Positions 1 through 64,000 of a stretch of DNA of 64,000 bases are shown one piece after another. Positions within the stretch are counted from its first letter, which is position 1; the number at the start of each line of letters is the position of its first letter. The DNA is taken from IMG/VR virus record IMGVR_UViG_3300032007_003791; one strand, given 5' to 3'. The position numbers and the translations under genes were made by a program. Below the pieces are notes generated by a model that worked only from the letters and a program-made list of their open reading frames with translations, ran no database searches and had not been told where the DNA came from. Source of the stretch: a virus. Taxonomy: Duplodnaviria; Heunggongvirae; Uroviricota; Caudoviricetes.

Positions 1-359
1 TTCCCTTCTACCACTTTGCGACGGTATTCGTCAAAAGCGTCGGCACGCTGCTGGATTTCCTTGACAAGGGTACGGGCACGGCATTCGGAGTTTTCGCCGG
101 CGTAGCCTTGCGGAGTCTCGACGACGATGTTTCGGCCGCTTTCGTTGTAGTGAAGGTAGATACAGAGTTCGGCAAGGATTTCGCGGTCCTTCTGGTTGAG
201 GAGCATGAGCGTGACGAACGTCTTTGTCGATGGGCTGACCGGCCCGAAGCGGCGCATCTGGTCAGTGATGAAGGCCGAAGGGTCTTCGCAGGTTTTCTCG
301 ATATGCTGGAGGTAGGCGGCCTTAAGCTGTTCGAACTTTTCTTTTGAGTACTTAATCAT
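1..359 (-). CDS. Hypothetical protein, truncated by the window edge (MIKYSKEKFEQLKAAYLQHIEK...)
   Basis: Translated by hand from ATG at 359; open to position 1; co-oriented with the upstream leftward operon. Confidence 0.6.
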   Translation of the reverse strand, partial: MIKYSKEKFEQLKAAYLQHIEKTCEDPSAFITDQMRRFGPVSPSTKTFVTLMLLNQKDREILAELCIYLHYNESGRNIVVETPQGYAGENSECRARTLVKEIQQRADAFDEYRRKVVEG

Positions 360-372
360 GGTACGTGTTGTT

Positions 373-870
373 CTATTTGATGACGGAGCGGCCGCATTCC
401 ATCGGGTTCCGTCCCGTCTTGCCGAACATGTCCTCATGGTAGGAGAGGGCAAGCGAGAGGTTGTCGATGGCTTGGTCAAAGTTCTTTTTGATGTTCACCT
501 CGGTTGAGCAGGGCGCCGGCGAACGGTACGGCCAGTATCCGCTCGTGGTGATGCTTTTGAGGGTTTCAAGGCACTCGGACATCTTGGTCCCGATGTCTTT
601 CTTGTCTTCGCCGGAGAGTTGCTGTCTGATCATCCAGACATTGTAGTGCTCGCCGGCGGGGTTATCAGGATTGACGGAGCTGAAAGAGAGGTCTCCGACA
701 GATTCAGAAATGTTATAGTTCATTTCTTTTGCGAGTTGTCTTGCCTTCTCTACATTCTCCTTATGTGTGGCAAGGGCGTCGTTGAAGTCGGTAGATATTT
801 TGAGTACCTCGACCTGGTTTTCGAAGTTGCTCGCGGTGTCCCTGAGGACGATGAAAATTTCTTTTGCCAT
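373..870 (-). CDS. Hypothetical protein, 165 aa
   Basis: ORF tightly packed in the leftward operon; no recognisable motif. Confidence 0.6.
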   Translation of the reverse strand: MAKEIFIVLRDTASNFENQVEVLKISTDFNDALATHKENVEKARQLAKEMNYNISESVGDLSFSSVNPDNPAGEHYNVWMIRQQLSGEDKKDIGTKMSECLETLKSITTSGYWPYRSPAPCSTEVNIKKNFDQAIDNLSLALSYHEDMFGKTGRNPMECGRSVIK

Positions 871-884
871 GGTCTAATCTTGTT

Positions 885-1751
885 CTATGCGGGTTCAAGG
901 TCTTTTGCTTTGACGGTGATTACCGACTCTTCCTCATCGGTCTTGATGCGAATAGGGGTGTTCTCGTCAACCGGGCCGCCCTCTTCGTCGAATTCGTGAA
1001 TGCCGATGACTTGGACAAGGGGGCCGGGCTTTTTCATGCGTGTAATGTATTCCGGCACGTCGTTCCAGCGTACTTCGGCGCCACGTTTGATGAAGTCAAA
1101 GAAACCCTCGTCTTCCGGATAGTAAGGAGCCTCAACGGTATTGAGAATGGTCTTGAGAAGTATCGTTTCGTTTTCGACGAAGATTCCGCAGCGGCTGACA
1201 TCACGATAGTCGGGGACGTCTTTCTCCAGGTCCGTGTCCGTCTGGATGTCGTAATGAAGGCCTCCGTCGATAAAAGAGACGGCAATGATGCGGCCCGTGT
1301 AGGAACAGTACTTGTCGTCCAGTGTGGCGGAGACTCCGTCATCAGGTTCAAGGTAGATTTTCGGCCGTCCGGGATGACAGATTGCGTAGTCCTTCATAAA
1401 GTTTACAAGGTATGTATGTGCCTCCTTGTCAATCATCTCTTTGAGATTGCAAACGGCTCTGACGGCATCCGGCGTGAGTTGCATCGGAGACAGGCGCTTG
1501 ACTGATTGGAGGGCGCTAAGAGACCAACTGCTCACGCCGCGAAGAAGCCTCCGGGTTGACAGCCCGTTGTGGGCATGCACTTCATAAAAAACTGGAAAGA
1601 TGTCAAGGAAGTCGCGGATGAGCCCGCTCTCGTAACGACGGAACCCGCCGAAATAGGCGTCACATTCGTTATCTTCGCCGGAGTTATTGAATCGGATGTG
1701 GACCTTGTCTCCTGTTTGGAGTGCAAGGGAAAGGAAATCTAAAATAGTCAT
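885..1751 (-). CDS. Hypothetical protein, about 288 aa
   Basis: Start re-assigned to ATG 1751 (MTILDFLS), 5 bp after the dprA stop; the longer listed start overlaps dprA. Confidence 0.62.
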   Translation of the reverse strand: MTILDFLSLALQTGDKVHIRFNNSGEDNECDAYFGGFRRYESGLIRDFLDIFPVFYEVHAHNGLSTRRLLRGVSSWSLSALQSVKRLSPMQLTPDAVRAVCNLKEMIDKEAHTYLVNFMKDYAICHPGRPKIYLEPDDGVSATLDDKYCSYTGRIIAVSFIDGGLHYDIQTDTDLEKDVPDYRDVSRCGIFVENETILLKTILNTVEAPYYPEDEGFFDFIKRGAEVRWNDVPEYITRMKKPGPLVQVIGIHEFDEEGGPVDENTPIRIKTDEEESVITVKAKDLEPA

Positions 1752-1756
1752 GGTAA

Positions 1757-2476
1757 TCAAATATGAATGAACGATTCGATGAATTCGATGAACTTGGTTT
1801 CCGGAGGGCACATTGTTGCAATCCTTTCACGGATGAGTTCGTTGCAGCCTTGGGAGCGGATGTCATCAACGCGTCCGGGGACGGCGATGATTGGAATATT
1901 GTATTCAGAGGCGTAGCGTGCGGTCACTATAGCGCCGCCTTTCACCCTGCTTTCCACTACGATGACAAGGTCCGACAGGGCGGCCATGACGTAGTTCCTT
2001 ACAAGGAAGTTGATAGCCATGGGAGCGGTTTTCTCTGGGAACTGGGTGAGAAGGGCGCTGCCCGGGTCTTCCTGTATCTTTTCTGCCAGCTTCCTGTTTT
2101 GTAGAGGATAGACGGAGTCAATCCCGATAGGAAGCACTGCGACTGTCTGCAGGCCGTTGCTGAGTGCCGAACGGTGTGCTATCGTATCTACGCCCATCGC
2201 GAGCCCGGAGATGATGACAGGGTTAAGCGATGACTGCGCAAGCAGGGAAACGATTTTCATCGTGTACTCCCTTCCGTACGGTGAGGGGTCCCTTGTACCG
2301 ATGACGGCGATGCGTGGACGCCATGGCTGCGTGAGCAGCGCACAGTCGTTGCTGCTGATGTGGATTTCGTTGATAGACTCACCGCTGTTGTCCAGTCTTT
2401 TGATGTTGGCGGTGTTGCGGGAACGGAAGAGTGTGTTCCAGTCTTGGGTTTGAGAGTTTTTGTGAATTGTTTCCAT
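1757..2476 (-). CDS. dprA: DprA/Smf family ssDNA-binding protein (SLOG Rossmann core only)
   Basis: Motifs IAVIGTR, IISGLAMGVDTIAH, VYPLQNRKLA, FLVRNYVMAALS, VVESRVKGGAIVTA, AVPGRVDDIRSQGCNELI. Confidence 0.92.
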   Translation of the reverse strand: METIHKNSQTQDWNTLFRSRNTANIKRLDNSGESINEIHISSNDCALLTQPWRPRIAVIGTRDPSPYGREYTMKIVSLLAQSSLNPVIISGLAMGVDTIAHRSALSNGLQTVAVLPIGIDSVYPLQNRKLAEKIQEDPGSALLTQFPEKTAPMAINFLVRNYVMAALSDLVIVVESRVKGGAIVTARYASEYNIPIIAVPGRVDDIRSQGCNELIRERIATMCPPETKFIEFIESFIHI

Positions 2477-2488
2477 AAGTTTGTGTCG

Positions 2489-2689
2489 TTATTCGTTACC
2501 GTTCAGGTCGAAGTTGATGTCTTCCGGAATGTCATCCCCGTTTGCGGGGATGTAGGTTTCACCGACGGGGGTGAATCCACCGTGTTTTATCGCGCTGACC
2601 AGGGCTTTTTTGTCTCCTTTGAGAAGACTTTCTTTCTGCTGTTCAGTGACAGTGATAAAGCCGCCGATGCGAAGCCAGATTTTTGCCAT
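2489..2689 (-). CDS. Small hypothetical protein
   Basis: 66-aa ORF in the operon with short spacing. Confidence 0.55.
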   Translation of the reverse strand: MAKIWLRIGGFITVTEQQKESLLKGDKKALVSAIKHGGFTPVGETYIPANGDDIPEDINFDLNGNE

Positions 2690-2707
2690 AATTGTCTGTT
2701 TTGAAGG

Positions 2708-3100
2708 TTAGTGGAGTCTTGCCCTGAGGAGGTCGTAGAGGTTCCGCAAGGTCATGTTGAGTGTGCGGATTTCCTTGGTAAGGTCGTTTTCCGGCATATT
2801 CAGGAGCATTTTCTTGATTTTCTGTCCTTCTTCGGCGGAAACAAGGATATCGTCATGATAATCGTCGCTGAACTTGAGACGGGTAAGAGAGTTCGTACTA
2901 TCTCCGGCAGGACTGGGAGAGAGTCGTTTGATGTCTTCGAGCTTGATGACTATCGGCTCGCCTTTCTTGTAGTAATCGTTGTTGACTTTGGTGTTGCCGG
3001 AGGGAACGTCATTCAGGCAAGTCACGGCGTCGAACCAGTATGGGGTGATTTCGATGTGCATAGTGTTTTTAATTTTGATATTCGTCAATTTGGACTTCAT
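2708..3100 (-). CDS. Hypothetical protein with a C-terminal coiled-coil-like tail
   Basis: ORF in the operon; true start may be the internal MHIEITP because of overlap with the upstream gene. Confidence 0.55.
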   Translation of the reverse strand: MKSKLTNIKIKNTMHIEITPYWFDAVTCLNDVPSGNTKVNNDYYKKGEPIVIKLEDIKRLSPSPAGDSTNSLTRLKFSDDYHDDILVSAEEGQKIKKMLLNMPENDLTKEIRTLNMTLRNLYDLLRARLH

Positions 3101-3608
3101 CGTAACCTTTGTTACGCCATACCTCAGCGAGTTCTTCCGCTTTCTCTTTGGTTAGCAAGTGGTCGTTGACTTCGCTACCGCCGACCCAGACGGAAAAGCG
3201 TGCCTTTTTCGGAAAACCCAGGTGTTCTGCGATGATGTCCATAGAAGTCCAGAAAAGCTGTTCACAGTAGTCGTCTGCCATCTTGGATGCGAGTTTCAGT
3301 ATTTGTTCGTCGGTGATTTCCGACGTATCGTACCCCTTCGCTTCAAGGTCAGCCCTGCTGACGGAGGTAATCGGGAACGATTCTTTCGGGGAGCGGTTCT
3401 CTCCGAATCGCTGACTGATGACCGCCTCACTGAGTGCCAGGGCAAGGGCTCTTCTCTGTTCAGGCGTTACATTGTCTTGCATTTTGTAAGCATAGTCAAC
3501 TCCACCGGAAATCAGGTTACGGATCTCCTCCTCGGTGTTGCAGTCGTGTTCACGTGTCATTTCGATGGCACTTTCGATTACTTTGTTGATGATAGCTTCT
3601 TTGTTCAT
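3069..3608 (-). CDS. Hypothetical protein of Bacteroidales mobile elements
   Basis: Segment PITSVSRADL...LASKMADDYCEQLFW resembles small uncharacterised Bacteroidales phage/CTn proteins (recollection, not searched). Confidence 0.6.
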   Translation of the reverse strand: MNKEAIINKVIESAIEMTREHDCNTEEEIRNLISGGVDYAYKMQDNVTPEQRRALALALSEAVISQRFGENRSPKESFPITSVSRADLEAKGYDTSEITDEQILKLASKMADDYCEQLFWTSMDIIAEHLGFPKKARFSVWVGGSEVNDHLLTKEKAEELAEVWRNKGYDEVQIDEYQN

Positions 3609-3629
3609 GATGCTTTTGTTGATTTGTTG

Positions 3630-4094
3630 TTAAATTTCAAAGTATTCATACCCCCAGGCCTTGTTGACCTGTTCTTTGGTCAGGTGGTAGCGTTCAAGAT
3701 CGCATCCGCCAATTTCAATCTCATTGAAATAGGTTTCCGGAGTCTGCCAGTCTACGGCTTTCAAGACATCAAGGGCGAGTTCCTCGAATCCGGGGCCGCC
3801 GGCGAGGTTAATGAGTTTTTCCCTGGTCCAGCCGACGCTTTCGAGGATATGGTTTGCGTCTTCGAGGTATTCAGGAATCTGCAGGTAGTCTTCTCCGTAA
3901 ATTTGACGTAAATACTGGAGTTCTTCTTCTAAATCTTCAAACTCGTGTTCGCTGATGTAGCAGATGCCTTTTCCGGTTTTGAACGCTTCATAGTCTTTAA
4001 AGACGAAACCTTCGCCTGTATTTTCTGTTTCGTATCCGATGATTTTTCCGTCTTGCATTAGGACGGCACCGTAGTCTTTTTTGATTCTTTCCAT
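3630..4094 (-). CDS. Acidic hypothetical protein
   Basis: 154-aa ORF in the operon. Confidence 0.58.
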   Translation of the reverse strand: MERIKKDYGAVLMQDGKIIGYETENTGEGFVFKDYEAFKTGKGICYISEHEFEDLEEELQYLRQIYGEDYLQIPEYLEDANHILESVGWTREKLINLAGGPGFEELALDVLKAVDWQTPETYFNEIEIGGCDLERYHLTKEQVNKAWGYEYFEI

Positions 4095-4124
4095 GATGAT
4101 GAGGTGAAGAAGGAGGGTGGTCCG

Positions 4125-4340
4125 TCAAAGGATGGTGTATTCGTCTGCGGAGGTGACGCCGAGTCCGCCCCAGGTACCCCAGAGGGTTCCAATGGAGTCG
4201 ATGCGTTCGACAGTTCCTGATTTGCCAATCATCTCCAGTGCCTGATGGTCGATACCGTCAGGGAACATGGCGGATTTGTATTGCACCTGAGTGATGACGA
4301 TCTTGTCGCCGATTTTGGCTTTGGGTTGTTTCTGTGGCAT
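4125..4340 (-). CDS. DUF4314-like small protein
   Basis: GDKIVITQV...GTVERIDSIGTLWGTWG pattern resembles DUF4314. Confidence 0.5.
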   Translation of the reverse strand: MPQKQPKAKIGDKIVITQVQYKSAMFPDGIDHQALEMIGKSGTVERIDSIGTLWGTWGGLGVTSADEYTIL

Positions 4341-4344
4341 GGTT

Positions 4345-4482
4345 CTAAGCGTAATAGTTGTATTTTTCTCTCTTGTACGCCTGCATTTTTGTGTGGCGCG
4401 GGGTGGAACGTTTGGCGTCGGTTTCGTTTTCGAAGGAGCTTTTTTTGCCGGTGTCCTGTTTGCGATAATTGAGGTGGCTCAT
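4345..4482 (-). CDS. Possible 45-aa basic peptide (MSHLNYRKQDTGKK...YNYYA)
   Basis: Translated by hand; fills the operon gap and ends 4 bp before the next start; below the ORF-track cut-off. Confidence 0.35.
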   Translation of the reverse strand: MSHLNYRKQDTGKKSSFENETDAKRSTPRHTKMQAYKREKYNYYA

Positions 4483-4601
4483 GGTATTTTGTTTTTAGTG
4501 TTTTTCGGAAGAAAGGGAACAGCCTCACCATCATCGGCCGTTCCCGGATACACGCGCACGAAGGTGCAGAAAGGAAGAAGAAGTGATGGGTTGTAAGTGT
4601 G

Positions 4602-5030
4602 TTAGTCGAACATTTTCGTGTTCGCCCATTCTTCGGAAATCACGATATTGTCCGGTATCGGGCCGGCATCGATGAACATGCGTATCATCTCGATGCCGGT
4701 GTATCCGTTGAGCGAACGGGTATAGGTGTTCCGGTAGGCGATCAGGAAGTCCTTGTTCGGGTGTTGCCGGGCGCATTCGTACAGTCTCCTGATGTTTTCG
4801 GTGATGGTCTCCGGTGGAATAGAACGGAAGCCGTTGTTCTCCTTGACGCGGAGGTCCTTGGTGGGGAGCGCATAAGCGTTTCCTTGGAGGCCTTCGCCTT
4901 GTCCGTAGATGGCCCCGAATTGGAGTCTTGCGACTTTGGCGGCTCCGGCGCCGTGACGGCCTTCCGGGTTCGAGCCGAAGACGAAGATGACGTTTTTGGA
5001 GGGGGTGATATTACCTGAGTAGGTTTTCAT
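4602..5030 (-). CDS. A1S_2505-family phage non-structural protein (macrodomain-like)
   Basis: Signature IFVFGSNPEGRHGAGAA...GAIYGQGEGLQGNAYALPTK; start set at MKTYSG (5030). Confidence 0.8.
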   Translation of the reverse strand: MKTYSGNITPSKNVIFVFGSNPEGRHGAGAAKVARLQFGAIYGQGEGLQGNAYALPTKDLRVKENNGFRSIPPETITENIRRLYECARQHPNKDFLIAYRNTYTRSLNGYTGIEMIRMFIDAGPIPDNIVISEEWANTKMFD

Positions 5031-5040
5031 ATGTCGGGTG

Positions 5041-5838
5041 TTATTTGGCGTAGCAGTATGCGCAGTTATGTTTACAGGTGTGGTATGCACCGATGTCGGT
5101 GTTTATGGCGCAGAGGCAGCGCCGGAAGGAGTTCGGTTTCTTTACCTGGTCGGGGAGGGTAATGCCGAAGGTCTTTTCAATGAACTCGGCGTCCACGCAG
5201 GGTGCTTCCTTGATGCCGTAGGCGGTAAGGTCGTACTGGCCTTCGCTGCAGGTCTGGATGGTGATGCCGTGGAGCGCAGCTTCCTTGGCCATATCTTCTG
5301 CCAGGTCGTGGATTTCGTCGAGGGTGGGAGCCCTCATCACACCGGCTTTCACGAGTGGGGCAATCTTGCCGTATTCATCCAGGAAGGAGATGGTGCAGCG
5401 TTCAGTGTACCCATGGAGTTGGGCACACAGATTTGCAAACATCTTCTTGTGCCAGTTTACAGTATACTTGTCGGAGATGAAGATAGGGTCGTATCTCCAC
5501 ATGGTCCGCTCGGGGCCAATAAGACTGGCTACATAACGGAAGTTCTGCAGGACAATATGTTTTGCAGGCACGTTCGGTTCCACGTCGTTTTCGTATCCCG
5601 TGATGGTCCACTGGATGTACCAGGGACTTTGGATAGTGCGCATGTTTTTCAGGAAGTGGTCGGAGGTGTTTTTCGTCCAGAAGACTATGCAATATACGTC
5701 CTCGGGCAGCAGGCTGATACGTGAGGTACCGAACTTCGTTCTGGTTTCTACGTAACCTTTTTTAAGGTTGTAGAAGAATTCCTCGCTTCTGAAGGCGGGG
5801 ATGTCGTTCTTGTAGGATGCAGAGATTATACGTTGCAT
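5041..5838 (-). CDS. DUF1848 family protein (radical-SAM-related, C-terminal Cys cluster)
   Basis: IISASYKNDIPAF, IVFWTKN, WRYDPI and C-terminal DIGAYHTCKHNCAYCYA (CxxxCxxC). Confidence 0.85.
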   Translation of the reverse strand: MQRIISASYKNDIPAFRSEEFFYNLKKGYVETRTKFGTSRISLLPEDVYCIVFWTKNTSDHFLKNMRTIQSPWYIQWTITGYENDVEPNVPAKHIVLQNFRYVASLIGPERTMWRYDPIFISDKYTVNWHKKMFANLCAQLHGYTERCTISFLDEYGKIAPLVKAGVMRAPTLDEIHDLAEDMAKEAALHGITIQTCSEGQYDLTAYGIKEAPCVDAEFIEKTFGITLPDQVKKPNSFRRCLCAINTDIGAYHTCKHNCAYCYAK

Positions 5839-5852
5839 TGCTTTGTGTGTTT

Positions 5853-6287
5853 TTAAAACAGTTGTAGTTGCGTTTGTCCCAGTTCTTTGATTTCTGGAAC
5901 TGGATTGATTTCTGTCTCGAGTGTAGCTTGAATTGTTTTCATGTTGTCTTCAAGCCACTTTGCAAGGATATGCCTGTGGCAGAAGCTGCCAGGCTTTTCA
6001 TAGCATAGAAGAACGATGTCTTTTTCCTTTGCTTGTTTAATGAGTGTGTCGATAGACAGGATGATATTGAATTGCGTTGCATCCAGCTGTTTTCTATATC
6101 GTGAGATATATGTCATCTCATCGATGGTTCCGTCTTTGTAAGGCTTGACGGTCGTGTTCCAGTCTGGAATCACTTCTTTAAAGGTTGCGTCAACAAGGAA
6201 TCCGTTTGGTGCGGAGTTGGAAATCTTCACCAGAAAATGTTTGTTTCTGTCAAGATTTTTTGATGCGTAATAGGATGTAAAAATCAT
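5853..6287 (-). CDS. DUF488-like protein
   Basis: N-terminal IFTSYY and C-terminal VLLCYEKPGSFCHRHILAKWL motif. Confidence 0.72.
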   Translation of the reverse strand: MIFTSYYASKNLDRNKHFLVKISNSAPNGFLVDATFKEVIPDWNTTVKPYKDGTIDEMTYISRYRKQLDATQFNIILSIDTLIKQAKEKDIVLLCYEKPGSFCHRHILAKWLEDNMKTIQATLETEINPVPEIKELGQTQLQLF

Positions 6288-6310
6288 CTCTGTTTCTTCG
6301 TTTTGTTGTG

Positions 6311-6500
6311 GTGTGTTGTAACTTTGCCGTGGATTTCACACCAAGCGGGATACCATCCCGTAATTGGTGGAAATCCAGGCAAATCATTCAACACACGAAC
6401 CGCAGCCGCGTAGTGAGCACCGGAGGGAAAATACTACCCGTTAGGGTGGAGATTTTCCCGGAGGGCGCAGCACGCGGCAAGGCGGGGAATACTTCCCCCG
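6311..6500. other. Two long imperfect hairpins plus a short one upstream of the leftward operon
   Basis: GTGTGTTG/CAACACAC, TTTGCC/GGCAAA, TGGATTTC/GAAATCCA, CGGGAT/ATCCCG (6311-6396); GCCGCGT/ACGCGGC and GGGAAAAT/ATTTTCCC (about 6400-6485). A TAACTTTG box lies in the first left arm (6319-6326). Confidence 0.7.
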
Positions 6501-6600
6501 TTAAAGGGTGTGTAAGTGTCATGATAATAAATGGGAATATTGCGGTGTTTTAACCTGCAGATAAATGTGTAAAGTATTTCATATTTTCAAGTATTTTTGC

Positions 6601-6608
6601 TATATTTG
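6601..6608 (+). promoter_or_regulatory. Bacteroidota -7 promoter box upstream of tnpB
   Basis: TATATTTG matches TAnnTTTG, 24 bp before the ATG. Confidence 0.65.
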
Positions 6609-6632
6609 TAATAGGCCAAAGGACTTGAGAAT

Positions 6633-7772
6633 ATGATGACATACACATACAAGCTCTATCGAAGCAAGCGGACGGCGAAGCTGGACGCGATGCTGCGCGA
6701 GGCTTGTTTCGTATGGAACCATGCCCTTGCTTTGCAGAAGCGGTACTATACTCTTTTCGGGAAGTACATCTCTTGTCCGAAGATGAAGGCGCATTTTGCC
6801 AAGCGAATATCTCGGAGACTGCTTCATAGTCAGACGGCACAGGAGGTGTTGGAGCGGCTTGATGCCGCGTACAGGCGCTTCTTTGACCATTTGAGTCGCC
6901 GTCCGCCGAAGTTCCGCAAGGCGCGGGATTTCTCCAGCATTGTTTATAAGCAGGGCGGGTTTAAGCTCAACGGCAATGTGCTTGTCGTCAATTCTATCAA
7001 ACAGCATTTTCAGTTTTCGTTTTCCCGTCCGTACGAGGGAAAGGTACATCAGATTCGCATCAGGCGCAGCCGTCTGGGCGAGTACTATCTTAACGTCGTC
7101 ACTGACGCTGTTGCCAGGTCCTGTTCCCACGGAAAGTCACTCGAAGGTGCATCCGTGGGCATGGACTTCGGCCTGAAGACGTATCTCACGCTCTCCGACG
7201 GAACAAAGATTGAGAACCCGTTGTTCCTGAAGTCTGGTCTGAATGAGCTCCGTCGCAAGTCTAGGGCGCTGTCCCGATGCGAGAAAGGTTCCAATCACCG
7301 CAAGGCGTGCAGGATGGACCTGGAGCGTTGCCATGAGCGCATCCGTAACCGTCGTGACGACTGGCAATGGAAGACTTGTCATGAGCTGTGCCGTTGGTAC
7401 TCGACTATTTGCATTGAGGACCTGAACCTTCGCGGTATGACGCGGATCTGGGGACGGAAGGTCAACGACCTTGCGTTTGGTCTGTTCATCCGGAAGCTCA
7501 AGCATGTGGCTTCAAAGTACGGGACGAAAGTGGTCAAGGTTGACCGTTTCTACCCGAGTTCGAAGACATGCAGTGTATGTCAGTATGTCAATGAGCATTT
7601 GTCGCTTCGTGACAGACGTTGGACCTGTCCTTCGTGCGGAACAAATCTCGACAGGGACTTGAACGCAAGTGTAAATATATTGAGGCAGGGCATTGCCTCA
7701 TCCGGGAGCATCCGTAAGACGCAGCTTGCTGCGCAGGGTGCGTTAGTCACCGGAGAATCCCCTGTGCTTTAG
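6633..7772 (+). CDS. tnpB: RNA-guided endonuclease TnpB, 379 aa
   Basis: RuvC-I GMDFGLK, RuvC-II ICIEDL, zinc finger CSVC...CPSC, RuvC-III DRDLNASVNI. Confidence 0.95.
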   Translation: MMTYTYKLYRSKRTAKLDAMLREACFVWNHALALQKRYYTLFGKYISCPKMKAHFAKRISRRLLHSQTAQEVLERLDAAYRRFFDHLSRRPPKFRKARDFSSIVYKQGGFKLNGNVLVVNSIKQHFQFSFSRPYEGKVHQIRIRRSRLGEYYLNVVTDAVARSCSHGKSLEGASVGMDFGLKTYLTLSDGTKIENPLFLKSGLNELRRKSRALSRCEKGSNHRKACRMDLERCHERIRNRRDDWQWKTCHELCRWYSTICIEDLNLRGMTRIWGRKVNDLAFGLFIRKLKHVASKYGTKVVKVDRFYPSSKTCSVCQYVNEHLSLRDRRWTCPSCGTNLDRDLNASVNILRQGIASSGSIRKTQLAAQGALVTGESPVL

Positions 7773-7789
7773 CCAGGGGAGTATGTCAA

Positions 7790-7889
7790 GAGGCCGTATT
7801 GTTCCATCAGTTCGGTTTTTTGGTGTAGAATGGATTCTTACCAGCCTTTGTTCGTCATTGACGATTGTCTTAATTTCATCGGTTTTCAT
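7790..7889 (-). pseudogene. 5' fragment of a small gene apparently interrupted by IS element 1
   Basis: MKTDEIKTIVNDEQRLVRIHSTPKNRTDGTIRP runs into the IS right end at 7789; the distal half was not found. Confidence 0.35.
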
Positions 7890-8134
7890 TTTGAAGAATC
7901 CTTGCTTGCTTGGTAATAGGCTTGTCAGTAGTCCTTTTTCTGTTCTGTGTCCTTTGTTGTGATACTGGGTGGGTGAGGGGTCCGCCGGCTGCCCGCGAAG
8001 AGGTCTGCATGTCCCGTTCCCCGTGTCGGAAGAAAAAAAAGGAAGGGCGCACATCTCTGCGGGCCCTTCCAAACCATTCAAATAATTTAGAAAAAACCTT
8101 TTTTTGCTGGCTCCCCGAGGGGGAGGTCCCCGCC

Positions 8135-8512
8135 TTATTCGGCGGGAACTTGCTCGGGAGCTTCGCTCTCCTCTTCCGTCGGCTCTTCGGCCTTAGGGGC
8201 GGGGAACTCGATTTCCAGGACGTGGAGGTCCACCTGGCTGAACTTCTTGCCGTCGGGGGCGGTCCAGTTGTTCGGTTTGTCGAAGCCGGAGACGCGGACG
8301 AGGGCGCCCTTGGTCAGCTTGTCGAGCGGAAGCTCGCGTTCGTTCTTGCGGCCCAGGTTGGCGCTCATCACGCAGTTGACGAACAGGGGGGTCTTGCCGA
8401 TGTGGCGGATGATGGTGAACCGGACGATGGCGGTCTTACCGTCCTTGTTGAAGGTCTTGGGGTCAGCGATGAGGCGGCCGGTCTTGATGTTGCGATTGTT
8501 GGTCTGTTCCAT
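8135..8512 (-). CDS. ssb: Single-stranded DNA-binding protein (divergent OB-fold)
   Basis: GRLIADPK, VRFTI, LTKGALVRVSG...NWTAPDGKKFSQVDLHV, acidic tail. Confidence 0.75.
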   Translation of the reverse strand: MEQTNNRNIKTGRLIADPKTFNKDGKTAIVRFTIIRHIGKTPLFVNCVMSANLGRKNERELPLDKLTKGALVRVSGFDKPNNWTAPDGKKFSQVDLHVLEIEFPAPKAEEPTEEESEAPEQVPAE

Positions 8513-8565
8513 GATTTTTTTATTTTAGGGTTTAACTTAATTTCCGGGTGCAATAAAGAGGACGA

Positions 8566-8715
8566 ACACCAGACCGTCAAGGATTCACGACGGAAAATTA
8601 CCGCAGCTGCAGGGAACCGAAGCGAGGATGAATTTTACCGTGAACCCAAGGTCGTGAGGCAAAAGGACCGCCTTGGCGGGGCGTTGCCGAGCAGTCCTTG
8701 ACGGGCGTTGGTGGA
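8566..8715. other. Multibranched palindromic element upstream of ssb
   Basis: Closing stem CCGTCAAGGA/TCCTTGACGG extended by CACCA/TGGTG; inner stems CGGAAAATT/AATTTTACCG and CCAAGG/CCTTGG. Confidence 0.65.
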
Positions 8716-9044
8716 GGGAACTAAATTCGCAACCGAAATTCAAGTGTGTTAACCCGCCCAAAAGAAAAAAAGGACAGACCTTATCGCGGAAACACTCATC
8801 CGGTCGCCTGCTGACCTCAGGCATGCCAAACGAGGGAAAACAGAAAGACCGCAGTCCGTGGATACCTTGGTATATCCGCCAGGCAAGATGAATCATACTG
8901 TTCTTGCGTGGTTGAGCACAGCCTGTCGCATAAGAACCCGCCGATTTTATCGGATAAGCCCAAGGGTGTCTGGTTGCGGTTTATCTACGGCTGACGCCGG
9001 GCAACGGGCGTTGCAGGCGGGAGAGACGGGTTCAAGGTGGGCCT

Positions 9045-11026
9045 CTGACTGCTCCCACGGTTAAAGCCGTGGGGTTCCGCAGGAAGGCGGAGCCTTCCTT
9101 TTGGTGTCGGCTTGATTCCGTGTGGTGTTGCGGGTGTCGGGAGCGTCATTGCATTCCCTGTGTCCGCGGGTGACCGCCCGGGTATCTTCGCCTGTTGGAT
9201 TTGGCGCGTCTACATCATCGCCGGCAGCGTCCGGTTCTGATTTCCCCGCACCCAGGAGTGCAGTCCATGCTCCTACCCCTATTGCAGACGGGATGGTCTG
9301 TTTGGATGATTTCTGATGCATTCGCTGCATCTCCTCCCCCATGGCCGGAATGAACCAGGCAAGACTGTCGAGCAGAAGTTCACGGTCTGGTACGTCTGCA
9401 ATGACAGTTTTGCCTTTCTTTTCATCCCTGCGTTTTTCCTTTTTCGAGCAGAGGATGTTCAGTGCGGCCATTAGGTCCCGCTGGACCGGCGTTCCGTCCG
9501 ACAGGCGGAACACGCGCTGCTGGAGCTTGTGCTTGGTATAGCTGTTGTCTGTCGGGTCGTATTGACTTGCCTTGAGTGTCCAGGGGTTGATTTCTACGTA
9601 CTGTCCTCCGGAGGCTTCACATTTCTGTTTGAGCGTCGAGAGGAACAGGGACGGCGCGAAGCGGCGGATTGTATCGCCAAAGCGTTTCTTTGAGGCAATT
9701 GCTCCACCTTGTCGGATTCTTATTCGTTTGCTCCGCACGGACAGGGCGAGATAGTTCGTACCTTCGGTCTTAATGTTTGGATACGTACTGACAAGATTGT
9801 TGCACAGTTCGTTCCGTCTTGTCCGGAGCGTCCATCCCTGCTTCTGTATCATGAGTCTCCGGCGACGGTGGAGCGTCTCATAGTTCGGAGTGGTGTTCCA
9901 GTCATTTTTCTTTCCTGTTCCGGCATTGACAGAGCCTTTGCGATAGGTTCCGTCCGGATTGTACCGTTCGGGGTTGGATGCGCGGCGGGACTGGTTCAGG
10001 CGGACGGAGACCTCACGCGAGGACATGTCCGCTTTCGGATTTTTCCCGTCCAGAAGTAGGAAGAAGGCATTGCCGTCGCTTGTGCAGCAGGACATCATCG
10101 TCTGGGACGGGTCGATGGCAAGGGTCTGGTTGGAACGGGATGCGCTCGTAGTGTGTTTCCTTGAGAAGTTGCTCTTTGGCGCCGGGCCGTCGGCTGTCAC
10201 CTGAAGCCAATAGCCCCACTTGATGCGGCCGTGGTCGTTGGCGAGCCTGCGGACTATCTTGTTGAACCGGATACACCCGGGGAGCGGGCCGTATCCGTTC
10301 TTTTCCGATAGGAACGACGCTCTTATCTTCGCAAGGTCTGTCTTCTGGTACTCGTCCAGTCCGCCGGATACGGGGATGAAGTGTTTGCCGATACGGACAG
10401 ACATTTGTACGGGGTTAAAGACGATGGCCGTCTCGTTGCTCTTGCCACGAATGCTCAGGAATTCATGTTCTCCTTTGCTAGAAAGGTCTTTGCCGTTGGA
10501 ATACAGTATCTTCTCCACGCCGGCCCAGACGTCCGCTGCGAGGGTTTGTGCGACATGGGACTGGAGGAGTGATGTATTATAATGGCTGTTTCTTACAGGA
10601 GAGATGATCTTCTCAAACTGGCCCATGCTCGAAAGGCCATGGATGGTGCGGATTGCGGACAGGCGATTCTTGATTTCTTTCAGTTGTGAAGATGCATCCG
10701 TGCCGCTTTTCTTGAGCGTTGAAAGTGTCTTCAGCAGGTTACGGTATTCCACGTCCTGGCGTAGTCGCATGATGCGGTGCATGGCGTTCCCGGCGAGGTC
10801 GTTTCGGAAACGACGGCATTCGGAGAAGACGCGTCCGAGGAAATGTTCCTGGTACGCGTTTGTCCACAATGCCAGTTCCAGTACATGGCAATTATCCGAT
10901 ATGACCTTACTTCCGGACATCTTATTCAAAGATAATAATAAATTATTGATTTTCAAAAAGATTTCTTCAAAATCTTGTCCGCTCTACCCACGGCTGAAGC
11001 GGTGGGCTTGCCGTAGACGTTTTGTC
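9045..11026 (-). mobile_element. IS200/IS605-family solo element 2 with a large TnpB-like gene
   Basis: Minus strand left end TGAC|16 nt|CAAG-CCCACCGCTTCAGCCGTGGG; right end GAAC-CCCACGGCTTTAACCGTGGG-AGCAG-TCAG. Both guide/cleavage tetranucleotide pairs fit the IS608 pairing rule. Confidence 0.85.
9061..10956 (-). CDS. tnpB: Large TnpB-like RuvC protein, up to 631 aa, without the CxxC zinc finger
   Basis: RuvC-I LAIDPSQT, RuvC-II IKTEGT, RuvC-III QRDLMAALNIL; KKRFG and KASQY motifs; the low-complexity tail reads into the right end. Confidence 0.8.
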   Translation of the reverse strand: MKINNLLLSLNKMSGSKVISDNCHVLELALWTNAYQEHFLGRVFSECRRFRNDLAGNAMHRIMRLRQDVEYRNLLKTLSTLKKSGTDASSQLKEIKNRLSAIRTIHGLSSMGQFEKIISPVRNSHYNTSLLQSHVAQTLAADVWAGVEKILYSNGKDLSSKGEHEFLSIRGKSNETAIVFNPVQMSVRIGKHFIPVSGGLDEYQKTDLAKIRASFLSEKNGYGPLPGCIRFNKIVRRLANDHGRIKWGYWLQVTADGPAPKSNFSRKHTTSASRSNQTLAIDPSQTMMSCCTSDGNAFFLLLDGKNPKADMSSREVSVRLNQSRRASNPERYNPDGTYRKGSVNAGTGKKNDWNTTPNYETLHRRRRLMIQKQGWTLRTRRNELCNNLVSTYPNIKTEGTNYLALSVRSKRIRIRQGGAIASKKRFGDTIRRFAPSLFLSTLKQKCEASGGQYVEINPWTLKASQYDPTDNSYTKHKLQQRVFRLSDGTPVQRDLMAALNILCSKKEKRRDEKKGKTVIADVPDRELLLDSLAWFIPAMGEEMQRMHQKSSKQTIPSAIGVGAWTALLGAGKSEPDAAGDDVDAPNPTGEDTRAVTRGHRECNDAPDTRNTTRNQADTKRKAPPSCGTPRL

Positions 11027-11145
11027 GTCACGGCGCTTGCCGTCATTTTCTCTCTTCACCCATATCCCGGATGGGAGCATGGGTGATTTGTCCGCTATGC
11101 GGCACGGCGGGGTCCGGCGCTTCGGTGTGTGCCTGTTACCCGGAC

Positions 11146-11211
11146 CCCCGGAGATACTTGGTGAATTTCCTATGGGAACCGTCAGGTTCCCCGGAGGTAC
11201 TTGGTGAATTT
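11146..11211. repeat. Two 23-bp direct repeats CCCCGGAG(A/G)TACTTGGTGAATTT
   Basis: Copies at 11146-11168 and 11189-11211, one mismatch, 43-bp period. Confidence 0.85.
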
Positions 11212-11397
11212 TTAAAGGAATGGAGTTCCTTTCAGGTGATGGTTCTGATGAACTGATGAGGTCTCCTCGGAGGAACGGATTTTAGCCGTCGCGCTGATTT
11301 TCTCGCGTGCGCGTGCGTGTGTATATGCGCCCATGCGCGTATATACTACGCATGAAGCGTGCTACTATTTATTTTCTGTTTTATCTATTTATATATG

Positions 11398-11691
11398 GTG
11401 ACCACTTACTACTGACCGCTATTTTGTCGATTTCTTTGTTTGATAGTGTTGTATGGCACATTTGGCATTTTTGGCCGGTGACCACTTAGTACTGACCGAT
11501 TTTGCAAAGTGACCACTTAGTACTGACCGATTTTGCCAAAGTGACCACTTAGTACTGACCGATTTTGCCAAAGTGATCACTTAGTACTGACCGATTTTGC
11601 CAAAGTGACCACTTAGTACTGACCGATTTCGCCAAAGTGACCACTTAGTACTGACCGTTCAGGGGGTAAAGTGACTACTTACTACTGACCG
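11398..11691. repeat. Iteron-like array, probable replication origin: 8 copies of core GTGACCACTTAGTACTGACCG
   Basis: Seven tandem copies start at 11478, 11509, 11541, 11573, 11605, 11637 and 11671 (mostly 32-bp period, about 3 helical turns), plus one at 11398; AT-rich flanks; adjacent to a Rep-like gene. Confidence 0.85.
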
Positions 11692-11756
11692 TTTGTTTTC
11701 GGGCGTTGATTTTAATACCAGAAAAGGGGGCGTTTTGTAATAAAAAGGAAGGGCTC

Positions 11757-12995
11757 CTATTCGGAGTCCTTTTTAAAATGTTCCCAGAATTTGAATTTGT
11801 CGGAAAGCAGTGTTGTTTGTATCCAGCGGTCGTAGTCTTTCTTGTCTTTGTATTTAGCACAGAAGATAAGGTATTCGACTCTCTTGTCAATATCGTCGGG
11901 TATGGTAGTGGCCGCGATGTTAACGAAGGTGTTGATTAAGGTGGAAGTGAGAATCTTCCTGAGCTTGTCATTGTCGTTAGCAAGCCATTCGAAGAAATAC
12001 TTGTCGGCATTCTTCATTTCTTCGTAGGAACGGTAGGGGCAGGCGATAGTGAGGCCGATCTTTAGTTCAGTGACGGCGACGTCGAGTTTTTCTTCGCGTT
12101 TAACGGCCTGGATGGCGTATCCGTCTGCGCCGATTACTTCACCGACCTTAGGATTGAAGTGGAAGAGGGGAGTGTATTTTTCTTTTTCGCCGTTAGCAAT
12201 CCACTCCACTTCGAAGTCCAGTTCGGTTTCTTTGAGAATTGTATTGAATTTTGATTTGAGTTTCCTTTTGAGATATTTCGGTTCCAGGTTACCCCCCACC
12301 TTGGCGATGGAACAGAGGTAGGCGAAGGTAGGGGTGTCTTCCGGAGTGGTGCTTGTCATGTTCTTTGCAAAGAGCGCTTCCCTGAGACGGAGAAGATGAT
12401 GGTACAGGGGGCCGAGGCCGCTCTTGCGGAGGTTGATAAGGCTTTGGGTGCTTGTCGTCAGGTAGTAGGTTGCGAGGTTGCGCCGGAAGTCTTCATCGAG
12501 CTGGTATGCGTATATGGTTTTTCCCGTGATGCGGTCCTGTTCGATGTAGAAGTTCTTGAGTATGCGCAGGGGTTGGATTTTACGCACGAGTTTCCTCGTG
12601 TTTTTCTCAACGATGGTGTTCATGACCATGAGGGGCATGTACGAGAGTGTGAACAGCGCGTTTTCTATGTTGTTGGTATAGACTGGTTTGTATTCATCCT
12701 CCCTTTTGCGCCGGTTGGTTTTTTCGTTCGTGTTTACCCCCAGCACCTTTTGCTGGTAGGGTTTCTCGTTCTGTTTCTGGAGGAGGTCGAGGCGGAAGCC
12801 GTATTTCTTGCCAAACTCTTCCGGGTCGATAATCCCGAAGCCGAAGACATTATACTGGTGTTCGTAGCAGATGTCATAGACGATGGATTCGGCAATGTGG
12901 TTGCCGGTCATCTTGAAAAGATTGTCTATGTTTTCTTTGGTGATGATGCTCCGGTCCATCCGGAAGAGGTCGTTGTTAGAAAATCTTAATTCCAT
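11757..12995 (-). CDS. Putative plasmid replication initiator, 412 aa
   Basis: Adjacent to iterons; basic helical C-terminal half compatible with winged-helix initiators; start at MELRFS because a TATCTTTG box lies at 13017-13024. Family not confirmed. Confidence 0.6.
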   Translation of the reverse strand: MELRFSNNDLFRMDRSIITKENIDNLFKMTGNHIAESIVYDICYEHQYNVFGFGIIDPEEFGKKYGFRLDLLQKQNEKPYQQKVLGVNTNEKTNRRKREDEYKPVYTNNIENALFTLSYMPLMVMNTIVEKNTRKLVRKIQPLRILKNFYIEQDRITGKTIYAYQLDEDFRRNLATYYLTTSTQSLINLRKSGLGPLYHHLLRLREALFAKNMTSTTPEDTPTFAYLCSIAKVGGNLEPKYLKRKLKSKFNTILKETELDFEVEWIANGEKEKYTPLFHFNPKVGEVIGADGYAIQAVKREEKLDVAVTELKIGLTIACPYRSYEEMKNADKYFFEWLANDNDKLRKILTSTLINTFVNIAATTIPDDIDKRVEYLIFCAKYKDKKDYDRWIQTTLLSDKFKFWEHFKKDSE

Positions 12996-13016
12996 ACTTT
13001 CTTTTTGTTTCTCCTG

Positions 13017-13094
13017 CAAAGATAGTTGTTTTTGATAAAGTTGCAATTTTTTTCACAAAAAATGCTTGCGTTTAACAAAATTGTGTTACCTTTG
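13017..13094. promoter_or_regulatory. Divergent -7 boxes for rep (leftward) and pilus locus 1 (rightward)
   Basis: TATCTTTG on the minus strand at 13017-13024; TACCTTTG on the plus strand at 13087-13094. Confidence 0.7.
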
Positions 13095-13156
13095 TGGTGC
13101 CGTGTTAGCCCAGGGAGACATGAAGGGGTGGATGTTAAATTTTAGTCCTTCGTATT

Positions 13157-13420
13157 ATGGAAGAAAACAAACAGGAACTCTCGAAACGTAATTTCACGAA
13201 GTGGAATCTCGTCTTCGTGTTTTTTATCGTGCTTCTTTTGGGTCTTACGGTCTGTTTCATTACGCGTGAGTTCGTGTATGTTCAGGAAAGGGAGGAGCTG
13301 AGGGAAGAAGTGGATTCCTTTGTTCGTTCAGTGAGAAAGGAACTGTTGTTGGACGAAGCCCCCGTTTCCGCCGTACAGGAAGACAGCGTAATGGTCGACA
13401 GTCTTAAAGCAAATTCATAA
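13157..13420 (+). CDS. Small single-pass membrane protein
   Basis: Hydrophobic stretch LVFVFFIVLLLGLTVCFI; first gene after the promoter. Confidence 0.65.
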   Translation: MEENKQELSKRNFTKWNLVFVFFIVLLLGLTVCFITREFVYVQEREELREEVDSFVRSVRKELLLDEAPVSAVQEDSVMVDSLKANS

Positions 13421-13559
13421 AGCGAGAGTTGTTCATCTCTTTTTTCATGTAATGCGGTTATTTTATTAGGTTAGGACGCCGGAGAAACGCAGTGATGCAT
13501 TTTGAAGGGATATTCCGGAGAGGCTGACCCCTTTCCGGGGTACAAGACAAAAATTAGTT

Positions 13560-14123
13560 ATGAGTCGTTTTTTGAAAATATTTCTTCTGACCGCGCTCCT
13601 GGCGCTGTCTTCGACACTGGCAAGCGCCCAGCGTTTTTCCGTGGGTACGAATGGTATTGACTGGCTTACCCTTGGCACCATCAACGCCGAGGCGTCCATC
13701 GCCGTTGCACAGAACGTATCCATCCATGTGGGTGGGGAACTTAACCCCTGGACGTTCCGTACCGGTAGTCAGGAAAAGCAGTTCCAGCTTCGCCAGTACT
13801 CCTTCTGGGGCGGCGCCCGCTGGTGGCCCTGGCACGTTTACTCCGGTTGGTGGGTTGGTGCCGACGCAAGGTACAGCCTGTATAACCTCGGTGGTGTCAT
13901 CAAGAGGGACACCGAAGAGGGAGATGCTGCCGGCGGCGGTATCTATGGCGGGTATTCTATCATGATTAACTCATGGTTGAACCTTGACCTTGGCGTGGGC
14001 GTCTGGGGTGGTTGGAAAAAGTACACCCGTTACGCCTGTCCCGTGTGCGGCGTCATCACGGAGCAGGGGCAGAAGGGTTTCATCATGCCTGATGCGAGGG
14101 TGGCGGTTCAGTTCATTTTCTAA
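13560..14123 (+). CDS. DUF3575 outer-membrane beta-barrel protein
   Basis: Signal peptide, TNGIDWLTLGTINAE, ARWWPW, terminal Phe; typical first gene of Bacteroidales type V pilus loci. Confidence 0.85.
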   Translation: MSRFLKIFLLTALLALSSTLASAQRFSVGTNGIDWLTLGTINAEASIAVAQNVSIHVGGELNPWTFRTGSQEKQFQLRQYSFWGGARWWPWHVYSGWWVGADARYSLYNLGGVIKRDTEEGDAAGGGIYGGYSIMINSWLNLDLGVGVWGGWKKYTRYACPVCGVITEQGQKGFIMPDARVAVQFIF

Positions 14124-14140
14124 GGAGGAGTAGAACAATC

Positions 14141-16180
14141 ATGCGACAGATAAACGGAGACGTTTTATTGAAGGGTGCGATTCTCGCTTTTATGGCGGGT
14201 TCGCTTGTGATAGGTTGTGGTACGCCTAAGAAAATTGACATTATCCGTAACGAGAAGCTTGCTGCTACGCTCGCCCTCTCGAGGAACGAGATTGAAGAGG
14301 AACGTAAGGTGATTCAGGTTGCGAAGCGCGATACCATTACCGTGAAGGATGACAAGGGCAACGACGTGCTTATCATGAAGGCTGTCAAGGACGAAGCCTC
14401 AGGCGAGATGGTTGCTACCGAGGTGCTGGACGCGGCTGTTATTACCGCTCGCTTCCGTAACGTGGCCGAACGTCATGGTAAGATTGACCTGCGTTTCGAA
14501 GTCATAGTCCCGCAATCGATGTACGACACGAAGTGGCAGCTCCGTTTCTATCCGGACATGTTCATCCTTGGAGATTCTGTGCGTTTGGAACCCGTTATCA
14601 TCACTGGACAGGAGTACAGGAAAGGACAGCTCCGCGGATATGAATTATACGAGAAATTCCTGGCGTCCATTATCACCGATTCGACGAAGTTCATCGATCT
14701 TCGTAACCTGGAAATCTTCATCAAGAGGAATATCCCGGAATTGTACCGCTTCAAGACGGATACCAGCTTCGTTGCGGAGGAGGACTTCCATTCCCTTTAT
14801 GGCGTCACCGAGCAGCAGGCCATCGAGCATTACACCAACACCTTTGCGAAGATTCACAATGAAAAGAAGAAGGGACGGAAAGGTGAGATGTATCAGAAGT
14901 ACGTCAAATCGCCCATCATTAGTACGGGCATTCGTCTCGATACCGTCATCAAGGACCTGAACGGTGATTTCGTATATCACTATACGCAGACCATTAAGAC
15001 CCGTCCGAAGCTGCGCAAGGTGGATATCGTTCTCTCCGGCGACATCTACGAGGCTGAAAACAGGCTCTACGTGATGGAGCGCTCCGCCCCGCTGACGTTC
15101 TATATCAGTTCCCTGTCTGCCTTCGTCGACGGAACCGAACGTTACCTCTCGAAGGTCATTGAAAGAAGGGCGGCGGCCAATACGGCCTGCTATGTGGATT
15201 TTGCGCAGGGTAAGTATGACGTGGACCCGGCGCTGGGACACAATGCGGAAGAGCTCGGGCGTATCCAGGGTAATATCCTCGAGCTGCTCCACAACACGAC
15301 CTTCGACCTGGATTCCATCGTCATCTCGGCGTCGGCGTCCCCGGAAGGCGGCCTGCAGGCCAACAGCGCCCTCGCGGGCAAGCGTGCGGAGTCGGTGGCA
15401 TCTTACTATGACAGGTATATCAAGCATTACCGTGATTCCGTGCAGCGGGTCCTGAATGCGGAAGCAGCCAGTTCGTTCACGATGACCGTGGATGAGCATG
15501 GTAACGAGAAGATTGGCCGTGCGAAGGCTGAGAAGGCCAATATCCCGGACATCCGCTTCACGTCTCGTTCCAACGGGGAGAACTGGGATATGCTTTCCTT
15601 GCTTGTCGACCAGGATACGGTGATGACCAAGAGCGATAAGCAGGCTTACATGAAGCATCTGGAGACCAAGGACCTTGATGCCCGCGAGCATGCGCTCTCG
15701 TCAGAGTCCTATTATACATACATGCGTGAGAATCTTTATCCGCGTCTGAGGACGGTGCGCTTCGACTTCCACCTTCATCGAAAAGGAATGGTCAAAGATA
15801 CCGTTCACACTACAGAATTGGATACGGTTTACATGGCCGGCGTGGCTGCCCTGAAGGACCGTGATTACGAACGGGCGCTGACTTATCTGCGTGATTACAA
15901 GGATTATAACACTGCTATTGCTTATGTGTCGTTGGATTACAACGCATCAGCTATGGCCATCCTACAGGACCTTCCTCGTACCCCGCAGGTGAACTACATG
16001 CTTGCCCTGCTGTATGCCCGAAACGAGGACGACCAGAATGCTGTCCAGTGCTATATGGATGCTTGCCGTGGTGACCGTTCATATGTGTTCCGTGGCAACC
16101 TCGATCCGGAGATCTATGTGCTCATCCAGAGGTATGGCCTGAACAAGCAGGACGATGACGACCTGTCGGATATTTATTGA
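14141..16180 (+). CDS. Pilus-locus lipoprotein with an OmpA-like peptidoglycan-binding domain and TPR-like C-terminus (DUF3868-type)
   Basis: Lipobox VIGC; SASASPEGGLQANSALAGKRAESV, GENW, YPRLR motifs; helical C-terminus. Confidence 0.75.
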   Translation: MRQINGDVLLKGAILAFMAGSLVIGCGTPKKIDIIRNEKLAATLALSRNEIEEERKVIQVAKRDTITVKDDKGNDVLIMKAVKDEASGEMVATEVLDAAVITARFRNVAERHGKIDLRFEVIVPQSMYDTKWQLRFYPDMFILGDSVRLEPVIITGQEYRKGQLRGYELYEKFLASIITDSTKFIDLRNLEIFIKRNIPELYRFKTDTSFVAEEDFHSLYGVTEQQAIEHYTNTFAKIHNEKKKGRKGEMYQKYVKSPIISTGIRLDTVIKDLNGDFVYHYTQTIKTRPKLRKVDIVLSGDIYEAENRLYVMERSAPLTFYISSLSAFVDGTERYLSKVIERRAAANTACYVDFAQGKYDVDPALGHNAEELGRIQGNILELLHNTTFDLDSIVISASASPEGGLQANSALAGKRAESVASYYDRYIKHYRDSVQRVLNAEAASSFTMTVDEHGNEKIGRAKAEKANIPDIRFTSRSNGENWDMLSLLVDQDTVMTKSDKQAYMKHLETKDLDAREHALSSESYYTYMRENLYPRLRTVRFDFHLHRKGMVKDTVHTTELDTVYMAGVAALKDRDYERALTYLRDYKDYNTAIAYVSLDYNASAMAILQDLPRTPQVNYMLALLYARNEDDQNAVQCYMDACRGDRSYVFRGNLDPEIYVLIQRYGLNKQDDDDLSDIY

Positions 16181-16238
16181 TAATCAAGACTTAAGAATAA
16201 CATATACAACAATTTCAAACCCTAAAACAAATTTTATC

Positions 16239-17570
16239 ATGAAAAAGTTTTTCAGCATTTCTTTCGCAGCTCTTGCTGCTATGCTCGTAGGCTTCACTGC
16301 CTGCAACAAGTCCACCCAGCCGGCAGAGGCCGAGGAGCTCGAACAGAACAAAGGCGTACTGTTCGTCAACCTGGCTCCCGTTGTCGGTGACGAGACCAAG
16401 GCGACCACTACCACCATGTCGGGTATCGAGTCCGTTATCCGTTCTATCCAGGTGTTCGTCTTCTCCGCTGAGGACAACGCAAGCCTTGGTCTGGTAACCG
16501 ACCAGATTGAGACTTCCAAGTTCGTCTCTGGTTCTTCTATCAGCAGCACTTCCGGTGGCAAAACCCTGGGTAATCCTATTCCTATTACGACTTATCTCGG
16601 CAAGAAGAAGATTATCGCCCTGGTGAATGCTCCTCGTCAGGAAGGCATCACGACCATTAACCAACTGCTGGGCCGCGTATCCAACCTGAGTGAGAACTAT
16701 ATTACCGAAACCAGTGTCGGTACTCCTTCTATCGCCCGTGAGGGTATGGTGATGGCTGGTGCTTATGGTTACAGCTACACCGTTGCTCCTGTCGCCAGTG
16801 TTGGTAACGGCATTAACATTACTCCTGGTGAGCTGAATGTCACCCGTAAGTACGACCGTAAGGACGACACGTCTATCTATGGCATCATCATTCCCGTCTA
16901 TCGTCTCGGCGCCCGTATCGAGCTGGGAACCGTGACCGTGAACTTCGACGATACTGACCTTAAGGGTAGGACCCTTACCATTAAGGACATCAAGTTGAAG
17001 AACGTGATGACCGCTGTCACTTTCGGTGGCGGTAATTCCGGTCTGGTTAATACTGCTTCGAACTGGGATATGCAGCTGGCAACGACCGGTGCCAATGCTG
17101 GTACCTATCGTGCAGGTGTGGCTGACAAGCTGCAGGATACCGGTCTCTCTATCCAGTGCAAAGGCAGTGGTGAAGCTACGGCCGTTAACAAGAGCTATAT
17201 CGTTTATCCGAACCCTTCTGAGGACCCCGATGGTCTGCAGTCCGCAGGTGGCGCCAGCGTTACTACCTGGAGTCCTCGTCGTACTCGCGTTGTCATTCAC
17301 GGTGAACTCACCGGTGGTTCCGCTGCGGCTGAGAATACCTACTATGTCTTCACTATCGCCGATCCTGCCACTATCAAGGAAGGCCAGGCCAATGAAGGCA
17401 CTTTCAGCCAGATTGTAGGTAACCGTCGTTATGTCATCGAGAATATCAATATCACGATGAAGGGTAAACCCAACGACGACGACGACATGATGCCTGCTAC
17501 CGGTCGCGTGAGCGCTACCATCGAAGTGAAGGACTGGTCCGGCGAAACACTGTCCGTGTACGAGTTCTAA
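16239..17570 (+). CDS. Type V pilus major (stalk) pilin, FimA/Mfa1-like lipoprotein
   Basis: Lipobox FTAC; ETKA processing region; IQVFVF, IALVN, V.RLGARIEL; C-terminal donor-strand-like ATIEVKDWSG; codon usage of a highly expressed gene. Confidence 0.8.
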   Translation: MKKFFSISFAALAAMLVGFTACNKSTQPAEAEELEQNKGVLFVNLAPVVGDETKATTTTMSGIESVIRSIQVFVFSAEDNASLGLVTDQIETSKFVSGSSISSTSGGKTLGNPIPITTYLGKKKIIALVNAPRQEGITTINQLLGRVSNLSENYITETSVGTPSIAREGMVMAGAYGYSYTVAPVASVGNGINITPGELNVTRKYDRKDDTSIYGIIIPVYRLGARIELGTVTVNFDDTDLKGRTLTIKDIKLKNVMTAVTFGGGNSGLVNTASNWDMQLATTGANAGTYRAGVADKLQDTGLSIQCKGSGEATAVNKSYIVYPNPSEDPDGLQSAGGASVTTWSPRRTRVVIHGELTGGSAAAENTYYVFTIADPATIKEGQANEGTFSQIVGNRRYVIENINITMKGKPNDDDDMMPATGRVSATIEVKDWSGETLSVYEF

Positions 17571-17586
17571 TCCTCTGTTTTTTCGG

Positions 17587-17608
17587 TCCCCGGCATCCGT
17601 GTCGGGGT
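17587..17608 (+). terminator. Stem-loop after the major pilin (attenuator or mRNA stabiliser)
   Basis: CCCCGGCA/TGTCGGGG stem with no downstream U-tract. Confidence 0.5.
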
Positions 17609-17616
17609 CCGTTCCT

Positions 17617-17664
17617 GGGGAACGGGTAACTGGCCTTTGACGGGTTCGAATCCCGCGTTCCCCG
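17617..17664 (+). ncRNA. tRNA-like minihelix (acceptor stem plus T-arm, no D or anticodon arm)
   Basis: GGGGAAC/GTTCCCC 7-bp stem; CGGG-TTCGAAT-CCCG T-arm stacked in canonical register; only 16 nt between the stems; no encoded CCA. Confidence 0.65.
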
Positions 17665-17686
17665 CAAGTTAGAAATGATATGAAAC

Positions 17687-18556
17687 ATGAGATACTACAG
17701 TAAAAGACTCATCCACGGCATCCTTTACTTGCTGCTTGTCCTGACTTCCGTGTCGGTCCTGTTCTCGTGCAGGAGTCTTGTTCTGGAAGACCGTTCTGAA
17801 TGTCCGGCGTTCCTGTTCTTTGACATTACGAATGCGGAGGTTTTCGACATATCCGAGTACGCGCATATCACTGCTTACAAGTACCCTGATGGGAACTTGC
17901 TGGCGGTTGATACGACGACGGTCCGTGCGGTGCAGGACAAGGAGTTTTACCTCCAGGTGAAGCGTTCCGACTCGTCGCGGGGCTATGGCGTACTTCGTTT
18001 TATCGGGGCGCATAACGATGGCTCCCAGTGGACGGCGGAGCTAGGTGAGGAATTTCCGCCATTATGGCGTTTCGATTACGAGTCCCCGGCTTCTACGGAA
18101 TCGTATCTTATCCGCGTGGAAGCGGTTAAGGACCATTCGGTCATTAACATCCATTTCCTTGATGCGGATCAGTATGAGGGGAGCGGTGGCGAGTTCCCGT
18201 ATTATATTGTTATCCGTTCCAATACCTGTGGTATTGACGGCATGGACGGAAGCCCTGTTAAGGGTCCTTTCCTTTTCGAGCCTGTCGAATATGCTTGCGG
18301 ACGTTTCCGTTTCACGGTGCCCCGTCAGTTCGACCGTTCGTTGCACATGGAGGTCTGGGGCCGGGAAGGTTTTTCCGAGGAAGGGTTCATGGTGACGGAC
18401 CTGAATCTGTGGAACCTCTTGCAGGATACGGGCGGTTTCTCCTGGGAGGAGAAGAATCTTGCTGACGCAGAGATTGAAATCAGCCTTGCCGAGAACAAGT
18501 ATATTATCACCGTCGCGGAGTGGGCCGGAGAAACCCATTCGACTTACGAGAATTAA
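17687..18556 (+). CDS. FimB/Mfa2-family anchor pilin lipoprotein
   Basis: Lipobox LFSC followed by VLEDRSECP (C-x-EDxxxCP-like signature); C-terminal ITVAEW. Confidence 0.8.
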   Translation: MRYYSKRLIHGILYLLLVLTSVSVLFSCRSLVLEDRSECPAFLFFDITNAEVFDISEYAHITAYKYPDGNLLAVDTTTVRAVQDKEFYLQVKRSDSSRGYGVLRFIGAHNDGSQWTAELGEEFPPLWRFDYESPASTESYLIRVEAVKDHSVINIHFLDADQYEGSGGEFPYYIVIRSNTCGIDGMDGSPVKGPFLFEPVEYACGRFRFTVPRQFDRSLHMEVWGREGFSEEGFMVTDLNLWNLLQDTGGFSWEEKNLADAEIEISLAENKYIITVAEWAGETHSTYEN

Positions 18557-18568
18557 AAATCAGCAGAT

Positions 18569-21500
18569 ATGAGAATAATACTGAAAAATAGCTTCTTTTC
18601 CGTTGTCTGTTTTTTGACGGTACTCTTTTTCGGAGTCTTGTCTTGCCAGCGGGAGAACGGTCCCGTCGAGCAGGAGCCCGGTTCGCCTGTTGCTCTTGAG
18701 TCCGGGGAGGCGGCTCTTTCGTTCCGTGTCAGTACCCCGGTAGTGGGGGATGACACGAAGAGTGTCATTACGGACACTTATTTCGAGACGGGTATCCGTT
18801 CCATCCTTATCCTGGTTCTGGGCGAGGATGGCAGTTGGAAGAGCACATACAAGGAGGCTTCCTCCGGTTATCTTTCCACCGGTACCGGTGTGGTTGCTTT
18901 GGACCTTGACGCCGTGAAGGTCAGGGCGTGTTATCAGGATTACACCGTGTATGCGTTCGTGAATATGGGTAATGTGATGGATAACATGCCTGTTGATGCT
19001 TCCGGAAAACACACCCCGGATGCTTATGTGTATTCTATGCCCGTCGCGTATTCCGACTTGGGTACGCGGGGAATGCCGATGTGTGCGAAGGTGACTGTGG
19101 ATACTGACGACCTTCCCGCCGGAGGCCAGGCAAACGTCGTGTTGACACTCAGGCGTCTGATGGCGAAGGTGGTGATTTCGGTAAACAAGACCGGTATGAC
19201 CGGTGAGAATGCGGGTGTCCTGAACAGCAGCATTATCCGCGTGCGTCAGGTTCCTCGTGTCATTCGTCCTTTTGCCGCCGGTGGTTCCGGTGCATTGGAG
19301 GTAGTGGAGCTTTATGGCGGTGTCGGTGCATCTTCTACGGATACTGATTATTATTCTTTTAGTGCCGGTGCAGCCGCCGGTGCAGCTTATCATACTAACG
19401 TGACCACTCTTTATGTGCCGGAGAACTACCAGGGCGTAGGTTCGGAGACGAGCCAGGAGAAGAAGGCGACCGCTCCCGGGGAGACACCCACGGGGAGACA
19501 GGCTCTTGCTACTTTCCTGGAGTATAAGGCTTCCAAGAGTGGTACTAATGACGGCGTAAGCGGCAACCTCACTTACAAGGCTTATCTTGGAGAGAATGTA
19601 GTCAACGATTACAATGTTATCGGGGATAAGGTGTATCGTGCCACTTTGAATTTGAGCTGGAACGGGTTGTTCTTTGATGGGGACTGGAGGGTGGATAATA
19701 GCGACATCACGGACAGCCGGAGGCTTTATTTGTCGACGACGGCGAATGCTTCCTCCGCGTCGTTTGACTGGGGAAGACTGCGGCGGAACGTGGCGTCACA
19801 GCTGTATGTGAACTTCTCCCGTGACGGCGGGGCGTCGTGGGTCCATTCCGCGAAGGACATTGACGGCTGGCCGTACGGCTGGGACCTGTATATCGACGGT
19901 GTGAAGCAGGCTGCCGGGGCTTCCGCGACGGCTGCGGGTGACCTCGGGTGGTCGTATGTCGGCGACCCTTCGAGGGACCAGCTGTTCATTACCCCGGGGC
20001 CCTCGTCGGTTGCCAGCTCGGTGCATACCCTGCAGGTGAAGTCCGCCGATGGAAGGGTGGCGTCGAACGAGGTGACGTTTGAGGTGTCGCAGCCGCTGAA
20101 TCTCTTTTGGCCTTACGGTAGCGGCTCGTATTACGTAGCCCAGCGGCCGGTTCTTGTTCAGAACACAGGGCTCGAAGACAGCAGCGCAACGATTACTTTC
20201 TCGGAAAAGGACGGCAAGACCGGTATCGAATTCGTATCCTTATCGAAGACATCCATGTATATTAACCTCCTTGCTGCGGGTGAATACACCATTGTCGCAA
20301 CGGCCTCCAACGGTCAGACGGGAGAAACGACCCTTACCGTGAAGGATCCTGTCGTGGAGCAGCTCTGGACGTCACAGGCGCTCTGGGTGGATGGAACTGA
20401 CAGTGATAGGATGCTTCGTTACAAGAATACCGAGGGCACGGAAATGACGGTTGCAGATAACGACAATCAGGGTTACGGCACCAAGTTCGCTCCGTCGCTT
20501 TATGAGACGCTGCTGAAACCCCGGATTACGGGCGTGAGTCAGTTTAACAGCGTTCCGTTCAATACCGGCGTTGTGAACCTTATTTCCCTTTCGGAAGAGA
20601 ATAAACTGTATGTCAATACGCTGGAATGTACGACCCCCGGCAAGGAAATAAAAGTCAAGGATAATCTGTCGACACCTTTCAAGGTCGATATTCAGGCAGG
20701 TGTGGAGACATTTTGGTATATGACTTCCTTCAAGGACCCGTTCCTGGATGTCGTCATTACGAATAATGACAAGACTTTCCATGATTTCACAACGATGTAC
20801 AGTCACATGACTTCATCGCAGATTGCTACATACAGTGCGTCCGAGACATACTCTTTCGCATCAGGTAGCAACAAGAGAATCTATGCACAGCCGGCCTATG
20901 TACTGACACAGACTTCATCTGAGATTCAAACTACACGCGATGCGCTCGTCGGTACTTACAGCGGAGGTAATTCTGTTTCCATAGGGCTTACGGCTGGAAC
21001 GGGAGGAACCAGTTTATACCACCCTTCGGGAAAGAAGTCTGTATTCATCCACGTGCAGAACCGTCATGATGTTGCCGCCGGTGGCGAAAGGGCCCTGTAT
21101 AGTCTGTCCAAGCAAATCGGTAAAGCGAAAATCTATATGCATGCTGTTTTTGCAACCGTCATGAAGCCGCAGAGCAATTCGTATCAATATGTTGCAGATA
21201 TCCTTAACAGTCCCAGGAATTATAAGAAACAGACCGTTTCGGATGTCTGGGATATCCGGTATCTGTACGGCGGGTTCCTGAACAACCAGGATGCAACATC
21301 GAATAGTGAAGTAAGGAGGCTCTTTGTCAATGTTGCTTCCGGTAATCCTGCGTTTGTACGCCTTGCCCTTACTGACGAACAAGGATTTGAATATCGTTCG
21401 GGGGGCCGGGTCCTTACAGCCCCGTATGGATTTGTTCAACGTCGCGACCTCAATATCTTAGACGCTGACTGTTGCCTAGGCATAGGTTACGCCATCTTGA

Positions 21501-21751
21501 AGACGACTGACGGCAGCGGTAACGGAATAACCTGGAACTGGAGCACCTGGAAGAATTCATCCATAACCTCTCCTTTCTGCACTTTTGATCCAAGCTATGA
21601 TTATACGAAAGTCTCCTGGTCCGAAAACGGGCTGACGGGACGGTATTTTACGGATATTTATAGTGAAAGGGATGGAAATCTAAACGGATATCTGATTATC
21701 CATCTTCTGCAGGATATGCCGGTCAATCCGAACAACGGATATATCGAATAG
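18569..21751 (+). CDS. Large tip pilin/adhesin with a DUF4906-like region, 1060 aa
   Basis: Lipobox VLSC; DTKS; LRRLMAKV; LYVPENYQG; YLGENVVNDYNVIGDKVYRATL; long beta-rich C-terminus. Confidence 0.75.
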   Translation: MRIILKNSFFSVVCFLTVLFFGVLSCQRENGPVEQEPGSPVALESGEAALSFRVSTPVVGDDTKSVITDTYFETGIRSILILVLGEDGSWKSTYKEASSGYLSTGTGVVALDLDAVKVRACYQDYTVYAFVNMGNVMDNMPVDASGKHTPDAYVYSMPVAYSDLGTRGMPMCAKVTVDTDDLPAGGQANVVLTLRRLMAKVVISVNKTGMTGENAGVLNSSIIRVRQVPRVIRPFAAGGSGALEVVELYGGVGASSTDTDYYSFSAGAAAGAAYHTNVTTLYVPENYQGVGSETSQEKKATAPGETPTGRQALATFLEYKASKSGTNDGVSGNLTYKAYLGENVVNDYNVIGDKVYRATLNLSWNGLFFDGDWRVDNSDITDSRRLYLSTTANASSASFDWGRLRRNVASQLYVNFSRDGGASWVHSAKDIDGWPYGWDLYIDGVKQAAGASATAAGDLGWSYVGDPSRDQLFITPGPSSVASSVHTLQVKSADGRVASNEVTFEVSQPLNLFWPYGSGSYYVAQRPVLVQNTGLEDSSATITFSEKDGKTGIEFVSLSKTSMYINLLAAGEYTIVATASNGQTGETTLTVKDPVVEQLWTSQALWVDGTDSDRMLRYKNTEGTEMTVADNDNQGYGTKFAPSLYETLLKPRITGVSQFNSVPFNTGVVNLISLSEENKLYVNTLECTTPGKEIKVKDNLSTPFKVDIQAGVETFWYMTSFKDPFLDVVITNNDKTFHDFTTMYSHMTSSQIATYSASETYSFASGSNKRIYAQPAYVLTQTSSEIQTTRDALVGTYSGGNSVSIGLTAGTGGTSLYHPSGKKSVFIHVQNRHDVAAGGERALYSLSKQIGKAKIYMHAVFATVMKPQSNSYQYVADILNSPRNYKKQTVSDVWDIRYLYGGFLNNQDATSNSEVRRLFVNVASGNPAFVRLALTDEQGFEYRSGGRVLTAPYGFVQRRDLNILDADCCLGIGYAILKTTDGSGNGITWNWSTWKNSSITSPFCTFDPSYDYTKVSWSENGLTGRYFTDIYSERDGNLNGYLIIHLLQDMPVNPNNGYIE

Positions 21752-21754
21752 CCT

Positions 21755-21787
21755 AAAGGGCGGTTCCCGATAACGGGGCCGCCCTTT
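21755..21787. terminator. Probable bidirectional terminator between convergent genes
   Basis: AAAGGGCGG...CCGCCCTTT stem. Confidence 0.7.
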
Positions 21788-21844
21788 ACGGTAAATTGCC
21801 GGAGTCCTATGGATTTTTCTGCTACTGGCGCACGTGAGAAGCGG

Positions 21845-23047
21845 TTAATACAAAAATCCAAACAGCCAAAGGGGAATCTTATTTCCACGTCCGAATTCTA
21901 CGCCGTCAATAGCTAAAAAACTATTATCTATATCCTTTATTTGTTCAAAGCTCTTTCCGGGACCTCCTACTTCAAACAGGTACTTTTCGTCCACCAGAAA
22001 ATCGCCTTTGGGTGGATAATATACATTGCAGACTCTGCTCAGCTGATTGTAGAAGAAGGACTCCCGGATGGTTCCAATCTCCGGGTTGCCGGATAGGGCA
22101 TACATGAGATTGGGATTATCCAGGAAGAGTTTGTCAGGTGAGGACAGTTTCTTCACGGATTTGGGTTTGGTTTTGAGTTGACCAATAAGGGCAGCCCGCT
22201 CGAGAAGGTCCATCAGTTTAAGCCCTTGCTCCCGATTGGTCTCCAACTGATTATAAATCTCTTCCATATTGGGGATAAAAGGAACCTGGGCTGCTATGAT
22301 ATAGAGCAACTTCTTAAGTTTTTGTATAGTAGCATACTCCACTTCGGTAACAGCCGGGATATCCTGCTCAATCACCTGACGACAGACCTCGGCCAGGCGG
22401 TCGTTGAATCCTTCCGGATCTTCCTTATAGAAGGGGTAATAACCATGTTTGAGGTAATCGTTGAAGTAGTTCAGGACATGGATTTTGCCAGTGATTTCCG
22501 TAGCTATTTCCACGTGACGGGTTAGGATATCCTCCAAACTGACCTTTTCCCATGACATGATGCCTTCAAAGGCAAGGTATTCGCGGAAAGACATTCCGTG
22601 GACCGTGTTCATGGAAGTTCTTCTGGAGAGATCCACATTGCCCTCGCCAATCTGGAGCATAGAACTTCCCGTGAATACAACATTCATCGTAGGATAGTTG
22701 TCATAGATATTCTTGATACCCCACTCCCAATTCTTGTATTTATGCACTTCGTCCAGGAAGAGATGGGTACCACCGTGGATATAGTGGTACTCAACCAGGT
22801 CGTCCAGGCTGTTTCCGTTGAACCAGATATGGTCCAGCGAAGCATAAAGAATCTTGCTATCATCAGTGAACGACTCCTTGATATGCTGCTTGAGGAGCGT
22901 GGATTTTCCCACACCTTTCGGGCCTTTGATGCCGATTATCCTGGGCTTCCAGTTGATATGGTCATATATCTCCCGTTTGAAGTCAAGGCTGACTTGTGAC
23001 ACCAGTCTGTGCGAGTTTCTGTAAAGTACGTCCGGATTCAGTTCCAT
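21845..23047 (-). CDS. AAA_14 ATPase with a DUF4143-type C-terminal domain
   Basis: Walker A GPKGVGKST, Walker B LFLDEVH, FTGSS, KLFLDNPNL, GTIRESFF, DFLVD...FEVGG. Confidence 0.88.
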   Translation of the reverse strand: MELNPDVLYRNSHRLVSQVSLDFKREIYDHINWKPRIIGIKGPKGVGKSTLLKQHIKESFTDDSKILYASLDHIWFNGNSLDDLVEYHYIHGGTHLFLDEVHKYKNWEWGIKNIYDNYPTMNVVFTGSSMLQIGEGNVDLSRRTSMNTVHGMSFREYLAFEGIMSWEKVSLEDILTRHVEIATEITGKIHVLNYFNDYLKHGYYPFYKEDPEGFNDRLAEVCRQVIEQDIPAVTEVEYATIQKLKKLLYIIAAQVPFIPNMEEIYNQLETNREQGLKLMDLLERAALIGQLKTKPKSVKKLSSPDKLFLDNPNLMYALSGNPEIGTIRESFFYNQLSRVCNVYYPPKGDFLVDEKYLFEVGGPGKSFEQIKDIDNSFLAIDGVEFGRGNKIPLWLFGFLY

Positions 23048-23069
23048 ATCTTTGTGCTTTAAATCAATG

Positions 23070-23132
23070 CAAATATACAAAACAATCTTGGAAGATTGAA
23101 ATTCTTAAAAAAAACAATCTTGGAAGATTGAA
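23070..23132 (-). promoter_or_regulatory. -7 box plus two identical palindromic operator-like sites
   Basis: TATATTTG (minus strand, 23070-23077); AAAACAATCTTGGAAGATTGAA at 23079-23100 and 23111-23132, each containing the palindrome CAATCTT-GG-AAGATTG. Confidence 0.75.
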
Positions 23133-23232
23133 CGAAAGGGAAGTTAGTCTCCAGATGAGAACTTACTTCCCTATGCTAATTTCCCATTTGATTATTTATA
23201 AAAGGTTAAATAATGGAAAAACAAAATGCCAC

Positions 23233-23273
23233 AAAAAAGGGACGGGCCTCTGCAATGAGTTCCGTCCCTCTTT
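23233..23273 (-). terminator. Intrinsic terminator for the leftward lipoprotein genes
   Basis: GC-rich stem AGGGACGG/CCGTCCCT followed on the minus strand by a T-tract. Confidence 0.75.
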
Positions 23274-23290
23274 CAGTGACAACAGTTCTT

Positions 23291-24334
23291 CTATGGAATA
23301 ATCTTGACGCTGTTGGAAATCGCCCACAGCTTCCCGGCGGAATCAGCCCTGGTCCCGTCAGCCACCTTCGTCTGCATGAGAAAATAATGTCCGGGAGGGC
23401 AATAGTAATCTATGACTAAATTAGGATTACCACCCGCTATAGAACAGAAGAAAATCGATTTTCCGTGTAGGATACTCACGTCCGTTCCGTTCGGAATTGT
23501 ATATTCACGTCCGCCGTTTACATTGTCAAACCACTGGAACTCTCCCTTGCAGAATATGTTCGAGACGACGCCGGGATGCCCGTAAGCGATACTGCTGAAG
23601 TTCAGCCGCCTGACGGTCGTGTTTTCCGGCTGGATGTGAAGGATTTCCAGTTTGTGAAGATTGAGGTCTTCCCTATCATAGAAACTGTACATCTCTTCAA
23701 TGGTTTCGTACGAATCCGTCACTTTGTCATCTGACAAGTACTTCACGTTGTAGAAAGGGAACTCTTTTTGCTTGTCATGTAGTTCGGCGCTGTATTGCCC
23801 TCCAATTACCTTAATCAGCACCTCTTCTTTATCGTCAATCCTCACGAGGAGCCCTTCCACCGGGATGCTCTTTCTGGCCTGGACCTTGAAGGTAACGGAG
23901 GTGTTTCCGTCTTTGTTCCCATTCCAGACCGTGACGGTGGCATCGCCGTCGGAGACGTAGGAGATGGAGAAGCTGCTTTGGTCCTTGCGCTCGAGCTTGA
24001 TGCAGGCGTTGTCGGTCCTGGCGTTGATGCCGGGGAAACCGCTCGCATTATCCGGCACGGCCTCGAGGGTAAAGGTGTTGAAGGGCGTTATGGCAAGCTC
24101 GTCGAGCTCCTCCAGTTCGGAGTCCATGACGCCGCCTTTGGAAATGGTCCAGGGGAGGACGTAGGTTCCGTCGCTTCTTGTTTCCTTTCCTTTCAGGGAG
24201 AACGGGGCTTCCGTGATTGTCTCCGTCTTGGGGTTGACCTCATCCAGGGGGTCCTTCTGGCAGGCCACGACGACGGCCCCTGCCAGCATCATTACAAGGC
24301 CCATCAGGGCGCTGGTATGAAGAATGTGTTTCAT
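23291..24334 (-). CDS. Hypothetical surface lipoprotein
   Basis: Lipobox VVAC; beta-rich Ig-like character; own -7 box TACCTTTG at 24385-24392. Confidence 0.7.
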   Translation of the reverse strand: MKHILHTSALMGLVMMLAGAVVVACQKDPLDEVNPKTETITEAPFSLKGKETRSDGTYVLPWTISKGGVMDSELEELDELAITPFNTFTLEAVPDNASGFPGINARTDNACIKLERKDQSSFSISYVSDGDATVTVWNGNKDGNTSVTFKVQARKSIPVEGLLVRIDDKEEVLIKVIGGQYSAELHDKQKEFPFYNVKYLSDDKVTDSYETIEEMYSFYDREDLNLHKLEILHIQPENTTVRRLNFSSIAYGHPGVVSNIFCKGEFQWFDNVNGGREYTIPNGTDVSILHGKSIFFCSIAGGNPNLVIDYYCPPGHYFLMQTKVADGTRADSAGKLWAISNSVKIIP

Positions 24335-24399
24335 AGTGTGAAATTTTTATTGTTAATTTTTAAAATTGTTCTTGTTTTTTAATGCAAAGGTAAGAAATA

Positions 24400-26037
24400 T
24401 CACAACAGATATCCTTGGAATGCAATACCTTTTTCTTTGAGCCAGGAGGAAGCCTTCTCAAAGTCAAACGACCAGTAGACGTAATCAAGGTTGTTTCCGT
24501 CGTGGTTTTCTGCTTTGACGTACGCTGCCACTTGGAGGTAAGGAGTAGGAGTGTAGTATTCCTTAACCATTGTTCCGTTTCGGTTAACCCACTTGCTTGC
24601 GCCGTTGGTTCTTGCGCTGACTCCGGACATTTTCGCTTTGGTCCAGGAGAGGGCGGCGTTTATCCATCCTTTATGGAGTGTGAACGTTCCGTATCCCGTT
24701 CCGTTCCACTGCGTGAAATCCGTCCCTACCCATTGGAAGTTCACATATTCGTAATTTTCTTCCTCGTAGTAGTAATCACCTGTTGAAGTTGCATTCGTGT
24801 AGGGGATTACCGCTCTTGCGACGGCGTGGAATGTGAAGTCTGTCGTGAAGTCTGCTGTGTTCCCGTTGGGGCTCGTTAGTGTTGCGTAGATCGAACTGCC
24901 GTCAATCGAAATAGAACAGACGTATTCGTCTTTCACCTTTTTGACATCTATTACGGACGTTTTGAATTCTTCAAGTTCGTATTTAATCAGGAAGGAGTGT
25001 TCTCCTCTTGAGGGACGTTCCAGGATAAAGACATTACCAGGATTTTTCTTGAGGTCTTTTCCATCCGTCAGGTCTACGACTGAAACGGTCGGCTCAGCAT
25101 TGTCTATTCCTTCAAGTTTTGCAAGAAGCCAGGAGGATTTGTTTTCCACGGTGTTGTATATATCATGGAAGTAATACATTTCCGAAGTCATCTTGCTGTC
25201 TCGGAACCAGCGTTGTTCCGGCTGGACTATATGGAAGACAGACACTGTTTCAAGGGTCGCATCCTGTTTCTTCTCATTTGTCGGCGTTGCGATAATCTTT
25301 ATATCGTGCTTTCCGGTTTCCTGAGGAAGAGCGGAACATTTAAAGACAAGTTTTTCGTTCTTGGCATTGAGCTTGTGTTCTGCTTCTTTGTCGTCGATAA
25401 GCACGGAGAAAGAATATCTTTCATGCAGTTGATCTATCTCCTGGTTACAGGTAAGGTCGATATTGAGTGGCGTTTCTTTGAGGATATACTTACTGTTTTT
25501 TATTGTAAGGTGAAGGGAAGGGGTGTCCTCCTGTTCTTCTTCCTCGGGCTCGTTCTCATCTTCGTCTTCCTGTCCTTTCTTGTCGTCAGGGGTTTCTTCG
25601 CTTGATTCATCCTTTCCCCTTGTGTCGAAAAGGTAGGTGAACTTCACCAGCGCATTTGTGTAGACGTCCCTGAGGTTGTAAGTGACGAATCCTTCGGAGT
25701 ATTTCGTGAAGTAAATGTTCACGAAGGTTTTTTCTCCTTTTCGTATCACGTCAGGAGGCGTCACCACGGTACTCTCTTCAAAGGCGGGTGTTACGCTGTC
25801 GAATTCGATCCTTCTCTGGTCATTATTGAAAGAGAGGCTGATTTTCCCCGATTCCCCTTCGATGAGTGTGATTGTCTCATTTGCATTTTCGAAGGAGACG
25901 GTTCCGTTTCTGGTTGTGACGGTAAGAAGTATCTCTTCCACTTTCGGGGTGGGCAGGGCTTCCTCGTGTTTTTCGCACGAGGGGAGTCCAAGTACAATTG
26001 CAAGGGCCCAGACCGGTATGCGGTTTTGCCGGAGCAT
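24400..26037 (-). CDS. Hypothetical surface lipoprotein, about 545 aa, with an acidic linker
   Basis: Lipobox LPSC after MLRQNRIPVWALAIVLG; beta-rich domains. Confidence 0.7.
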   Translation of the reverse strand: MLRQNRIPVWALAIVLGLPSCEKHEEALPTPKVEEILLTVTTRNGTVSFENANETITLIEGESGKISLSFNNDQRRIEFDSVTPAFEESTVVTPPDVIRKGEKTFVNIYFTKYSEGFVTYNLRDVYTNALVKFTYLFDTRGKDESSEETPDDKKGQEDEDENEPEEEEQEDTPSLHLTIKNSKYILKETPLNIDLTCNQEIDQLHERYSFSVLIDDKEAEHKLNAKNEKLVFKCSALPQETGKHDIKIIATPTNEKKQDATLETVSVFHIVQPEQRWFRDSKMTSEMYYFHDIYNTVENKSSWLLAKLEGIDNAEPTVSVVDLTDGKDLKKNPGNVFILERPSRGEHSFLIKYELEEFKTSVIDVKKVKDEYVCSISIDGSSIYATLTSPNGNTADFTTDFTFHAVARAVIPYTNATSTGDYYYEEENYEYVNFQWVGTDFTQWNGTGYGTFTLHKGWINAALSWTKAKMSGVSARTNGASKWVNRNGTMVKEYYTPTPYLQVAAYVKAENHDGNNLDYVYWSFDFEKASSWLKEKGIAFQGYLL

Positions 26038-26241
26038 TTTAGATGCCTCTGGAGGCGGATTCAAGGATAGCGATAACGACTCTGATCGGGACAGTCACGA
26101 GTTTCCACGCGACTTTGATGATTATGTAAAGAGTGATTAACATAGCTGTATGTATTTAATCGGTTGCAATTTAATATTTTTTTGTTAAAAACAATAATTT
26201 TTTGTTGAAGAAACGTTTCTTTTTCTCTTTTTGGTAGGGTT

Positions 26242-26509
26242 TTCCTTCCGCTGTAGGCGTTCCTTCCGGACACATAGCGCAAAACCCGAATGTGCAAATG
26301 CGTGGCGGATTTTTTTATAAGGCACCATCGGTGCCGATAAAAAAATCCGCAAACGTGCGTGGAATAGGGGAGGCGGCCTCAAGCCGTCTCCCCGTACATT
26401 TGCACGGCGCCACCCTGAAGTGGCGCAAGCGATGACACACCTTGGTGTGCATCGCGGCAAGGGTTTCGCAAAATTTGTGTCCAGCGAAGGAACCCGCAGG
26501 CGGATGGAA
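26242..26509. other. Nested cloverleaf palindrome of about 270 nt
   Basis: Outer stems TTCCTTCCGC/GCGGATGGAA, GTTCCTTC/GAAGGAAC, GGACACA/TGTGTCC; inner hairpins GCGGATTTTTTTAT/ATAAAAAAATCCGC, GGGGAGGCGGC/GCCGTCTCCCC, GCGCCAC/GTGGCGC, GCGATG-CACACC/GGTGTG-CATCGC. Confidence 0.8.
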
Positions 26510-26651
26510 TTAACACACCACTTTCTTTCCGTGCGGAGCCGGAGTGTGGGAGTCGTGGTGATATAGAACGAGACTGGACTTATTTTTGAAAAAAATGTAG
26601 GCCGAAAAGAAGTCGGATTTTAGGAAAAAGTGTAAAATATATTTGTAAAAG

Positions 26652-28400
26652 GTGAAGCCTCACATGACTAAAGTCACGTGCTTCCTAATGCCACAACGCA
26701 CAGCGTTGTGCGTTGATGGTTCCGCTTGAGGCGGATCGGACTCCCTCGTCGTCCCCGACGTTATACGCTCAGCAGACTGCCGGCTTACGCCACCAGCGCC
26801 GCACGCAAATCTTTAAGGTCGGACAGGGTGCATGTGCTTCTATGCGACACCGATGGAACTTTTGCCTCCAGTGCCGACCTCGTCTTCGCAGACTGGCTAC
26901 GCAGGATTTCGCGGATGAAGTATCTTGCCCCGATATTATATGAGGCGTTTAGGTCGCAGTTGTAGATCTTTCCGGTAGTGAAACGACAAATAGAATAACT
27001 GACCTTGGCTTTGTGTGCCCGTTTACAGGATTGAAGTGGACTGTCATTTGCCTGATGTTCAGACCTGATAATCTCCGCCAGTTCCCGGCCACGCAGGACC
27101 TTTCCGCTGCCATCGAATGCCAGGCGTGACGTGTTCCATGCGCAGACACGGGATATACGGATTCCGGCCCGATGTGCCTTGTTCCCAACCACGGACTGCA
27201 CATACTGCGCACGCCAATGATGAAGACGCTGCCGCTTCGAACCGCATTTCCTGCCCTGCAATTCCAACGCCTCCATTACAATGACATCGACGCTATATTC
27301 CATCGCAACATCAACGATGAACTGCGCCGTCTTAACGGCAATGCCATCATTGACGCCCCTGGCCCTTGCCCAGAGCTTCGGCATCCGTCTGGCGCCAACT
27401 CTCTGCGCACGCTTGATTTTGTCCAGCGCATGCTTCAGACGGTCGTATTCTGCCGGAAGACGAAGAAAGCGTCTCCCGACGACCGCGCCGTCGGATTGCA
27501 TCACTGAACAGGTACATGCGTTATTGATGCCAAGGTCAACGGATAATATCCGCGTATTCTCTATGTCGTTTTGCTCTGATAATGATATTTTCTCTTCAAA
27601 AGTGAAGTCCAGGCTCCATACTTTGCCACGCCTGCGGAGAACAGGAACGCATTCCTTGCGAGTCGAACAACGCCTCAGAATATAATCTACGTCCGTTTTC
27701 CGCAACTTCACATCTATCCAGTCCCACGTGTTTCGTATCCAGACCTTGATTCTTGCAGAATAAGTCCCTGTGCGGACAAAACAGTTGTCGCGGTACATGG
27801 CCGGGCATACGTATCCCGCTTTCGGAGGAGAAGGACGTTTCTTTCTGTCGCAGGAAGAAAGCCGCTGCCAGTTGTTGAGATTCGAACGGTATGACGACAC
27901 CAGCCCGAACGCCTCCGCAATGGCTGCGCGCCGAAGATAACACGGGAACTTGTAGAAATCGACAGAAAAATCATATCGAGGCGAAGGATTGCGCACCGAA
28001 CGCACACAGAGGCGTTCTGTGACATTGACGGCCATCTGGTTGTTCGTGCAGTCCACGTATGCGTTCCATTCGGCGTCAATGACAGCAATGAACCAGTCAA
28101 CAACGCGCCGATATTTTCCGACAGTATCCAAGAACACACCGGACATGTTACAGTCAGGAGACAGTCTTACGCTATATGATGTCAGAATCTTCACCGTATC
28201 TTCTGTCCGTTGATATAGCCTGCAGTTTACAGCTGCAATTTTTGTGCCGTCTAACTCACGACTGAAGTCACGAGAATGCGACTGCACGGTTTCTTCAAGA
28301 AAAGGTGTAAATTTAGGCGTTAAAACATAAAGAAAAAGTGTATTGTCAGCCACCCACGAATGAATTCGTGGGCTTGTCACAAGCCAACACACCTGTGAAA
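26652..28400 (-). mobile_element. IS200/IS605-family solo-tnpB element 3 (left boundary approximate)
   Basis: Right end GAAG-CACGTGACTTTAGTCATGTG-AGGCT-TCAC ends at 26652 (GAAG/TCAC pair); left hairpin CAAG-CCCACGAATTCATTCGTGGG at about 28353-28379. Confidence 0.82.
26785..28194 (-). CDS. tnpB: TnpB-family RNA-guided nuclease, about 469 aa
   Basis: RuvC-I SVDLGINN, RuvC-II IVMEAL, RuvC-III NCDLNASYNIGAR; GTG start at MKILTSYSV chosen because the longer ORF reads through the left-end hairpin. Confidence 0.88.
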   Translation of the reverse strand: MKILTSYSVRLSPDCNMSGVFLDTVGKYRRVVDWFIAVIDAEWNAYVDCTNNQMAVNVTERLCVRSVRNPSPRYDFSVDFYKFPCYLRRAAIAEAFGLVSSYRSNLNNWQRLSSCDRKKRPSPPKAGYVCPAMYRDNCFVRTGTYSARIKVWIRNTWDWIDVKLRKTDVDYILRRCSTRKECVPVLRRRGKVWSLDFTFEEKISLSEQNDIENTRILSVDLGINNACTCSVMQSDGAVVGRRFLRLPAEYDRLKHALDKIKRAQRVGARRMPKLWARARGVNDGIAVKTAQFIVDVAMEYSVDVIVMEALELQGRKCGSKRQRLHHWRAQYVQSVVGNKAHRAGIRISRVCAWNTSRLAFDGSGKVLRGRELAEIIRSEHQANDSPLQSCKRAHKAKVSYSICRFTTGKIYNCDLNASYNIGARYFIREILRSQSAKTRSALEAKVPSVSHRSTCTLSDLKDLRAALVA

Positions 28401-28597
28401 CAAGCCCAGGCTGATCAGCTCCAGTGATAAGGCTCATGCCTTTGGATATGTGGCCGGGAGAGGGTGTGTGTCATTTGTTTTGCTTATCACCCTTTCCGCC
28501 CGGAAGGTGTTCCTTTCGGGGCCCCATCGGAGCGTTCAAGCGTGCTGTGCGAAGGGCGCTTTGGGCCCGAAATCACATCACGCTCAGGCTTGTAGCG

Positions 28598-28781
28598 AAA
28601 AAAGCCCTTCCAGAACCATGGCTCTGGAAGGGATTGGGGATAATGGGGAGGAAAGGAACGGGAAGCCGGGGCCCCGTTTCACGGGGAAGGCATGGGGAGG
28701 AAAGGGCGGGACGGGCGAAAAGGGGACGTTATAGTACGTTCAATTTAATCCGAAATAGTTATTTCCGAAACCACCGTTTCG
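28598..28781 (-). ncRNA. Candidate CU-rich small RNA of about 180 nt
   Basis: Minus-strand TATATTTG box at 28788-28795; terminator CCCTTCCAGA/TCTGGAAGGG plus T6 at 28598-28632; two copies of CCTTTCCTCCCCAT; no credible ORF. Confidence 0.45.
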
Positions 28782-28863
28782 CAACTGCAAATATATATCG
28801 AGAAAATGACATTTACAACTCCAAGGCTATAGTAATTTGTGTGGAAGGGAGGGGCGGAGGAGG

Positions 28864-30504
28864 TCAAGGGTGTCCGATTCCGTTTCTTTTCTTGAATTCC
28901 AGTGAGTAGACCCTGTCGTTGGAATAGGTTGCGGGCCTGCCGTCGATTGTTTTCCAGTTTTTCAAGTAAAAGCCGCCCTTCTTTGCAAGGCCGCTGCACC
29001 GGCAGATTTCTTTCGCTTCAAAGTCAAGAACGAAGGAAACGGATTTTCCGTCGATGCTTCCGTGAAGGAGGAGGCCGGTTTCCTTTCCGATGGTCTTCAG
29101 CGGGAAGCGTTCCGTGAGCTGAATTCCGGGATACTGCTTCTTGATTCTTTCCGTCGCCGTCTCCTCGAAGGTTTTACCGACGGGCTCTTCATCAACGGCA
29201 GGGACGGGAATGTTCACCGTCGCCTTTTTGGGGAAAACAGACCTGGTTTGCGCCAGAGCCCATTCGAAACGTTCCGAGAATCTCTCCTGTTCGGCAGGTG
29301 GTATCCTTACGTTCTTTGCGACCTGGCGCCACTGCTCGACAGCCCCGGTAACCTCTTCGACGATCTCCTCCGCTTCTTTCTTTGACAGCAGGTAGTAATC
29401 GGAAGAGTCGTAGAGTTCCTTGACGGAGGATTGGTTCGAATACGGGGATATGGCAAGAACCTGCGTCCTTTCGAGGGAGGGATTCAGGTCGTATGCCGGC
29501 GAGAGCTCCCAGCCGTCCGGACGCAGAAGGAAGCCATGGTTGCGGAAGTGGTCGTCGTGATTCCCGATAAGGATGTTATATACGATTCTCCGGAAGAGTT
29601 CGCTCGTGTTGCGGGAAAGGTTGTTGATGCCGAAGTCTCCCGCCATTGCGTCTGCGATATCGATATATCCTTTCCCGTCGGTTGCGCCTGCTCCGTCCCT
29701 GAACCCTGTAAGGGTAAGCGAGGAGGCGAAGTGAATCCGCTTGTCAGCATCCCTGTCGAAGCGTTTTGACAGCAGGGTATGATAGGGGGTGGGCCCGGCC
29801 CTTAGAACGCGCGACTCGGCAGTCTTTATCCCGGCCTTCTTTGCGAGGGTGCATGCAAAATGTTCCCAGAGTCCGATATTATATGTGTCTTTCACCGAAG
29901 GTATTTTGGCTATCAGGAGGCTTCCGTCCGTGTCGATGATGTTCAGTTTGGGCCGGGCTCCTCCGAGCGATGAACCGTGCTTCCATAGGTTCTTGAGCCA
30001 TGTTTCCTGGATTGGCTGGTTCTTTCTCTCTGCTTTCTCGATCAGATGTGCTTCCCGGATGAAGGTCTCCAGCTCGGCGATAGGTGGGACGTTCTCCTGG
30101 CCGTTGTCCTGGCCGAGGTATTTCCCGTTATGTTTTAGGCGGAGAGCGCCCATGCGGGAAAAGTCGTCAATGCGGACAAGGTACCCGAAATCGTCGAAGG
30201 TCCGCGGCAGCCTCCGGTCCTTCTTCGCGTCCATGTGTTCCTTCTTGTCGATAAGGGCGCGTCCCCACCTGTCGGGAAGGGCGTCTCCGAGGAAGGAAAA
30301 AAGGTTTCCGGATGCGGCCTGCACGCCAAGGAAGCGTCCGATGTCTGTAGAGAGGTTTACCTTGGGAAATGCACTGAGAAAAGCCTTCTCGTAGGAAAAG
30401 CGGTAGGAAGCGTTCCCTTTTACTCTTTCATACTCCAGGGTTCCCACCTTGGTTTCTTTGCAGAGAAAGTCGAATGCTGCGAGTATTTCAATCGAATACA
30501 TCAT
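28864..30504 (-). CDS. hipA: HipA-family kinase toxin with a C-terminal extension
   Basis: GSSLGGARPK, LIAKIPS, LLSKRFDR, IGNHDDHFRNHGF, LSPAYDLNP; about 120 extra C-terminal residues. Confidence 0.92.
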   Translation of the reverse strand: MMYSIEILAAFDFLCKETKVGTLEYERVKGNASYRFSYEKAFLSAFPKVNLSTDIGRFLGVQAASGNLFSFLGDALPDRWGRALIDKKEHMDAKKDRRLPRTFDDFGYLVRIDDFSRMGALRLKHNGKYLGQDNGQENVPPIAELETFIREAHLIEKAERKNQPIQETWLKNLWKHGSSLGGARPKLNIIDTDGSLLIAKIPSVKDTYNIGLWEHFACTLAKKAGIKTAESRVLRAGPTPYHTLLSKRFDRDADKRIHFASSLTLTGFRDGAGATDGKGYIDIADAMAGDFGINNLSRNTSELFRRIVYNILIGNHDDHFRNHGFLLRPDGWELSPAYDLNPSLERTQVLAISPYSNQSSVKELYDSSDYYLLSKKEAEEIVEEVTGAVEQWRQVAKNVRIPPAEQERFSERFEWALAQTRSVFPKKATVNIPVPAVDEEPVGKTFEETATERIKKQYPGIQLTERFPLKTIGKETGLLLHGSIDGKSVSFVLDFEAKEICRCSGLAKKGGFYLKNWKTIDGRPATYSNDRVYSLEFKKRNGIGHP

Positions 30505-30823
30505 ATTCTTCGTCGTTTTTCTCGTTTTTCCTCATCAGTTTCGCGTTCACGAGTGCTTGTCCCGCTTCATCTTTTTGTGCGAGAAGGAGTATATCCTCGT
30601 CGAGTCCGAGAGCATACAGCACCCGTGCGTATATTCCTATTGATACAGTCGGGGTGCCTTTCTCGACACGCATAAGCGTAAGCTTGGTGCATTGTGCGCG
30701 TTCGGCAACCGCTTCCAGCGACAGAGAGCGCCTCTTGCGGGCGAGCTTGATTTGCTCTCCAGCTGTTTCGAGATTCCGCTGAACTTTCCTTGGAAGGACC
30801 ATTGCCTTTGAGTGTTTAGTCAT
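30488..30823 (-). CDS. hipB: HipB-like XRE-family HTH antitoxin
   Basis: GEQIKLARKRRSLSLEAVAERAQCTKLTLMRVEKG HTH; overlaps the hipA start; -7 box at 30844-30851. Confidence 0.88.
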   Translation of the reverse strand: MTKHSKAMVLPRKVQRNLETAGEQIKLARKRRSLSLEAVAERAQCTKLTLMRVEKGTPTVSIGIYARVLYALGLDEDILLLAQKDEAGQALVNAKLMRKNEKNDEEYDVFD

Positions 30824-31036
30824 CTTGTTTCATTTTGATTTTACAAATATAGTAATTTGTTTCATTATAATGAAATAAGTGGATATATTATTCCAACCAC
30901 ATTTTGCAATGTGGGACCTTGACACGACAGAGGAGAGGCAAGGTCGTTTCCAACCACCCCCCTCCTTTCAGAGATAATGGACAATTCGGTTTTGGATATG
31001 TTTTCCAACCTTATTTTGCGGATTGTCGGAAAAATT

Positions 31037-31069
31037 AAAAGGGGCAATCCCGGATGGAACTGCCCCTTT
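31037..31069 (-). terminator. Intrinsic terminator after the histone-like gene
   Basis: AAAGGGGCA/TGCCCCTTT stem with an adjacent A-tract. Confidence 0.6.
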
Positions 31070-31096
31070 GCGTAGTTTGGATGCCCTAATGGAGTT

Positions 31097-31270
31097 CTAC
31101 TTATCGGCCTCGATAGAGGCTTTGCGGAATTCTTTCAGGTCCTTCATGAGGGCCAGGGCTGTCTTGCGGGCGCGTGCGCCTGCGGCTTTGTTACCTTTGG
31201 TTAGCTGTGCTTCGGCGTCTTTGGCGAAGTCCTGGTACTCGGCGTTGATTTTTTCGATGAGTTCTTTCAT
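31097..31270 (-). CDS. Histone H1-like (Hc1-type) small nucleoid protein, 57 aa
   Basis: Translated by hand: MKELIEKINAEYQDFAKDAEAQLTKGNKAAGARARKTALALMKDLKEFRKASIEADK; GNKAAGxRARK signature. Confidence 0.85.
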   Translation of the reverse strand: MKELIEKINAEYQDFAKDAEAQLTKGNKAAGARARKTALALMKDLKEFRKASIEADK

Positions 31271-31305
31271 TTTTTTGATGTATTAAGATGTTAAACAAAA
31301 AGGTG

Positions 31306-32259
31306 TTAGATGGAATTCTTCTTTTCGATTTTTTCGGCAAACCAGTCATGGATCAGTTTGTCATCGATGACCGTTGACCACTGGTCGGGGTATTTCTTGC
31401 AGGTTCTTTGCCAGGGGGTTCCTCCTGAGCGGTGTTTTTCCGATGTCTTGGTGATACCCTTCTCCGCTATGGCGGCGAGGATGCCTTTCATCATCTCCGC
31501 GAGGGTGGGGTGTTCCTTCTCGAGGTGGGAGGCGCAAGCCTGCCCGTTGGATTCCCACTCGGTCATTTTATTATATGCCCTTGCGAAGGCGACGCCGTAC
31601 CGCCACATCTGCGGATGCTCGGCGGTGAGCCGGGTGTTGCGCTGGGCGAGGAGATGGCCGTAAGCGAGGTAGAGGGCGAGCATGACAAGGTTCACGGACC
31701 ATTTCTTGTTCCGGTTGAGTTCCTTATCCAGTCCCGTCCACCACCAGGTGAGGGCTGCGGCGATGTTCACGGAGTCCATTCCGAGCTCGATGAAGCCGTC
31801 TTCGCTCCTGGGAAGCATTCGTGCTTTCTCGCGTTCGCTGAGCACGGGTTCGTCCCCTGCAGGAGGGAGGTCATCGATATCGTTCCCGTCCGTCGTATCA
31901 GCATGACCCGCCTTTTCATCCTTCACCTCCTCTTTTGAACTACCGTCAGGTATAGTAGAAGAGGAGGAAGGTTCATTCATGCTGGACACCGTCTGCAGAT
32001 GGGAGACGACCTTGTTCTCTTCGGAGATTTTATTAAGGTAGTCTTCCGCCACTATGCTGGAGAGGGCGAGCTTGCTTCGACGGGGCCTCTGCTCACTGTT
32101 GCCAGTTTCCGCGTCAGCCCCGTTGAGCTTGCGGGTGATAAATTTTTCGTTAAGCCTTGATACGAACATCCCGGCCACTGCGGGCTCGGATTCGGTCTCA
32201 CCGTTTATCCATGCCAGCACGGTTTCGAAGTTCGCAACGGTCAGGATGTCGTTTTGCAT
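31306..32259 (-). CDS. Protein with a C-terminal Panacea (DUF4065/SocA-like) antitoxin-like domain
   Basis: LALYLAYGHLLA..RLTAEHPQMWRYGVAF..YNK and HRSGGTPW...IDDKLIHDWF follow the DUF4065 pattern; long disordered N-terminus. Confidence 0.65.
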   Translation of the reverse strand: MQNDILTVANFETVLAWINGETESEPAVAGMFVSRLNEKFITRKLNGADAETGNSEQRPRRSKLALSSIVAEDYLNKISEENKVVSHLQTVSSMNEPSSSSTIPDGSSKEEVKDEKAGHADTTDGNDIDDLPPAGDEPVLSEREKARMLPRSEDGFIELGMDSVNIAAALTWWWTGLDKELNRNKKWSVNLVMLALYLAYGHLLAQRNTRLTAEHPQMWRYGVAFARAYNKMTEWESNGQACASHLEKEHPTLAEMMKGILAAIAEKGITKTSEKHRSGGTPWQRTCKKYPDQWSTVIDDKLIHDWFAEKIEKKNSI

Positions 32260-32274
32260 ATTGTCAGTTGTTTT

Positions 32275-33153
32275 TTAATTTTTAGGGGACAGGACCAGGC
32301 TTACTTTCCCGGTGTATGTCTTGCCGGATTTGGACGTTACCTCCGTATTGAGTGTAAGCATAATCTGATTGCTTCCGAGTCCGGGACTGAGGTTGACCTG
32401 ACCATCGGCCTTGCCGGAGAAGATTGCAACTCCGCTTGACCCGTCAAGTGTATAAGACAGTGCTCCGTCTTCGGAAAGGGTGATTGGTCCTGCGATAGGT
32501 GTTCGTCCCATAAAGACCACCGCGATGGTTTTGGACAGCGTGACGTTGATTTCGCTTACCACATACCCTTCGAATTCTTCATGCCTCAGGTTGACGTTCG
32601 CTTTCTCCTCGAGTTCTTTCAGTAGGGAAGGGATGTCACAGCCGTCCTTGACGACACCTACGGCTTTCCCGTCGTCGAACCTGACGGACACGTCGGTCTT
32701 GTCTACTTTCCATGCCCTGGCGATTGTTGTGTAGAAGTCGTTTGCAGGGTATTTTTCAGCTTCTGTATAGTTGACGACGATCGTGTCTTCGGTTGTCTGG
32801 ATATTGATTTGGTTTCCTGTTACCGTAATGGTGCCAAAGCCATTCAGTGTATAGATGTTATTGTTCACCGTATAGGTCCCATGGATGTACTGGACATGAA
32901 CGTTGTCGGCTTTCACTGCGAGGGGACCCGTTTCGAACACCTGCTGACATACGATGTAACGTCCGCTTTCGGTGAACTCGACGGATTTGAGGCCGGGGTT
33001 CTGGTCGGAATCCATGATGACCAGTTTCTTGGCCTGGTCCGTGTATTCGGCTGCCGGGATGTTGACTGTTGCTGCAGGTTGGGTTGTTTTGTTGCAGGAG
33101 TTAAGCAGCACGAGTGTTATGATAGCAGCGAGGAAAAGGATAATTTTTTTCAT
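32275..33153 (-). CDS. Hypothetical lipoprotein
   Basis: Lipobox LNSC; beta-rich. Confidence 0.7.
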   Translation of the reverse strand: MKKIILFLAAIITLVLLNSCNKTTQPAATVNIPAAEYTDQAKKLVIMDSDQNPGLKSVEFTESGRYIVCQQVFETGPLAVKADNVHVQYIHGTYTVNNNIYTLNGFGTITVTGNQINIQTTEDTIVVNYTEAEKYPANDFYTTIARAWKVDKTDVSVRFDDGKAVGVVKDGCDIPSLLKELEEKANVNLRHEEFEGYVVSEINVTLSKTIAVVFMGRTPIAGPITLSEDGALSYTLDGSSGVAIFSGKADGQVNLSPGLGSNQIMLTLNTEVTSKSGKTYTGKVSLVLSPKN

Positions 33154-33175
33154 GCTTGTTTTCTGTTTTTGCGTT

Positions 33176-33210
33176 AAAAGGAAGTGGGGACCGCTGTGCG
33201 GCCCCCACGG
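33176..33210 (-). terminator. Intrinsic terminator after the SSB-like gene
   Basis: Minus strand GTGGGGGCCGC-ACA-GCGGTCCCCAC followed by TTCCTTTT. Confidence 0.65.
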
Positions 33211-33222
33211 TTGATGTGGCTC

Positions 33223-33642
33223 TTACCAGTCTTCGGTCTGGGCCTGTGCGCCGCCCTGGGGCTGTCCACCGTTCTGGAACTCGCGCGGGGCCTCGCCTGC
33301 GGGGGCGTTCTGGTCGCGGACCTCGAACTCGAACTCCTTGAGGTTGCCGAGGATGGGGGTCTTCTCGTTCAGGGCTTCGCCGCTGAGACCATAGGTCTGG
33401 CGGTTGACCTTGCCGACATTGGCCTTGACCATGAAGGCGTTGCCGTACTGGTTGTTCGGCGTGGGCTTCACTTCGATGTCGAGGTTGATGACTTTGGTTC
33501 CGTCCTCCTTTTTGGAGAAGTAGATGGCGGGGTTGTCCGCACCGACGGGGATGAAGATGCCCTTCATTCCTTCGTGGACGATGGTCTTGTGGACGAGGGC
33601 GGTCAGGCTCACAGAGCCGAGGTAAGTTTTACGTTTTGCCAT
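33223..33642 (-). CDS. Putative phage-type ssDNA-binding protein
   Basis: LGSVSL...GTKVINLDIEV...YGN.FMVK...PILGNLKEF pattern and flexible acidic tail ending EDW; next to SSAP/exonuclease; -7 box at 33699-33706. Confidence 0.55.
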   Translation of the reverse strand: MAKRKTYLGSVSLTALVHKTIVHEGMKGIFIPVGADNPAIYFSKKEDGTKVINLDIEVKPTPNNQYGNAFMVKANVGKVNRQTYGLSGEALNEKTPILGNLKEFEFEVRDQNAPAGEAPREFQNGGQPQGGAQAQTEDW

Positions 33643-33742
33643 AATTTTAAAGCTTTAAAATGGTTATGAATTTTTGTTAAAAGATTGAATATTCGTTACA
33701 AAGGTAATGAATTTTAATAAAAACACAAATCTTTTTGTGCTT

Positions 33743-34765
33743 TTAGAGTACTTTGAAGACCCGTGGCCCCTTGGTGACGTTGTTGTATTTGTCCCAGGTC
33801 TGGCGGTCAAAGGTCTTCAGCTCGTCGGTATCGAGTACTTCGGTGGTGTATTTTTTGTACAGTTTCGGTTGCTCGTTCTGGAACCGCTGTGTGTCAAAGA
33901 CATTCTTGCGGTTGTGTTTGTAGGTAATGAGCGTATGACGCGTACCGTCGGGAGCATACTTGACGAAGTATTCTCCGTCCTGTATCTTGGCTTTCAGCGT
34001 GGCTGCAAGCTGCGATTGCTCCTTCTGTTTTTCGTTGATGCTTTCGGTGAGCTCCTTGTATTGTTCCACGAGGAGTTCGTCCTGGTCGCTGGCGGCAATG
34101 TACTTGTCTTTCTGGGCTTCCGGCCAGAGGAGCGACGTGTCTTGCTCGTCGGTGGCTTCCGGTTCGATACGTTTGAGGATGTTTGTGTTCCAGAACTCGT
34201 CGAGTTTCGCTTCAAGGGTCTTGTAGAAGGCCTCGTTGAAGGTCACCCATGTGTGTCCGAAACCCAGTTTCGGAAGGGCGGTCACCCAGGCTACGGCTGC
34301 CATCTTGACGCCCATCACGCCCATTTGGTATTGTACCTGACAGTACCAGTAGAGTGGGATGTTGTCCGGGTCCACGACTTTGTTCGTGGATTTCAGTTCG
34401 AGGATGAGCGCGTTTTCCGGTTTGTGCTCAACGTTGGGGAGCCAGAACAGACGGTCGGGACTTACCCTCAGCCAGGGTTTCTGGTCGGATACGGCCAGCC
34501 AGTCGTTAGCCGTGGTGGGGTCGACGTAGCTTCCTGTCACTGCGGCGAAGTACTCCGCCGTGGATGCTTCGAAGTAATGTCCGTTGCGCATGGCATCGGT
34601 CTCTTCGACGGGCGGGTCGATTCCCATCTTGAGTCTCCAGAGCCTGAGGGGCGTGGAGAAGGGGCTGACACCCATGATCGTTCCCGCGTCGGAGGAGCCG
34701 AGTCCTTTCTTGCGTTCAACGAGCCAGGCGTCGCGGTCCTTGGGTTTGACGATAGTGTATGACAT
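33743..34765 (-). CDS. YqaJ/lambda-exonuclease-family recombination nuclease
   Basis: WLVERKKGLGSSDAGTIMGVSPF, MRNGHYFE, VSPDRL, LELKST, YWYCQVQYQMGV. Confidence 0.92.
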   Translation of the reverse strand: MSYTIVKPKDRDAWLVERKKGLGSSDAGTIMGVSPFSTPLRLWRLKMGIDPPVEETDAMRNGHYFEASTAEYFAAVTGSYVDPTTANDWLAVSDQKPWLRVSPDRLFWLPNVEHKPENALILELKSTNKVVDPDNIPLYWYCQVQYQMGVMGVKMAAVAWVTALPKLGFGHTWVTFNEAFYKTLEAKLDEFWNTNILKRIEPEATDEQDTSLLWPEAQKDKYIAASDQDELLVEQYKELTESINEKQKEQSQLAATLKAKIQDGEYFVKYAPDGTRHTLITYKHNRKNVFDTQRFQNEQPKLYKKYTTEVLDTDELKTFDRQTWDKYNNVTKGPRVFKVL

Positions 34766-34779
34766 AGACTGTGATGGCT

Positions 34780-35451
34780 TTAAGCTGCGATGCGGCCTGC
34801 TGCCTTCAGGAGGGACATGAAGTCAGCATCAGAGATGTTGTACACTTTGCTGATGCGCTCCTTGATTTTCTCGTTGGAGTCGGAGCTGCCGGCTACCTTG
34901 GCGACGTTCGCGGCCCAGTTGCTGCTCTGCGGCGTGAGGGTTCGTTTGCTCTTCGGAGCCTCCTGTGCCGCTTCCTGCTGGTCGTACTTGGACTTGTCGC
35001 TGTTCCAGTAGACGTCCGCACCGATGCCGAGGGCCTTGCAGGCGACGCTGAGCGCGTCCGTGGTGGCTTTCTTGTAGCAGTCGTCATCGACGTACAGCTT
35101 GCCGGAGTTTTCCATGCGCTTGAAGGTACTGCCGCCGGTACCCGGGATGGCTTCGGACCACTGGCCGGTCTTCTCGTCCTTGATGAAGAGGTCGATGTCG
35201 ACGAATGCTGCAGCGTCCTTCTCGCCGACGGTCTCGATCCACTTCTTGGTGATGACGTACTTCCAGCCGAACCCGCACGGGCCGAACAGCTCCGTGAGCA
35301 TTTTGATACGCCACATGGGGTTGATGTCCGTCTTGCCGCGAAGGCGTCCTTCCTGGATGGTCTTGCATGCCGTCTCAGGGACGGCGCGGGTCTTTTCGTA
35401 AATCCTCATGTTCTCGGGGATTACGGTTGCATTGGTGTTTTCTTTTTCCAT
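34780..35451 (-). CDS. Rad52/Sak-like single-strand annealing protein
   Basis: TDINPMWRIKMLTELFGPCGFGWKY, IPGTGGS, DDDCYKKATTDALSVACKALGIGADVYW. Confidence 0.8.
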   Translation of the reverse strand: MEKENTNATVIPENMRIYEKTRAVPETACKTIQEGRLRGKTDINPMWRIKMLTELFGPCGFGWKYVITKKWIETVGEKDAAAFVDIDLFIKDEKTGQWSEAIPGTGGSTFKRMENSGKLYVDDDCYKKATTDALSVACKALGIGADVYWNSDKSKYDQQEAAQEAPKSKRTLTPQSSNWAANVAKVAGSSDSNEKIKERISKVYNISDADFMSLLKAAGRIAA

Positions 35452-35454
35452 AAG

Positions 35455-35784
35455 CTAGTTATAGTTAAGGGTTACCTGTTTTCCGGAGAAGTCTTTCCAG
35501 TCGTTTCTTTCGTTGACGATCAGCCACATCCCCTTGCGCGTGAATACGCGGTCGTTGACCATGAGGGAGAGGATGGTGTTCAGGAGACGTACCGTCTTGC
35601 GGCTCTTGTGTGCGTTGCCGTTGATGGTGATGGTCTTCTTTTCGTAGTCGGTTTCGATGCACGGCTGCCCGTGCAGCAGGACAGTGGCGAGTCCGTCCTT
35701 GATGACGCACTGCCGGTCGCGGGTGTCAACGTTCTTTTTGTTCTTGACGCCGTCCGCGATGAGTTCATTGAGTTTGTTATTCAT
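35455..35784 (-). CDS. Hypothetical protein
   Basis: 109-aa ORF, 3 bp from the SSAP start. Confidence 0.6.
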   Translation of the reverse strand: MNNKLNELIADGVKNKKNVDTRDRQCVIKDGLATVLLHGQPCIETDYEKKTITINGNAHKSRKTVRLLNTILSLMVNDRVFTRKGMWLIVNERNDWKDFSGKQVTLNYN

Positions 35785-36025
35785 GATTGTGCTTTTTTTG
35801 TTTGATTCCGTAGTATTCCATCATTGTGGTGACGGTGTTGTCATCGGGTTCGCCGTCAGGACAGTTTTCTATGATTGCGGCAACGCAGATGTCTTCTGCG
35901 TCGTTGATGACGCTTCCTATGGCTGTTCCTCCTCCCGTTTCCTTTTCGTAGGCCTGGATGACCTTGTACAGGGCTACGCTCTGGTGGAGTATGGATTCGG
36001 CGAGTTGTTGTGTCAGGCTGTCCAT
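35777..36025 (-). CDS. Hypothetical protein
   Basis: 82-aa ORF overlapping both neighbours as in an operon. Confidence 0.55.
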   Translation of the reverse strand: MDSLTQQLAESILHQSVALYKVIQAYEKETGGGTAIGSVINDAEDICVAAIIENCPDGEPDDNTVTTMMEYYGIKQKKHNHE

Positions 36026-36255
36026 AGGCGTCCTTTCTTAATCTGGTCAGGGATATTCGTCTTGGATTCAATCTCCTGTCGGGTGACCACCACTCCGGAC
36101 GAGAACGAGGTGATGAGATATTTGTCGTTAGACAGCTTCAAAATCTTTTTGGTATAGGAGATACCGGGCACCAGTTTGACTCGGAAGACGCCTTTTCCGG
36201 CGTTCACGATTTCAAGGAGCTCGCTTACGGAGCTTACTTTCTTTTCTTTATTCAT
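36013..36255 (-). CDS. Hypothetical protein, 80 aa
   Basis: Start set at MNKEKKVSS (36255) after an A-rich leader. Confidence 0.55.
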   Translation of the reverse strand: MNKEKKVSSVSELLEIVNAGKGVFRVKLVPGISYTKKILKLSNDKYLITSFSSGVVVTRQEIESKTNIPDQIKKGRLWTA

Positions 36256-36284
36256 TTTGTATTCTTTTTTACTGTTAATGTGGG

Positions 36285-36382
36285 TTGGCGGCTTTGAGCT
36301 AACTTGCAAATTTTTTTCCCCTGCGGGAATTCTATTCCCACAGGAGTGGGAAAAAGTTTGCAAATAAATAAGCTCAAGCCAA
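36285..36382. other. Long imperfect hairpin upstream of the recombination operon
   Basis: TTGGC/GCCAA, TTGAGCT/AGCTCAA, TTGCAAA/TTTGCAA, TTTTTCCC/GGGAAAAA, GGGAAT/ATTCCC. Confidence 0.75.
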
Positions 36383-36498
36383 ACGGAGGGTGACGACGCA
36401 GAAAAATCGACGCGACGCGGGAGCGGCGTGTACTATTTTTACTGCGGCGGAGCCCTCGCGGAGGGGCACGCGCCACGCGTGCGAAGTGTTTGTAAATA

Positions 36499-36572
36499 AC
36501 AAAAAACATTTTGTTTTTTGTAAAAAAAGTGTAACTTTGCAAAAAATAAGTTGCGTTTTTAGTTGCGTTTTT
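36499..36572 (+). promoter_or_regulatory. Promoter of the tra operon with operator-like repeats
   Basis: Inverted repeat ACAAAAAACA/TGTTTTTTGT (36499-36521); TAACTTTG (36532-36539); tandem AGTTGCGTTTTT x2 (36549-36572) abutting the ATG. Confidence 0.72.
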
Positions 36573-36857
36573 ATGGAGAAAAATAAAGTGGTCCAGTCAA
36601 AGGACGAGAAGGTTAAGAATTCGATGTTTACGAACTTTATGAGTCTTGGAAAAGATCGTGGGAAAAAGCGGAAGCGCGTATATTTTGATGCGGAATTCAT
36701 TTTTGAGTGCGTCAACGCGATTGCCGAACGTGAAGGGCGTACCAAGCGGTTTGTGATGCTTTCCCTGCTTGAGAGCGGATTGAAGAATAATGAACAGTTC
36801 CGGGAAACTTATGAGATGTTTTCTAAGGAATGGAAGACTCAGCATGCTGTCGACTAA
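36573..36857 (+). CDS. Ribbon-helix-helix-like DNA-binding protein, 94 aa
   Basis: KRVYFD strand, then EFIFECVNAIAEREG helix, RT turn, KRFVMLSLLESGL helix. Confidence 0.6.
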   Translation: MEKNKVVQSKDEKVKNSMFTNFMSLGKDRGKKRKRVYFDAEFIFECVNAIAEREGRTKRFVMLSLLESGLKNNEQFRETYEMFSKEWKTQHAVD

Positions 36858-36872
36858 TTTAACTTCATTTTT

Positions 36873-38006
36873 ATGAATAACATTCTTTTAGTATCGGTTA
36901 TTGTCCTTATTGTCATCCTGGTCGGATTGATGATATGGATTGTCTTTTTCTCCAAGCCGAAGAAGGCGGAGAAAGAGGAAGTGCCCCAGTCGTATTCGGT
37001 AGTGCGCGTACGTAGCGCCGTATCGGGTAAGACGGTTATGGAGATTTATTCTGACGACCTTCTTGTTGACGGCCCGGTTCCGTTCTACAGCGACCTCGAA
37101 CAGGAGGAAGTGAAGGAGGAGACGCTTATCGAGCGCTGGCGCCGGAAGGACCTCTCCCGCGAGGAACGTGAGGAGCTGGCCCGCGAGATGCGTGCCGTGG
37201 GTTACCAGGTAACGCTGGAAGGCGAGGGCGTGGCTCCTGCCGGTGAAGCCGCACCTTCCGTGCCGGCTGGCGGTTCCGGTACTCAGGCTCTTCCCGACTC
37301 GATGGACGAGCTTTTCGCTATCGTGAAGAATCCCATGTACTCAGAGGCGTATAAGAGTGAAGCGAAGCGGAAGCTTGCGGTGCTGCTCGGAACGGAGCCC
37401 GCTTCCGAAGAGGAGAGTGAAGGCGGGGAGGACGACGACACGCACGGTGAGGGAAACGGACAGGGAACCGACGATGATTTCGCCGAAGGCGGATTCGAGG
37501 TTGATCCCGTTACCGGCGCACCCGTTTCCCGCGAGACTCAGTCCGCGCCGGAGGGGACGGCTGATGTGCGGGAGGGTGACGACACTTACCTCGTGACGTT
37601 GGATTTCCCTCACGACGAGAAGCTGGAGGTCGACGATGACAGGGACTCGCGCCTGGCCATCGAGCTGATGCGTTTCATTGCGCATAGCTTTCGTAACGGC
37701 CTCATCGACCCCGAACTGGTGGCTTTCGCTGAGCGGCGCCTGCATCTTGATGTCAATCACGTCTGGACCGAGGAAGAGAAGGTCCGCGTCGCGATGCGCT
37801 CCGACAAGTACAACGGCCTGGAAGAGAAGTCGGTCGAGGAGCTTGATTCGTTCGTCCGTTCCGTGGTGGAGGAGAAGACGAAAGCCCACACCGTAACGAA
37901 GAAAGAGAAGAAGGTTACCCTTGGTTTCGACCCCAAGGGCGGCAAGAACGACCTGGTGTGGAAGCGTCTCGAGGATTGGGGTAACGAGGAGTTCGCGAGA
38001 AATTAA
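36873..38006 (+). CDS. Membrane-anchored acidic protein in the position of CTn traB-D
   Basis: N-terminal transmembrane segment, very acidic; directly upstream of traE. Confidence 0.6.
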   Translation: MNNILLVSVIVLIVILVGLMIWIVFFSKPKKAEKEEVPQSYSVVRVRSAVSGKTVMEIYSDDLLVDGPVPFYSDLEQEEVKEETLIERWRRKDLSREEREELAREMRAVGYQVTLEGEGVAPAGEAAPSVPAGGSGTQALPDSMDELFAIVKNPMYSEAYKSEAKRKLAVLLGTEPASEEESEGGEDDDTHGEGNGQGTDDDFAEGGFEVDPVTGAPVSRETQSAPEGTADVREGDDTYLVTLDFPHDEKLEVDDDRDSRLAIELMRFIAHSFRNGLIDPELVAFAERRLHLDVNHVWTEEEKVRVAMRSDKYNGLEEKSVEELDSFVRSVVEEKTKAHTVTKKEKKVTLGFDPKGGKNDLVWKRLEDWGNEEFARN

Positions 38007-38033
38007 AATGCTAATTATATCTGTTAATCTGTT

Positions 38034-38369
38034 ATGAAAAAGTTTTTCAGTTCAATGAAGAATCGTCTGATTCTGTTGGTCTACGGGATGATGGCCCCGG
38101 TTATCAGTTTTGCACAGTCCGGCAAGAGCGCGGATGCGCAGCAAGTTCTGGACAAGACTTACCAGGAGATAAATAAGCTCACAAATAATATCATTAATAT
38201 TGTGAGTATTGTCGGTGCGCTTGTCGGTGTCATCATGCTTGCCCCCAACCTGTTGAAGTACCTCAAGGGTGACCCGTCTTCGAACGACGCCCTGATGAAG
38301 GTCGGAGCCGGTATCATCATCTTCGTGATTCTGCTTCAGGTCATCAGGGTTGCACTCCTTAACGGGTAA
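38034..38369 (+). CDS. traE: TraE-like (DUF4134, VirB2 pilin-like)
   Basis: Signal peptide plus two hydrophobic helices; position before traF/traG. Confidence 0.7.
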   Translation: MKKFFSSMKNRLILLVYGMMAPVISFAQSGKSADAQQVLDKTYQEINKLTNNIINIVSIVGALVGVIMLAPNLLKYLKGDPSSNDALMKVGAGIIIFVILLQVIRVALLNG

Positions 38370-38380
38370 ATTCTGTTTTT

Positions 38381-38710
38381 ATGAAGTGTACCCTCTATCG
38401 TTCGCTTGACCGTCCCTCGGCATTCTTTGGAATCCGGGGGCGGTTCATAACGTGGTACGGCTTCATTCTTGGCGGTATCCTGTTCGTCGCTGCGTTTGTT
38501 GGTTCGTTCACGGGCAGCTTCTTCGGTTTCCTGACTTTCTTCGGCGGAGCGGCGGCAGGGTATGGTTTTATCCTTTCGCTCCAGTCAAGGTACTCCGACA
38601 GGATGTTGTCGATGAAGTTCAATTCAAAGCGCTATGCGCATTTTTTCAGGGTCCCTCCGTATGCTTTCCGGCATATCTGGCGCAGGGACCGTTTTGACAA
38701 GAATTTTTAA
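38381..38710 (+). CDS. traF: TraF-like (DUF4133, VirB3-like)
   Basis: LYRSLDRPSAFFGIRGRFI, two transmembrane helices; directly before traG. Confidence 0.78.
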   Translation: MKCTLYRSLDRPSAFFGIRGRFITWYGFILGGILFVAAFVGSFTGSFFGFLTFFGGAAAGYGFILSLQSRYSDRMLSMKFNSKRYAHFFRVPPYAFRHIWRRDRFDKNF

Positions 38711-38716
38711 TTCAGT

Positions 38717-41275
38717 ATGATAGTAAAGGGAACGTTCAAGGATTTGTATGATGTCCTGCCGGTGCTGGCCGTCAAGGACGGCTGCATCATCTCCAGGAGG
38801 GGCGATGTGACGTTCTGCTGGGAGGTCAGCGTCCCTCCGGCCTATTCCGTCACGGAGGCCGGGTACGACGAGATGGTGTCGTCCTTCGAGACGGCGTTCA
38901 AGCTGCTCCCGCCATGGACCGTCATTCACCGCCAGGACTGTTACTCGAAGAATACCTGGCGGGGCAGTTTCGGGAAGAGTTATCTTTCCGACTGCTATAA
39001 CGCCCATTTCGACGGGCGTGAGTACCTTACGCATCATCAGTACCTCTATCTGACCTTCTCCGGCAAGATGTCCGTCCTGCGTTCCAATTCCGCCACGGCG
39101 GCCTTCGGCTTCCGTGGCGGCACCGGCCTGCTCCCCGACGAGGGGACGGTGGCCCTGATGGCCTCGAAGGCTTCGGAGTTCGCTGCCGTGTTGGAAGGCT
39201 GCGGTTACGTGCGCATGCGCCGTCTGACGGACGAGGAGCTGGAGGGGAGCGGTACGGATGCGGGTCTTATCGAGCGTTATCTTGGCCTTGGGCGTAACGA
39301 CTGTATCCGTGACGATGTGGAGGTCGGTCCCGGACGTTTGAAAATCGGTGACCAGAACATTCTTGGCTTCAAGATCTCCGGTTCGGAACAGTTCCAAGGG
39401 AACACGATTTCCAATGTGGTCAAGGTCACGGAACTCTCCGGTGAGGTGTCGACGGTCTATCTGTCCTTCGGTTCCGGTATCGGTTCCCGTCTGGACTGTG
39501 AGCATGTGGTGAACAACTACATCGTTGTCCCGGAGCAGCAGGAGCTGCTTCGTGAGCTGGATAAGCGTCGTCGTAAGATGGTTTCCATGTCGAAGGATGC
39601 GGGTAACGCCGTCTATTCCGAGCAGCTTGACCATTTCCTCAAGATGGTCAAGGAACAGACCCTGCTTCTCTGCATGTCCCATATGAACCTCCTTGCGTGG
39701 TGCCCGGAGGGCGGCGAGGAGGAGCTGCGGGGAACGGTGTCGAAGTCGTTCGGCGGCATGGACATCGTGGCCGAGAAGGCCGTTTATGACCTGCCGTCCC
39801 TTTATCTTGCCGGTTGTCCCGGAGGGGGCGCCGAGCTTGGGAAGGACAACTTGATGACACAGGAGCTCTGTTCGATGCTGTGCATGGGTATCAACGAGTC
39901 GTTTGACGACGGCATGCCCGGCGGCACGTTCCTCGTCTCCGACAGGGTACGGCATATCCCCATTGCCATCGACCTCCAGCTGAGGGCCCAGCAGCTGCAT
40001 CATATTGACAATTTCAATATCTTCCTTCTTGGCCCGTCCGGTTCGGGTAAGTCGTTCTTCATGAACTACTTCCTCCGCCAGTCCTACGACAACGGCGAGT
40101 CTATCTTCATGATTGACAAGGGCGGTTCGTATCGTGGCCTGACGGATGTCATCCACGAGCTCTCGGATGGCCGTGACGGTACTTACATGACCTGGGATAT
40201 GGATAATCCTCCTTCTTTCAATCCGTTTGTCGGCTGGAAGGAGTGGGTGGACGGCAAGGGTCACCTGCGCCAGGATGCGCATGGTATCCAGGCGTTCCTC
40301 TCCGCCGTGAAGTTCCTCTGGCAGCCGCAGGGCGGCTGGATGTCTGCATCGCTCTCTATCCTGGAGAGGATCGTGACGGACTTCATCGTGAAGATGCTCG
40401 CCGATGGTGTGGAGATTCCCGTCTTTGACGATTTCTACCGCTACCTCGGTGAGGAGGTGATGCCCCGCATCGTTCCTGAGTATAATAAGAAAGGTGAGGT
40501 CGTCGCCTTGCCTTCCAATCCGCTTGTCGTGGCGTATAACCCCGTCACGCCGCAGCAGTTCGACATCGTTGAGCTGATGCGTGCGCTCTCGTCGTTCTCG
40601 GCTGACGGTACATACGGCTTCTTCCTTAATGACAAGCACCCGAAAGACCTTATCTCCGACCGTTTCACGGTGATTGAGGTGGATAAGATTGCGGCCGGTG
40701 ACAAGGTGTTCTACAGCCTCTGTATCCTCTTCATCATGAACACGTTCGAGATGAAGATGAGCTCACTGGGCGGGTTCAAGCGTTTCGGGTTGGATGAAGC
40801 GTGGGCCGCTATCATGAACCCCGTCTTCGAGCCGTTCATCCTCTCCCTGTGGAAGACCGCCCGTAAGTTCCAGACCTCCGCGATGGTTATTACCCAGGAG
40901 GCGGACGACATACTCAAGTCGAAGATTATCGGTAGCACTATCATCGCCAATTCCGATATCAAGATCCTCCTTAACCAGAAGAAGAACGAGCGGAGGTTCG
41001 ATGAGCTTGCGAACCTGATGGCCTTGAGTGACCATCAGCGCGATAATATTCTTTCGATGGGTAAGGCCCATGACCCGAAGCTCCCGTATTATACGGATGT
41101 CTATGTCGGGATGCTTGACTGTGATGGCGTCTATTCTATCGAGGAGAGTCCCCAGGGGGCGCTTGCCTATGAGTCGGATGTCGTCAAGAAGGAGGAGCTC
41201 TTCGTGCTTAAGCGTAAGCTCGGCAGCATGCGCGATGCTTTGGAAGAACTCGCCAAAAAGAAATCCGCGAAATAG
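38717..41275 (+). CDS. traG: TraG, VirB4-family conjugation ATPase
   Basis: IISRRGDVTF, HRQD, Walker A GPSGSGKS, IDKGGSY, Walker B DEAWA, KTARKF...ITQE. Confidence 0.95.
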   Translation: MIVKGTFKDLYDVLPVLAVKDGCIISRRGDVTFCWEVSVPPAYSVTEAGYDEMVSSFETAFKLLPPWTVIHRQDCYSKNTWRGSFGKSYLSDCYNAHFDGREYLTHHQYLYLTFSGKMSVLRSNSATAAFGFRGGTGLLPDEGTVALMASKASEFAAVLEGCGYVRMRRLTDEELEGSGTDAGLIERYLGLGRNDCIRDDVEVGPGRLKIGDQNILGFKISGSEQFQGNTISNVVKVTELSGEVSTVYLSFGSGIGSRLDCEHVVNNYIVVPEQQELLRELDKRRRKMVSMSKDAGNAVYSEQLDHFLKMVKEQTLLLCMSHMNLLAWCPEGGEEELRGTVSKSFGGMDIVAEKAVYDLPSLYLAGCPGGGAELGKDNLMTQELCSMLCMGINESFDDGMPGGTFLVSDRVRHIPIAIDLQLRAQQLHHIDNFNIFLLGPSGSGKSFFMNYFLRQSYDNGESIFMIDKGGSYRGLTDVIHELSDGRDGTYMTWDMDNPPSFNPFVGWKEWVDGKGHLRQDAHGIQAFLSAVKFLWQPQGGWMSASLSILERIVTDFIVKMLADGVEIPVFDDFYRYLGEEVMPRIVPEYNKKGEVVALPSNPLVVAYNPVTPQQFDIVELMRALSSFSADGTYGFFLNDKHPKDLISDRFTVIEVDKIAAGDKVFYSLCILFIMNTFEMKMSSLGGFKRFGLDEAWAAIMNPVFEPFILSLWKTARKFQTSAMVITQEADDILKSKIIGSTIIANSDIKILLNQKKNERRFDELANLMALSDHQRDNILSMGKAHDPKLPYYTDVYVGMLDCDGVYSIEESPQGALAYESDVVKKEELFVLKRKLGSMRDALEELAKKKSAK

Positions 41276-41288
41276 TAATTATAAAGAT

Positions 41289-42287
41289 ATGAAAAACTTT
41301 TTTAAAACACTCAGTGTCCTTGTCTTGATGCTTTCCCTGTGTCAGGTGAGCCGGGCACAGTATGCCGTTTTCGATGCCGAAGGCTTGGCGAACGACATTT
41401 ACCAGGGTGGCATGCAGGCTGAGCAGTGGCTGCGTGAGAACACGAACGCGATAGAGTCGCTTCATAACATTGAAGTCATGAATTCGTGGATTGACCAGCA
41501 TTTCGGCGAAGGTTCCACCTGGCAGAAGATTATGGGTAAGGTCAAGGAGAGCCGTGACATGGTTTCCCTGCTTGGAAGTGTCAACCGTGCTACCAAGGAT
41601 TATATTGATTATACGAAGTATATTTCGACGCATTTTGAAGATTTGGATCCGTCCGTTACCGCAAGGATGATAAGGATGACTTCCGATTTATTGAAAAAGA
41701 CCGAGAGCTGTTATGAAGCAGCGTACGAGCTTATCGCCGACGACCAGATGAGTTATGACCAGAAGAGAATTTTTCTTCGCAGGTCTGCGAAGGAAGCTGA
41801 GAGTGCGGCTGATGAGATGGAAGAAACCGTCGAGAGTATGATTAACGGCACTTCTGCCGCCAAGGGCGCCACCGTTGCATTGGGTATTCTTGACGGCATG
41901 GACCAGGCTGGTATCGAAGATTTGTTGAAAGGCGTAGGCGGTAACAGCATATGGGCGAAGGCCTATGGCGGTACTGACCGCAGTGCCGTAGACGAGACGC
42001 TTAAGGACCCGGAGCCTGTCGAGAAGGGGGACGTCACCACAAGAGAGGTGCTTGGTCAAGACTCGCATGTCTTTGGTGACGGGATGAGGACCGCTTTCAA
42101 GATTCTTTCTGTCCTGTTGGGACTTCTTATGGTCGGTATGCTGGTTATTGTCTATATCAAGTGGAACCGTGGCGAGTACGGTGCCGGTGACTATGGCGAG
42201 CGTGGTTTTATGTCTATTTATATTGCTATCGCTGTCGGTTCGTTTATTCTGTCGATACTGGCGGCATATGCCGGGTTTGGTTTATGA
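41289..42287 (+). CDS. TraI-like (DUF4141) protein with an extra C-terminal two-TM segment
   Basis: Signal peptide, QYAVFDAEGLANDI and MSYDQKR resemble DUF4141; sits between traG and traJ; start at 41289. Confidence 0.6.
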   Translation: MKNFFKTLSVLVLMLSLCQVSRAQYAVFDAEGLANDIYQGGMQAEQWLRENTNAIESLHNIEVMNSWIDQHFGEGSTWQKIMGKVKESRDMVSLLGSVNRATKDYIDYTKYISTHFEDLDPSVTARMIRMTSDLLKKTESCYEAAYELIADDQMSYDQKRIFLRRSAKEAESAADEMEETVESMINGTSAAKGATVALGILDGMDQAGIEDLLKGVGGNSIWAKAYGGTDRSAVDETLKDPEPVEKGDVTTREVLGQDSHVFGDGMRTAFKILSVLLGLLMVGMLVIVYIKWNRGEYGAGDYGERGFMSIYIAIAVGSFILSILAAYAGFGL

Positions 42288-43336
42288 TTGGATATATTCT
42301 TGTAGGTACGGGTATACTGAATACCCTCGATGGCATCCGTGGAGCCGTCGTTAATTCCAAGCTGGCGGCGTTTTCGGCGTTGGCTGCGACGCTGGCTGCG
42401 CTTTTTGCGGGTATCATCCTGCTTCGTATGGCGCATGATTACGTTTCCGGTCAGGGTCTCACTTTCTGGGAGCTGGTACGTCCGTTTGTCATCGTCTTTC
42501 TTGTGGCGAATTTCAACACGATGGTTGCGAGTCCGCTTCATCGTATCGTGAATATCGGTACCATGGGTCTGACGAGGGTCGCCGAAACGGAGTCCGATAA
42601 GTACTATCGGGTCCTTGGCGAGGTAGTGAAGAACACGTACACGAATGCCAAGCCGGAGGACAACCCGTTTTCAAGCGATAACGCTCAGAACGGGGAGGGT
42701 AAGGGAAAGTGGTTCAAGAACCTCTTCAAGGAAATGGGTTCTACGATATGGGACGCCATCTCGAAGCTCTTCAAGAAGATTATGGATTTCATTCTGTCGG
42801 GCGCGGTAGCGGTCGCGAAGAAATGCGGCATGGGTATAGACAATACGGACGAGTTGGCGACGGATTATCCGTTCATATCCTTGCTTTGTCTGTTGTTTAC
42901 GTTCTATCTCCGTCTGGTTATCTTTATGGAGCAGTGTGCATGCTATATCAACCTGGCGCTGCTTACGCTCCTTGGGCCTTACGCCTTCGCGCTTTCTATT
43001 TTCCAACCGTGGCGTAGCCGGGCGAGTTCGTGGATTGCGGCTTATATCTCCACGGCGATGTGGATTCCGATCCAGCAGATTGTCTTGACGATTTCCTATT
43101 TCCTGCTTGGCAGGATTGGGGCCTTGGAGTTGAATTTCGAATCATCCGCCCCTTGGCTGACGCTCTGTTGTATCTGGGTGAGCATTACCATGCTGCACAA
43201 GGTCCCGGCTCTTGCTGGGAATGTCATTGATGCCGCTGCTTCCGGTTTGGATTCCGGCCCGAGTGCTATGGGTGCGGCGAAGGGTGCTCTTGGAGCGGCC
43301 GCCAACGGTGCGAGAGCTGCTATGGGTGGTAGATAA
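42284..43336 (+). CDS. traJ: TraJ, VirB6-like polytopic membrane protein
   Basis: ELVRPFVI, LTLLGPYAFALSIFQPW...SWIAAYIS..MWIPI, VPALAGNVI, Gly/Ala tail. Confidence 0.85.
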   Translation: MIGYILVGTGILNTLDGIRGAVVNSKLAAFSALAATLAALFAGIILLRMAHDYVSGQGLTFWELVRPFVIVFLVANFNTMVASPLHRIVNIGTMGLTRVAETESDKYYRVLGEVVKNTYTNAKPEDNPFSSDNAQNGEGKGKWFKNLFKEMGSTIWDAISKLFKKIMDFILSGAVAVAKKCGMGIDNTDELATDYPFISLLCLLFTFYLRLVIFMEQCACYINLALLTLLGPYAFALSIFQPWRSRASSWIAAYISTAMWIPIQQIVLTISYFLLGRIGALELNFESSAPWLTLCCIWVSITMLHKVPALAGNVIDAAASGLDSGPSAMGAAKGALGAAANGARAAMGGR

Positions 43337-43349
43337 ATATTGAATTGAT

Positions 43350-43988
43350 ATGAGCAAGTTTAATAACATAGTCGGGTATTTCAATACCATTGAGCAGTCT
43401 TTTGCGAAGCTGCGTTTCTTCACGGTCCTTGCTTACAGCCTGTCGGCGGTCATCGCTATCGGCTCGCTTGTATACGCGTCACTGTATGTTGCGTCCCACA
43501 ATGATAATATCTTCGTTGTGGATAACTCCAGCGGTGTGGCGCTGGCCGCTTCGAAGGGTGGCGAGATTGACCGTTCGCACGAGATTGAACTTCACGTGAA
43601 GGAGTTCCATCGTCTGATGTTCAACCTTCCTCCGTCCCGTGAGGCTATTGACGCCCAGATGGACGAGGCGTTCAAGCTCTGTGACCGTTCGGCGTACGAG
43701 TACTACAATGACCAGGACGAGACAGGCTTTTACCAGCGTCTGGAGGATGCCAATGTCGTGCAGTGGCTGGAACTTGATTCCTTGAAGATCGACATGTCAT
43801 CCTATCCTTACCGTGAGGCTTACTTCGGGAAGGTCTATCTGCAGAGGCAGAGCCGTATCACGAAGTATGACTTCGTTTCCACGGGTCAGCTCGTCGATGT
43901 CGGTCGTTCGTCCAGTAACCCCCATGGCTTGCTCCTTGAGCGGTTCCGTGTCGTGAAGAACGAGCGTATAGAGACGCGTTCAAGATAG
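43350..43988 (+). CDS. traK: TraK, VirB8-like
   Basis: FNTIEQSF, HVKEFHRLMFNLPP, LCDRSAYEYY, RSSSNPHGLLLERF. Confidence 0.9.
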   Translation: MSKFNNIVGYFNTIEQSFAKLRFFTVLAYSLSAVIAIGSLVYASLYVASHNDNIFVVDNSSGVALAASKGGEIDRSHEIELHVKEFHRLMFNLPPSREAIDAQMDEAFKLCDRSAYEYYNDQDETGFYQRLEDANVVQWLELDSLKIDMSSYPYREAYFGKVYLQRQSRITKYDFVSTGQLVDVGRSSSNPHGLLLERFRVVKNERIETRSR

Positions 43989-44001
43989 GGGAGGACTGGA
44001 T

Positions 44002-44151
44002 ATGTTCGATTGGTTTACTAAGGTTGCCGACAGGGTGAACGCCAACTGGGACGCTATCGTCCCGAGGGCTGCCCGTGTGATGGGGTGGATTTGTATTGTG
44101 GTTGCGATAATTTTCGCAGTTATTACTTATCGTAGGTTCATTTCAATGTGA
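44002..44151 (+). CDS. Small TM protein in the traL position, 49 aa
   Basis: Translated by hand: MFDWFTKVADRVNANWD...WICIVVAIIFAVITYRRFISM; between traK and traM. Confidence 0.6.
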   Translation: MFDWFTKVADRVNANWDAIVPRAARVMGWICIVVAIIFAVITYRRFISM

Positions 44152-44158
44152 TTTGTAT

Positions 44159-45361
44159 ATGGCACTTAATCTTGATGACAGTAAGAAAAAGACCGTTCTG
44201 GTCATTGCGCTTGGAATAGGTGTCTCCCTCCTTCTCTTGATTCTGCTTCTTATCTTCTCCGGCAAGGGGAAGGAAGAGAAGAAAGGTGAAGGGGAGGAGG
44301 TTGCTACGGAGAATGCGATTTCGGAGGTCCCGGATGCGGAGGAGTCGTCCAAGCGCGGCTCGAAGCGTTCCATTTACCGTTCCCAGGGTGACAAGGCTCC
44401 CATTGAGGATTACTGGGATGCCCTGGAAGGCAAGGACGGCTCGTCTCCGGCGGATGACGTGACCTCGGATGGCCCTGCAGGTCATTCGGGTTCGGGTACG
44501 GCGAAGAAGAAGGACGAGCCCCGTTACGTCTCCGCCGACTCTTTCGAGGACGATGTTCGCCGGAAGGCGGGTTCGGCCTCTTCGGAAAGTTACACGGAAT
44601 CGGAGGCTGACAGGAACTACAGACGTCGTATGGAGGCCCAGGAGGCCGCCGCGAAGCGTGCGGCTGACCAGCGTGACGAGCTCATTGCTGAGCTGCGCCG
44701 TCGTAACGGGGAAGGACAGCAGGCCGCTCAGGAGGAGCAGCCGAAGGAGGAGACACCCGCTCCCGCTCCGGCGGCGGACACTATCAAGGTCGAGCGCGTA
44801 CAGGTGCGTCGCACGGGTTCGGTATCTACCTTGGATGACGGCTATGTGAGCGCCGGTTCGTCCGGCATCTCTTCCTTGGATGCGTCGGATGATATCTACT
44901 CCGCTGATGAGCAGTATCCGTTCCGTTGTATGTTCGTCAGGGACGAGAAGGTGAAGAACGGGTCCAGGGTGGCTGTGCGCCTTCTGGAGGATATGGTCAT
45001 TGACGGTCAGCTGGTGCCGAAGAACACCCACCTGCAGGCTATCTGCATGCTGGGTACGCGGTTGGAAATGACTATCTCTACGCTCGATCTGGGTGGCAGG
45101 CTCATCAGTTTCGATTACGAGGCGTACGACAACGACGGTGCGAAGGGCCTTTATTACCCGAACGTGAAGGATGATAAGAAGGAGGAGCAGTTGAAGAACC
45201 AGGCGCAGTCGACGCTTCTTTCGAGGATGTCGTCTGCTGCTGGCCGTCTGGCGCAGGATGCCGTACAGATGGGCCGTATCATCGTGTCGAGTACCGGAAA
45301 GGAGACTACCGTTTCGGTCCCGGCCGGGTATCAGTTCTACCTTGTGAAGAAAGTTAGGTAA
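44159..45361 (+). CDS. traM: TraM, VirB10-like
   Basis: N-terminal TM, disordered middle, KVKNGSRVAVRLLED, YEAYDNDGAKGLYYP, VPAGYQFYL. Confidence 0.88.
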   Translation: MALNLDDSKKKTVLVIALGIGVSLLLLILLLIFSGKGKEEKKGEGEEVATENAISEVPDAEESSKRGSKRSIYRSQGDKAPIEDYWDALEGKDGSSPADDVTSDGPAGHSGSGTAKKKDEPRYVSADSFEDDVRRKAGSASSESYTESEADRNYRRRMEAQEAAAKRAADQRDELIAELRRRNGEGQQAAQEEQPKEETPAPAPAADTIKVERVQVRRTGSVSTLDDGYVSAGSSGISSLDASDDIYSADEQYPFRCMFVRDEKVKNGSRVAVRLLEDMVIDGQLVPKNTHLQAICMLGTRLEMTISTLDLGGRLISFDYEAYDNDGAKGLYYPNVKDDKKEEQLKNQAQSTLLSRMSSAAGRLAQDAVQMGRIIVSSTGKETTVSVPAGYQFYLVKKVR

Positions 45362-45377
45362 TTAAAAAAAATAGGAT

Positions 45378-46214
45378 ATGAAGAAGATTGTATTTGTTCT
45401 TTTTATGTTTCTTTGCGGTATCCCTGCCTTTGCGCAGATGGATACGCTTTATGTCTCGACGGATTATACGTCGCATGTGATTTTCTCGACGGATGTGCCG
45501 TATGCGGATATCTCCAACAGCCGTTTCGTGATTGCGCGTATCATCGAGAAGAACAAGAACATGCTTGCCGTGAAGGCGCGTGAGCCGTTTATGGGTTCGT
45601 GCAGTCTGTCGGCCTTGGAGTCCAACGGCACGATGCATACGTTCATCGTGGTGTATAAGCAGTTCCCTACGGAGTTGGTTATAGATATGCGTAAGCGCAA
45701 TCCGCTGGCTGAAGAAGGTCCGTCCGTTAATGGACGGGCTGGTGGTTCTGTGGCGGGGGAGAATGTGTCCACGTGGAAGACGGGTTCCGCTCCTTTGTTG
45801 AAGGATGTGATTTCTTATCCGCAGCGTCTTTTTCATATCGGAAAGAAAGATTATGACATCGAGGTGATGTGTGAGGACATCTTTGCTTATTCGGATATAA
45901 CGTATATTATCCTTTCCTTGAAGAATAACTCAGGCATCTCGTACAATATCAACGATGCTTCCTTCACCCGTGAGATGAAATCGAAACGGTCCCGTAAGCT
46001 CACGAATGAGGGCCCCGTCCTTCCGCGTTCCCGTTATGGTAACCTTTCCGCTGGTCCGGGCGCCCGTTCCCGTATCGTGTATTCTTTTGATAAGCTGTCG
46101 TTGTATAAGAACCAGGTATTGAGGGTTTACTTCTATGAGGAAGGTGGTCAGCGTAATCTTACTCTTACCATCAGTGCAGATGATATTAACAAGGCCCGTT
46201 CGGCCATGGAATAG
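45378..46214 (+). CDS. traN: TraN (DUF4138, VirB9-like)
   Basis: TSHVIF, YADIS, NMLAVKA, YIILSLKNNSGISY, YFYEEGGQRNL. Confidence 0.88.
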   Translation: MKKIVFVLFMFLCGIPAFAQMDTLYVSTDYTSHVIFSTDVPYADISNSRFVIARIIEKNKNMLAVKAREPFMGSCSLSALESNGTMHTFIVVYKQFPTELVIDMRKRNPLAEEGPSVNGRAGGSVAGENVSTWKTGSAPLLKDVISYPQRLFHIGKKDYDIEVMCEDIFAYSDITYIILSLKNNSGISYNINDASFTREMKSKRSRKLTNEGPVLPRSRYGNLSAGPGARSRIVYSFDKLSLYKNQVLRVYFYEEGGQRNLTLTISADDINKARSAME

Positions 46215-46223
46215 TAATAGTTT

Positions 46224-46802
46224 ATGAGACGTTTGTTTTTCAGTTTGATTGTTTGTTTGTTGTCGGTATTCCTTTTTCCGGGTACCGCCTTCGCGCAGCG
46301 TACTGCCAATAACCAGTTCCATCTTTATGGCTCGGTTGATTACAACCTTTACAGTATGGGTGGTGAGGTGCAGTTTGGTCAGTATCTTCTTTTTGGTTAT
46401 TGGTCTGCCGGTGCCAATTTACAGAACTACCCCGGCTATGTTGGGAATAATGAGCTGGCGAATTTCCAGCGCATTGTCGGGTTGGGTACTTTCATGTACC
46501 GCTTTTTCGGGAACCGTTCGCGTTCCTTAAATTTCTATGGTGGCGGTGACGTTTTCGCCGGGGCGGAGGTCCTGGATATGTTCTCTTCCCTTTCAGAGGG
46601 GAAGAGGAAGAACTTAGTTGAGAATTTGGGTTACAGTGAAGCGAGGTTTATCTTTGGTGGCGGGCTTCGTCTGGAAGGTGAGTATTTCCCGCTTCCTCGT
46701 CTTGCCATTATTCTTCCGGTCAGGGTTTCTTTTACGGCTAATACCGCTATGAAGGATGTGGTCGGATTTAATGTTGGTCTTGGTGTAAGGTATAATTTTT
46801 AG
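46224..46802 (+). CDS. traO: TraO outer-membrane beta-barrel
   Basis: Signal peptide, AFAQR, barrel pattern, terminal GLGVRYNF; position after traN. Confidence 0.8.
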   Translation: MRRLFFSLIVCLLSVFLFPGTAFAQRTANNQFHLYGSVDYNLYSMGGEVQFGQYLLFGYWSAGANLQNYPGYVGNNELANFQRIVGLGTFMYRFFGNRSRSLNFYGGGDVFAGAEVLDMFSSLSEGKRKNLVENLGYSEARFIFGGGLRLEGEYFPLPRLAIILPVRVSFTANTAMKDVVGFNVGLGVRYNF

Positions 46803-46805
46803 AAG

Positions 46806-49034
46806 ATGATTATGAAACATATTTTAAAGTATTTTTCGGTTTTTTTAGTCGCTCTTGCGATGGCCGTTTCGTGTAAGCCTCCTGTGATTGAAGGTGCCGA
46901 GTTTGTCGCGAAACTGGAAATCGTTTCGAAGAGTGTTGGACATGGTGAGGACTTCTCTTTTAAGGTTTATAGTAATATGAAGTCCTTCAAGATTACGAAA
47001 TTCGACTGCCCTTTCGAGACTACGGAGATTGAGCCGGGGATGACGTTTTCGGTCAGTGATCTTGGGTATTATCTCTTTACCATCAAGAATGTGAAGGTTT
47101 CTGAGTCCGGGCATCATACTTTGTCGATGACTGTGGTTGAACCGGTGTCCGGCCTGGCTTGTGATTTGTCAGGGGATTTCAATGCGTATACCTCTTCGAA
47201 CATTTCTCTGGTTATCGAGAATGAGCGTGCCTCCGGTTCGAAGTTCAGCGATAAGTCCTATGGGCCTGCGGTTATTGGTGGTGATGATTTCGTTTTTACG
47301 GTCCGTTCAAGAAGCGAGAGGCTCCTTCTTAAGAGTTATACATGTGAGTTCAATGACGGCCAGCTTTTCGAAGGCGAGGAGTTTGTTTTTGACGAGCTGG
47401 GCGAGAAGCGTATCACGATGGAGTCGGTGGACGTGGATATGGATGCTTTCAATGAGAAACATGTATTGTCCATGACTTTCTATAACCTTGATTCGAAGCA
47501 GGACACAACGGTGACTGCGGAGTATATCTGTTTGAGGAAGTTCGAGCCGACAGTTACTCTTGAGCCTTCATCCCTGGTGTATAATGGGACCGCATCGTTG
47601 AAGTTTGCTGCTAACCGTCAGAATGTTGAGCTTGTTTCCGATAAGGAGCCGGCGTGGTTTAAGTTTGCGGACGGTCGTTTGAGGATTACGGATTTGGGTG
47701 AAAATCTTAAATTAATTGTCAAGACGCAGCCGCTTGTGATCCCCGAAGGGGAGGGGAACGGTTCGTTGGAGTTTGAGATAAAGGATACTGAATATACGGG
47801 TCGGACCGAGAAGGTTGTCGTACCTTACAAAATTGCCCGTAATATCCCTCCTCAGGACATTTCTATTTCTTACGATGGTAATTATGTCGAGACGGCGGAG
47901 AAAGTTATTGAAATCAACCAGGATGAGCTTTTGCGTGTGAAGTTGTCCACTTCTACGAAGAATTCTGATAATTTGTATTCCGTGTCGGTTGTCAAGACTC
48001 CTTCGGATACGTATACTCTTGGGAAAGATATTGCTTTGTATGCTCCCGGGAAGGGTGAGAGTCGTGTCATCTCTGATATTAAGAAGCATGATTTTGTGCA
48101 GAAGGTGACAGTTGCTGATGGCGATTTTTATATCAACACGAATTTGAATTCCGGATTTTTCAGGATTTCCGTTTCCGCTAAGAACGACAGTAGTGTGAGT
48201 CGGGAGATTGCCCTTTATGTCAAGGAGTGTTTTGTGGTGTTCGTTGTTGAAGAGGAACACTATGATTTGGAATGGAATTACATTACATTTAGTTGGAATC
48301 AAAAAAGTGCCTGGTATGGTTTACCGGGTAAGTTGACGGGATATTTTGCCAGTTGGGGTAGTAATCGTTCTCCGGAAGAACAGTTGGTTAAATCTGGTCG
48401 TACGTCTTTTGAATCATATTTAAGTAATAAATTGACAAGAAGGAACGATGTAAATAAGGTTTCTGTATCTTGGACGATTGATCTTGCGCCTAAGCAATCT
48501 TCTGATGATTATCTTTATGTGCCGACAGCGTCTTGTAATGATTATAACAAACAAGTGGTTATATCTGATGAAAAAAGTCATTATTTTCAGTTGGGAGGAC
48601 TTAATCCCGGGCATCATGGTCGTGCGACTCCACCTGATGGCTGGAACGAACTGAAGTATGAGCAGCTTCCTCTTCCTGGAAAGGGTCTCATTTCTGGCAC
48701 GGAAACGGCTTCATTGGTTACAGGTGAGATAGAAAATTTCTATCTCAATGAGGCGATGAATGCTTTGAAGAAGTTGGATTGCAAGGGTGATATTGCTTAT
48801 TCTCGTCATCATCGCATGGATTATGATTATTTCTCGTCACGGCCGGAGAGATATTGGACCCATTTGAATTTCAATATAACGAATTTCAATGGTATCGGTG
48901 ACACCTATAAGGTGAAATATATCTTGTATGCTTTTAAGTGGCAGACAAAGTCCTCTGATTATTGGTGGAAGTCCATTGATAAGGTAGGTGTGCTTGTTGA
49001 CGCTGAGACGGGTAATACTCTCGTTGCACGATGA
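46806..49034 (+). CDS. Large multi-Ig-like lipoprotein ending the tra operon
   Basis: Lipobox AVSC; repeated beta-sandwich-like segments; occupies the traP/traQ position. Confidence 0.7.
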   Translation: MIMKHILKYFSVFLVALAMAVSCKPPVIEGAEFVAKLEIVSKSVGHGEDFSFKVYSNMKSFKITKFDCPFETTEIEPGMTFSVSDLGYYLFTIKNVKVSESGHHTLSMTVVEPVSGLACDLSGDFNAYTSSNISLVIENERASGSKFSDKSYGPAVIGGDDFVFTVRSRSERLLLKSYTCEFNDGQLFEGEEFVFDELGEKRITMESVDVDMDAFNEKHVLSMTFYNLDSKQDTTVTAEYICLRKFEPTVTLEPSSLVYNGTASLKFAANRQNVELVSDKEPAWFKFADGRLRITDLGENLKLIVKTQPLVIPEGEGNGSLEFEIKDTEYTGRTEKVVVPYKIARNIPPQDISISYDGNYVETAEKVIEINQDELLRVKLSTSTKNSDNLYSVSVVKTPSDTYTLGKDIALYAPGKGESRVISDIKKHDFVQKVTVADGDFYINTNLNSGFFRISVSAKNDSSVSREIALYVKECFVVFVVEEEHYDLEWNYITFSWNQKSAWYGLPGKLTGYFASWGSNRSPEEQLVKSGRTSFESYLSNKLTRRNDVNKVSVSWTIDLAPKQSSDDYLYVPTASCNDYNKQVVISDEKSHYFQLGGLNPGHHGRATPPDGWNELKYEQLPLPGKGLISGTETASLVTGEIENFYLNEAMNALKKLDCKGDIAYSRHHRMDYDYFSSRPERYWTHLNFNITNFNGIGDTYKVKYILYAFKWQTKSSDYWWKSIDKVGVLVDAETGNTLVAR

Positions 49035-49048
49035 TTAAGCGTTTTGTA

Positions 49049-49086
49049 GAGGGGGCTTGGTTGGAAACAATCAAGTCTCTTTTTTT
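49049..49086 (+). terminator. Intrinsic terminator ending the tra operon
   Basis: GAGGGGGCTTGGTTG-GAAA-CAATCAAGTCTCT followed by a T-tract. Confidence 0.8.
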
Positions 49087-49147
49087 GTATGTTAAATTAA
49101 AAAACAATTCTTTTTGTGAAATTGTGTTTCGTTTAAAAAGAATTTGT

Positions 49148-49155
49148 TATCTTTG
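49148..49155 (+). promoter_or_regulatory. -7 box for pilus locus 2
   Basis: TATCTTTG, about 175 bp before the first ATG. Confidence 0.65.
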
Positions 49156-49331
49156 CAGATGAAAGAGAACACCGGACGGGAGGAAATCGAAACAACGTGC
49201 ATAGTATCATACCTCCTCCTTGATGGGCTTGTCTGTCGTGTGATATGCAAGCATTCTCTCGGTCCCTGGCGGGTGATACCGCTTCGGACCGCCAAAGTGA
49301 ACAGTGCTGAAAATGTTGTGCAAAACGGCAA

Positions 49332-49943
49332 ATGGATCTTAAGATTAAATTATTGAAACGGATAGTTGTTGTTATTGTCTGTTTCTTGGCATCCATTTGT
49401 GCCGGGGCGCAGACATTCAGCGTAAGCACGAATCTTGGTCGCTGGGCAGAGCTTGGAACGATGAATGTCGAAGGTGGCTATGCCTTTAGCCAGCATTTTT
49501 CCGTTCATGTCAATGTCGCAATCAACCCGTTTACCTTCCGTGCCGAGGAGGCTGATGAGCGGTATGAAGACGTAATGGCCAACACTACGCGTGCTTTCCA
49601 GTATAAGAGGGAAAGTGTGGGGGTGAGCGTCCGTTGGTGGCCCTGGTACGTTTTCTCCGGCTGGTGGGTAAGGGCAAAGGTCCAGTATATGGCTTACGAC
49701 ATTGGAGGTATCCAGACCCCCCAACGGCATGTCGGCAATGCCTTCGGAGCCGGACTCGGAGCGGGGTATTCCTTCATGCTCGGCCAGGAATGGAATATCG
49801 ATGTCGGGGTCGCCGGATGGGGAGGATACCGCATTAAGGATGTCTATGAATCCATCAATACCAACTCCAAGCCGATTGATAACGTCAGGGGATGGTATCT
49901 GTGGCCGGAGGAGATTGTCATTGCTATAACTCATGTCTTTTAA
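49332..49943 (+). CDS. DUF3575 outer-membrane protein
   Basis: STNLGRWAELGTMNVE, VRWWPW; paralog of 13560-14123. Confidence 0.85.
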   Translation: MDLKIKLLKRIVVVIVCFLASICAGAQTFSVSTNLGRWAELGTMNVEGGYAFSQHFSVHVNVAINPFTFRAEEADERYEDVMANTTRAFQYKRESVGVSVRWWPWYVFSGWWVRAKVQYMAYDIGGIQTPQRHVGNAFGAGLGAGYSFMLGQEWNIDVGVAGWGGYRIKDVYESINTNSKPIDNVRGWYLWPEEIVIAITHVF

Positions 49944-51318
49944 TCAAAATGGATTTCTAATAATGTTAGGAAATTTTTTCAGGTATATGACCGTCTCTCT
50001 TCTGGTCCTGGTTCTCGGAAGCCTTATGCTGTCCGGGCGCAGTGTCGGGAGGGGTTTGGGCGCCGCTGATAGTCCGCAGGACACGGCCCTCACTCGTTCG
50101 TTCAGGAACGACACCGTCTCGTTGAGGCTGACCTTCGACCTGGGCGAAGCGACCGTGAACAAGCGCTATGGCGGCAATGGGGACAGGATAGAGTCCTTCC
50201 GCCAGGCTTATAACAGGTATGTCTCAGACTCGGAGACATTCGCCAGCGGCGTCTTCATTCGTGTCGGCACCTCCCCGGAAGGACAGACAGCATCCAATAT
50301 TGAGCTGTCGCGCAAGCGCATGGAGAACGTGCGGGAGTTCATCTGTCACGAGTTCGGCATCTCGCCGTTCAATGTGTATGTGACCTCCGATGGTGAGAGC
50401 TGGAGCGAGCTGGCCGGTTATATCCGTGCGCTCGATGTCCCGTGGAAGGCAAGCGCGTTGAAGATTATTACGATGAAGCCAACGTGGAAGATTGATGGCA
50501 ACGACATAGAAGATAACCGCAAGGCGCGTCTCCGCCAGCTTGACAACGGGCGGGCATGGCGTTATCTGGAGGAGAACGTATTCCCGAAGATGCGCTCCGC
50601 CTACGGCGACGCTATGTTCGTCTTCTCGCACAAGACTTCTGTAACCGAGGCGGCTCCTCCTGTTGTGCAGGTTCAGGGCCCCCGTGATACCGTGTTTGTC
50701 GCCGTGCCCAGTTACTTCGACGAGAAGACCTCGCTTTTGAACGTATCGCCCATCGACCCGAAGTATTACAACCGTCTGCGTGGGAAGTCCTTCCTGATGG
50801 GCATCAGGACCAATATCCTTGCTATCCCGCTGGTTAACCTTGGCCTGGAAGTCCCGTTCGGCAGGCACTTCTCCCTTGGTATGGACATCTATTACCCTTG
50901 GCTCAAGCGTAATGCCTATCATAAGGAATGCACGCAGATGGTCGCCTACGGGATGGATGTCCGTTATTGGCTTGGGCGGGATAACGTTCCGGCGGAGGCA
51001 CGTCTGCTCGGGCATTCGTTCGGCATCTACGGAGCCGGCGGGCATTATGACTTCCAGCGGAACTGGAGCGGGCATCAGGGGACGTTCTTCAATATCGGTT
51101 TCGACTGGATGTATGCCTTCCCGATCTTCCATGGTACGATGCACATGGAGATTGAATTGGGGCTGGGATTCATCTACTCGAAGGCGACGCCTTACTACTG
51201 CTATGAGCCTTATGGCGACTGTATCCGCGAACCGGGGGCAATAAGGATTGTCCGGTGGTACGGCCCGACGAAGGCGCAGGTGTCCATCGTTGTACCCATC
51301 TACAGACGTAAGAAGTAA
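49933..51318 (+). CDS. OmpA-like domain fused to a C-terminal DUF3575 barrel
   Basis: TSPEGQTASNIELSRKR, GESW, FPKMR; then IRTNILAIPLVNLGLE, YPW, GHSFGIY, YGPTKAQVSIV. Confidence 0.8.
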   Translation: MSFNQNGFLIMLGNFFRYMTVSLLVLVLGSLMLSGRSVGRGLGAADSPQDTALTRSFRNDTVSLRLTFDLGEATVNKRYGGNGDRIESFRQAYNRYVSDSETFASGVFIRVGTSPEGQTASNIELSRKRMENVREFICHEFGISPFNVYVTSDGESWSELAGYIRALDVPWKASALKIITMKPTWKIDGNDIEDNRKARLRQLDNGRAWRYLEENVFPKMRSAYGDAMFVFSHKTSVTEAAPPVVQVQGPRDTVFVAVPSYFDEKTSLLNVSPIDPKYYNRLRGKSFLMGIRTNILAIPLVNLGLEVPFGRHFSLGMDIYYPWLKRNAYHKECTQMVAYGMDVRYWLGRDNVPAEARLLGHSFGIYGAGGHYDFQRNWSGHQGTFFNIGFDWMYAFPIFHGTMHMEIELGLGFIYSKATPYYCYEPYGDCIREPGAIRIVRWYGPTKAQVSIVVPIYRRKK

Positions 51319-51345
51319 GGGCTATTTGCAAAATGAGGTTGGAAA

Positions 51346-52347
51346 ATGATTAAAGCATACGAATACAGATTCAGGTATCTCCGGACCCGTGTGGCAGCCC
51401 TCGTGGCTTCCGCCACGGTCCTCCTGTGTGCGGCGGGTTGCCGCCATATACCGCTCTACGACGGCCAGACCGGCGTCTATATGAAGGTCGAGCTCGTGGT
51501 CGACAGCCAGATGCAGGAGAAAATCGACCAGGGTAAGGCTCAGCTCCCCGGTGGCCTGAAGGTCCTTTTCTTCAATAACGAGACGCATGAGTTCGTTGCG
51601 GAGGATTTTCTTCCCCTGCATGGCGGGTTCATCGATGTCCCTGTCGGGACGTATAATATCCTTGTCTATACGGTGGGCAACGAGACGACCATCGTCCGCA
51701 ACACCAGGCGCCAGGGGACGGTCCAGGCTTACACCAACTCGCGTGGCATGTCGCTGATGATGACGCGTTCGGATGAGGACGGGAACGTCATAGACAATAT
51801 CCAGTATCCCATCGTCAACGAGCCGGATTACCTTTATGTCGGCACTGCGGAAAATATGTTCATCCCGCCCAAGTCCGACATCTCCGAGACCGTGCGTATT
51901 CATGTGGAGCTCAAGTCCATCGTGGAGACGTGGACCTTCATCGCCAGGGATATCGACGGAGCCGACCGTATCAGCCACATGTCCTGTTATGTCACGGGAC
52001 AGATACAGGAGCGTTACCTGTGGGACCTGCGTTATTCGGATAACGTCTGTGCTATCCCGTTCGCTGCCGGTTATGATGTCGACGGCGGGATGATAAAGGG
52101 CGAGTTCACCACTTTCGGTAAGCACCCGATGGCCCTGTCGGAGGTGTTCCTCAATGTACAGGTCGTCCACGCCGACGGGGCGCTTTATCAGTGGATTTTC
52201 AACGTGACGGATCAGTTCACTGACCCGGACAACACGAAACACGAACTTATAGTAACAGAGAAAATCGTTATCCCGGACACGGAGGCGGGCGGCCTGACGC
52301 CGCATGTCAACGACTGGTCCGCCGAGATAACCAATGTCCCCCTTTAA
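51346..52347 (+). CDS. DUF5119/FimB-Mfa2-like anchor pilin lipoprotein
   Basis: Lipobox AAGC-RHIPLY; VPVGTYNILVY; PDYLY; C-terminal PHVNDW. Confidence 0.78.
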   Translation: MIKAYEYRFRYLRTRVAALVASATVLLCAAGCRHIPLYDGQTGVYMKVELVVDSQMQEKIDQGKAQLPGGLKVLFFNNETHEFVAEDFLPLHGGFIDVPVGTYNILVYTVGNETTIVRNTRRQGTVQAYTNSRGMSLMMTRSDEDGNVIDNIQYPIVNEPDYLYVGTAENMFIPPKSDISETVRIHVELKSIVETWTFIARDIDGADRISHMSCYVTGQIQERYLWDLRYSDNVCAIPFAAGYDVDGGMIKGEFTTFGKHPMALSEVFLNVQVVHADGALYQWIFNVTDQFTDPDNTKHELIVTEKIVIPDTEAGGLTPHVNDWSAEITNVPL

Positions 52348-52397
52348 ATGCGTAAAGCATATTCCCTTTTTATTAACCTTTTTAATCCATCTATCAG

Positions 52398-53732
52398 ATG
52401 AAAAAAGCATTTCTTTTTCTGAGCGCCGCCCTCCTGGCGATGGTGGCCTGCAACAAGTCCGAGACCGTCAAGATCGAGGACCCTTCCAAGCCGGGTGAGA
52501 TGACCTTCAAGGCCCTCTCGTCCGTTCCTACCAAGGCCGGTGAACTGACCGGTATCTCCCTCCCCAAGACCTACGGCATCTACGCCGCAGCGACACAGAA
52601 GAACGCCTCCGGCCTCATCGAGAACCGTTCTTTCTTCGCGGACCCGTTCGAGCAGCTGTTCGGCACCACCGAGGATGACCCTGCAGGCATCGGCACCGCC
52701 TCCGCAGCAAGTGACGGCCGCAAGTGGCATGCCGGGACTTACAACAGCGGTACCAGCGCCTTCTCGGTGACTCCCATGTACTGGCCTATCGGCGGCGTAG
52801 TGATGGATTTCCTTGCCTACAGCCTTCCGATGGCCTCCCATGTTGACTGCATCGGCGGTTCCCATGTGGATCCCCTTCCGATGAACTCCAGCGCCAAGTG
52901 GGCCGCCTGCTGGGATAACCAGCGCAGTGACGTCGCCTCCAAGTTCACTTTCTATGACGTGGACACCTATGTCAACCAGGTGGACCTGATGTATGCTGCG
53001 GCCAACGGTCAGACGAGCAAGGCCAACGGTGGTGGTTCCGGTGCGAACTCGGTGGCCATGGAGTTCAATCATGCCCAGGCCCTCCTTATCTTCAACGTCC
53101 GCGTTGACGAAGAGGAAGTGGGCGGTAAGCTCCAGATCGACGAGATCGGCTTCTATACCCCCGACCGTGTGGACGCGATGCTTGAGCACCAGCTGCAACT
53201 CGCAAGCGGCAACAGCTCCCACGTGCTGGCCGACCTGACCGACGCCGATGTCACTCTGAAGACTTTCGGTACCTTCTGCGTGGACAACAGCCGCAACGAC
53301 CTTCTCGCATCCTGGTCCTTCGGTAAGGACCGTGCCGACGCCGCTGTGTCCCCTACCCGTAAGGAGAACTTCAAGATGAAGAGCATCGGCGCCGGCGCAG
53401 TGTCCGCCGCCAATACGACGGTGCTTGCACAGGCCGCTCCCAACAACGCGCTGAAGATCGACTACGGTCAGCCTATCCCCTTCGTGGATGCTACCGGAAG
53501 TCAGTTCCATCAGCTTGGCGAGACACTCCTGGTGCCCCAGCAGGAGAAGGTGAACTTCACCATTACCTACACCATCGGCGGGAAGACGATGTTCTATACC
53601 TACAACGATTTCCGCGGTGTATGGGAGAAGGGTAAGAAGTACATCTACAATCTTGACCTGGACATCAACGAGATTGTCATCACTGAGGAGGTCAACGACT
53701 TCGTGGCTGCACCCAATGTGGTCAATCTGTAG
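52398..53732 (+). CDS. Fimbrillin-family major (stalk) pilin of locus 2
   Basis: Lipobox MVAC; PTKAG; YWP; DLMYA; FNHAQALL; WEKGKKYIYNLD...ITEEVNDF donor strand; followed by a hairpin at about 53748-53773. Confidence 0.85.
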   Translation: MKKAFLFLSAALLAMVACNKSETVKIEDPSKPGEMTFKALSSVPTKAGELTGISLPKTYGIYAAATQKNASGLIENRSFFADPFEQLFGTTEDDPAGIGTASAASDGRKWHAGTYNSGTSAFSVTPMYWPIGGVVMDFLAYSLPMASHVDCIGGSHVDPLPMNSSAKWAACWDNQRSDVASKFTFYDVDTYVNQVDLMYAAANGQTSKANGGGSGANSVAMEFNHAQALLIFNVRVDEEEVGGKLQIDEIGFYTPDRVDAMLEHQLQLASGNSSHVLADLTDADVTLKTFGTFCVDNSRNDLLASWSFGKDRADAAVSPTRKENFKMKSIGAGAVSAANTTVLAQAAPNNALKIDYGQPIPFVDATGSQFHQLGETLLVPQQEKVNFTITYTIGGKTMFYTYNDFRGVWEKGKKYIYNLDLDINEIVITEEVNDFVAAPNVVNL

Positions 53733-53787
53733 TTGAATGCAATCAATCCCGGCGGACCTGACCGTCCACCGGGGTTCAAGAAAATAT

Positions 53788-55011
53788 ATGATTATGATGA
53801 AAAGACATATCATTTTAACGAAAGCGGCCGTTGCGGGTTTCCTTGTCTCCGCCGGGATGCTCGTTGCCTCCTCGTGCAAGAAAGAGTCTCCGGCTTTGAA
53901 CAGTGCTCCCGTCACCGTGGAGCCTGCCACGGAGGGGGAGACGGACGTCCCGGATAACGACGGCACTCCTATTGAGATCATGAGTTCATGGTCAGGTGAA
54001 GGGGAAGGGGAGACGAAGGGCGTGCATCAGATGACCAACTCCTCCATCGTCACCGACCGCTTTGGGCTCTTCGCCTGGTGGAACCGTACCGATAACCCGT
54101 TCGACGGAACGCTCACGGGACATGAATGGCTGGAGAACGCCCAGATGCAGTATATCGGGGCGAGCGGGGGACGCGGACGGTGGCGCTGTAACCCTCAGGC
54201 CTTCTGGCCGTTCGGCTGTAACCTCACTTTCTTCGCCTACGCCCCTTACATGCCGTGCACCGGCGGGATGCTGACTCTCCCTAACGGAGAAGCGTCTTAT
54301 ATGCCGCGCGGGACGTTCGTCCAGGACACCGATCCGGCCCGGCAGGTCGACTTCTGCATGACTAACCCCGTGATGGACCGCAGGAAAGCCGACGGCGAAG
54401 TGCCGCTGGAGTTCTGGCATGCGCTGACGCGTGTCCTCTTCTATGTCAACCTGAACGCGGCTTCTTCGGAAACGGGCCGTCTCTATCCTGATGACGACCA
54501 CCAGTACCGCGTGAAGTCGCTTGTCCTGGAGGGGATTGTCAACAGTAATAAGTTCACTTTCTCCGGACGCAATACCGTCGCCTGGGACCAGCTCCCCCGC
54601 GCGGACCTGTCGAAGCGTGCACAGGCTTACAGCCTCTCCATTGCTTCCGGCACGCTCGCGAAGGAGCCCACGCCCTTCGAATGGGATATGGAGTCCTACT
54701 CGGGGCTGGAGCGTTACAAGTGCATCAACGGTGTGCAGGCGGGGGTCCTTTACCTGCTTCCACAGCCGATGACCTCGAAGGCGAAGGTGACCATGGTCGT
54801 GTCGAAGGGCTACTGGAACGGCAGCACCTGGACGGAGACGGACGTGCTCGACCCGTTCGTCATCACCATGCCGACGGAGACCGTCTGGAAACCCGGTCAG
54901 ACCGTCGCTTACTCCGTATCGCTCGACATCACCCAGTGGGAGGAGGTTGAGTTCAGCGTCACCCTGCTGCCCTGGGGCAGCGCCAATGATTCGACCACGT
55001 TCCCCGTGTAA
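53788..55011 (+). CDS. Fimbrillin-family minor pilin
   Basis: Lipobox ASSC; ETKG; FWP, FFAYAPY, FWHALTRV, WKPGQTVAYSV, FSVTLLPW. Confidence 0.85.
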   Translation: MIMMKRHIILTKAAVAGFLVSAGMLVASSCKKESPALNSAPVTVEPATEGETDVPDNDGTPIEIMSSWSGEGEGETKGVHQMTNSSIVTDRFGLFAWWNRTDNPFDGTLTGHEWLENAQMQYIGASGGRGRWRCNPQAFWPFGCNLTFFAYAPYMPCTGGMLTLPNGEASYMPRGTFVQDTDPARQVDFCMTNPVMDRRKADGEVPLEFWHALTRVLFYVNLNAASSETGRLYPDDDHQYRVKSLVLEGIVNSNKFTFSGRNTVAWDQLPRADLSKRAQAYSLSIASGTLAKEPTPFEWDMESYSGLERYKCINGVQAGVLYLLPQPMTSKAKVTMVVSKGYWNGSTWTETDVLDPFVITMPTETVWKPGQTVAYSVSLDITQWEEVEFSVTLLPWGSANDSTTFPV

Positions 55012-55052
55012 GGCAGAAGTGACTGTCGGTAATTTGATTTACGGTTTTTTCA

Positions 55053-56105
55053 ATGAAAGGAAAAATTCTCATACTCTCTGCGGCCTGCCTCGTCGCTGCG
55101 TGCGCGAAGCCTTTCGAGGTCTTCTACGGTGAGACGGAATCCCTCTCGGACGAGAAGGTGTTCTTCTCCATCACGGAAGACTCGGAGTTCTTTGTCGATA
55201 CGTTGTCTGAGGGGTATCAGCCCACGAAGGTAGTCACCGCGACAAGCCTCCCTTCCTTCAAGGCCGCCTGCACGAAGGGCGCCCCGGGGAGTGAGCATAC
55301 GAGCGTGTGGAATAACGTTGCCTTTACGGATAACGGCAGCGGGACGTTCCTTGGCGGGCAGTATTGGCCTCACAGTGACCAGGGGTACAATTTCTACGCC
55401 GTTGCGGCGACGGACGTCTCGGATGCGGTGTCCGGTCCCGCTCTTGCGGCCCAGGCTCCCGCGATGACCTTCTCTCCGGCAGGGACTACGATAACGACGA
55501 CGGGCGGCACGCAGGATGTCGTGTGCGCCTATCTTCCCTATAAGAGTGGGACCATCGGCGTTCCGGAGACGGAGAAGGCCATTTATAAGACATGTAACGG
55601 CCTGACGTTCGAGCATATCTACTCGCGCCTGTCGACGGTCACCGTCAGTACCGATGCCCTTTATTGCGTGTACAACGTCACCGTCTGGCTTGTCAACGCG
55701 AAGACAGGCGGCACGTATAACCTCCGTACCGGGAAAAGCCGTACCGACGGGACGGGATGGAGCAGCCTCACGCCGACGACGGATGCTGATACACAGATTT
55801 ACCGTAACAGTGGAAGTATCGCCGTCAGTTCCGGTCATGTGGGGGATAACAATAATATTTACGTAGTCCCGGGTTCCTATTACCTGAAGGCTTCCTGGAC
55901 CGCAACCATTGACGACCCGCTGACCACTGACCCGTATATCCAGACCTATAGCGGCGTCGTGTCGTCTACGCCTGTCTCCCTGCAGGGGGGCAAGGTGAAC
56001 GCCCTCAGCGTCACACTCTCCGGCAACGCCACCGAACTGACCTTCTCCGTGTCCGTCCTGCCGTGGACGTACAACGAGGTGGGGGATGTCGGGTTCAACC
56101 ATTGA
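55053..56105 (+). CDS. Fimbrillin-family minor pilin
   Basis: Lipobox VAAC; PTKV; YWP; FEHIYSRL; KTGGTYNL; FSVSVLPW. Confidence 0.85.
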   Translation: MKGKILILSAACLVAACAKPFEVFYGETESLSDEKVFFSITEDSEFFVDTLSEGYQPTKVVTATSLPSFKAACTKGAPGSEHTSVWNNVAFTDNGSGTFLGGQYWPHSDQGYNFYAVAATDVSDAVSGPALAAQAPAMTFSPAGTTITTTGGTQDVVCAYLPYKSGTIGVPETEKAIYKTCNGLTFEHIYSRLSTVTVSTDALYCVYNVTVWLVNAKTGGTYNLRTGKSRTDGTGWSSLTPTTDADTQIYRNSGSIAVSSGHVGDNNNIYVVPGSYYLKASWTATIDDPLTTDPYIQTYSGVVSSTPVSLQGGKVNALSVTLSGNATELTFSVSVLPWTYNEVGDVGFNH

Positions 56106-56143
56106 CAGCATATTCAAAATTAACAAAATAAAGATTTCCGATT

Positions 56144-57202
56144 ATGACTAAGAAACTTTTCATTGCCATTCTGGTCGCTTCCATGGCCTCTGTATCCTTT
56201 ACCGCTTGTCAGAAGCACTCCGATGCTTCGGATGAGCTTATGCCTTCCGACGGCGCAATCACGTTCGGCGTCAGTGGCGAGGGGCTCGTCACCGGCGAGG
56301 TGACGACGAAGGCCACTACCATCACTCCGACGACCTCCGTGACTAACTTCAAGGCGCTGGCCGTCACCGGTACCCCCGGTTCGTCCGAATCTGCGGTGTG
56401 GAACAACCGTCAGTTCTCTAACAGTTCAGGCACTTACTCGGCGTCCCCGAAGGCGTATTGGCCTTCTTCCAATGCGTCGTACTCGTTCTATGCGGTGGCG
56501 GCAGGTCCGAGGAACTCCGCTGCGGCGGTGGTGACCGACGTCCCTAACATGACTGCCGCGGCGGCCGGGCCGTCCATTAGTGTCCCCGTCGACTACGGCC
56601 GGGACCTCATCTGCGCATTCCTTCCGTACTCCACCGGTACCGCAGGAACGCCTGAGGCGGGGAAGGCCATCTACAAGACAAAGAACAATCTCGTGTTCCG
56701 CCATGTGTTCGCACGTATCTCCACCGTCTCGGTGAGCAACGTGGACGCAGCTGCGACGATCTCCAATATCTCCATCTGGCTGAAGAACACCAAGACCGGT
56801 GGAACTTATAACCTCTATACCGGGCGTGCTTCGAATAACGGTACCGGTTGGAGTTCTCTCCTTCCCGCCGACGGGACGAACGAGCTTCTCCTGCAGAACA
56901 CCAGCAGCTCCCTTGCTCCCGGCTCATCCGCTTCGACTACCGGCAGCGTATACAACGCTACGGACCAGTCTTATTACATCGTGCCGGGCACGTATAAACT
57001 GATTGCGACCTGGACCGCTTCCGTCGACCAGTACACCCAGACTTATTCTTCCAAGGAGTCCACGGCCTCGTTCAGTTTCGTGGGCGGAGCCATCAATGCT
57101 GTCTCCTGCCGCTTGTCCGGCGATCCGGCCGAGCTGCAGTTCTCCGTCAGCGTGACGGACTGGACCAACAACTCCGTCGGTCCCGTGAACTTCAACCATT
57201 AG
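56144..57202 (+). CDS. Fimbrillin-family minor pilin, paralog of 55053-56105
   Basis: Lipobox FTAC; TTKA; YWP; FRHVFARI; KTGGTYNL; FSVSVTDW...FNH. Confidence 0.85.
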   Translation: MTKKLFIAILVASMASVSFTACQKHSDASDELMPSDGAITFGVSGEGLVTGEVTTKATTITPTTSVTNFKALAVTGTPGSSESAVWNNRQFSNSSGTYSASPKAYWPSSNASYSFYAVAAGPRNSAAAVVTDVPNMTAAAAGPSISVPVDYGRDLICAFLPYSTGTAGTPEAGKAIYKTKNNLVFRHVFARISTVSVSNVDAAATISNISIWLKNTKTGGTYNLYTGRASNNGTGWSSLLPADGTNELLLQNTSSSLAPGSSASTTGSVYNATDQSYYIVPGTYKLIATWTASVDQYTQTYSSKESTASFSFVGGAINAVSCRLSGDPAELQFSVSVTDWTNNSVGPVNFNH

Positions 57203-57235
57203 TAGTTGGCTCTTGTTTGTTGTCAGGAGTGAGCG

Positions 57236-58996
57236 ATGATTGTGTGTAATCATATATCACGATTGTTTGTCATGGTGCGGGCTGTTCTGCTGTCCGTGTC
57301 GTGCCTGATGGTCTTTTCCTGCGGGAAGGAAGTCATTCCGGAGACGTACACTGACAACGAGATTGCCCTGTTCCCCAAGAGCATCGACGGAGGGCTGCAG
57401 ACCAAGGCGGTGACGACGCTCTCGACGCTTGAGTCCAGCGGTTTCCGCGCCTCCGCCACCACGGTGTCCGGCGATACCGAGACGCAGGTGTGGACGAACT
57501 CGCTCTTCACGAAGTCCGGAGAGCTGTTCAAGGGCGGACGTTACTGGCCGTCCACCAATCGCGGGTACAGGTTTTACGGAAGCTCGTCTGCGTTGACGTT
57601 CACCTCTTCCGGCAACACCGTCACGGTTCCGGAAGGGAACACCGCCGATGTCGTGTGCGCCTATAAGGCCAGCTCGAACTACATGACTGCCAACAGCCTG
57701 GATTTCCATCATATCCTGTCGAAGATAACGACCGTGCGCGTCAACGCCGAGTCGCCGTGTACCATATCCAATATCACCATCAGCCTGGTTGATGCCAAGA
57801 CCGGCGGGGTGTACAACCTTCGCAGCGGAGCGTGGAGTAGCAAGACGCCAGCTTCGTCGTCGAATAGGCAGCTTTACCGCAACGCGGGTTCCGTCGCCGC
57901 AGGGAGCGGACATACGGGTTCGGATAACGATTACCTCTTTGTTCCGGGGAGTTACTACTTGCAAGCATCTTGGACGGCGACGGCAGGAGAGTATACGAAG
58001 ACTTATACTAACAAGCTGTCCACCTCGGCTGTCACCTTCGCTGCGGAGAATCAGTATTCCGTAACGGCTAATTTGTCCGGCGACCCGACTAAAATCGAGT
58101 TCGCGGTTTCCGTTGAACCCTGGGGTTCGAACACTGTTGCCATCGGGACCTTCCCGATATACTCCGGGGCTATCAGGGCTCCGTACAGTGTAAGTGATTC
58201 GAAGACGGTCTATTTTGCTCAAGGTAACCTGCAGGCGACCTACAACGGTTCTTCGTGGACGTGGAAGTTCGCGGACTATCAGTGGGATTACGTGGGGAAT
58301 GCAGCCGCGAATATCTCCATCAATGGCGACGGGACTGTTTCATCGAATGGTACGGTAGACCTGTTCGGCTGGGTGGGAGCCTCGTCCACCTGGACGGGGG
58401 TTGCAATGTATGGGATTAGTAATTCCGAAACGACAAACAGTACAAATACTTACGGTAACGTTATTACTGAGTCCTTAAAGGCTGATTGGGGTTCCATCCC
58501 GGGGGTTGTGTCCGCTTATGGTGACGGCTGGTTCACGTTATCGTCGACCGAGTGGAAATACGTCATCAGCGACCGCACTTCTGGCGCCACCGTGAACGGC
58601 ACTCCGAACGCCCGTTACACCGGGGCGACCATCAACACGGACGGGACTGGCGTCAACGGTATCATCCTTTTCCCAGACGGAGTGACCATCGCCTCGAGTG
58701 AGGTTACTGCTTGGGGAACAGTGAACAGCACGAGTTCCTGGGCGACGAAATGCACCACCGCCCAGTGGTCCGCCCTCGAATCGAAGGGTTGTGTGTTCCT
58801 TCCCGCTGCGGGCTACCGTTACGGCGCGAGTGTCTACAGTGTAGGGTCCTACGGCTACTACTGGTCCAGTACGCCGTACTCCGGCAATGTTTACTACGCG
58901 TACCTCGTGTACTTCTACTCGGGCGGCGTGTACCCCCAGAACGACTACGGCCGTTACGGCGGCTTTTCTGTTCGTCTGGCCCGCGACGTTAACTGA
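57236..58996 (+). CDS. Fimbrillin-domain tip adhesin with a C-terminal CLec-type DGR-target-like domain
   Basis: Lipobox VFSC; fimbrillin domain; FAQGNLQ, DLFGW, FLPAAGYR...GYYWSST...GFSVRL. Confidence 0.88.
   Translation: MIVCNHISRLFVMVRAVLLSVSCLMVFSCGKEVIPETYTDNEIALFPKSIDGGLQTKAVTTLSTLESSGFRASATTVSGDTETQVWTNSLFTKSGELFKGGRYWPSTNRGYRFYGSSSALTFTSSGNTVTVPEGNTADVVCAYKASSNYMTANSLDFHHILSKITTVRVNAESPCTISNITISLVDAKTGGVYNLRSGAWSSKTPASSSNRQLYRNAGSVAAGSGHTGSDNDYLFVPGSYYLQASWTATAGEYTKTYTNKLSTSAVTFAAENQYSVTANLSGDPTKIEFAVSVEPWGSNTVAIGTFPIYSGAIRAPYSVSDSKTVYFAQGNLQATYNGSSWTWKFADYQWDYVGNAAANISINGDGTVSSNGTVDLFGWVGASSTWTGVAMYGISNSETTNSTNTYGNVITESLKADWGSIPGVVSAYGDGWFTLSSTEWKYVISDRTSGATVNGTPNARYTGATINTDGTGVNGIILFPDGVTIASSEVTAWGTVNSTSSWATKCTTAQWSALESKGCVFLPAAGYRYGASVYSVGSYGYYWSSTPYSGNVYYAYLVYFYSGGVYPQNDYGRYGGFSVRLARDVN
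58811..58980 (+). other. DGR variable-region-like segment VR1
   Basis: All 15 Tyr codons are TAC and putative variable codons are mostly NNC, as expected from adenine mutagenesis of AAC codons. Confidence 0.75.
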
Positions 58997-59039
58997 TCTC
59001 GTCCAGTAATTCTGGTTGTTAGAAAATGGATCTTAAGAT

Positions 59040-60998
59040 ATGAAAAAAATCGTTCTTTTTATTTCCCTGGTGCTCCTGGCGCTTTCTTCCTGTTCGAAGG
59101 GCGGTCTGGAAGAGGGCTGGATCTCCGACGGTCTCATCGTCTTCCAGCAGTCCGGCCTTCTTTTCTCAGCTTCGGCTGAGACCAAGGCCACGGAGGTGAC
59201 GGAGTCGACGCTTAACGGCAGTGGTTTCAACGTCTCCTGTACCACCGGTTCGGCGGGAAGTGAATCGAACGTGTGGAATAACGTTGCGTTCTCCAAGTCC
59301 GGCAGTTACTTTGTTGCTGGAGGGGGCGGCAAGTGGTGGCCGGATACTAATCCGAGTTATCATTTTTTTGCGTCCAACGCGGCCCTGACGTTCAATGCCG
59401 GAGGCTGTACCGTCGCGGCTACGAATGCAAGCGATGTGGTTTGCGCTTACATGCCGTCTCCGACTTATAAATCAAGGAACACGCTTCAGTTCAAGCATAT
59501 CTTCGCCCGTATCACGGACGTGACCTTCTCGGCCGCTGACGGGTATACCATTTCAGGCATCTCCGTCTACGTTACTCCGAAGACGGGCGGAACGTATAAT
59601 CTTCGTACCGGCAGCGGACAGACTGATGGTACCGGCTGGAGCTCCCTGACGACAGGAAGCGCAACCGCGATTGCCAATTCCACTCCGGGCACGAAATCAA
59701 ATAATCTTTATCTCGTGCCTGGACGCTATACGATTTCCGCATCTTGGACTGCAACGAAAGGGGATTACACGAAGACTTTCAGCAACAAGACTTATGAAAT
59801 TAACGTTGTCGGCGGGAAATGTAATGTCATTACGGCAAGTCTTGTTGGAGATGCTTCGGCTATTGAGTTCGCCGTGTCGATAACACCTTGGAGCAGCGCC
59901 CCTACGATTGAAAGGGTAGCGGCGGATTACCAGGATAACCTCGATTACTTGACGTTCTACTGCGACGAGGCGGGGACGATTGGGTGGAAGTGTTCCGATG
60001 CGTCCATTGCAAGGACTATCCAGTATAGTAAGGACTTCGGTGCTACGTGGACGGACCTTACGTCTACGACCAGTGGAGCGACTGTGGCTGTCAATGCAGG
60101 GGATATTGTGTGGTTCAAGGGGAGCAATGGAGCATATTCGAACGGCTCTTACTTCAACCAATTTACTCTTTCCAATAAGGCTCATGTATATGGAAATGTA
60201 AACTCTTTGACGGGGAATTACACATCTGTCAGCGAGTATTGTTTTTTAAATTTATTTAGGAGTTGTTTTAACCTTTATACATACGAGCACAAGAAGATAA
60301 TTCTTCCTGCTACAACACTGGCGAATCGCTGCTATGCCAATATGTTCTATGGTTGTTCCTCACTCAAGACAGTACCCGAGCTTCCTAACACGACGCTGGC
60401 GGACCAATGCTATTACGGCATGTTCTCTGATTGCACTTCGCTCAAAGCAGCGCCAGAGCTCCCCGCTACGACGCTGGCGTACCGATGCTATTTCGGCATG
60501 TTCTCTGGTTGTACAAGTCTTACCATAGCACCACAGCTTCCTGCTACAACGTTGGCAAGCGACTGCTATTACGCCATGTTCAATAATTGCACCTTACTCA
60601 CGTTAGCACCAGAGCTCCCTGCTACGACGCTGGCGAATGGCTGCTATGGCAGTATGTTCCAGGGTTGCACTTCACTCACGACAGCACCAGAGCTCCCTGC
60701 TACGACGTTAGCGCAGAACTGCTATGGTTACATGTTCTATGGGTGCACCTCGCTCACGACAGCCCCAGAGCTCCCTGCTACGACGTTGGCGAACAGCTGC
60801 CACCAATTCATGTTCTATGGATGTACCTCACTGAACTACATCAAGGCTCTCTTCACTACGACTCCTTCTTCGACTTATACTTATAACTGGGTTAGAGGCG
60901 TTGCCCCCACGGGTACTTTCGTAAAGTCTTCCGCTGCGACGTGGAACGTGACGGGAAATAATGGTGTGCCTACGGGTTGGACGGTGATAACTGAATAA
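59040..60998 (+). CDS. Fimbrillin-domain tip adhesin with a BspA-like LRR array
   Basis: Lipobox LSSC; ETKA; FKHIFARI; about 7 units of the 26-aa repeat xxMFxGCTSLTTAPELPATTLAxxCY. Confidence 0.88.
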   Translation: MKKIVLFISLVLLALSSCSKGGLEEGWISDGLIVFQQSGLLFSASAETKATEVTESTLNGSGFNVSCTTGSAGSESNVWNNVAFSKSGSYFVAGGGGKWWPDTNPSYHFFASNAALTFNAGGCTVAATNASDVVCAYMPSPTYKSRNTLQFKHIFARITDVTFSAADGYTISGISVYVTPKTGGTYNLRTGSGQTDGTGWSSLTTGSATAIANSTPGTKSNNLYLVPGRYTISASWTATKGDYTKTFSNKTYEINVVGGKCNVITASLVGDASAIEFAVSITPWSSAPTIERVAADYQDNLDYLTFYCDEAGTIGWKCSDASIARTIQYSKDFGATWTDLTSTTSGATVAVNAGDIVWFKGSNGAYSNGSYFNQFTLSNKAHVYGNVNSLTGNYTSVSEYCFLNLFRSCFNLYTYEHKKIILPATTLANRCYANMFYGCSSLKTVPELPNTTLADQCYYGMFSDCTSLKAAPELPATTLAYRCYFGMFSGCTSLTIAPQLPATTLASDCYYAMFNNCTLLTLAPELPATTLANGCYGSMFQGCTSLTTAPELPATTLAQNCYGYMFYGCTSLTTAPELPATTLANSCHQFMFYGCTSLNYIKALFTTTPSSTYTYNWVRGVAPTGTFVKSSAATWNVTGNNGVPTGWTVITE

Positions 60999-61122
60999 GG
61001 TGTACGACATCCGACAAATACTCTTTTATTCAAAATGGATTTTAAAATTAAATGACTTCTGTCGGATAAGTGCTTTTTTAGGCCTCTGCATAGTCTGAAA
61101 ATACAAACGAGAACATTGGTAA

Positions 61123-63945
61123 ATGAAATATAAACACAGTCTCAGTAAAGATATGAATACAACGAAAAATACCTTCCCCTTTATTGGTGTATTTGCCGCC
61201 TTCATGGTGGCCCTGGCCAGTGCCTCCTGCATGAAGGAGGTCCCGGATATGCAAGTGGTTAGCCAGCCCTCGGACGCTATCGTCTTCGGCGTGGACGACT
61301 CGTTCAGGGCCGAGGTGCAGACGAAGGCGACCGAGGTCACCTCGCTATCCTCGTTCTACGTTACAGCCGTTACCGGCTCTGCAGGGAGTGAGAGCCAGGT
61401 CTGGAACTCGGTCCAATTCAGCCAGGTCGCGGGTAGTAGCCCGGCGACGTATGCCGGTAACAAGTACTGGCCAGCGACCAATCCCAGTTATAAGTTCTAC
61501 GGTTCGAACGTGGCCCTGAACTACGCCGCCGGGGGGACGTACGTCAACGCTTCCAACGCGACGGATGTCGTGTGTGCCTACCTGTCCAGTCCGACCTACA
61601 ACACGAAGAACACGCTGACCTTCGAGCATATCTTCGCAAGGCTCTGCCGCGTGGACATTGTTGCGGCCTCCGGCTATACGCTGTCCAACATCTCGTTGCG
61701 GATTACTCCGAAGACCGGCGGCACGTATAACCTCCGGACCAAGGAGTGGTCGTCGGTAGCGACCGGCACCGCCACCACTATCGCTTCATCGACCGGGGCG
61801 AATAATAATGATATTTTCTGCGTCCCTGGGATATACAGCATCACGGCGTCGTGGGTGGCGAGGGACGCCAGCGGCGCATCCGTGACGCACACCAACGAGG
61901 TATGTAACGTGCCCCTGACGGGGGGTAAGACCAACAATATCAGCTGTGTCCTCGGAGGTGATATCACCTTCGGCATGGATCTGCAGGACTATGCGGATTA
62001 CGATTACAGGGACAATCTCGCATACCTGACGTTCTACTGCGACGAGGCGGGAACGATTGGGTGGAAGTGCTCGAATGCCTCCATCGCAAGGACTATCCAG
62101 TATAGCAAGGACTTCGGTGCGACATGGACCGACCTTACGTCTACGACCAGTGGTGCGACAGTATCTGTCAGTGCAGGGGATATTGTGTGGTTCAAGGGGA
62201 GCAATACGGGGTATTCGAACGGCTCTTACTATAATCAATTCACTTTATCCAACAAGGCTCATGTATATGGTAATGTGAATTCCTTGACTGGGAATAATAC
62301 ATCGGTAAGCGAGTATTGTTTCAAGAGGTTGTTTTATAATTGTTTTAACCTTTATACATACGAACACAAGAAGATTGTTCTTCCTGCTACGACGCTGGCG
62401 CTCCGCTGCTATGAAGGCATGTTCAATGGTTGTTTCTCACTTACCACGGCGCCAGAGCTTCCTGCTACGACGCTGGCGAGCCGCTGCTATTACAGTATGT
62501 TCCAGGGTTGCAACTCTTTGACGTCTGCTCCTGCGCTCCCCGCCACGACGCTGGCAGATTGCTGCTACGATTCCATGTTCATTGGTTGCACGAGCCTCGC
62601 TATAGCCCCGGAACTCCCAGCAACGACGTTGGCGGATTACTGCTACGAAAATATGTTCTATGGTTGCTCTTCATTGACTACGGCTCCTGCACTTCCCGCC
62701 ACGACGCTGGCACTTTGCTGCTACGAAAATATGTTCTATGAATGCACCTCCCTCACCACAGCACCAGTGCTCCCTGCTACGACGCTGGCGAACACCTGCT
62801 ATTACAGCATGTTCCAGGGTTGCTCCTCTTTAACGTCTGCACCTGCGCTCCCCGCCACGACGCTGACGGACTACTGCTACGATTCCATGTTCATTGGTTG
62901 CACGAGCCTCGCTATAGCCCCGGAACTCCCAGCAACGACGCTGACGGACTACTGCTACGAAAATATGTTCTATGGTTGCTCTTCATTGACTACGGCTCCT
63001 GCACTTCCTGCTACGTCATTGGCGGCTGGCTGCTATGAGAGCATGTTCTCTGGTTGCTCCTCACTTAATTACATCAAGGCTCTCTTTACAACAACTCCAT
63101 CTGATGAATATACGTTAGATTGGGTCTCCGACGTCGCCCCCACAGGCACCTTCGTGAAGTCCGTCGCTGCGACGTGGAACGTGACGGGTGACGACGGCGT
63201 GCCTACAGGGTGGACGGTGATGACTGAGTATCAGGCGTACCTTACCAACGGCCATGCGTTTGTGGACTTGGGACTGAGAAGTAACGGTAACAAGATTCTC
63301 TTTGCAACCATGAACGTCGGAGCATCTTCCCCGGAAGAATACGGCTATTACTTCGCCTGGGGCGAGACCTCTAAACGCTATACCAGCATAAGTGACGACT
63401 CTGTTGTAGGCGGTTCTTTCGAATGGTCTAACTGCCCTTATCACACCGGTAGTACCTATAACACCGGCTGGAGTAAGTACATTCCTACCGGTAAGGAGTC
63501 TTACGGTGTGGTCGACAACAAACTGACTCTCGAAGCCGGTGATGACGTGGCATCCGCCCTCTGGGGCGGCAGCTGGCGTATGCCTACCGCCGAAGAACTC
63601 TGCATGCTGATTAACGGAGATGGTTCCAGCACCGACTACGATGAAGCAGACAACGTTACCTACTCCTGGACTAACGACTACAACGGCACAGGCGTACATG
63701 GTTACATCATCACCGGTAAAGGCTCTTTCTCCTCGGCCTCGCTCTTCCTCCCTGCTGCTGGCAACTGCGATGTCACGGACCTGTACGACGCTGGAGTCTA
63801 CGGCTACTATTGGTCCCGCACGGTGAGCTCGGGCTACCCGGCTTACGCCTGGCTCCTCTTTTTCGTGGATGGCGGCCAGCTCATGGACAGCAACGACCGT
63901 TACCGCGGTCAATCCGTCCGGCCCGTGTTGGTTATTCCTGAGTAG
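61123..63945 (+). CDS. Tip adhesin: fimbrillin + BspA-like LRR array + CLec-type DGR-target-like domain
   Basis: Lipobox SASC (start may be MNTTK at 61153); about 9 LRR units; VDLGL..FATMNVGASSPEEYGYYFAWGET, WRMPT, FLPAAG...YWSRT...GQSVRPV. Confidence 0.88.
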   Translation: MKYKHSLSKDMNTTKNTFPFIGVFAAFMVALASASCMKEVPDMQVVSQPSDAIVFGVDDSFRAEVQTKATEVTSLSSFYVTAVTGSAGSESQVWNSVQFSQVAGSSPATYAGNKYWPATNPSYKFYGSNVALNYAAGGTYVNASNATDVVCAYLSSPTYNTKNTLTFEHIFARLCRVDIVAASGYTLSNISLRITPKTGGTYNLRTKEWSSVATGTATTIASSTGANNNDIFCVPGIYSITASWVARDASGASVTHTNEVCNVPLTGGKTNNISCVLGGDITFGMDLQDYADYDYRDNLAYLTFYCDEAGTIGWKCSNASIARTIQYSKDFGATWTDLTSTTSGATVSVSAGDIVWFKGSNTGYSNGSYYNQFTLSNKAHVYGNVNSLTGNNTSVSEYCFKRLFYNCFNLYTYEHKKIVLPATTLALRCYEGMFNGCFSLTTAPELPATTLASRCYYSMFQGCNSLTSAPALPATTLADCCYDSMFIGCTSLAIAPELPATTLADYCYENMFYGCSSLTTAPALPATTLALCCYENMFYECTSLTTAPVLPATTLANTCYYSMFQGCSSLTSAPALPATTLTDYCYDSMFIGCTSLAIAPELPATTLTDYCYENMFYGCSSLTTAPALPATSLAAGCYESMFSGCSSLNYIKALFTTTPSDEYTLDWVSDVAPTGTFVKSVAATWNVTGDDGVPTGWTVMTEYQAYLTNGHAFVDLGLRSNGNKILFATMNVGASSPEEYGYYFAWGETSKRYTSISDDSVVGGSFEWSNCPYHTGSTYNTGWSKYIPTGKESYGVVDNKLTLEAGDDVASALWGGSWRMPTAEELCMLINGDGSSTDYDEADNVTYSWTNDYNGTGVHGYIITGKGSFSSASLFLPAAGNCDVTDLYDAGVYGYYWSRTVSSGYPAYAWLLFFVDGGQLMDSNDRYRGQSVRPVLVIPE
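63760..63927 (+). other. DGR variable-region-like segment VR2
   Basis: NNC-rich codons (GAC, TAC, GTC, AGC, CTC, GGC) within the conserved frame; ends CAATCCGTCCGGCCCGTG. Confidence 0.65.
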
Positions 63946-64000
63946 CGCGTGCGATAGGGCGTGCCCTTAGGGTTCACGGTAAAAATGAAATCCCCCCTGC

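Follow-up and report, generated by a model that had tools for sequence, protein, structure and literature searches.

The pilus locus occupies positions 49332-63945 of the window, i.e. of the entire 64-kb stretch of DNA analysed here, and comprises ten ORFs, all on the + strand, separated by intergenic gaps of -11 to 124 nt. Their products are a pair of DUF3575 outer-membrane proteins, one DUF5119 anchor, four pilins and three larger pilins that resemble tips, and the Bacteroidota genes traG-J-K-M-N-O lie immediately before the first ORF. Across the operon, Pfam assigned DUF3575 twice, DUF5119 once and Mfa_like_1 three times, together with LRR_5 in the second of the large proteins (tip2) and a weak match to Lcl_C in the third (tip3). 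A candidate Bacteroides -7 promoter box (TATCTTTG, 49148..49155, + strand) was read from the sequence ~175 nt before the first gene, where it stands 3' of the hairpin that terminates the upstream gene, one of 742 aa; the consensus of this box is TAnnTTTG. No Rfam families were found in the window or in L010, a locus discussed below.

Gene content of the operon

The first gene codes for a 203-aa outer-membrane beta-barrel-like protein of the DUF3575 family (49332..49943; PF12099, E=6e-28) and the second for a 461-aa relative (49933..51318; PF12099, E=4e-17), in which DUF3575 makes up the C-terminal half and the N-terminal part shows only a sub-threshold match to OmpA. An earlier reading of this DNA (hereafter the sequence-only reading) had placed a single "platform" here, where the operon holds two DUF3575 genes instead. 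They are followed by a DUF5119 lipoprotein with the lipobox AAGC (51346..52347), a candidate anchor of the Mfa2/FimB class (PF17145, E=1e-18; PDB 5cag, E=7e-8), and by two Mfa_like_1 pilins. One of these, of 444 aa (52398..53732; PF13149, E=9e-18), possesses a lipobox with Cys18 and a PTK|A motif and is a candidate for the stalk; the other, of 424 aa (53737..55011; PF13149, E=1e-11), has the lipobox SSC and probably starts at an internal Met, as another assembly calls it at 404 aa. The "stalk" and "minor pilin" roles proposed earlier cannot be assigned from the sequence.

The remaining five genes are paralogues that share a scaffold with the motif KTGG[TV]YNL, which is invariant in 17 relatives. 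Two of them are headless: P0004 (350 aa, 55053..56105), with the variant KTGGTYNL, the C-terminus VGDVGFNH and the DNA repeats D4, D7 and D9, and P0005 (352 aa, 56144..57202), with an Mfa_like_1 domain (E=3e-11) and the C-terminus VGPVNFNH. The other three are tip1 (P0001), tip2 (P0002) and tip3 (P0003). The ORFs, the Pfam matches and the common motif confirm the ten-gene architecture with tips built on a shared scaffold.

The anchor and all seven pilins have a lipobox with its Cys, and in six of the pilins a T-K-[AV] motif, a candidate processing site, occurs 25-35 residues past the Cys. The model of tip1 residues 37-296 superimposes on BVU_2522 (4qb7) with a Z-score of 14.7 and an rmsd of 4.1 over 247 aligned residues, and also matches FimA, Mfa1, Mfa2, Mfa3 and Mfa4. 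Together, the Pfam domains, the lipoboxes, the fold of tip1 and the tra genes support the view that a type V pilus operon is carried by a conjugative element. That this element is a plasmid, as had been claimed, was not borne out: PLSDB yielded no match at either the DNA or the protein level, a tyrosine integrase lies just downstream of the window, and no replicon was identified. Five 32-bp iteron-like repeats adjoin an unassigned 429-aa ORF.

Domain architecture of the three large proteins

Tip1 (586 aa, 57236..58996) comprises a type V pilin domain (approximately residues 37-296) and a lectin-like DUF8237 head of 270 aa. Structural matches of the head are weak and comprise the C-terminal domain of Legionella Lcl (8q4e, Z 5.3) and the lectin-like domain of EgtB (Z 4.9). 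Lectin-fold DGR targets such as Mtd and TvpA carry their variable positions in the last strands. At the sequence level, the tip1 head and the DGR target G125:C10, which lies beside a complete accessory-TR-RT cassette in a Bacteroidales genome, share 41% identity over 281 aa.

Tip2 (652 aa, 59040..60998) consists of the scaffold, a beta-sandwich, seven 26-aa LRRs of the BspA/PARCEL type (TIGR02167; LRR_5, E=8e-7, 29.4 bits against a cut-off of 27.7) and a cap; we found no lectin head in it. Tip3 (940 aa, 61123..63945), to which tip2 is 59% identical, has the scaffold, the beta-sandwich, nine LRRs and a cap, followed by a 240-aa head of the Lcl_C/DUF1566 type, whose Lcl_C match falls below the Pfam cut-off (27.3 vs 34.9 bits). 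The repeats are visible in the DNA as tandem 78-nt (26-aa) units at 60264-60875 and 62341-63108. In the model of tip3 only the LRR region is confident (pLDDT 75-93 over residues 400-700) and matches 4fd0, 4h09 and 4fdw, while the N-terminus is of low confidence and the head has pLDDT <50.

Full-length relatives of tip3 include P0010, P0011, P0016, P0017 and P0019; a scan of genome contigs with the tip3 head returned one distant locus only, and a pattern scan of viral contigs gave no match. Related loci vary in the number of tips, in the type of head and in the number of LRRs (5-28), i.e. the tips are modular across loci, and in this respect the sequence-only reading is supported.

Variable-repeat-like ends of tip1 and tip3

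The heads of tip1 and tip3 both end in NNC-rich segments. Over the final 66 residues the two share 48% identity (61% at the nucleotide level over 167 nt), and the earlier statement that the two DGR-type heads are unrelated is thereby refuted, the ends being homologous.

In tip1 the variable-repeat-like end, VR1 (58811..58975, + strand), aligns codon for codon with the repeats of the loci L018 and L020 and with the template of G125. Members of the tip1-family cluster at >=90% identity differ chiefly at this end. Between L018 and L020, the last 240 nt contain 24 differences, of which 15 fall on codon position 1, 8 on position 2 and 1 on position 3. The G125 template (G125:C1) is placed between the accessory gene and the RT and has AAC exactly where repeats of the tip1 type vary; measured against this non-cognate template, the repeats are variable at 32/51 adenine sites and at 10/130 other sites (OR 20, p=5e-14). 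A third copy in G125, 85% identical to the template, is found on a separate contig (C15). A search among short proteins for ORFs spanning a tip1-type template produced two candidates (P0293 and P0291), which we rejected as gene fragments in unrelated contexts.

In the tip3 family a head of ~90% conservation gives way to a hypervariable stretch in the last 55 aa. The corresponding segment of tip3 itself, VR2 (63760..63925, + strand), shows hypervariable positions set among invariant scaffold residues when six relatives are aligned. In two metagenome contigs, L010 and L023, 228-nt orphan copies of this type of end are located directly 3' of homologues of the same accessory gene as in G125, and VR2 is 78.5% identical to the copy that occupies the TR slot in L010 (positions 634-861). 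Relative to this kind of template, again non-cognate, the tip3-type repeats vary at 27/41 adenine sites as opposed to 30/177 other sites (OR 9.5, p=2e-9). The L010 copy was rejected as a template cognate to VR2, since adenines take only 48% of the mismatches. No RT was found within 1.2 kb past the L010 template. The kinship of tip3 with DGR targets is drawn only from the sequence similarity of its last 66 residues and from the orphan copies in the TR slot.

The genes of tip1 and tip3 each end in ~55 codons of a distinct variable-repeat family, and both families are served by DGR cassettes elsewhere in Bacteroidales. It is very improbable that ordinary diversifying selection and recombination produced these hypervariable ends with no involvement of DGRs. 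The DUF1566-type end is indeed widespread (4146 representatives) and occurs also in non-DGR proteins, e.g. in a kinase fusion; against such an origin, the variable columns match the adenines of templates from accessory-TR-RT cassettes (p=5e-14 and 2e-9), the changes between L018 and L020 fall on positions 1-2 of NNC codons (23/24), and truncated, repeat-only copies occupy the template slot. Our main reading, to which we assign a probability of roughly three in four, is that the locus is an Mfa-type (type V) pilus operon and that both variable ends are of DGR-family origin.

Absence of the retroelement from the window

The cassettes that serve these repeats have the order accessory-TR-RT in at least ten loci, and the family of accessory genes preceding the templates is unnamed. 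A member of this family lies at L023:179-718, and a cassette RT at L017:1273-2583 (minus strand). Within the 64 kb of the window we detected no RT, neither as an ORF with an RT-like [YF]xDD motif nor as a tblastn match to the cassette RT, and no match to the Avd-like accessory gene of the template-linked family. Likewise, neither strand of the window contains an adenine-compatible copy of VR1 or VR2 (at most 6 misfits per 60 nt), blastn revealed no third copy of the repeat in the window, and the 10 kb that follow it contain no called RT. With the templates found in other loci, 44-50% of the TR/VR mismatches fall on adenines, which identifies these templates as relatives rather than cognates, the usual share for DGRs being >=75% (PMC8144416). 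Hence the action of retro-mutagenesis in this element, as postulated by the sequence-only reading, is conjectural: both lectin-type ends bear DGR-style footprints at adenines of templates found elsewhere, while the RT, the accessory gene and the template that it would use are lacking from the window.

Without a cassette in the window, any present-day diversification must act in trans, from one or two cassettes elsewhere in the element or in the host, or else the repeats are frozen. That DGR diversification is active in the present element at all we regard as rather doubtful. The chance that the repeats are fossils, i.e. that recombination supplied the heads from loci linked to DGRs and that they have since become fixed, leaving three static adhesins, we place a little short of even. 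The absence of RT, accessory gene and template from the 64 kb, and of RT calls from the following 10 kb, agrees with frozen repeats. So does the finding that the tip1 head is 84% identical at the nucleotide level to the head of a different type of operon, although the scaffolds of the two are not alignable, a combination that suggests transfer of the head. In Logan contigs of the likely source sample (X1 and X2) a single sequence of the repeat is present, and L001 is 100% identical; however, Logan contigs lose minor variants and L001 probably represents the same material, so that a single sequence is uninformative about activity. The reading frames of tip1 and tip3 are moreover intact, the stretch searched covers neither the entire genome of the host nor a further 50 kb or more of the element, and the third G125 copy on its separate contig indicates that non-adjacent targets may exist in that cassette family, all of which speaks against fixation.

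A mobile operon with two remote variable repeats, each of a different template class, and no retroelement of its own could be diversified in trans as incoming conjugative cargo, by DGR cassettes residing in the recipient or in the element. We consider this an unlikely, speculative possibility, and the same low standing applies to its corollary, that after each transfer one or two RT systems would tune several tips, including the LRR-lectin hybrid.

A model of the pilus and its tips

Among the adhesive fibres of gut Bacteroidales, type V pili are the principal ones; pili of this type polymerise by protease-mediated strand exchange and bear their tips distally. In the model that we favour, the pilus operon would be carried by a conjugative element of Bacteroidales, from the bovine gut or rumen, as part of its cargo. 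The two DUF3575 outer-membrane proteins and the DUF5119 anchor lipoprotein would hold a stalk of Mfa_like_1 pilins, and three of the five scaffold paralogues have adhesin heads in place of the short VGxVxFNH tail of the two headless ones. The three large proteins may then cap the pili, providing one operon with three binding specificities. The heads of tip1 and tip3 would have been written by adenine-specific retro-mutagenesis. On an evolutionary timescale, exchange of heads and the acquisition or loss of LRR units would further alter the tips.

The choice among tips envisaged by the sequence-only reading has no counterpart in the DNA, in which we found no inversion or switch device. Inverted repeats in the region 48.5-64 kb are short, imperfect and scattered, and none brackets a promoter or a tip gene, on which grounds we rejected an invertible switch or shufflon. 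This negative search lends some weight to a different view of the three large proteins, namely that they are not alternative tips, but lipoproteins of the cell surface or the periplasm, or else components of a single accessory tip complex, which merely share a pilin-like N-terminus. In the same direction point the published tip-like DGR targets BovT and BfiT, which remain periplasmic, and the resemblance of three tips plus two headless paralogues to the multi-protein Mfa3-5 tip assembly. The large proteins all have, however, the full pilin domain, a lipobox and, at the distance usual for processing, a T-K-A motif, and genes of an anchor and a stalk are present in the same operon, as for the surface-exposed BfrT, BthT and BunT; we therefore judge that view improbable and retain the pilus tips as the preferred interpretation.

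Taken this way, the locus extends DGR-marked type V tips from human-gut species to Bacteroidales of the ruminant gut and displays a richer design, with several tips per operon, LRR solenoids of variable length between scaffold and lectin head, and two classes of repeat that have no retroelement in their vicinity. Should targeting of the repeats continue, the locus would clearly exemplify DGR mutagenesis acting in trans on mobile cargo; if they are frozen, they would be a record of DGR-shaped heads spreading by recombination. The unnamed accessory family before the templates offers a practical marker for such cassettes.

Comparison with known systems

A search of the literature revealed no paper on tips that combine fimbrillin, LRR and lectin modules, and many such metagenomic proteins exist. 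The closest described proteins are DGR-diversified type V tip adhesins encoded on Bacteroides ICEs, of which BfrT, BthT and BunT are surface-exposed, while the tip-like DGR targets BovT and BfiT are periplasmic rather than on pili (Macadangdang et al., 10.1101/2024.11.15.621889). A type V tip that is transferable and diversified by a DGR, as put forward by the sequence-only reading, had already been published for Bacteroides ICEs (10.1101/2024.11.15.621889).

The present locus shares with BfrT, BthT and BunT an operon with anchor and stalk on a conjugative element, a pilin N-terminus and a lectin-like head with a variable repeat. In those systems the tip gene is the last in the anchor/stalk operon, its product has an N-terminal pilin domain resembling 4QB7, 4EPS and 5NF4, and an Avd-like gene, template and RT adjoin this single tip gene, whereas the present operon has three tip genes with two repeat classes, one of them mid-operon, and the 64 kb contain no cassette. 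Further differences are the LRR solenoid between scaffold and head and the source, ruminant gut as opposed to human gut.

The Mfa1 fimbria of Porphyromonas gingivalis (stalk Mfa1, anchor Mfa2, tip/accessory proteins Mfa3-5) is similar in its lipoprotein pilins, its anchor of the Mfa2/DUF5119 class and the several non-stalk pilins encoded downstream, with Z-scores of 7-8 to Mfa2, Mfa3, Mfa4 and Mfa1. It differs in that Mfa5 carries a von Willebrand A domain where the present tips have LRR or lectin heads, and in that the fimbria lacks hypervariable repeats; the DUF3575 genes belong to the present operon. With BspA-type LRR proteins (4fd0, 4fdw, 4h09, 4fs7) the arrays have in common the 26-residue repeat with LPxTxL and CYxxMFxxC and the solenoid, which here, unlike in those proteins, is fused so that it follows a type V pilin scaffold and, in the case of tip3, precedes a lectin-like head. 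In their C-terminal, lectin-like heads, with the variable positions in the last strands, tip1 and tip3 recall the C-terminal domain of Legionella Lcl and DUF1566 and the lectin-fold DGR targets Mtd and TvpA; the likeness to Lcl is sub-threshold in sequence for tip3 and structurally weak for tip1 (Z 5.3).

The pilus operon and its surroundings

Ten closely packed ORFs on the + strand make up the pilus operon (49332-63945). Pfam assigns DUF3575 to ORFs 1 and 2, DUF5119 to ORF 3, Mfa_like_1 to the 444-, 424- and 352-aa proteins and LRR_5 to the 652-aa protein (tip2), with a sub-threshold Lcl_C match in the 940-aa protein (tip3). A lipobox cysteine is present in the anchor and 7/7 pilins, and in six pilins a T-K-[AV] motif follows it after 25-35 residues, the position of type V pilin processing. 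The operon comes directly after a set of Bacteroidota genes for conjugation (TraG, TraJ, TraK, TraM, DUF4138/TraN, TraO); downstream, in the source assembly, lie a tyrosine integrase on the opposite strand, PrsW, and a further DUF3575/FimA-type locus. A TATCTTTG box and a terminator hairpin, both upstream of the operon, suggest a candidate promoter of its own. Only one long gap separates neighbouring genes of the operon (124 nt, 60998-61123); it contains a ATCCGACA/TGTCGGAT inverted repeat and then a T run, so that tip3 may be attenuated or separately controlled.

The window carries a second type V pilus locus (13560-21751), encoding DUF3575, a 679-aa TPR-containing protein, an Mfa1-family pilin (471 aa), a 289-aa protein and a 1060-aa DUF4906 protein. 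Five tandem 32-bp direct, iteron-like repeats (11469-11659) adjoin a 429-aa ORF on the - strand (11757-13046) that belongs to no family and lacks a PLSDB match; the two may be a replication origin and its initiator. Among three TnpB/OrfB_IS605-type ORFs (6633-7772, +; 9061-10956, -; 26785-28437, -), the first two possess a Cas12f-like TNB domain, indicating putative relics of RNA-guided nuclease transposons. A HipA-family kinase toxin gene (28864-30504, -) is preceded by an XRE-type HTH gene (30490-30820, -).

One scaffold, three heads

The KTGGTYNL motif, taken in the sequence-only reading as the mark of a fimbrillin scaffold common to the three tips, is present as KTGG[TV]YNL in five paralogues, P0004, P0005, tip1, tip2 and tip3, and is invariant in 17 relatives; the five genes also have DNA repeats in common (families D4-D7 and D9). 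P0004 (350 aa) and P0005 (352 aa) end with a VGxVxFNH tail, and the three tips run on into heads. For tip1 (57236-58996), residues 37-296 of the model (pLDDT 70.5) match Bacteroides pilins (4qb7, Z 14.7), as well as Mfa2, Mfa3, Mfa4, FimA and Mfa1, and the confidently modelled C-terminal domain has weak matches to that of Legionella Lcl (Z 5.3) and to the EgtB lectin-like domain (Z 4.9). Tip2 (59040-60998) and tip3 (61123-63945) are paralogues, 59% identical; tip2 has seven LPxTxL/CYxxMFxxC repeats of 26 residues and tip3 has nine, together with ~240 extra residues beyond the cap. Confident folding of the tip3 model is limited to the beta-sandwich and LRR part, which matches BspA-like LRR structures. 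The lectin-type ends of tip1 and tip3 are homologous, with 48% identity over 66 aa (61% at the nucleotide level), so that the earlier description of the second as "unrelated" was too strong; they differ too much for a single template to serve both.

Tip content differs between related loci

A ~96% identical operon from another run has the C-terminal half of tip1 replaced and two tandem tip3-like genes. Locus L008 has the same front end as the window (two DUF3575, DUF5119, two Mfa), to which five small pilins and a pair of tip3-like genes are joined; directly after its last tip gene lies a group II intron maturase domain (GIIM; L008:15684-16040, -), a non-DGR RT lineage adjoining tip genes. In the FimA-type operons L006, L018 and L020, a tip1-like gene is followed by LRR-lectin tips, and the L018 head is 84% identical to that of tip1 at the nucleotide level, with scaffolds that are not alignable. 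Among scaffold-LRR proteins in the database, the number of repeats ranges from 5 to 28, and the ends are headless, Lcl_C-type or DUF8237-type. Thus, tip genes, heads and repeat counts all differ between loci, and the invariance that would have spoken against diversification was not seen. As no device for inversion or switching turned up, the proposed choice among tips is still only an idea.

Variable-repeat character of the two ends

Five full-length relatives of tip3 (68-77% identity) have heads that are ~90% conserved for 190 residues and then hypervariable at discrete positions, flanked by invariant YWSR, P and R..G.SVRPV residues; this variation falls in NNC codons. For tip1, the 90%-identity cluster of one homologue includes members that diverge mainly in the last 60 residues. 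The last 240 nt of L018 and L020, with which the window tip1 end aligns codon for codon, exhibit 24 differences, 15 at codon position 1, eight at position 2 and one at position 3. The columns that vary among the repeats are predicted by the adenines of templates from elsewhere: variable sites comprise 32/51 template A sites vs 10/130 non-A sites for the tip1 type (OR 20, p=5e-14) and 27/41 vs 30/177 for the tip3 type (OR 9.5, p=2e-9). Only 44-50% of the TR/VR mismatches fall on adenines in both comparisons, while true pairs typically have >=75% (PMC8144416); the templates found are, by this measure, relatives of the tip1 and tip3 repeats and not cognates. Membership of both ends (VR1, 58811-58975; VR2, 63760-63925) in DGR-served repeat families is well supported by these patterns.

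Templates and cassettes

The window contains no RT-like ORF, nothing that matches the RT or the accessory protein of the cassettes, and no adenine-compatible copy of the tip1 or tip3 repeat on either strand; the 10 kb downstream likewise have no called RT. For this element, retro-mutagenesis is therefore unproven: it would depend on one or two cassettes that act in trans, or else the repeats would be fossils introduced by recombination. As to the suggested three-layer diversification, the operon is real, as are its modular heads, and the DGR imprint is well supported at the family level, but an active combined system is still hypothetical, as is the proposed plasmid nature of the element.

When JGI metagenomes were scanned with a degenerate pattern, a cow-rumen contig, L010, proved to carry an orphan copy of the tip3-type end (228 nt, L010:634-861; 78.5% identical to the window). 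This copy is rich in Asn/AAC, begins sharply at its 5' boundary and lies outside any pilin gene. An exhaustive protein search found a second orphan copy in L023. Both are preceded by an ORF without Pfam family (179 aa; the two 46% identical). Members of this accessory family (179-237 aa, no Pfam or NCBIfam match) lie directly upstream of DGR template repeats (L010:1-444; L023:179-718; L017:2778-3491, -; L037:486-1046) and occur in 19/401 sampled Bacteroidales genomes; in at least 10 loci the next 350-900 nt on that strand lead to an RVT_1 reverse transcriptase. The family probably represents the Avd-like accessory factor in this DGR clade. Genome G363 has an AAC-rich template in the accessory-RT gap of one contig (C83) and the complete order target-accessory-TR-RT in another (C123; TR and VR 78% identical). 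In genome G125, the cassette template (contig C1) has AAC precisely where tip1-type repeats vary, and the adjoining target is a lipoprotein with a head 41% identical to that of tip1. A third copy, 85% identical to this template, terminates a protein with the same head on a separate contig (G125:C15:6758-6952, L045), and hence may be a non-adjacent DGR target.

No RT is present within 1.2 kb after the L010 template, where the opposite strand instead carries SprT-like and SLT genes; its accessory gene and template-like copy could be what is left of a decayed cassette, or the template could serve a distant RT. L010 (880-1000) and the window (30900-31020, -; 49045-49085, +) also have in common an intergenic element of ~110 nt, conserved at 81% identity, that matches no Rfam family. 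Its hairpin loop, the 11-mer TGGTTGGAAAC, occurs twice in the window (0.04 expected), both times directly after a gene.

Comparison with published systems

The LRR plus lectin-type tip had not been recognised as described, and a full-text literature search likewise returned no paper describing LRR-bearing type V tips. ICE-borne DGRs have been described in Bacteroides by Macadangdang et al. (10.1101/2024.11.15.621889), who mention LRRs only for a different target group. In those elements an Avd-like gene and RT adjoin the tip gene, whereas neither was found in the window; in 38/41 cases the DGR targets are type V tip adhesins whose genes follow those of the anchor and stalk, and these targets resemble PDB 4EPS, 4QB7 and 5NF4.

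Follow-up and report, generated by a model that had tools for sequence, protein, structure and literature searches.

The last 60 codons of the gene considered here form a Tyr- and Gly-rich segment, VR1, whose codons carry the appearance of a variable region (VR) written by a diversity-generating retroelement (DGR), and no reverse transcriptase (RT) or template repeat (TR) is seen next to it. The locus thus raises two questions: was VR1 written by a DGR, and if so, where does that DGR reside? We searched the whole stretch of DNA analysed, 64,000 nucleotides in length (hereafter the window), related loci and Bacteroidales genomes, and compared VR1 with its relatives codon by codon. We assign a probability of about 0.85 to VR1 being a DGR-written variable region, a figure that covers both a target rewritten in trans and a VR orphaned from its template.

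The preliminary description of this DNA had placed the gene at 57236-58996 and had given the peptide encoded by its end, and both are correct (Table 1). Its product, P0001, has an N-terminal signal peptide with a lipobox-like VFSC at its end, and the gene lies within a plus-strand operon which also contains DUF3575, DUF5119 and three Mfa_like_1 (fimbrillin-like) genes and which, downstream, continues with two more tip-like genes having LRR arrays. P0001 itself has no Pfam or NCBIfam match above threshold; P0018, a full-length relative with 43% identity to P0001, matches Mfa_like_1 at residues 64-297 (E 3.7e-14). By its lipoprotein signal, its fimbrillin-like N-terminus, as recognized through P0018, and its operon position, P0001 corresponds in sequence to an adhesin of the type V (Mfa/FimA-type) pilus tip and is annotated as a putative tip. 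The gene lies on a conjugative element or plasmid from a rumen member of the Bacteroidales. The sequencing runs it comes from are metagenomes of the bovine gut, sister loci encode Rep3, ParA, an integrase and SLT, and the genes listed downstream to about +10 kb include an integrase, a PrsW protease and a second pilus operon. A comparison with the PLSDB plasmids and the INPHARED phages gave no protein match.

Table 1. Coordinates in the window of the VR1 gene, its parts and neighbouring features.
Feature	Position	Strand	Basis or remark
Surface-lipoprotein gene, type V pilus tip-like adhesin, 586 aa (P0001)	57236..58996	+	ORF and translation
Shorter form, 574 aa (P0002)	alternative start 57272	+	same gene as P0001
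Conserved part of the C-terminal ligand-binding module, residues about 306-517	58151..58786	+	55-80% identity in hundreds of proteins; CLec/FGE-like (predicted)
Stretch expected to be homologous to the template repeat, residues 518-586	58787..58993	+	TR/VR pair of G310, codon alignment
VR1 proper, variable NNY codons among fixed scaffold, residues 527-577	58814..58966	+	codon table of 105 relatives, codon statistics, pairwise tests
4-bp hairpin after the stop codon, probably meaningless	59003..59015	+	weak fold; not conserved in a related strain
VR2, second, more distant copy of a similar C-terminal segment	63745..63945	+	C-terminal end of a 940-aa LRR tip protein

VR1 terminates a module that comprises the last ~280 residues of P0001 and recurs on hundreds of proteins, at 55-80% identity, where it is joined to unrelated N-termini (Mfa-like, Big_2, LRR_5 and others). 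Some of these relatives are labelled DUF8237 (PF26707), Lcl_C (PF07603) or Fib_succ_major (PF09603), and an alignment of relatives displays high conservation through the motif GCVFLPAAG, after which fixed scaffold residues alternate with hypervariable ones up to GFSVRL. The likeness of P0001 to Lcl_C/DUF1566 and FISUMP consists of a weak alignment of its last 45 residues, which score 17.9 bits against Lcl_C where the Pfam cut-off is 34.9, and of relatives that carry PF07603 or PF09603. NCBIfam FISUMP (TIGR02145) has no match in P0001, and the module differs from both families in its length of about 280 aa and in a long conserved N-terminal part (DUF8237) that they do not possess. As judged from sequence, VR1 is at best a distant relative of the Lcl_C and FISUMP families.

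An AlphaFold model of the module (pLDDT 77, pTM 0.82) found no significant match in the PDB with Foldseek, and a profile search against PDB sequences was equally without a significant result. The best matches of a wide structural search with VIA were weak (Z 3.7-4.9) and all of the CLec/FGE type: the Lcl C-terminal domain (8q4e, tied for the top at Z 4.9), EgtB, the DGR proteins Mtd, TvpA and TaqVP, invasin-type lectin domains and the Bacteroides fimbrial protein 4eps. We read the predicted fold as C-type-lectin/FGE-like, for which the structural support is weak and the support from homology good, the module being homologous to confirmed DGR targets at 41% and 50% identity. VR1 lies at the C-terminal end of this CLec-like module, the position expected of a DGR variable region.

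The codons of VR1 set it apart from the rest of its gene. All Tyr codons had been described as TAC, which was confirmed (15 of 15, residues 527-574), versus 17 TAC and 8 TAT outside this segment (Fisher p = 0.014); among the Gly codons, 9 of 10 are GGC, as compared with 11 of 49 elsewhere in the gene (p = 1e-4). At the 20 columns that are hypervariable in the family, the window has no codon ending in A or G (0/20) and 18 codons ending in C, whereas comparable codons in the rest of the gene are 62% C-ending. Tabulating the codons of 105 relatives reveals columns whose amino-acid entropy exceeds 3 bits and whose third base is nonetheless mostly C, with the exception of columns 535, 551, 564 and 566, where it is mostly T; at variable columns upstream of the VR, codons ending in A or G are used freely. 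The family forms a continuum from a clean NNY profile up to a fraction of 0.56 A/G-ending codons, and the profile of the window is among the most extreme of the 105. The second copy in the window, VR2, is 61% identical to VR1 at the DNA level and matches the VR profile with an E value of 2e-12, its matches to Lcl_C and FISUMP being weak; its codon bias is milder.

Members of the same domain family are the targets of complete DGRs. When a profile of the 68-residue VR segment was searched in 301 Bacteroidales genomes, it matched 182 of them, some with at least 20 copies, and copies located in short open frames just past a long ORF turned out to be template repeats. Three genomes (G129, G310 and G007) carry bona fide DGR cassettes in this domain family, in which 96-100% of the mismatches between VR and TR fall at template adenines. 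G129 has two VR/TR pairs, with 23 of 23 and 24 of 25 mismatches at template A, and a 390-aa RVT_1 protein with the motifs IGNLTSQ and YVDD adjoins one of them; G007 (23 of 23 mismatches at template A) has a bAvd gene and a target with the organization kinase-Big_2-Lcl_C. A candidate VR and TR pair in G249 was rejected, as it consists of two adjacent paralogues.

The cassette of G310 (Prevotella sp. RGIG1544, contig C39, locus L175) is the most informative for VR1. It is arranged in the order target, 182-aa ORF, TR and 395-aa RT, with 20 of 20 mismatches at template A, and its target is 50% identical to P0001 across 300 aa, sharing with it the scaffold CVFLPAAG ... YWSSTP ... GFSVRL. The homology between its TR and VR begins at GCVFLPAAG and continues for 201 nt, to where the target gene ends; it covers most of the stretch equivalent to 58787-58993 of the window, ending a few codons sooner. 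In a codon alignment, TAC, GGC and AGT codons of VR1 fall on AAC and AAT codons of the G310 template; at column 535 the window has AGT and the template AAT, and the template is AAT at all alignable columns among the T-dominant ones (535, 564 and 566). The AAC-rich template that had been derived for VR1 by replacing its variable bases with A therefore agrees with the real templates of relatives. The G310 template is nevertheless not that of VR1, to which it is 68% identical with 59% of the mismatches at non-adenine positions, and while the G310 target has its own 182-aa accessory ORF, TR and 395-aa RT directly downstream, VR1 has none of these nearby.

Among relatives with available DNA, the three closest to the window were also compared with it. 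Variation restricted to particular positions had been proposed as the hallmark to be sought among homologues, and it is present: the differences concern codon positions 1 and 2 almost exclusively, and of 21 VR codons replaced relative to a 1414-aa gene of locus L143, 20 retain their third base, as opposed to 20 of 50 upstream of the VR (p = 8e-6), the corresponding numbers versus P0005 being 15 of 17 and 20 of 42 (p = 0.004). Among codons that specify one and the same amino acid in both partners, the VR scaffold has proportionally fewer synonymous changes than the upstream region, with 3 of 43 versus 41 of 157 in the comparison with the L143 gene (p = 0.004) and 4 of 48 versus 39 of 171 in a second comparison (p = 0.017). 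One partner has A at 74% of the VR differences from the L143 gene, compared with 45% upstream (p = 0.003), and the L143 copy still reads AAC or AAT at codons that are TAC, AGT or GGC in the window. These comparisons indicate that several VRs were probably rewritten from nearly one template after the genes had diverged, a pattern for which ordinary selection or recombination offers no explanation. The VRs of the sister loci L001-L003, L143 and L144 appear to go back to almost the same template. Since the codons of VR1 show no decay and its scaffold few synonymous changes, the writing appears to have been recent. With the cassettes of the family, the alignment to template Asn codons and a retention of the third base that goes beyond codon counts, the strong DGR footprint reported for VR1 is upheld.

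Variation at the level of strains was less accessible. All members of the 90%-identity cluster of P0001 are N-terminal fragments, so no strain-level series of VRs is at hand, and a search for shorter homologues gave nothing above 75% identity. The contigs of the source sample contain a single VR1 sequence, contigs being unable to reveal minor variants, and short contigs of that sample overlapping VR1 at 80-85% are other paralogues and not a template. A contig of another sample differs in VR1 mainly at the variable codons. The comparison of L001 with L143 was rejected as a strain test, as the C-terminal modules are recombinant.

The absence of an RT and a template from view, as originally noted, extends over the full 64 kb: the window contains no RT-type YxDD motif, no adenine-tolerant copy of VR1 and nothing homologous to the RT or the accessory protein of G129. 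This also settles, for the window, the proposed search for a near-identical copy of VR1 differing at A positions, and a six-frame search detected the two copies of the domain only, with no third. According to their Pfam lists, no RT is found among the genes called in the 10 kb downstream of the window. A cassette is thus absent within 57 kb upstream and about 15 kb downstream of the VR1 gene.

Searches beyond the locus were likewise negative. No template for VR1 was found in 184 related loci that were fetched (1.6 Mb in total) or in 401 Bacteroidales genomes. A pattern in which each C, G and T of VR1 was also permitted to be A had no match in the metagenome_contigs and viral_contigs collections or in the 401 genomes, and a 24-mer of the 5' scaffold had four matches in the metagenomes, all of them unrelated static paralogues, and none in viral_contigs. 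As the metagenome collection does not contain VR1 itself, the blank for the template is weak there. Adenine-biased repeat pairs were looked for within 10 kb of 84 related loci and found at none of them, nor at L143 and L144; the 3' end of L143 was considered as a DGR cassette that had been cut and was rejected.

The genomes of relatives present the same picture. RVT_1 is missing from four of five relatives' genomes tested, which include two isolates (HUN156 and X. brevis). G004 has a DGR, and no template for its subfamily VR was found; the DGRs of G311 and G314 have their own adjacent targets, and their templates mismatch the clean subfamily VRs of the same genomes; and the locus of a DGR-type RT in G315 shares no sequence with the subfamily loci of that genome. 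Some ten genomes of relatives with equally clean VRs, three of which bear a DGR with an adjacent target of its own, thus yielded no matching template. Even in G310, two further copies on other contigs have their last ~35 nt in common with the resident template and differ from it by 14-15 non-adenine mismatches, so this template did not write them. A clean VR without a visible template in the genome is therefore a frequent finding. The genomes compared are for the most part MAGs, from which mobile DGRs easily drop out and where they often fail to bin; the G310 cassette is on a contig of 4.1 kb, and those of G129 are at contig ends.

The hairpin CCAG-TAATT-CTGG that had been pointed out behind the stop codon is present, but it is probably without meaning. 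Its stem has 4 bp, and a related strain carries a 4-nt insertion (ACTT) behind 59012, in the 3' arm, so we regard it as no more than chance. The confirmed VRs of G129 are followed by GC-rich hairpins of at least 8 bp, which VR1 does not have; that of G310 is less clear.

The reading that best accommodates these observations is that VR1 was written by a DGR located elsewhere. An RT would copy an AAC/AAT-rich template repeat and misincorporate opposite its adenines, and the cDNA would replace the last ~200 nt of the target gene. Positions 1 and 2 of about 25 codons would be randomized in this way on the ligand-binding face of a C-type-lectin-like domain, which would sit at the tip of a type V (Mfa/FimA-type) pilus, the product of a conjugative element from a rumen Bacteroidales bacterium. 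The gene has no cassette of its own, and the template and RT would be located at a more distant point of the element, in the host chromosome or on a different mobile element. With a template and RT elsewhere, VR1 would be, or recently have been, a non-adjacent (trans) target; we give this form of the reading, in which the trans writing is deduced, an even chance of being right. As the relatives have no cassette within 10 kb, trans writing would fit the whole subfamily. It is conceivable, though we would presently call it unlikely, that a family of type V pilus operons borne by plasmids or ICEs of rumen Bacteroidales has tip modules that travel without a retroelement and depend for their rewriting on a DGR of a separate replicon, be it the host chromosome or a different mobile element.

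VR1 may instead be an orphan, written in an ancestor or donor, whose cognate template and RT have been lost by deletion of the cassette or left behind by recombination or transfer of the module; it would now be static, and any change would come from ordinary mutation and module exchange. We hold this possibility tentatively and short of an even chance when taken by itself; as the equally fresh VRs of relatives also have no matching template, an orphaned VR can be considered about as likely as a trans target. No search found a TR or an RT, which is what an orphan predicts, as are the template-less clean VRs in the assemblies of relatives, the remote copies of G310 that do not match the resident template, and the isolates HUN156 and X. 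brevis, in which family members are present and RVT_1 is absent. The continuum from clean to decayed profiles suggests that orphaning and decay are common, and no strong hairpin follows VR1. Against this, VR1 itself is not decayed, neither in its third bases nor in its uniform Tyr codons when set beside the codons of the remaining gene, its scaffold has accumulated fewer synonymous changes than the upstream domain, and the negative results come mostly from MAGs, where a mobile DGR such as the short contig of G310 often stays unbinned.

Recombination or gene conversion among paralogous lectin-like modules, in place of reverse transcription, is improbable as the main source of the diversity. The modules are clearly shuffled: P0003 and P0123-P0125 have the N-terminal 300 aa in common at 96% or near identity and differ in their C-termini, P0005 has a C-terminal module with greater similarity to that of another L143 gene than to that of its positional counterpart, and a single genome can hold 20 copies or more between which exchange could take place. 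An exchange of modules cannot, however, account for differences that are confined to codon positions 1 and 2 and leave the third base intact in 20 of 21 codons, and it leaves the excess of A in one partner at the differing sites unexplained, whereas adenine mutagenesis predicts both. Most likely, recombination acts in addition to adenine mutagenesis.

That no DGR was ever involved, and that VR1 is an ordinary Tyr/Gly/Ser/Asn-rich lectin-like site with C-ending codons due to codon bias, is the least probable of the alternatives and very doubtful. In its favour, loops rich in Tyr, Ser and Gly are frequent in binding sites, the gene shows an overall preference for codons ending in C, and many family members are static, with orthologues from several species having identical loops in L010, L016 and L017. 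The codon bias, however, is far stronger inside VR1 than outside it, the segment is homologous to confirmed DGR targets and its variable codons coincide with Asn codons of a template, the third base is conserved in nearly every replaced codon, and the T-dominant columns stand amid C-dominant ones just where, as far as they can be aligned, the G310 template has AAT.

DGR-diversified tips of type V pili are known from ICEs of Bacteroides, namely BfrT, BthT and BunT (Macadangdang et al. 2024, PMC11601372). By their description, these resemble P0001 in being tip-pilin-like lipoproteins whose genes follow those for anchor and stalk on a conjugative element, with a VR at the C-terminus of a C-type-lectin-like fold and rewriting of AAC-type codons. 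They differ in that RT, accessory gene and TR adjoin the target, whereas VR1 has none of the three within the 57 kb upstream and about 15 kb downstream, and in that their hosts are human-gut Bacteroides and that of VR1 a rumen Bacteroidales bacterium. Remote targets have been documented as well, among them the TvpA paralogues of Treponema denticola, with 29 targets more than 100 kb away for ten DGRs (Wu et al. 2018, PMC5758913). Targets of the TvpA type share with the proposed situation of VR1 that they are far from RT and TR and are rewritten in trans nonetheless; they were recognized through a known template from which they differ by A-to-N changes only, and VR1 has no known template.

The first accounts of pilus-tip DGRs on conjugative elements are recent and concern human-gut Bacteroides, the cassette invariably standing beside the target (PMC11601372), and the present locus would widen this class of DGR targets to the rumen Bacteroidales. 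It is a clean case of a VR that appears freshly written and has no cassette within about 70 kb, in the company of 84 related loci that also have no adjacent cassette, and it bears on surveys that score DGR activity by RT/TR/VR triplets alone. Should the template be missing altogether, the locus would help to gauge the frequency with which DGR targets become orphaned and the pace of their decay. If the template resides on another replicon, this would be cross-replicon targeting of a mobile adhesin; were tip modules that travel without a retroelement indeed rewritten in this manner, a transferable adhesin could make use of the hypermutation engine of its new host or of a passing element, and the clean, template-less VRs found in many species would be hit-and-run traces.

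The type V pilus tip-like adhesin P0001 shares its N-terminal 300 aa, at 96% or near identity, with P0003 and with the cluster members P0123-P0125, and past the AIGTFP junction between pilin and lectin modules the C-termini of these four proteins differ from that of P0001, P0003 carrying a FISUMP-type domain. A more distant copy of the lectin-like segment that forms VR1, the Tyr/Gly-rich variable region of P0001, lies at the end of another tip protein in the window. Its bias towards C-ending codons is milder than that of VR1, with six TAC and one TAT for Tyr and GGC in five of the seven Gly codons, and because the two segments are only 61% identical at the DNA level, a single template cannot have written both. 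In the gene list for the DNA between about 100 bp and 10 kb past the right end of the window, genes for a tyrosine integrase and a PrsW protease come directly after the first pilus operon, along with another such operon of the DUF3575/FimA type.

In the sister elements (L001/L003 and L143), one pilus operon holds three lectin-tipped genes, whose copies display a clean NNY profile (variable codons ending in C or T), an intermediate and a fully decayed one, with A/G-ending fractions of 0, 0.05 and 0.31, respectively. Some Bacteroidales genomes (G049, G186, G249 and G224) possess at least 20 copies of the lectin-like C-terminal segment; in three of them, a search using the G129 RT turned up no RT.

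Coordinates of lectin-like segments and DGR components in the window and in related loci
Feature	Locus	Position	Strand
Pilin/lectin junction AIGTFP, site of module swapping (residues about 300-308)	Window	about 58140-58160	
Second lectin-like C-terminal segment, end of 940-aa LRR tip protein (VR profile E 2e-12)	Window	63745-63945	
Within lectin-tipped genes, sister elements	L001/L003	8723-8920 and 13377-13589	
Within lectin-tipped genes, sister elements	L143	15339-16169	
ORF of about 180 aa, G310 cassette	L175	2156-2704	-
ORF of about 180 aa, G129 cassette	L135	4159-4701	+
ORF of about 180 aa, G129 cassette	L137	489-1049	+
DGR target and RT open frame, G007	L176	1924-3975 and 5035-6621	
Lectin-segment copy remote from G310 DGR	L150 (G310:C22)	1513-1713	
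Lectin-segment copy remote from G310 DGR	L164 (G310:C27)	1492-1692	

The DGR cassettes of genomes G310 and G129 have in common a conserved ORF, located between target and template, which gave no match in a Pfam search and is not Avd-like. G007 has a bAvd gene instead; its DGR targets a protein in which a Ser/Thr kinase is joined to Big_2 and Lcl_C domains, and the template repeat sits within the RT open frame (528 aa), at its 5' end.

Both remote copies in G310 match the template of that genome exactly over the first ~20 nt and the last ~35 nt. Between these ends they depart from it at 25 adenine-type and 14-15 non-adenine positions, and the two have several of these mismatches in common. These copies look like targets of a sister template that was lost or has diverged.
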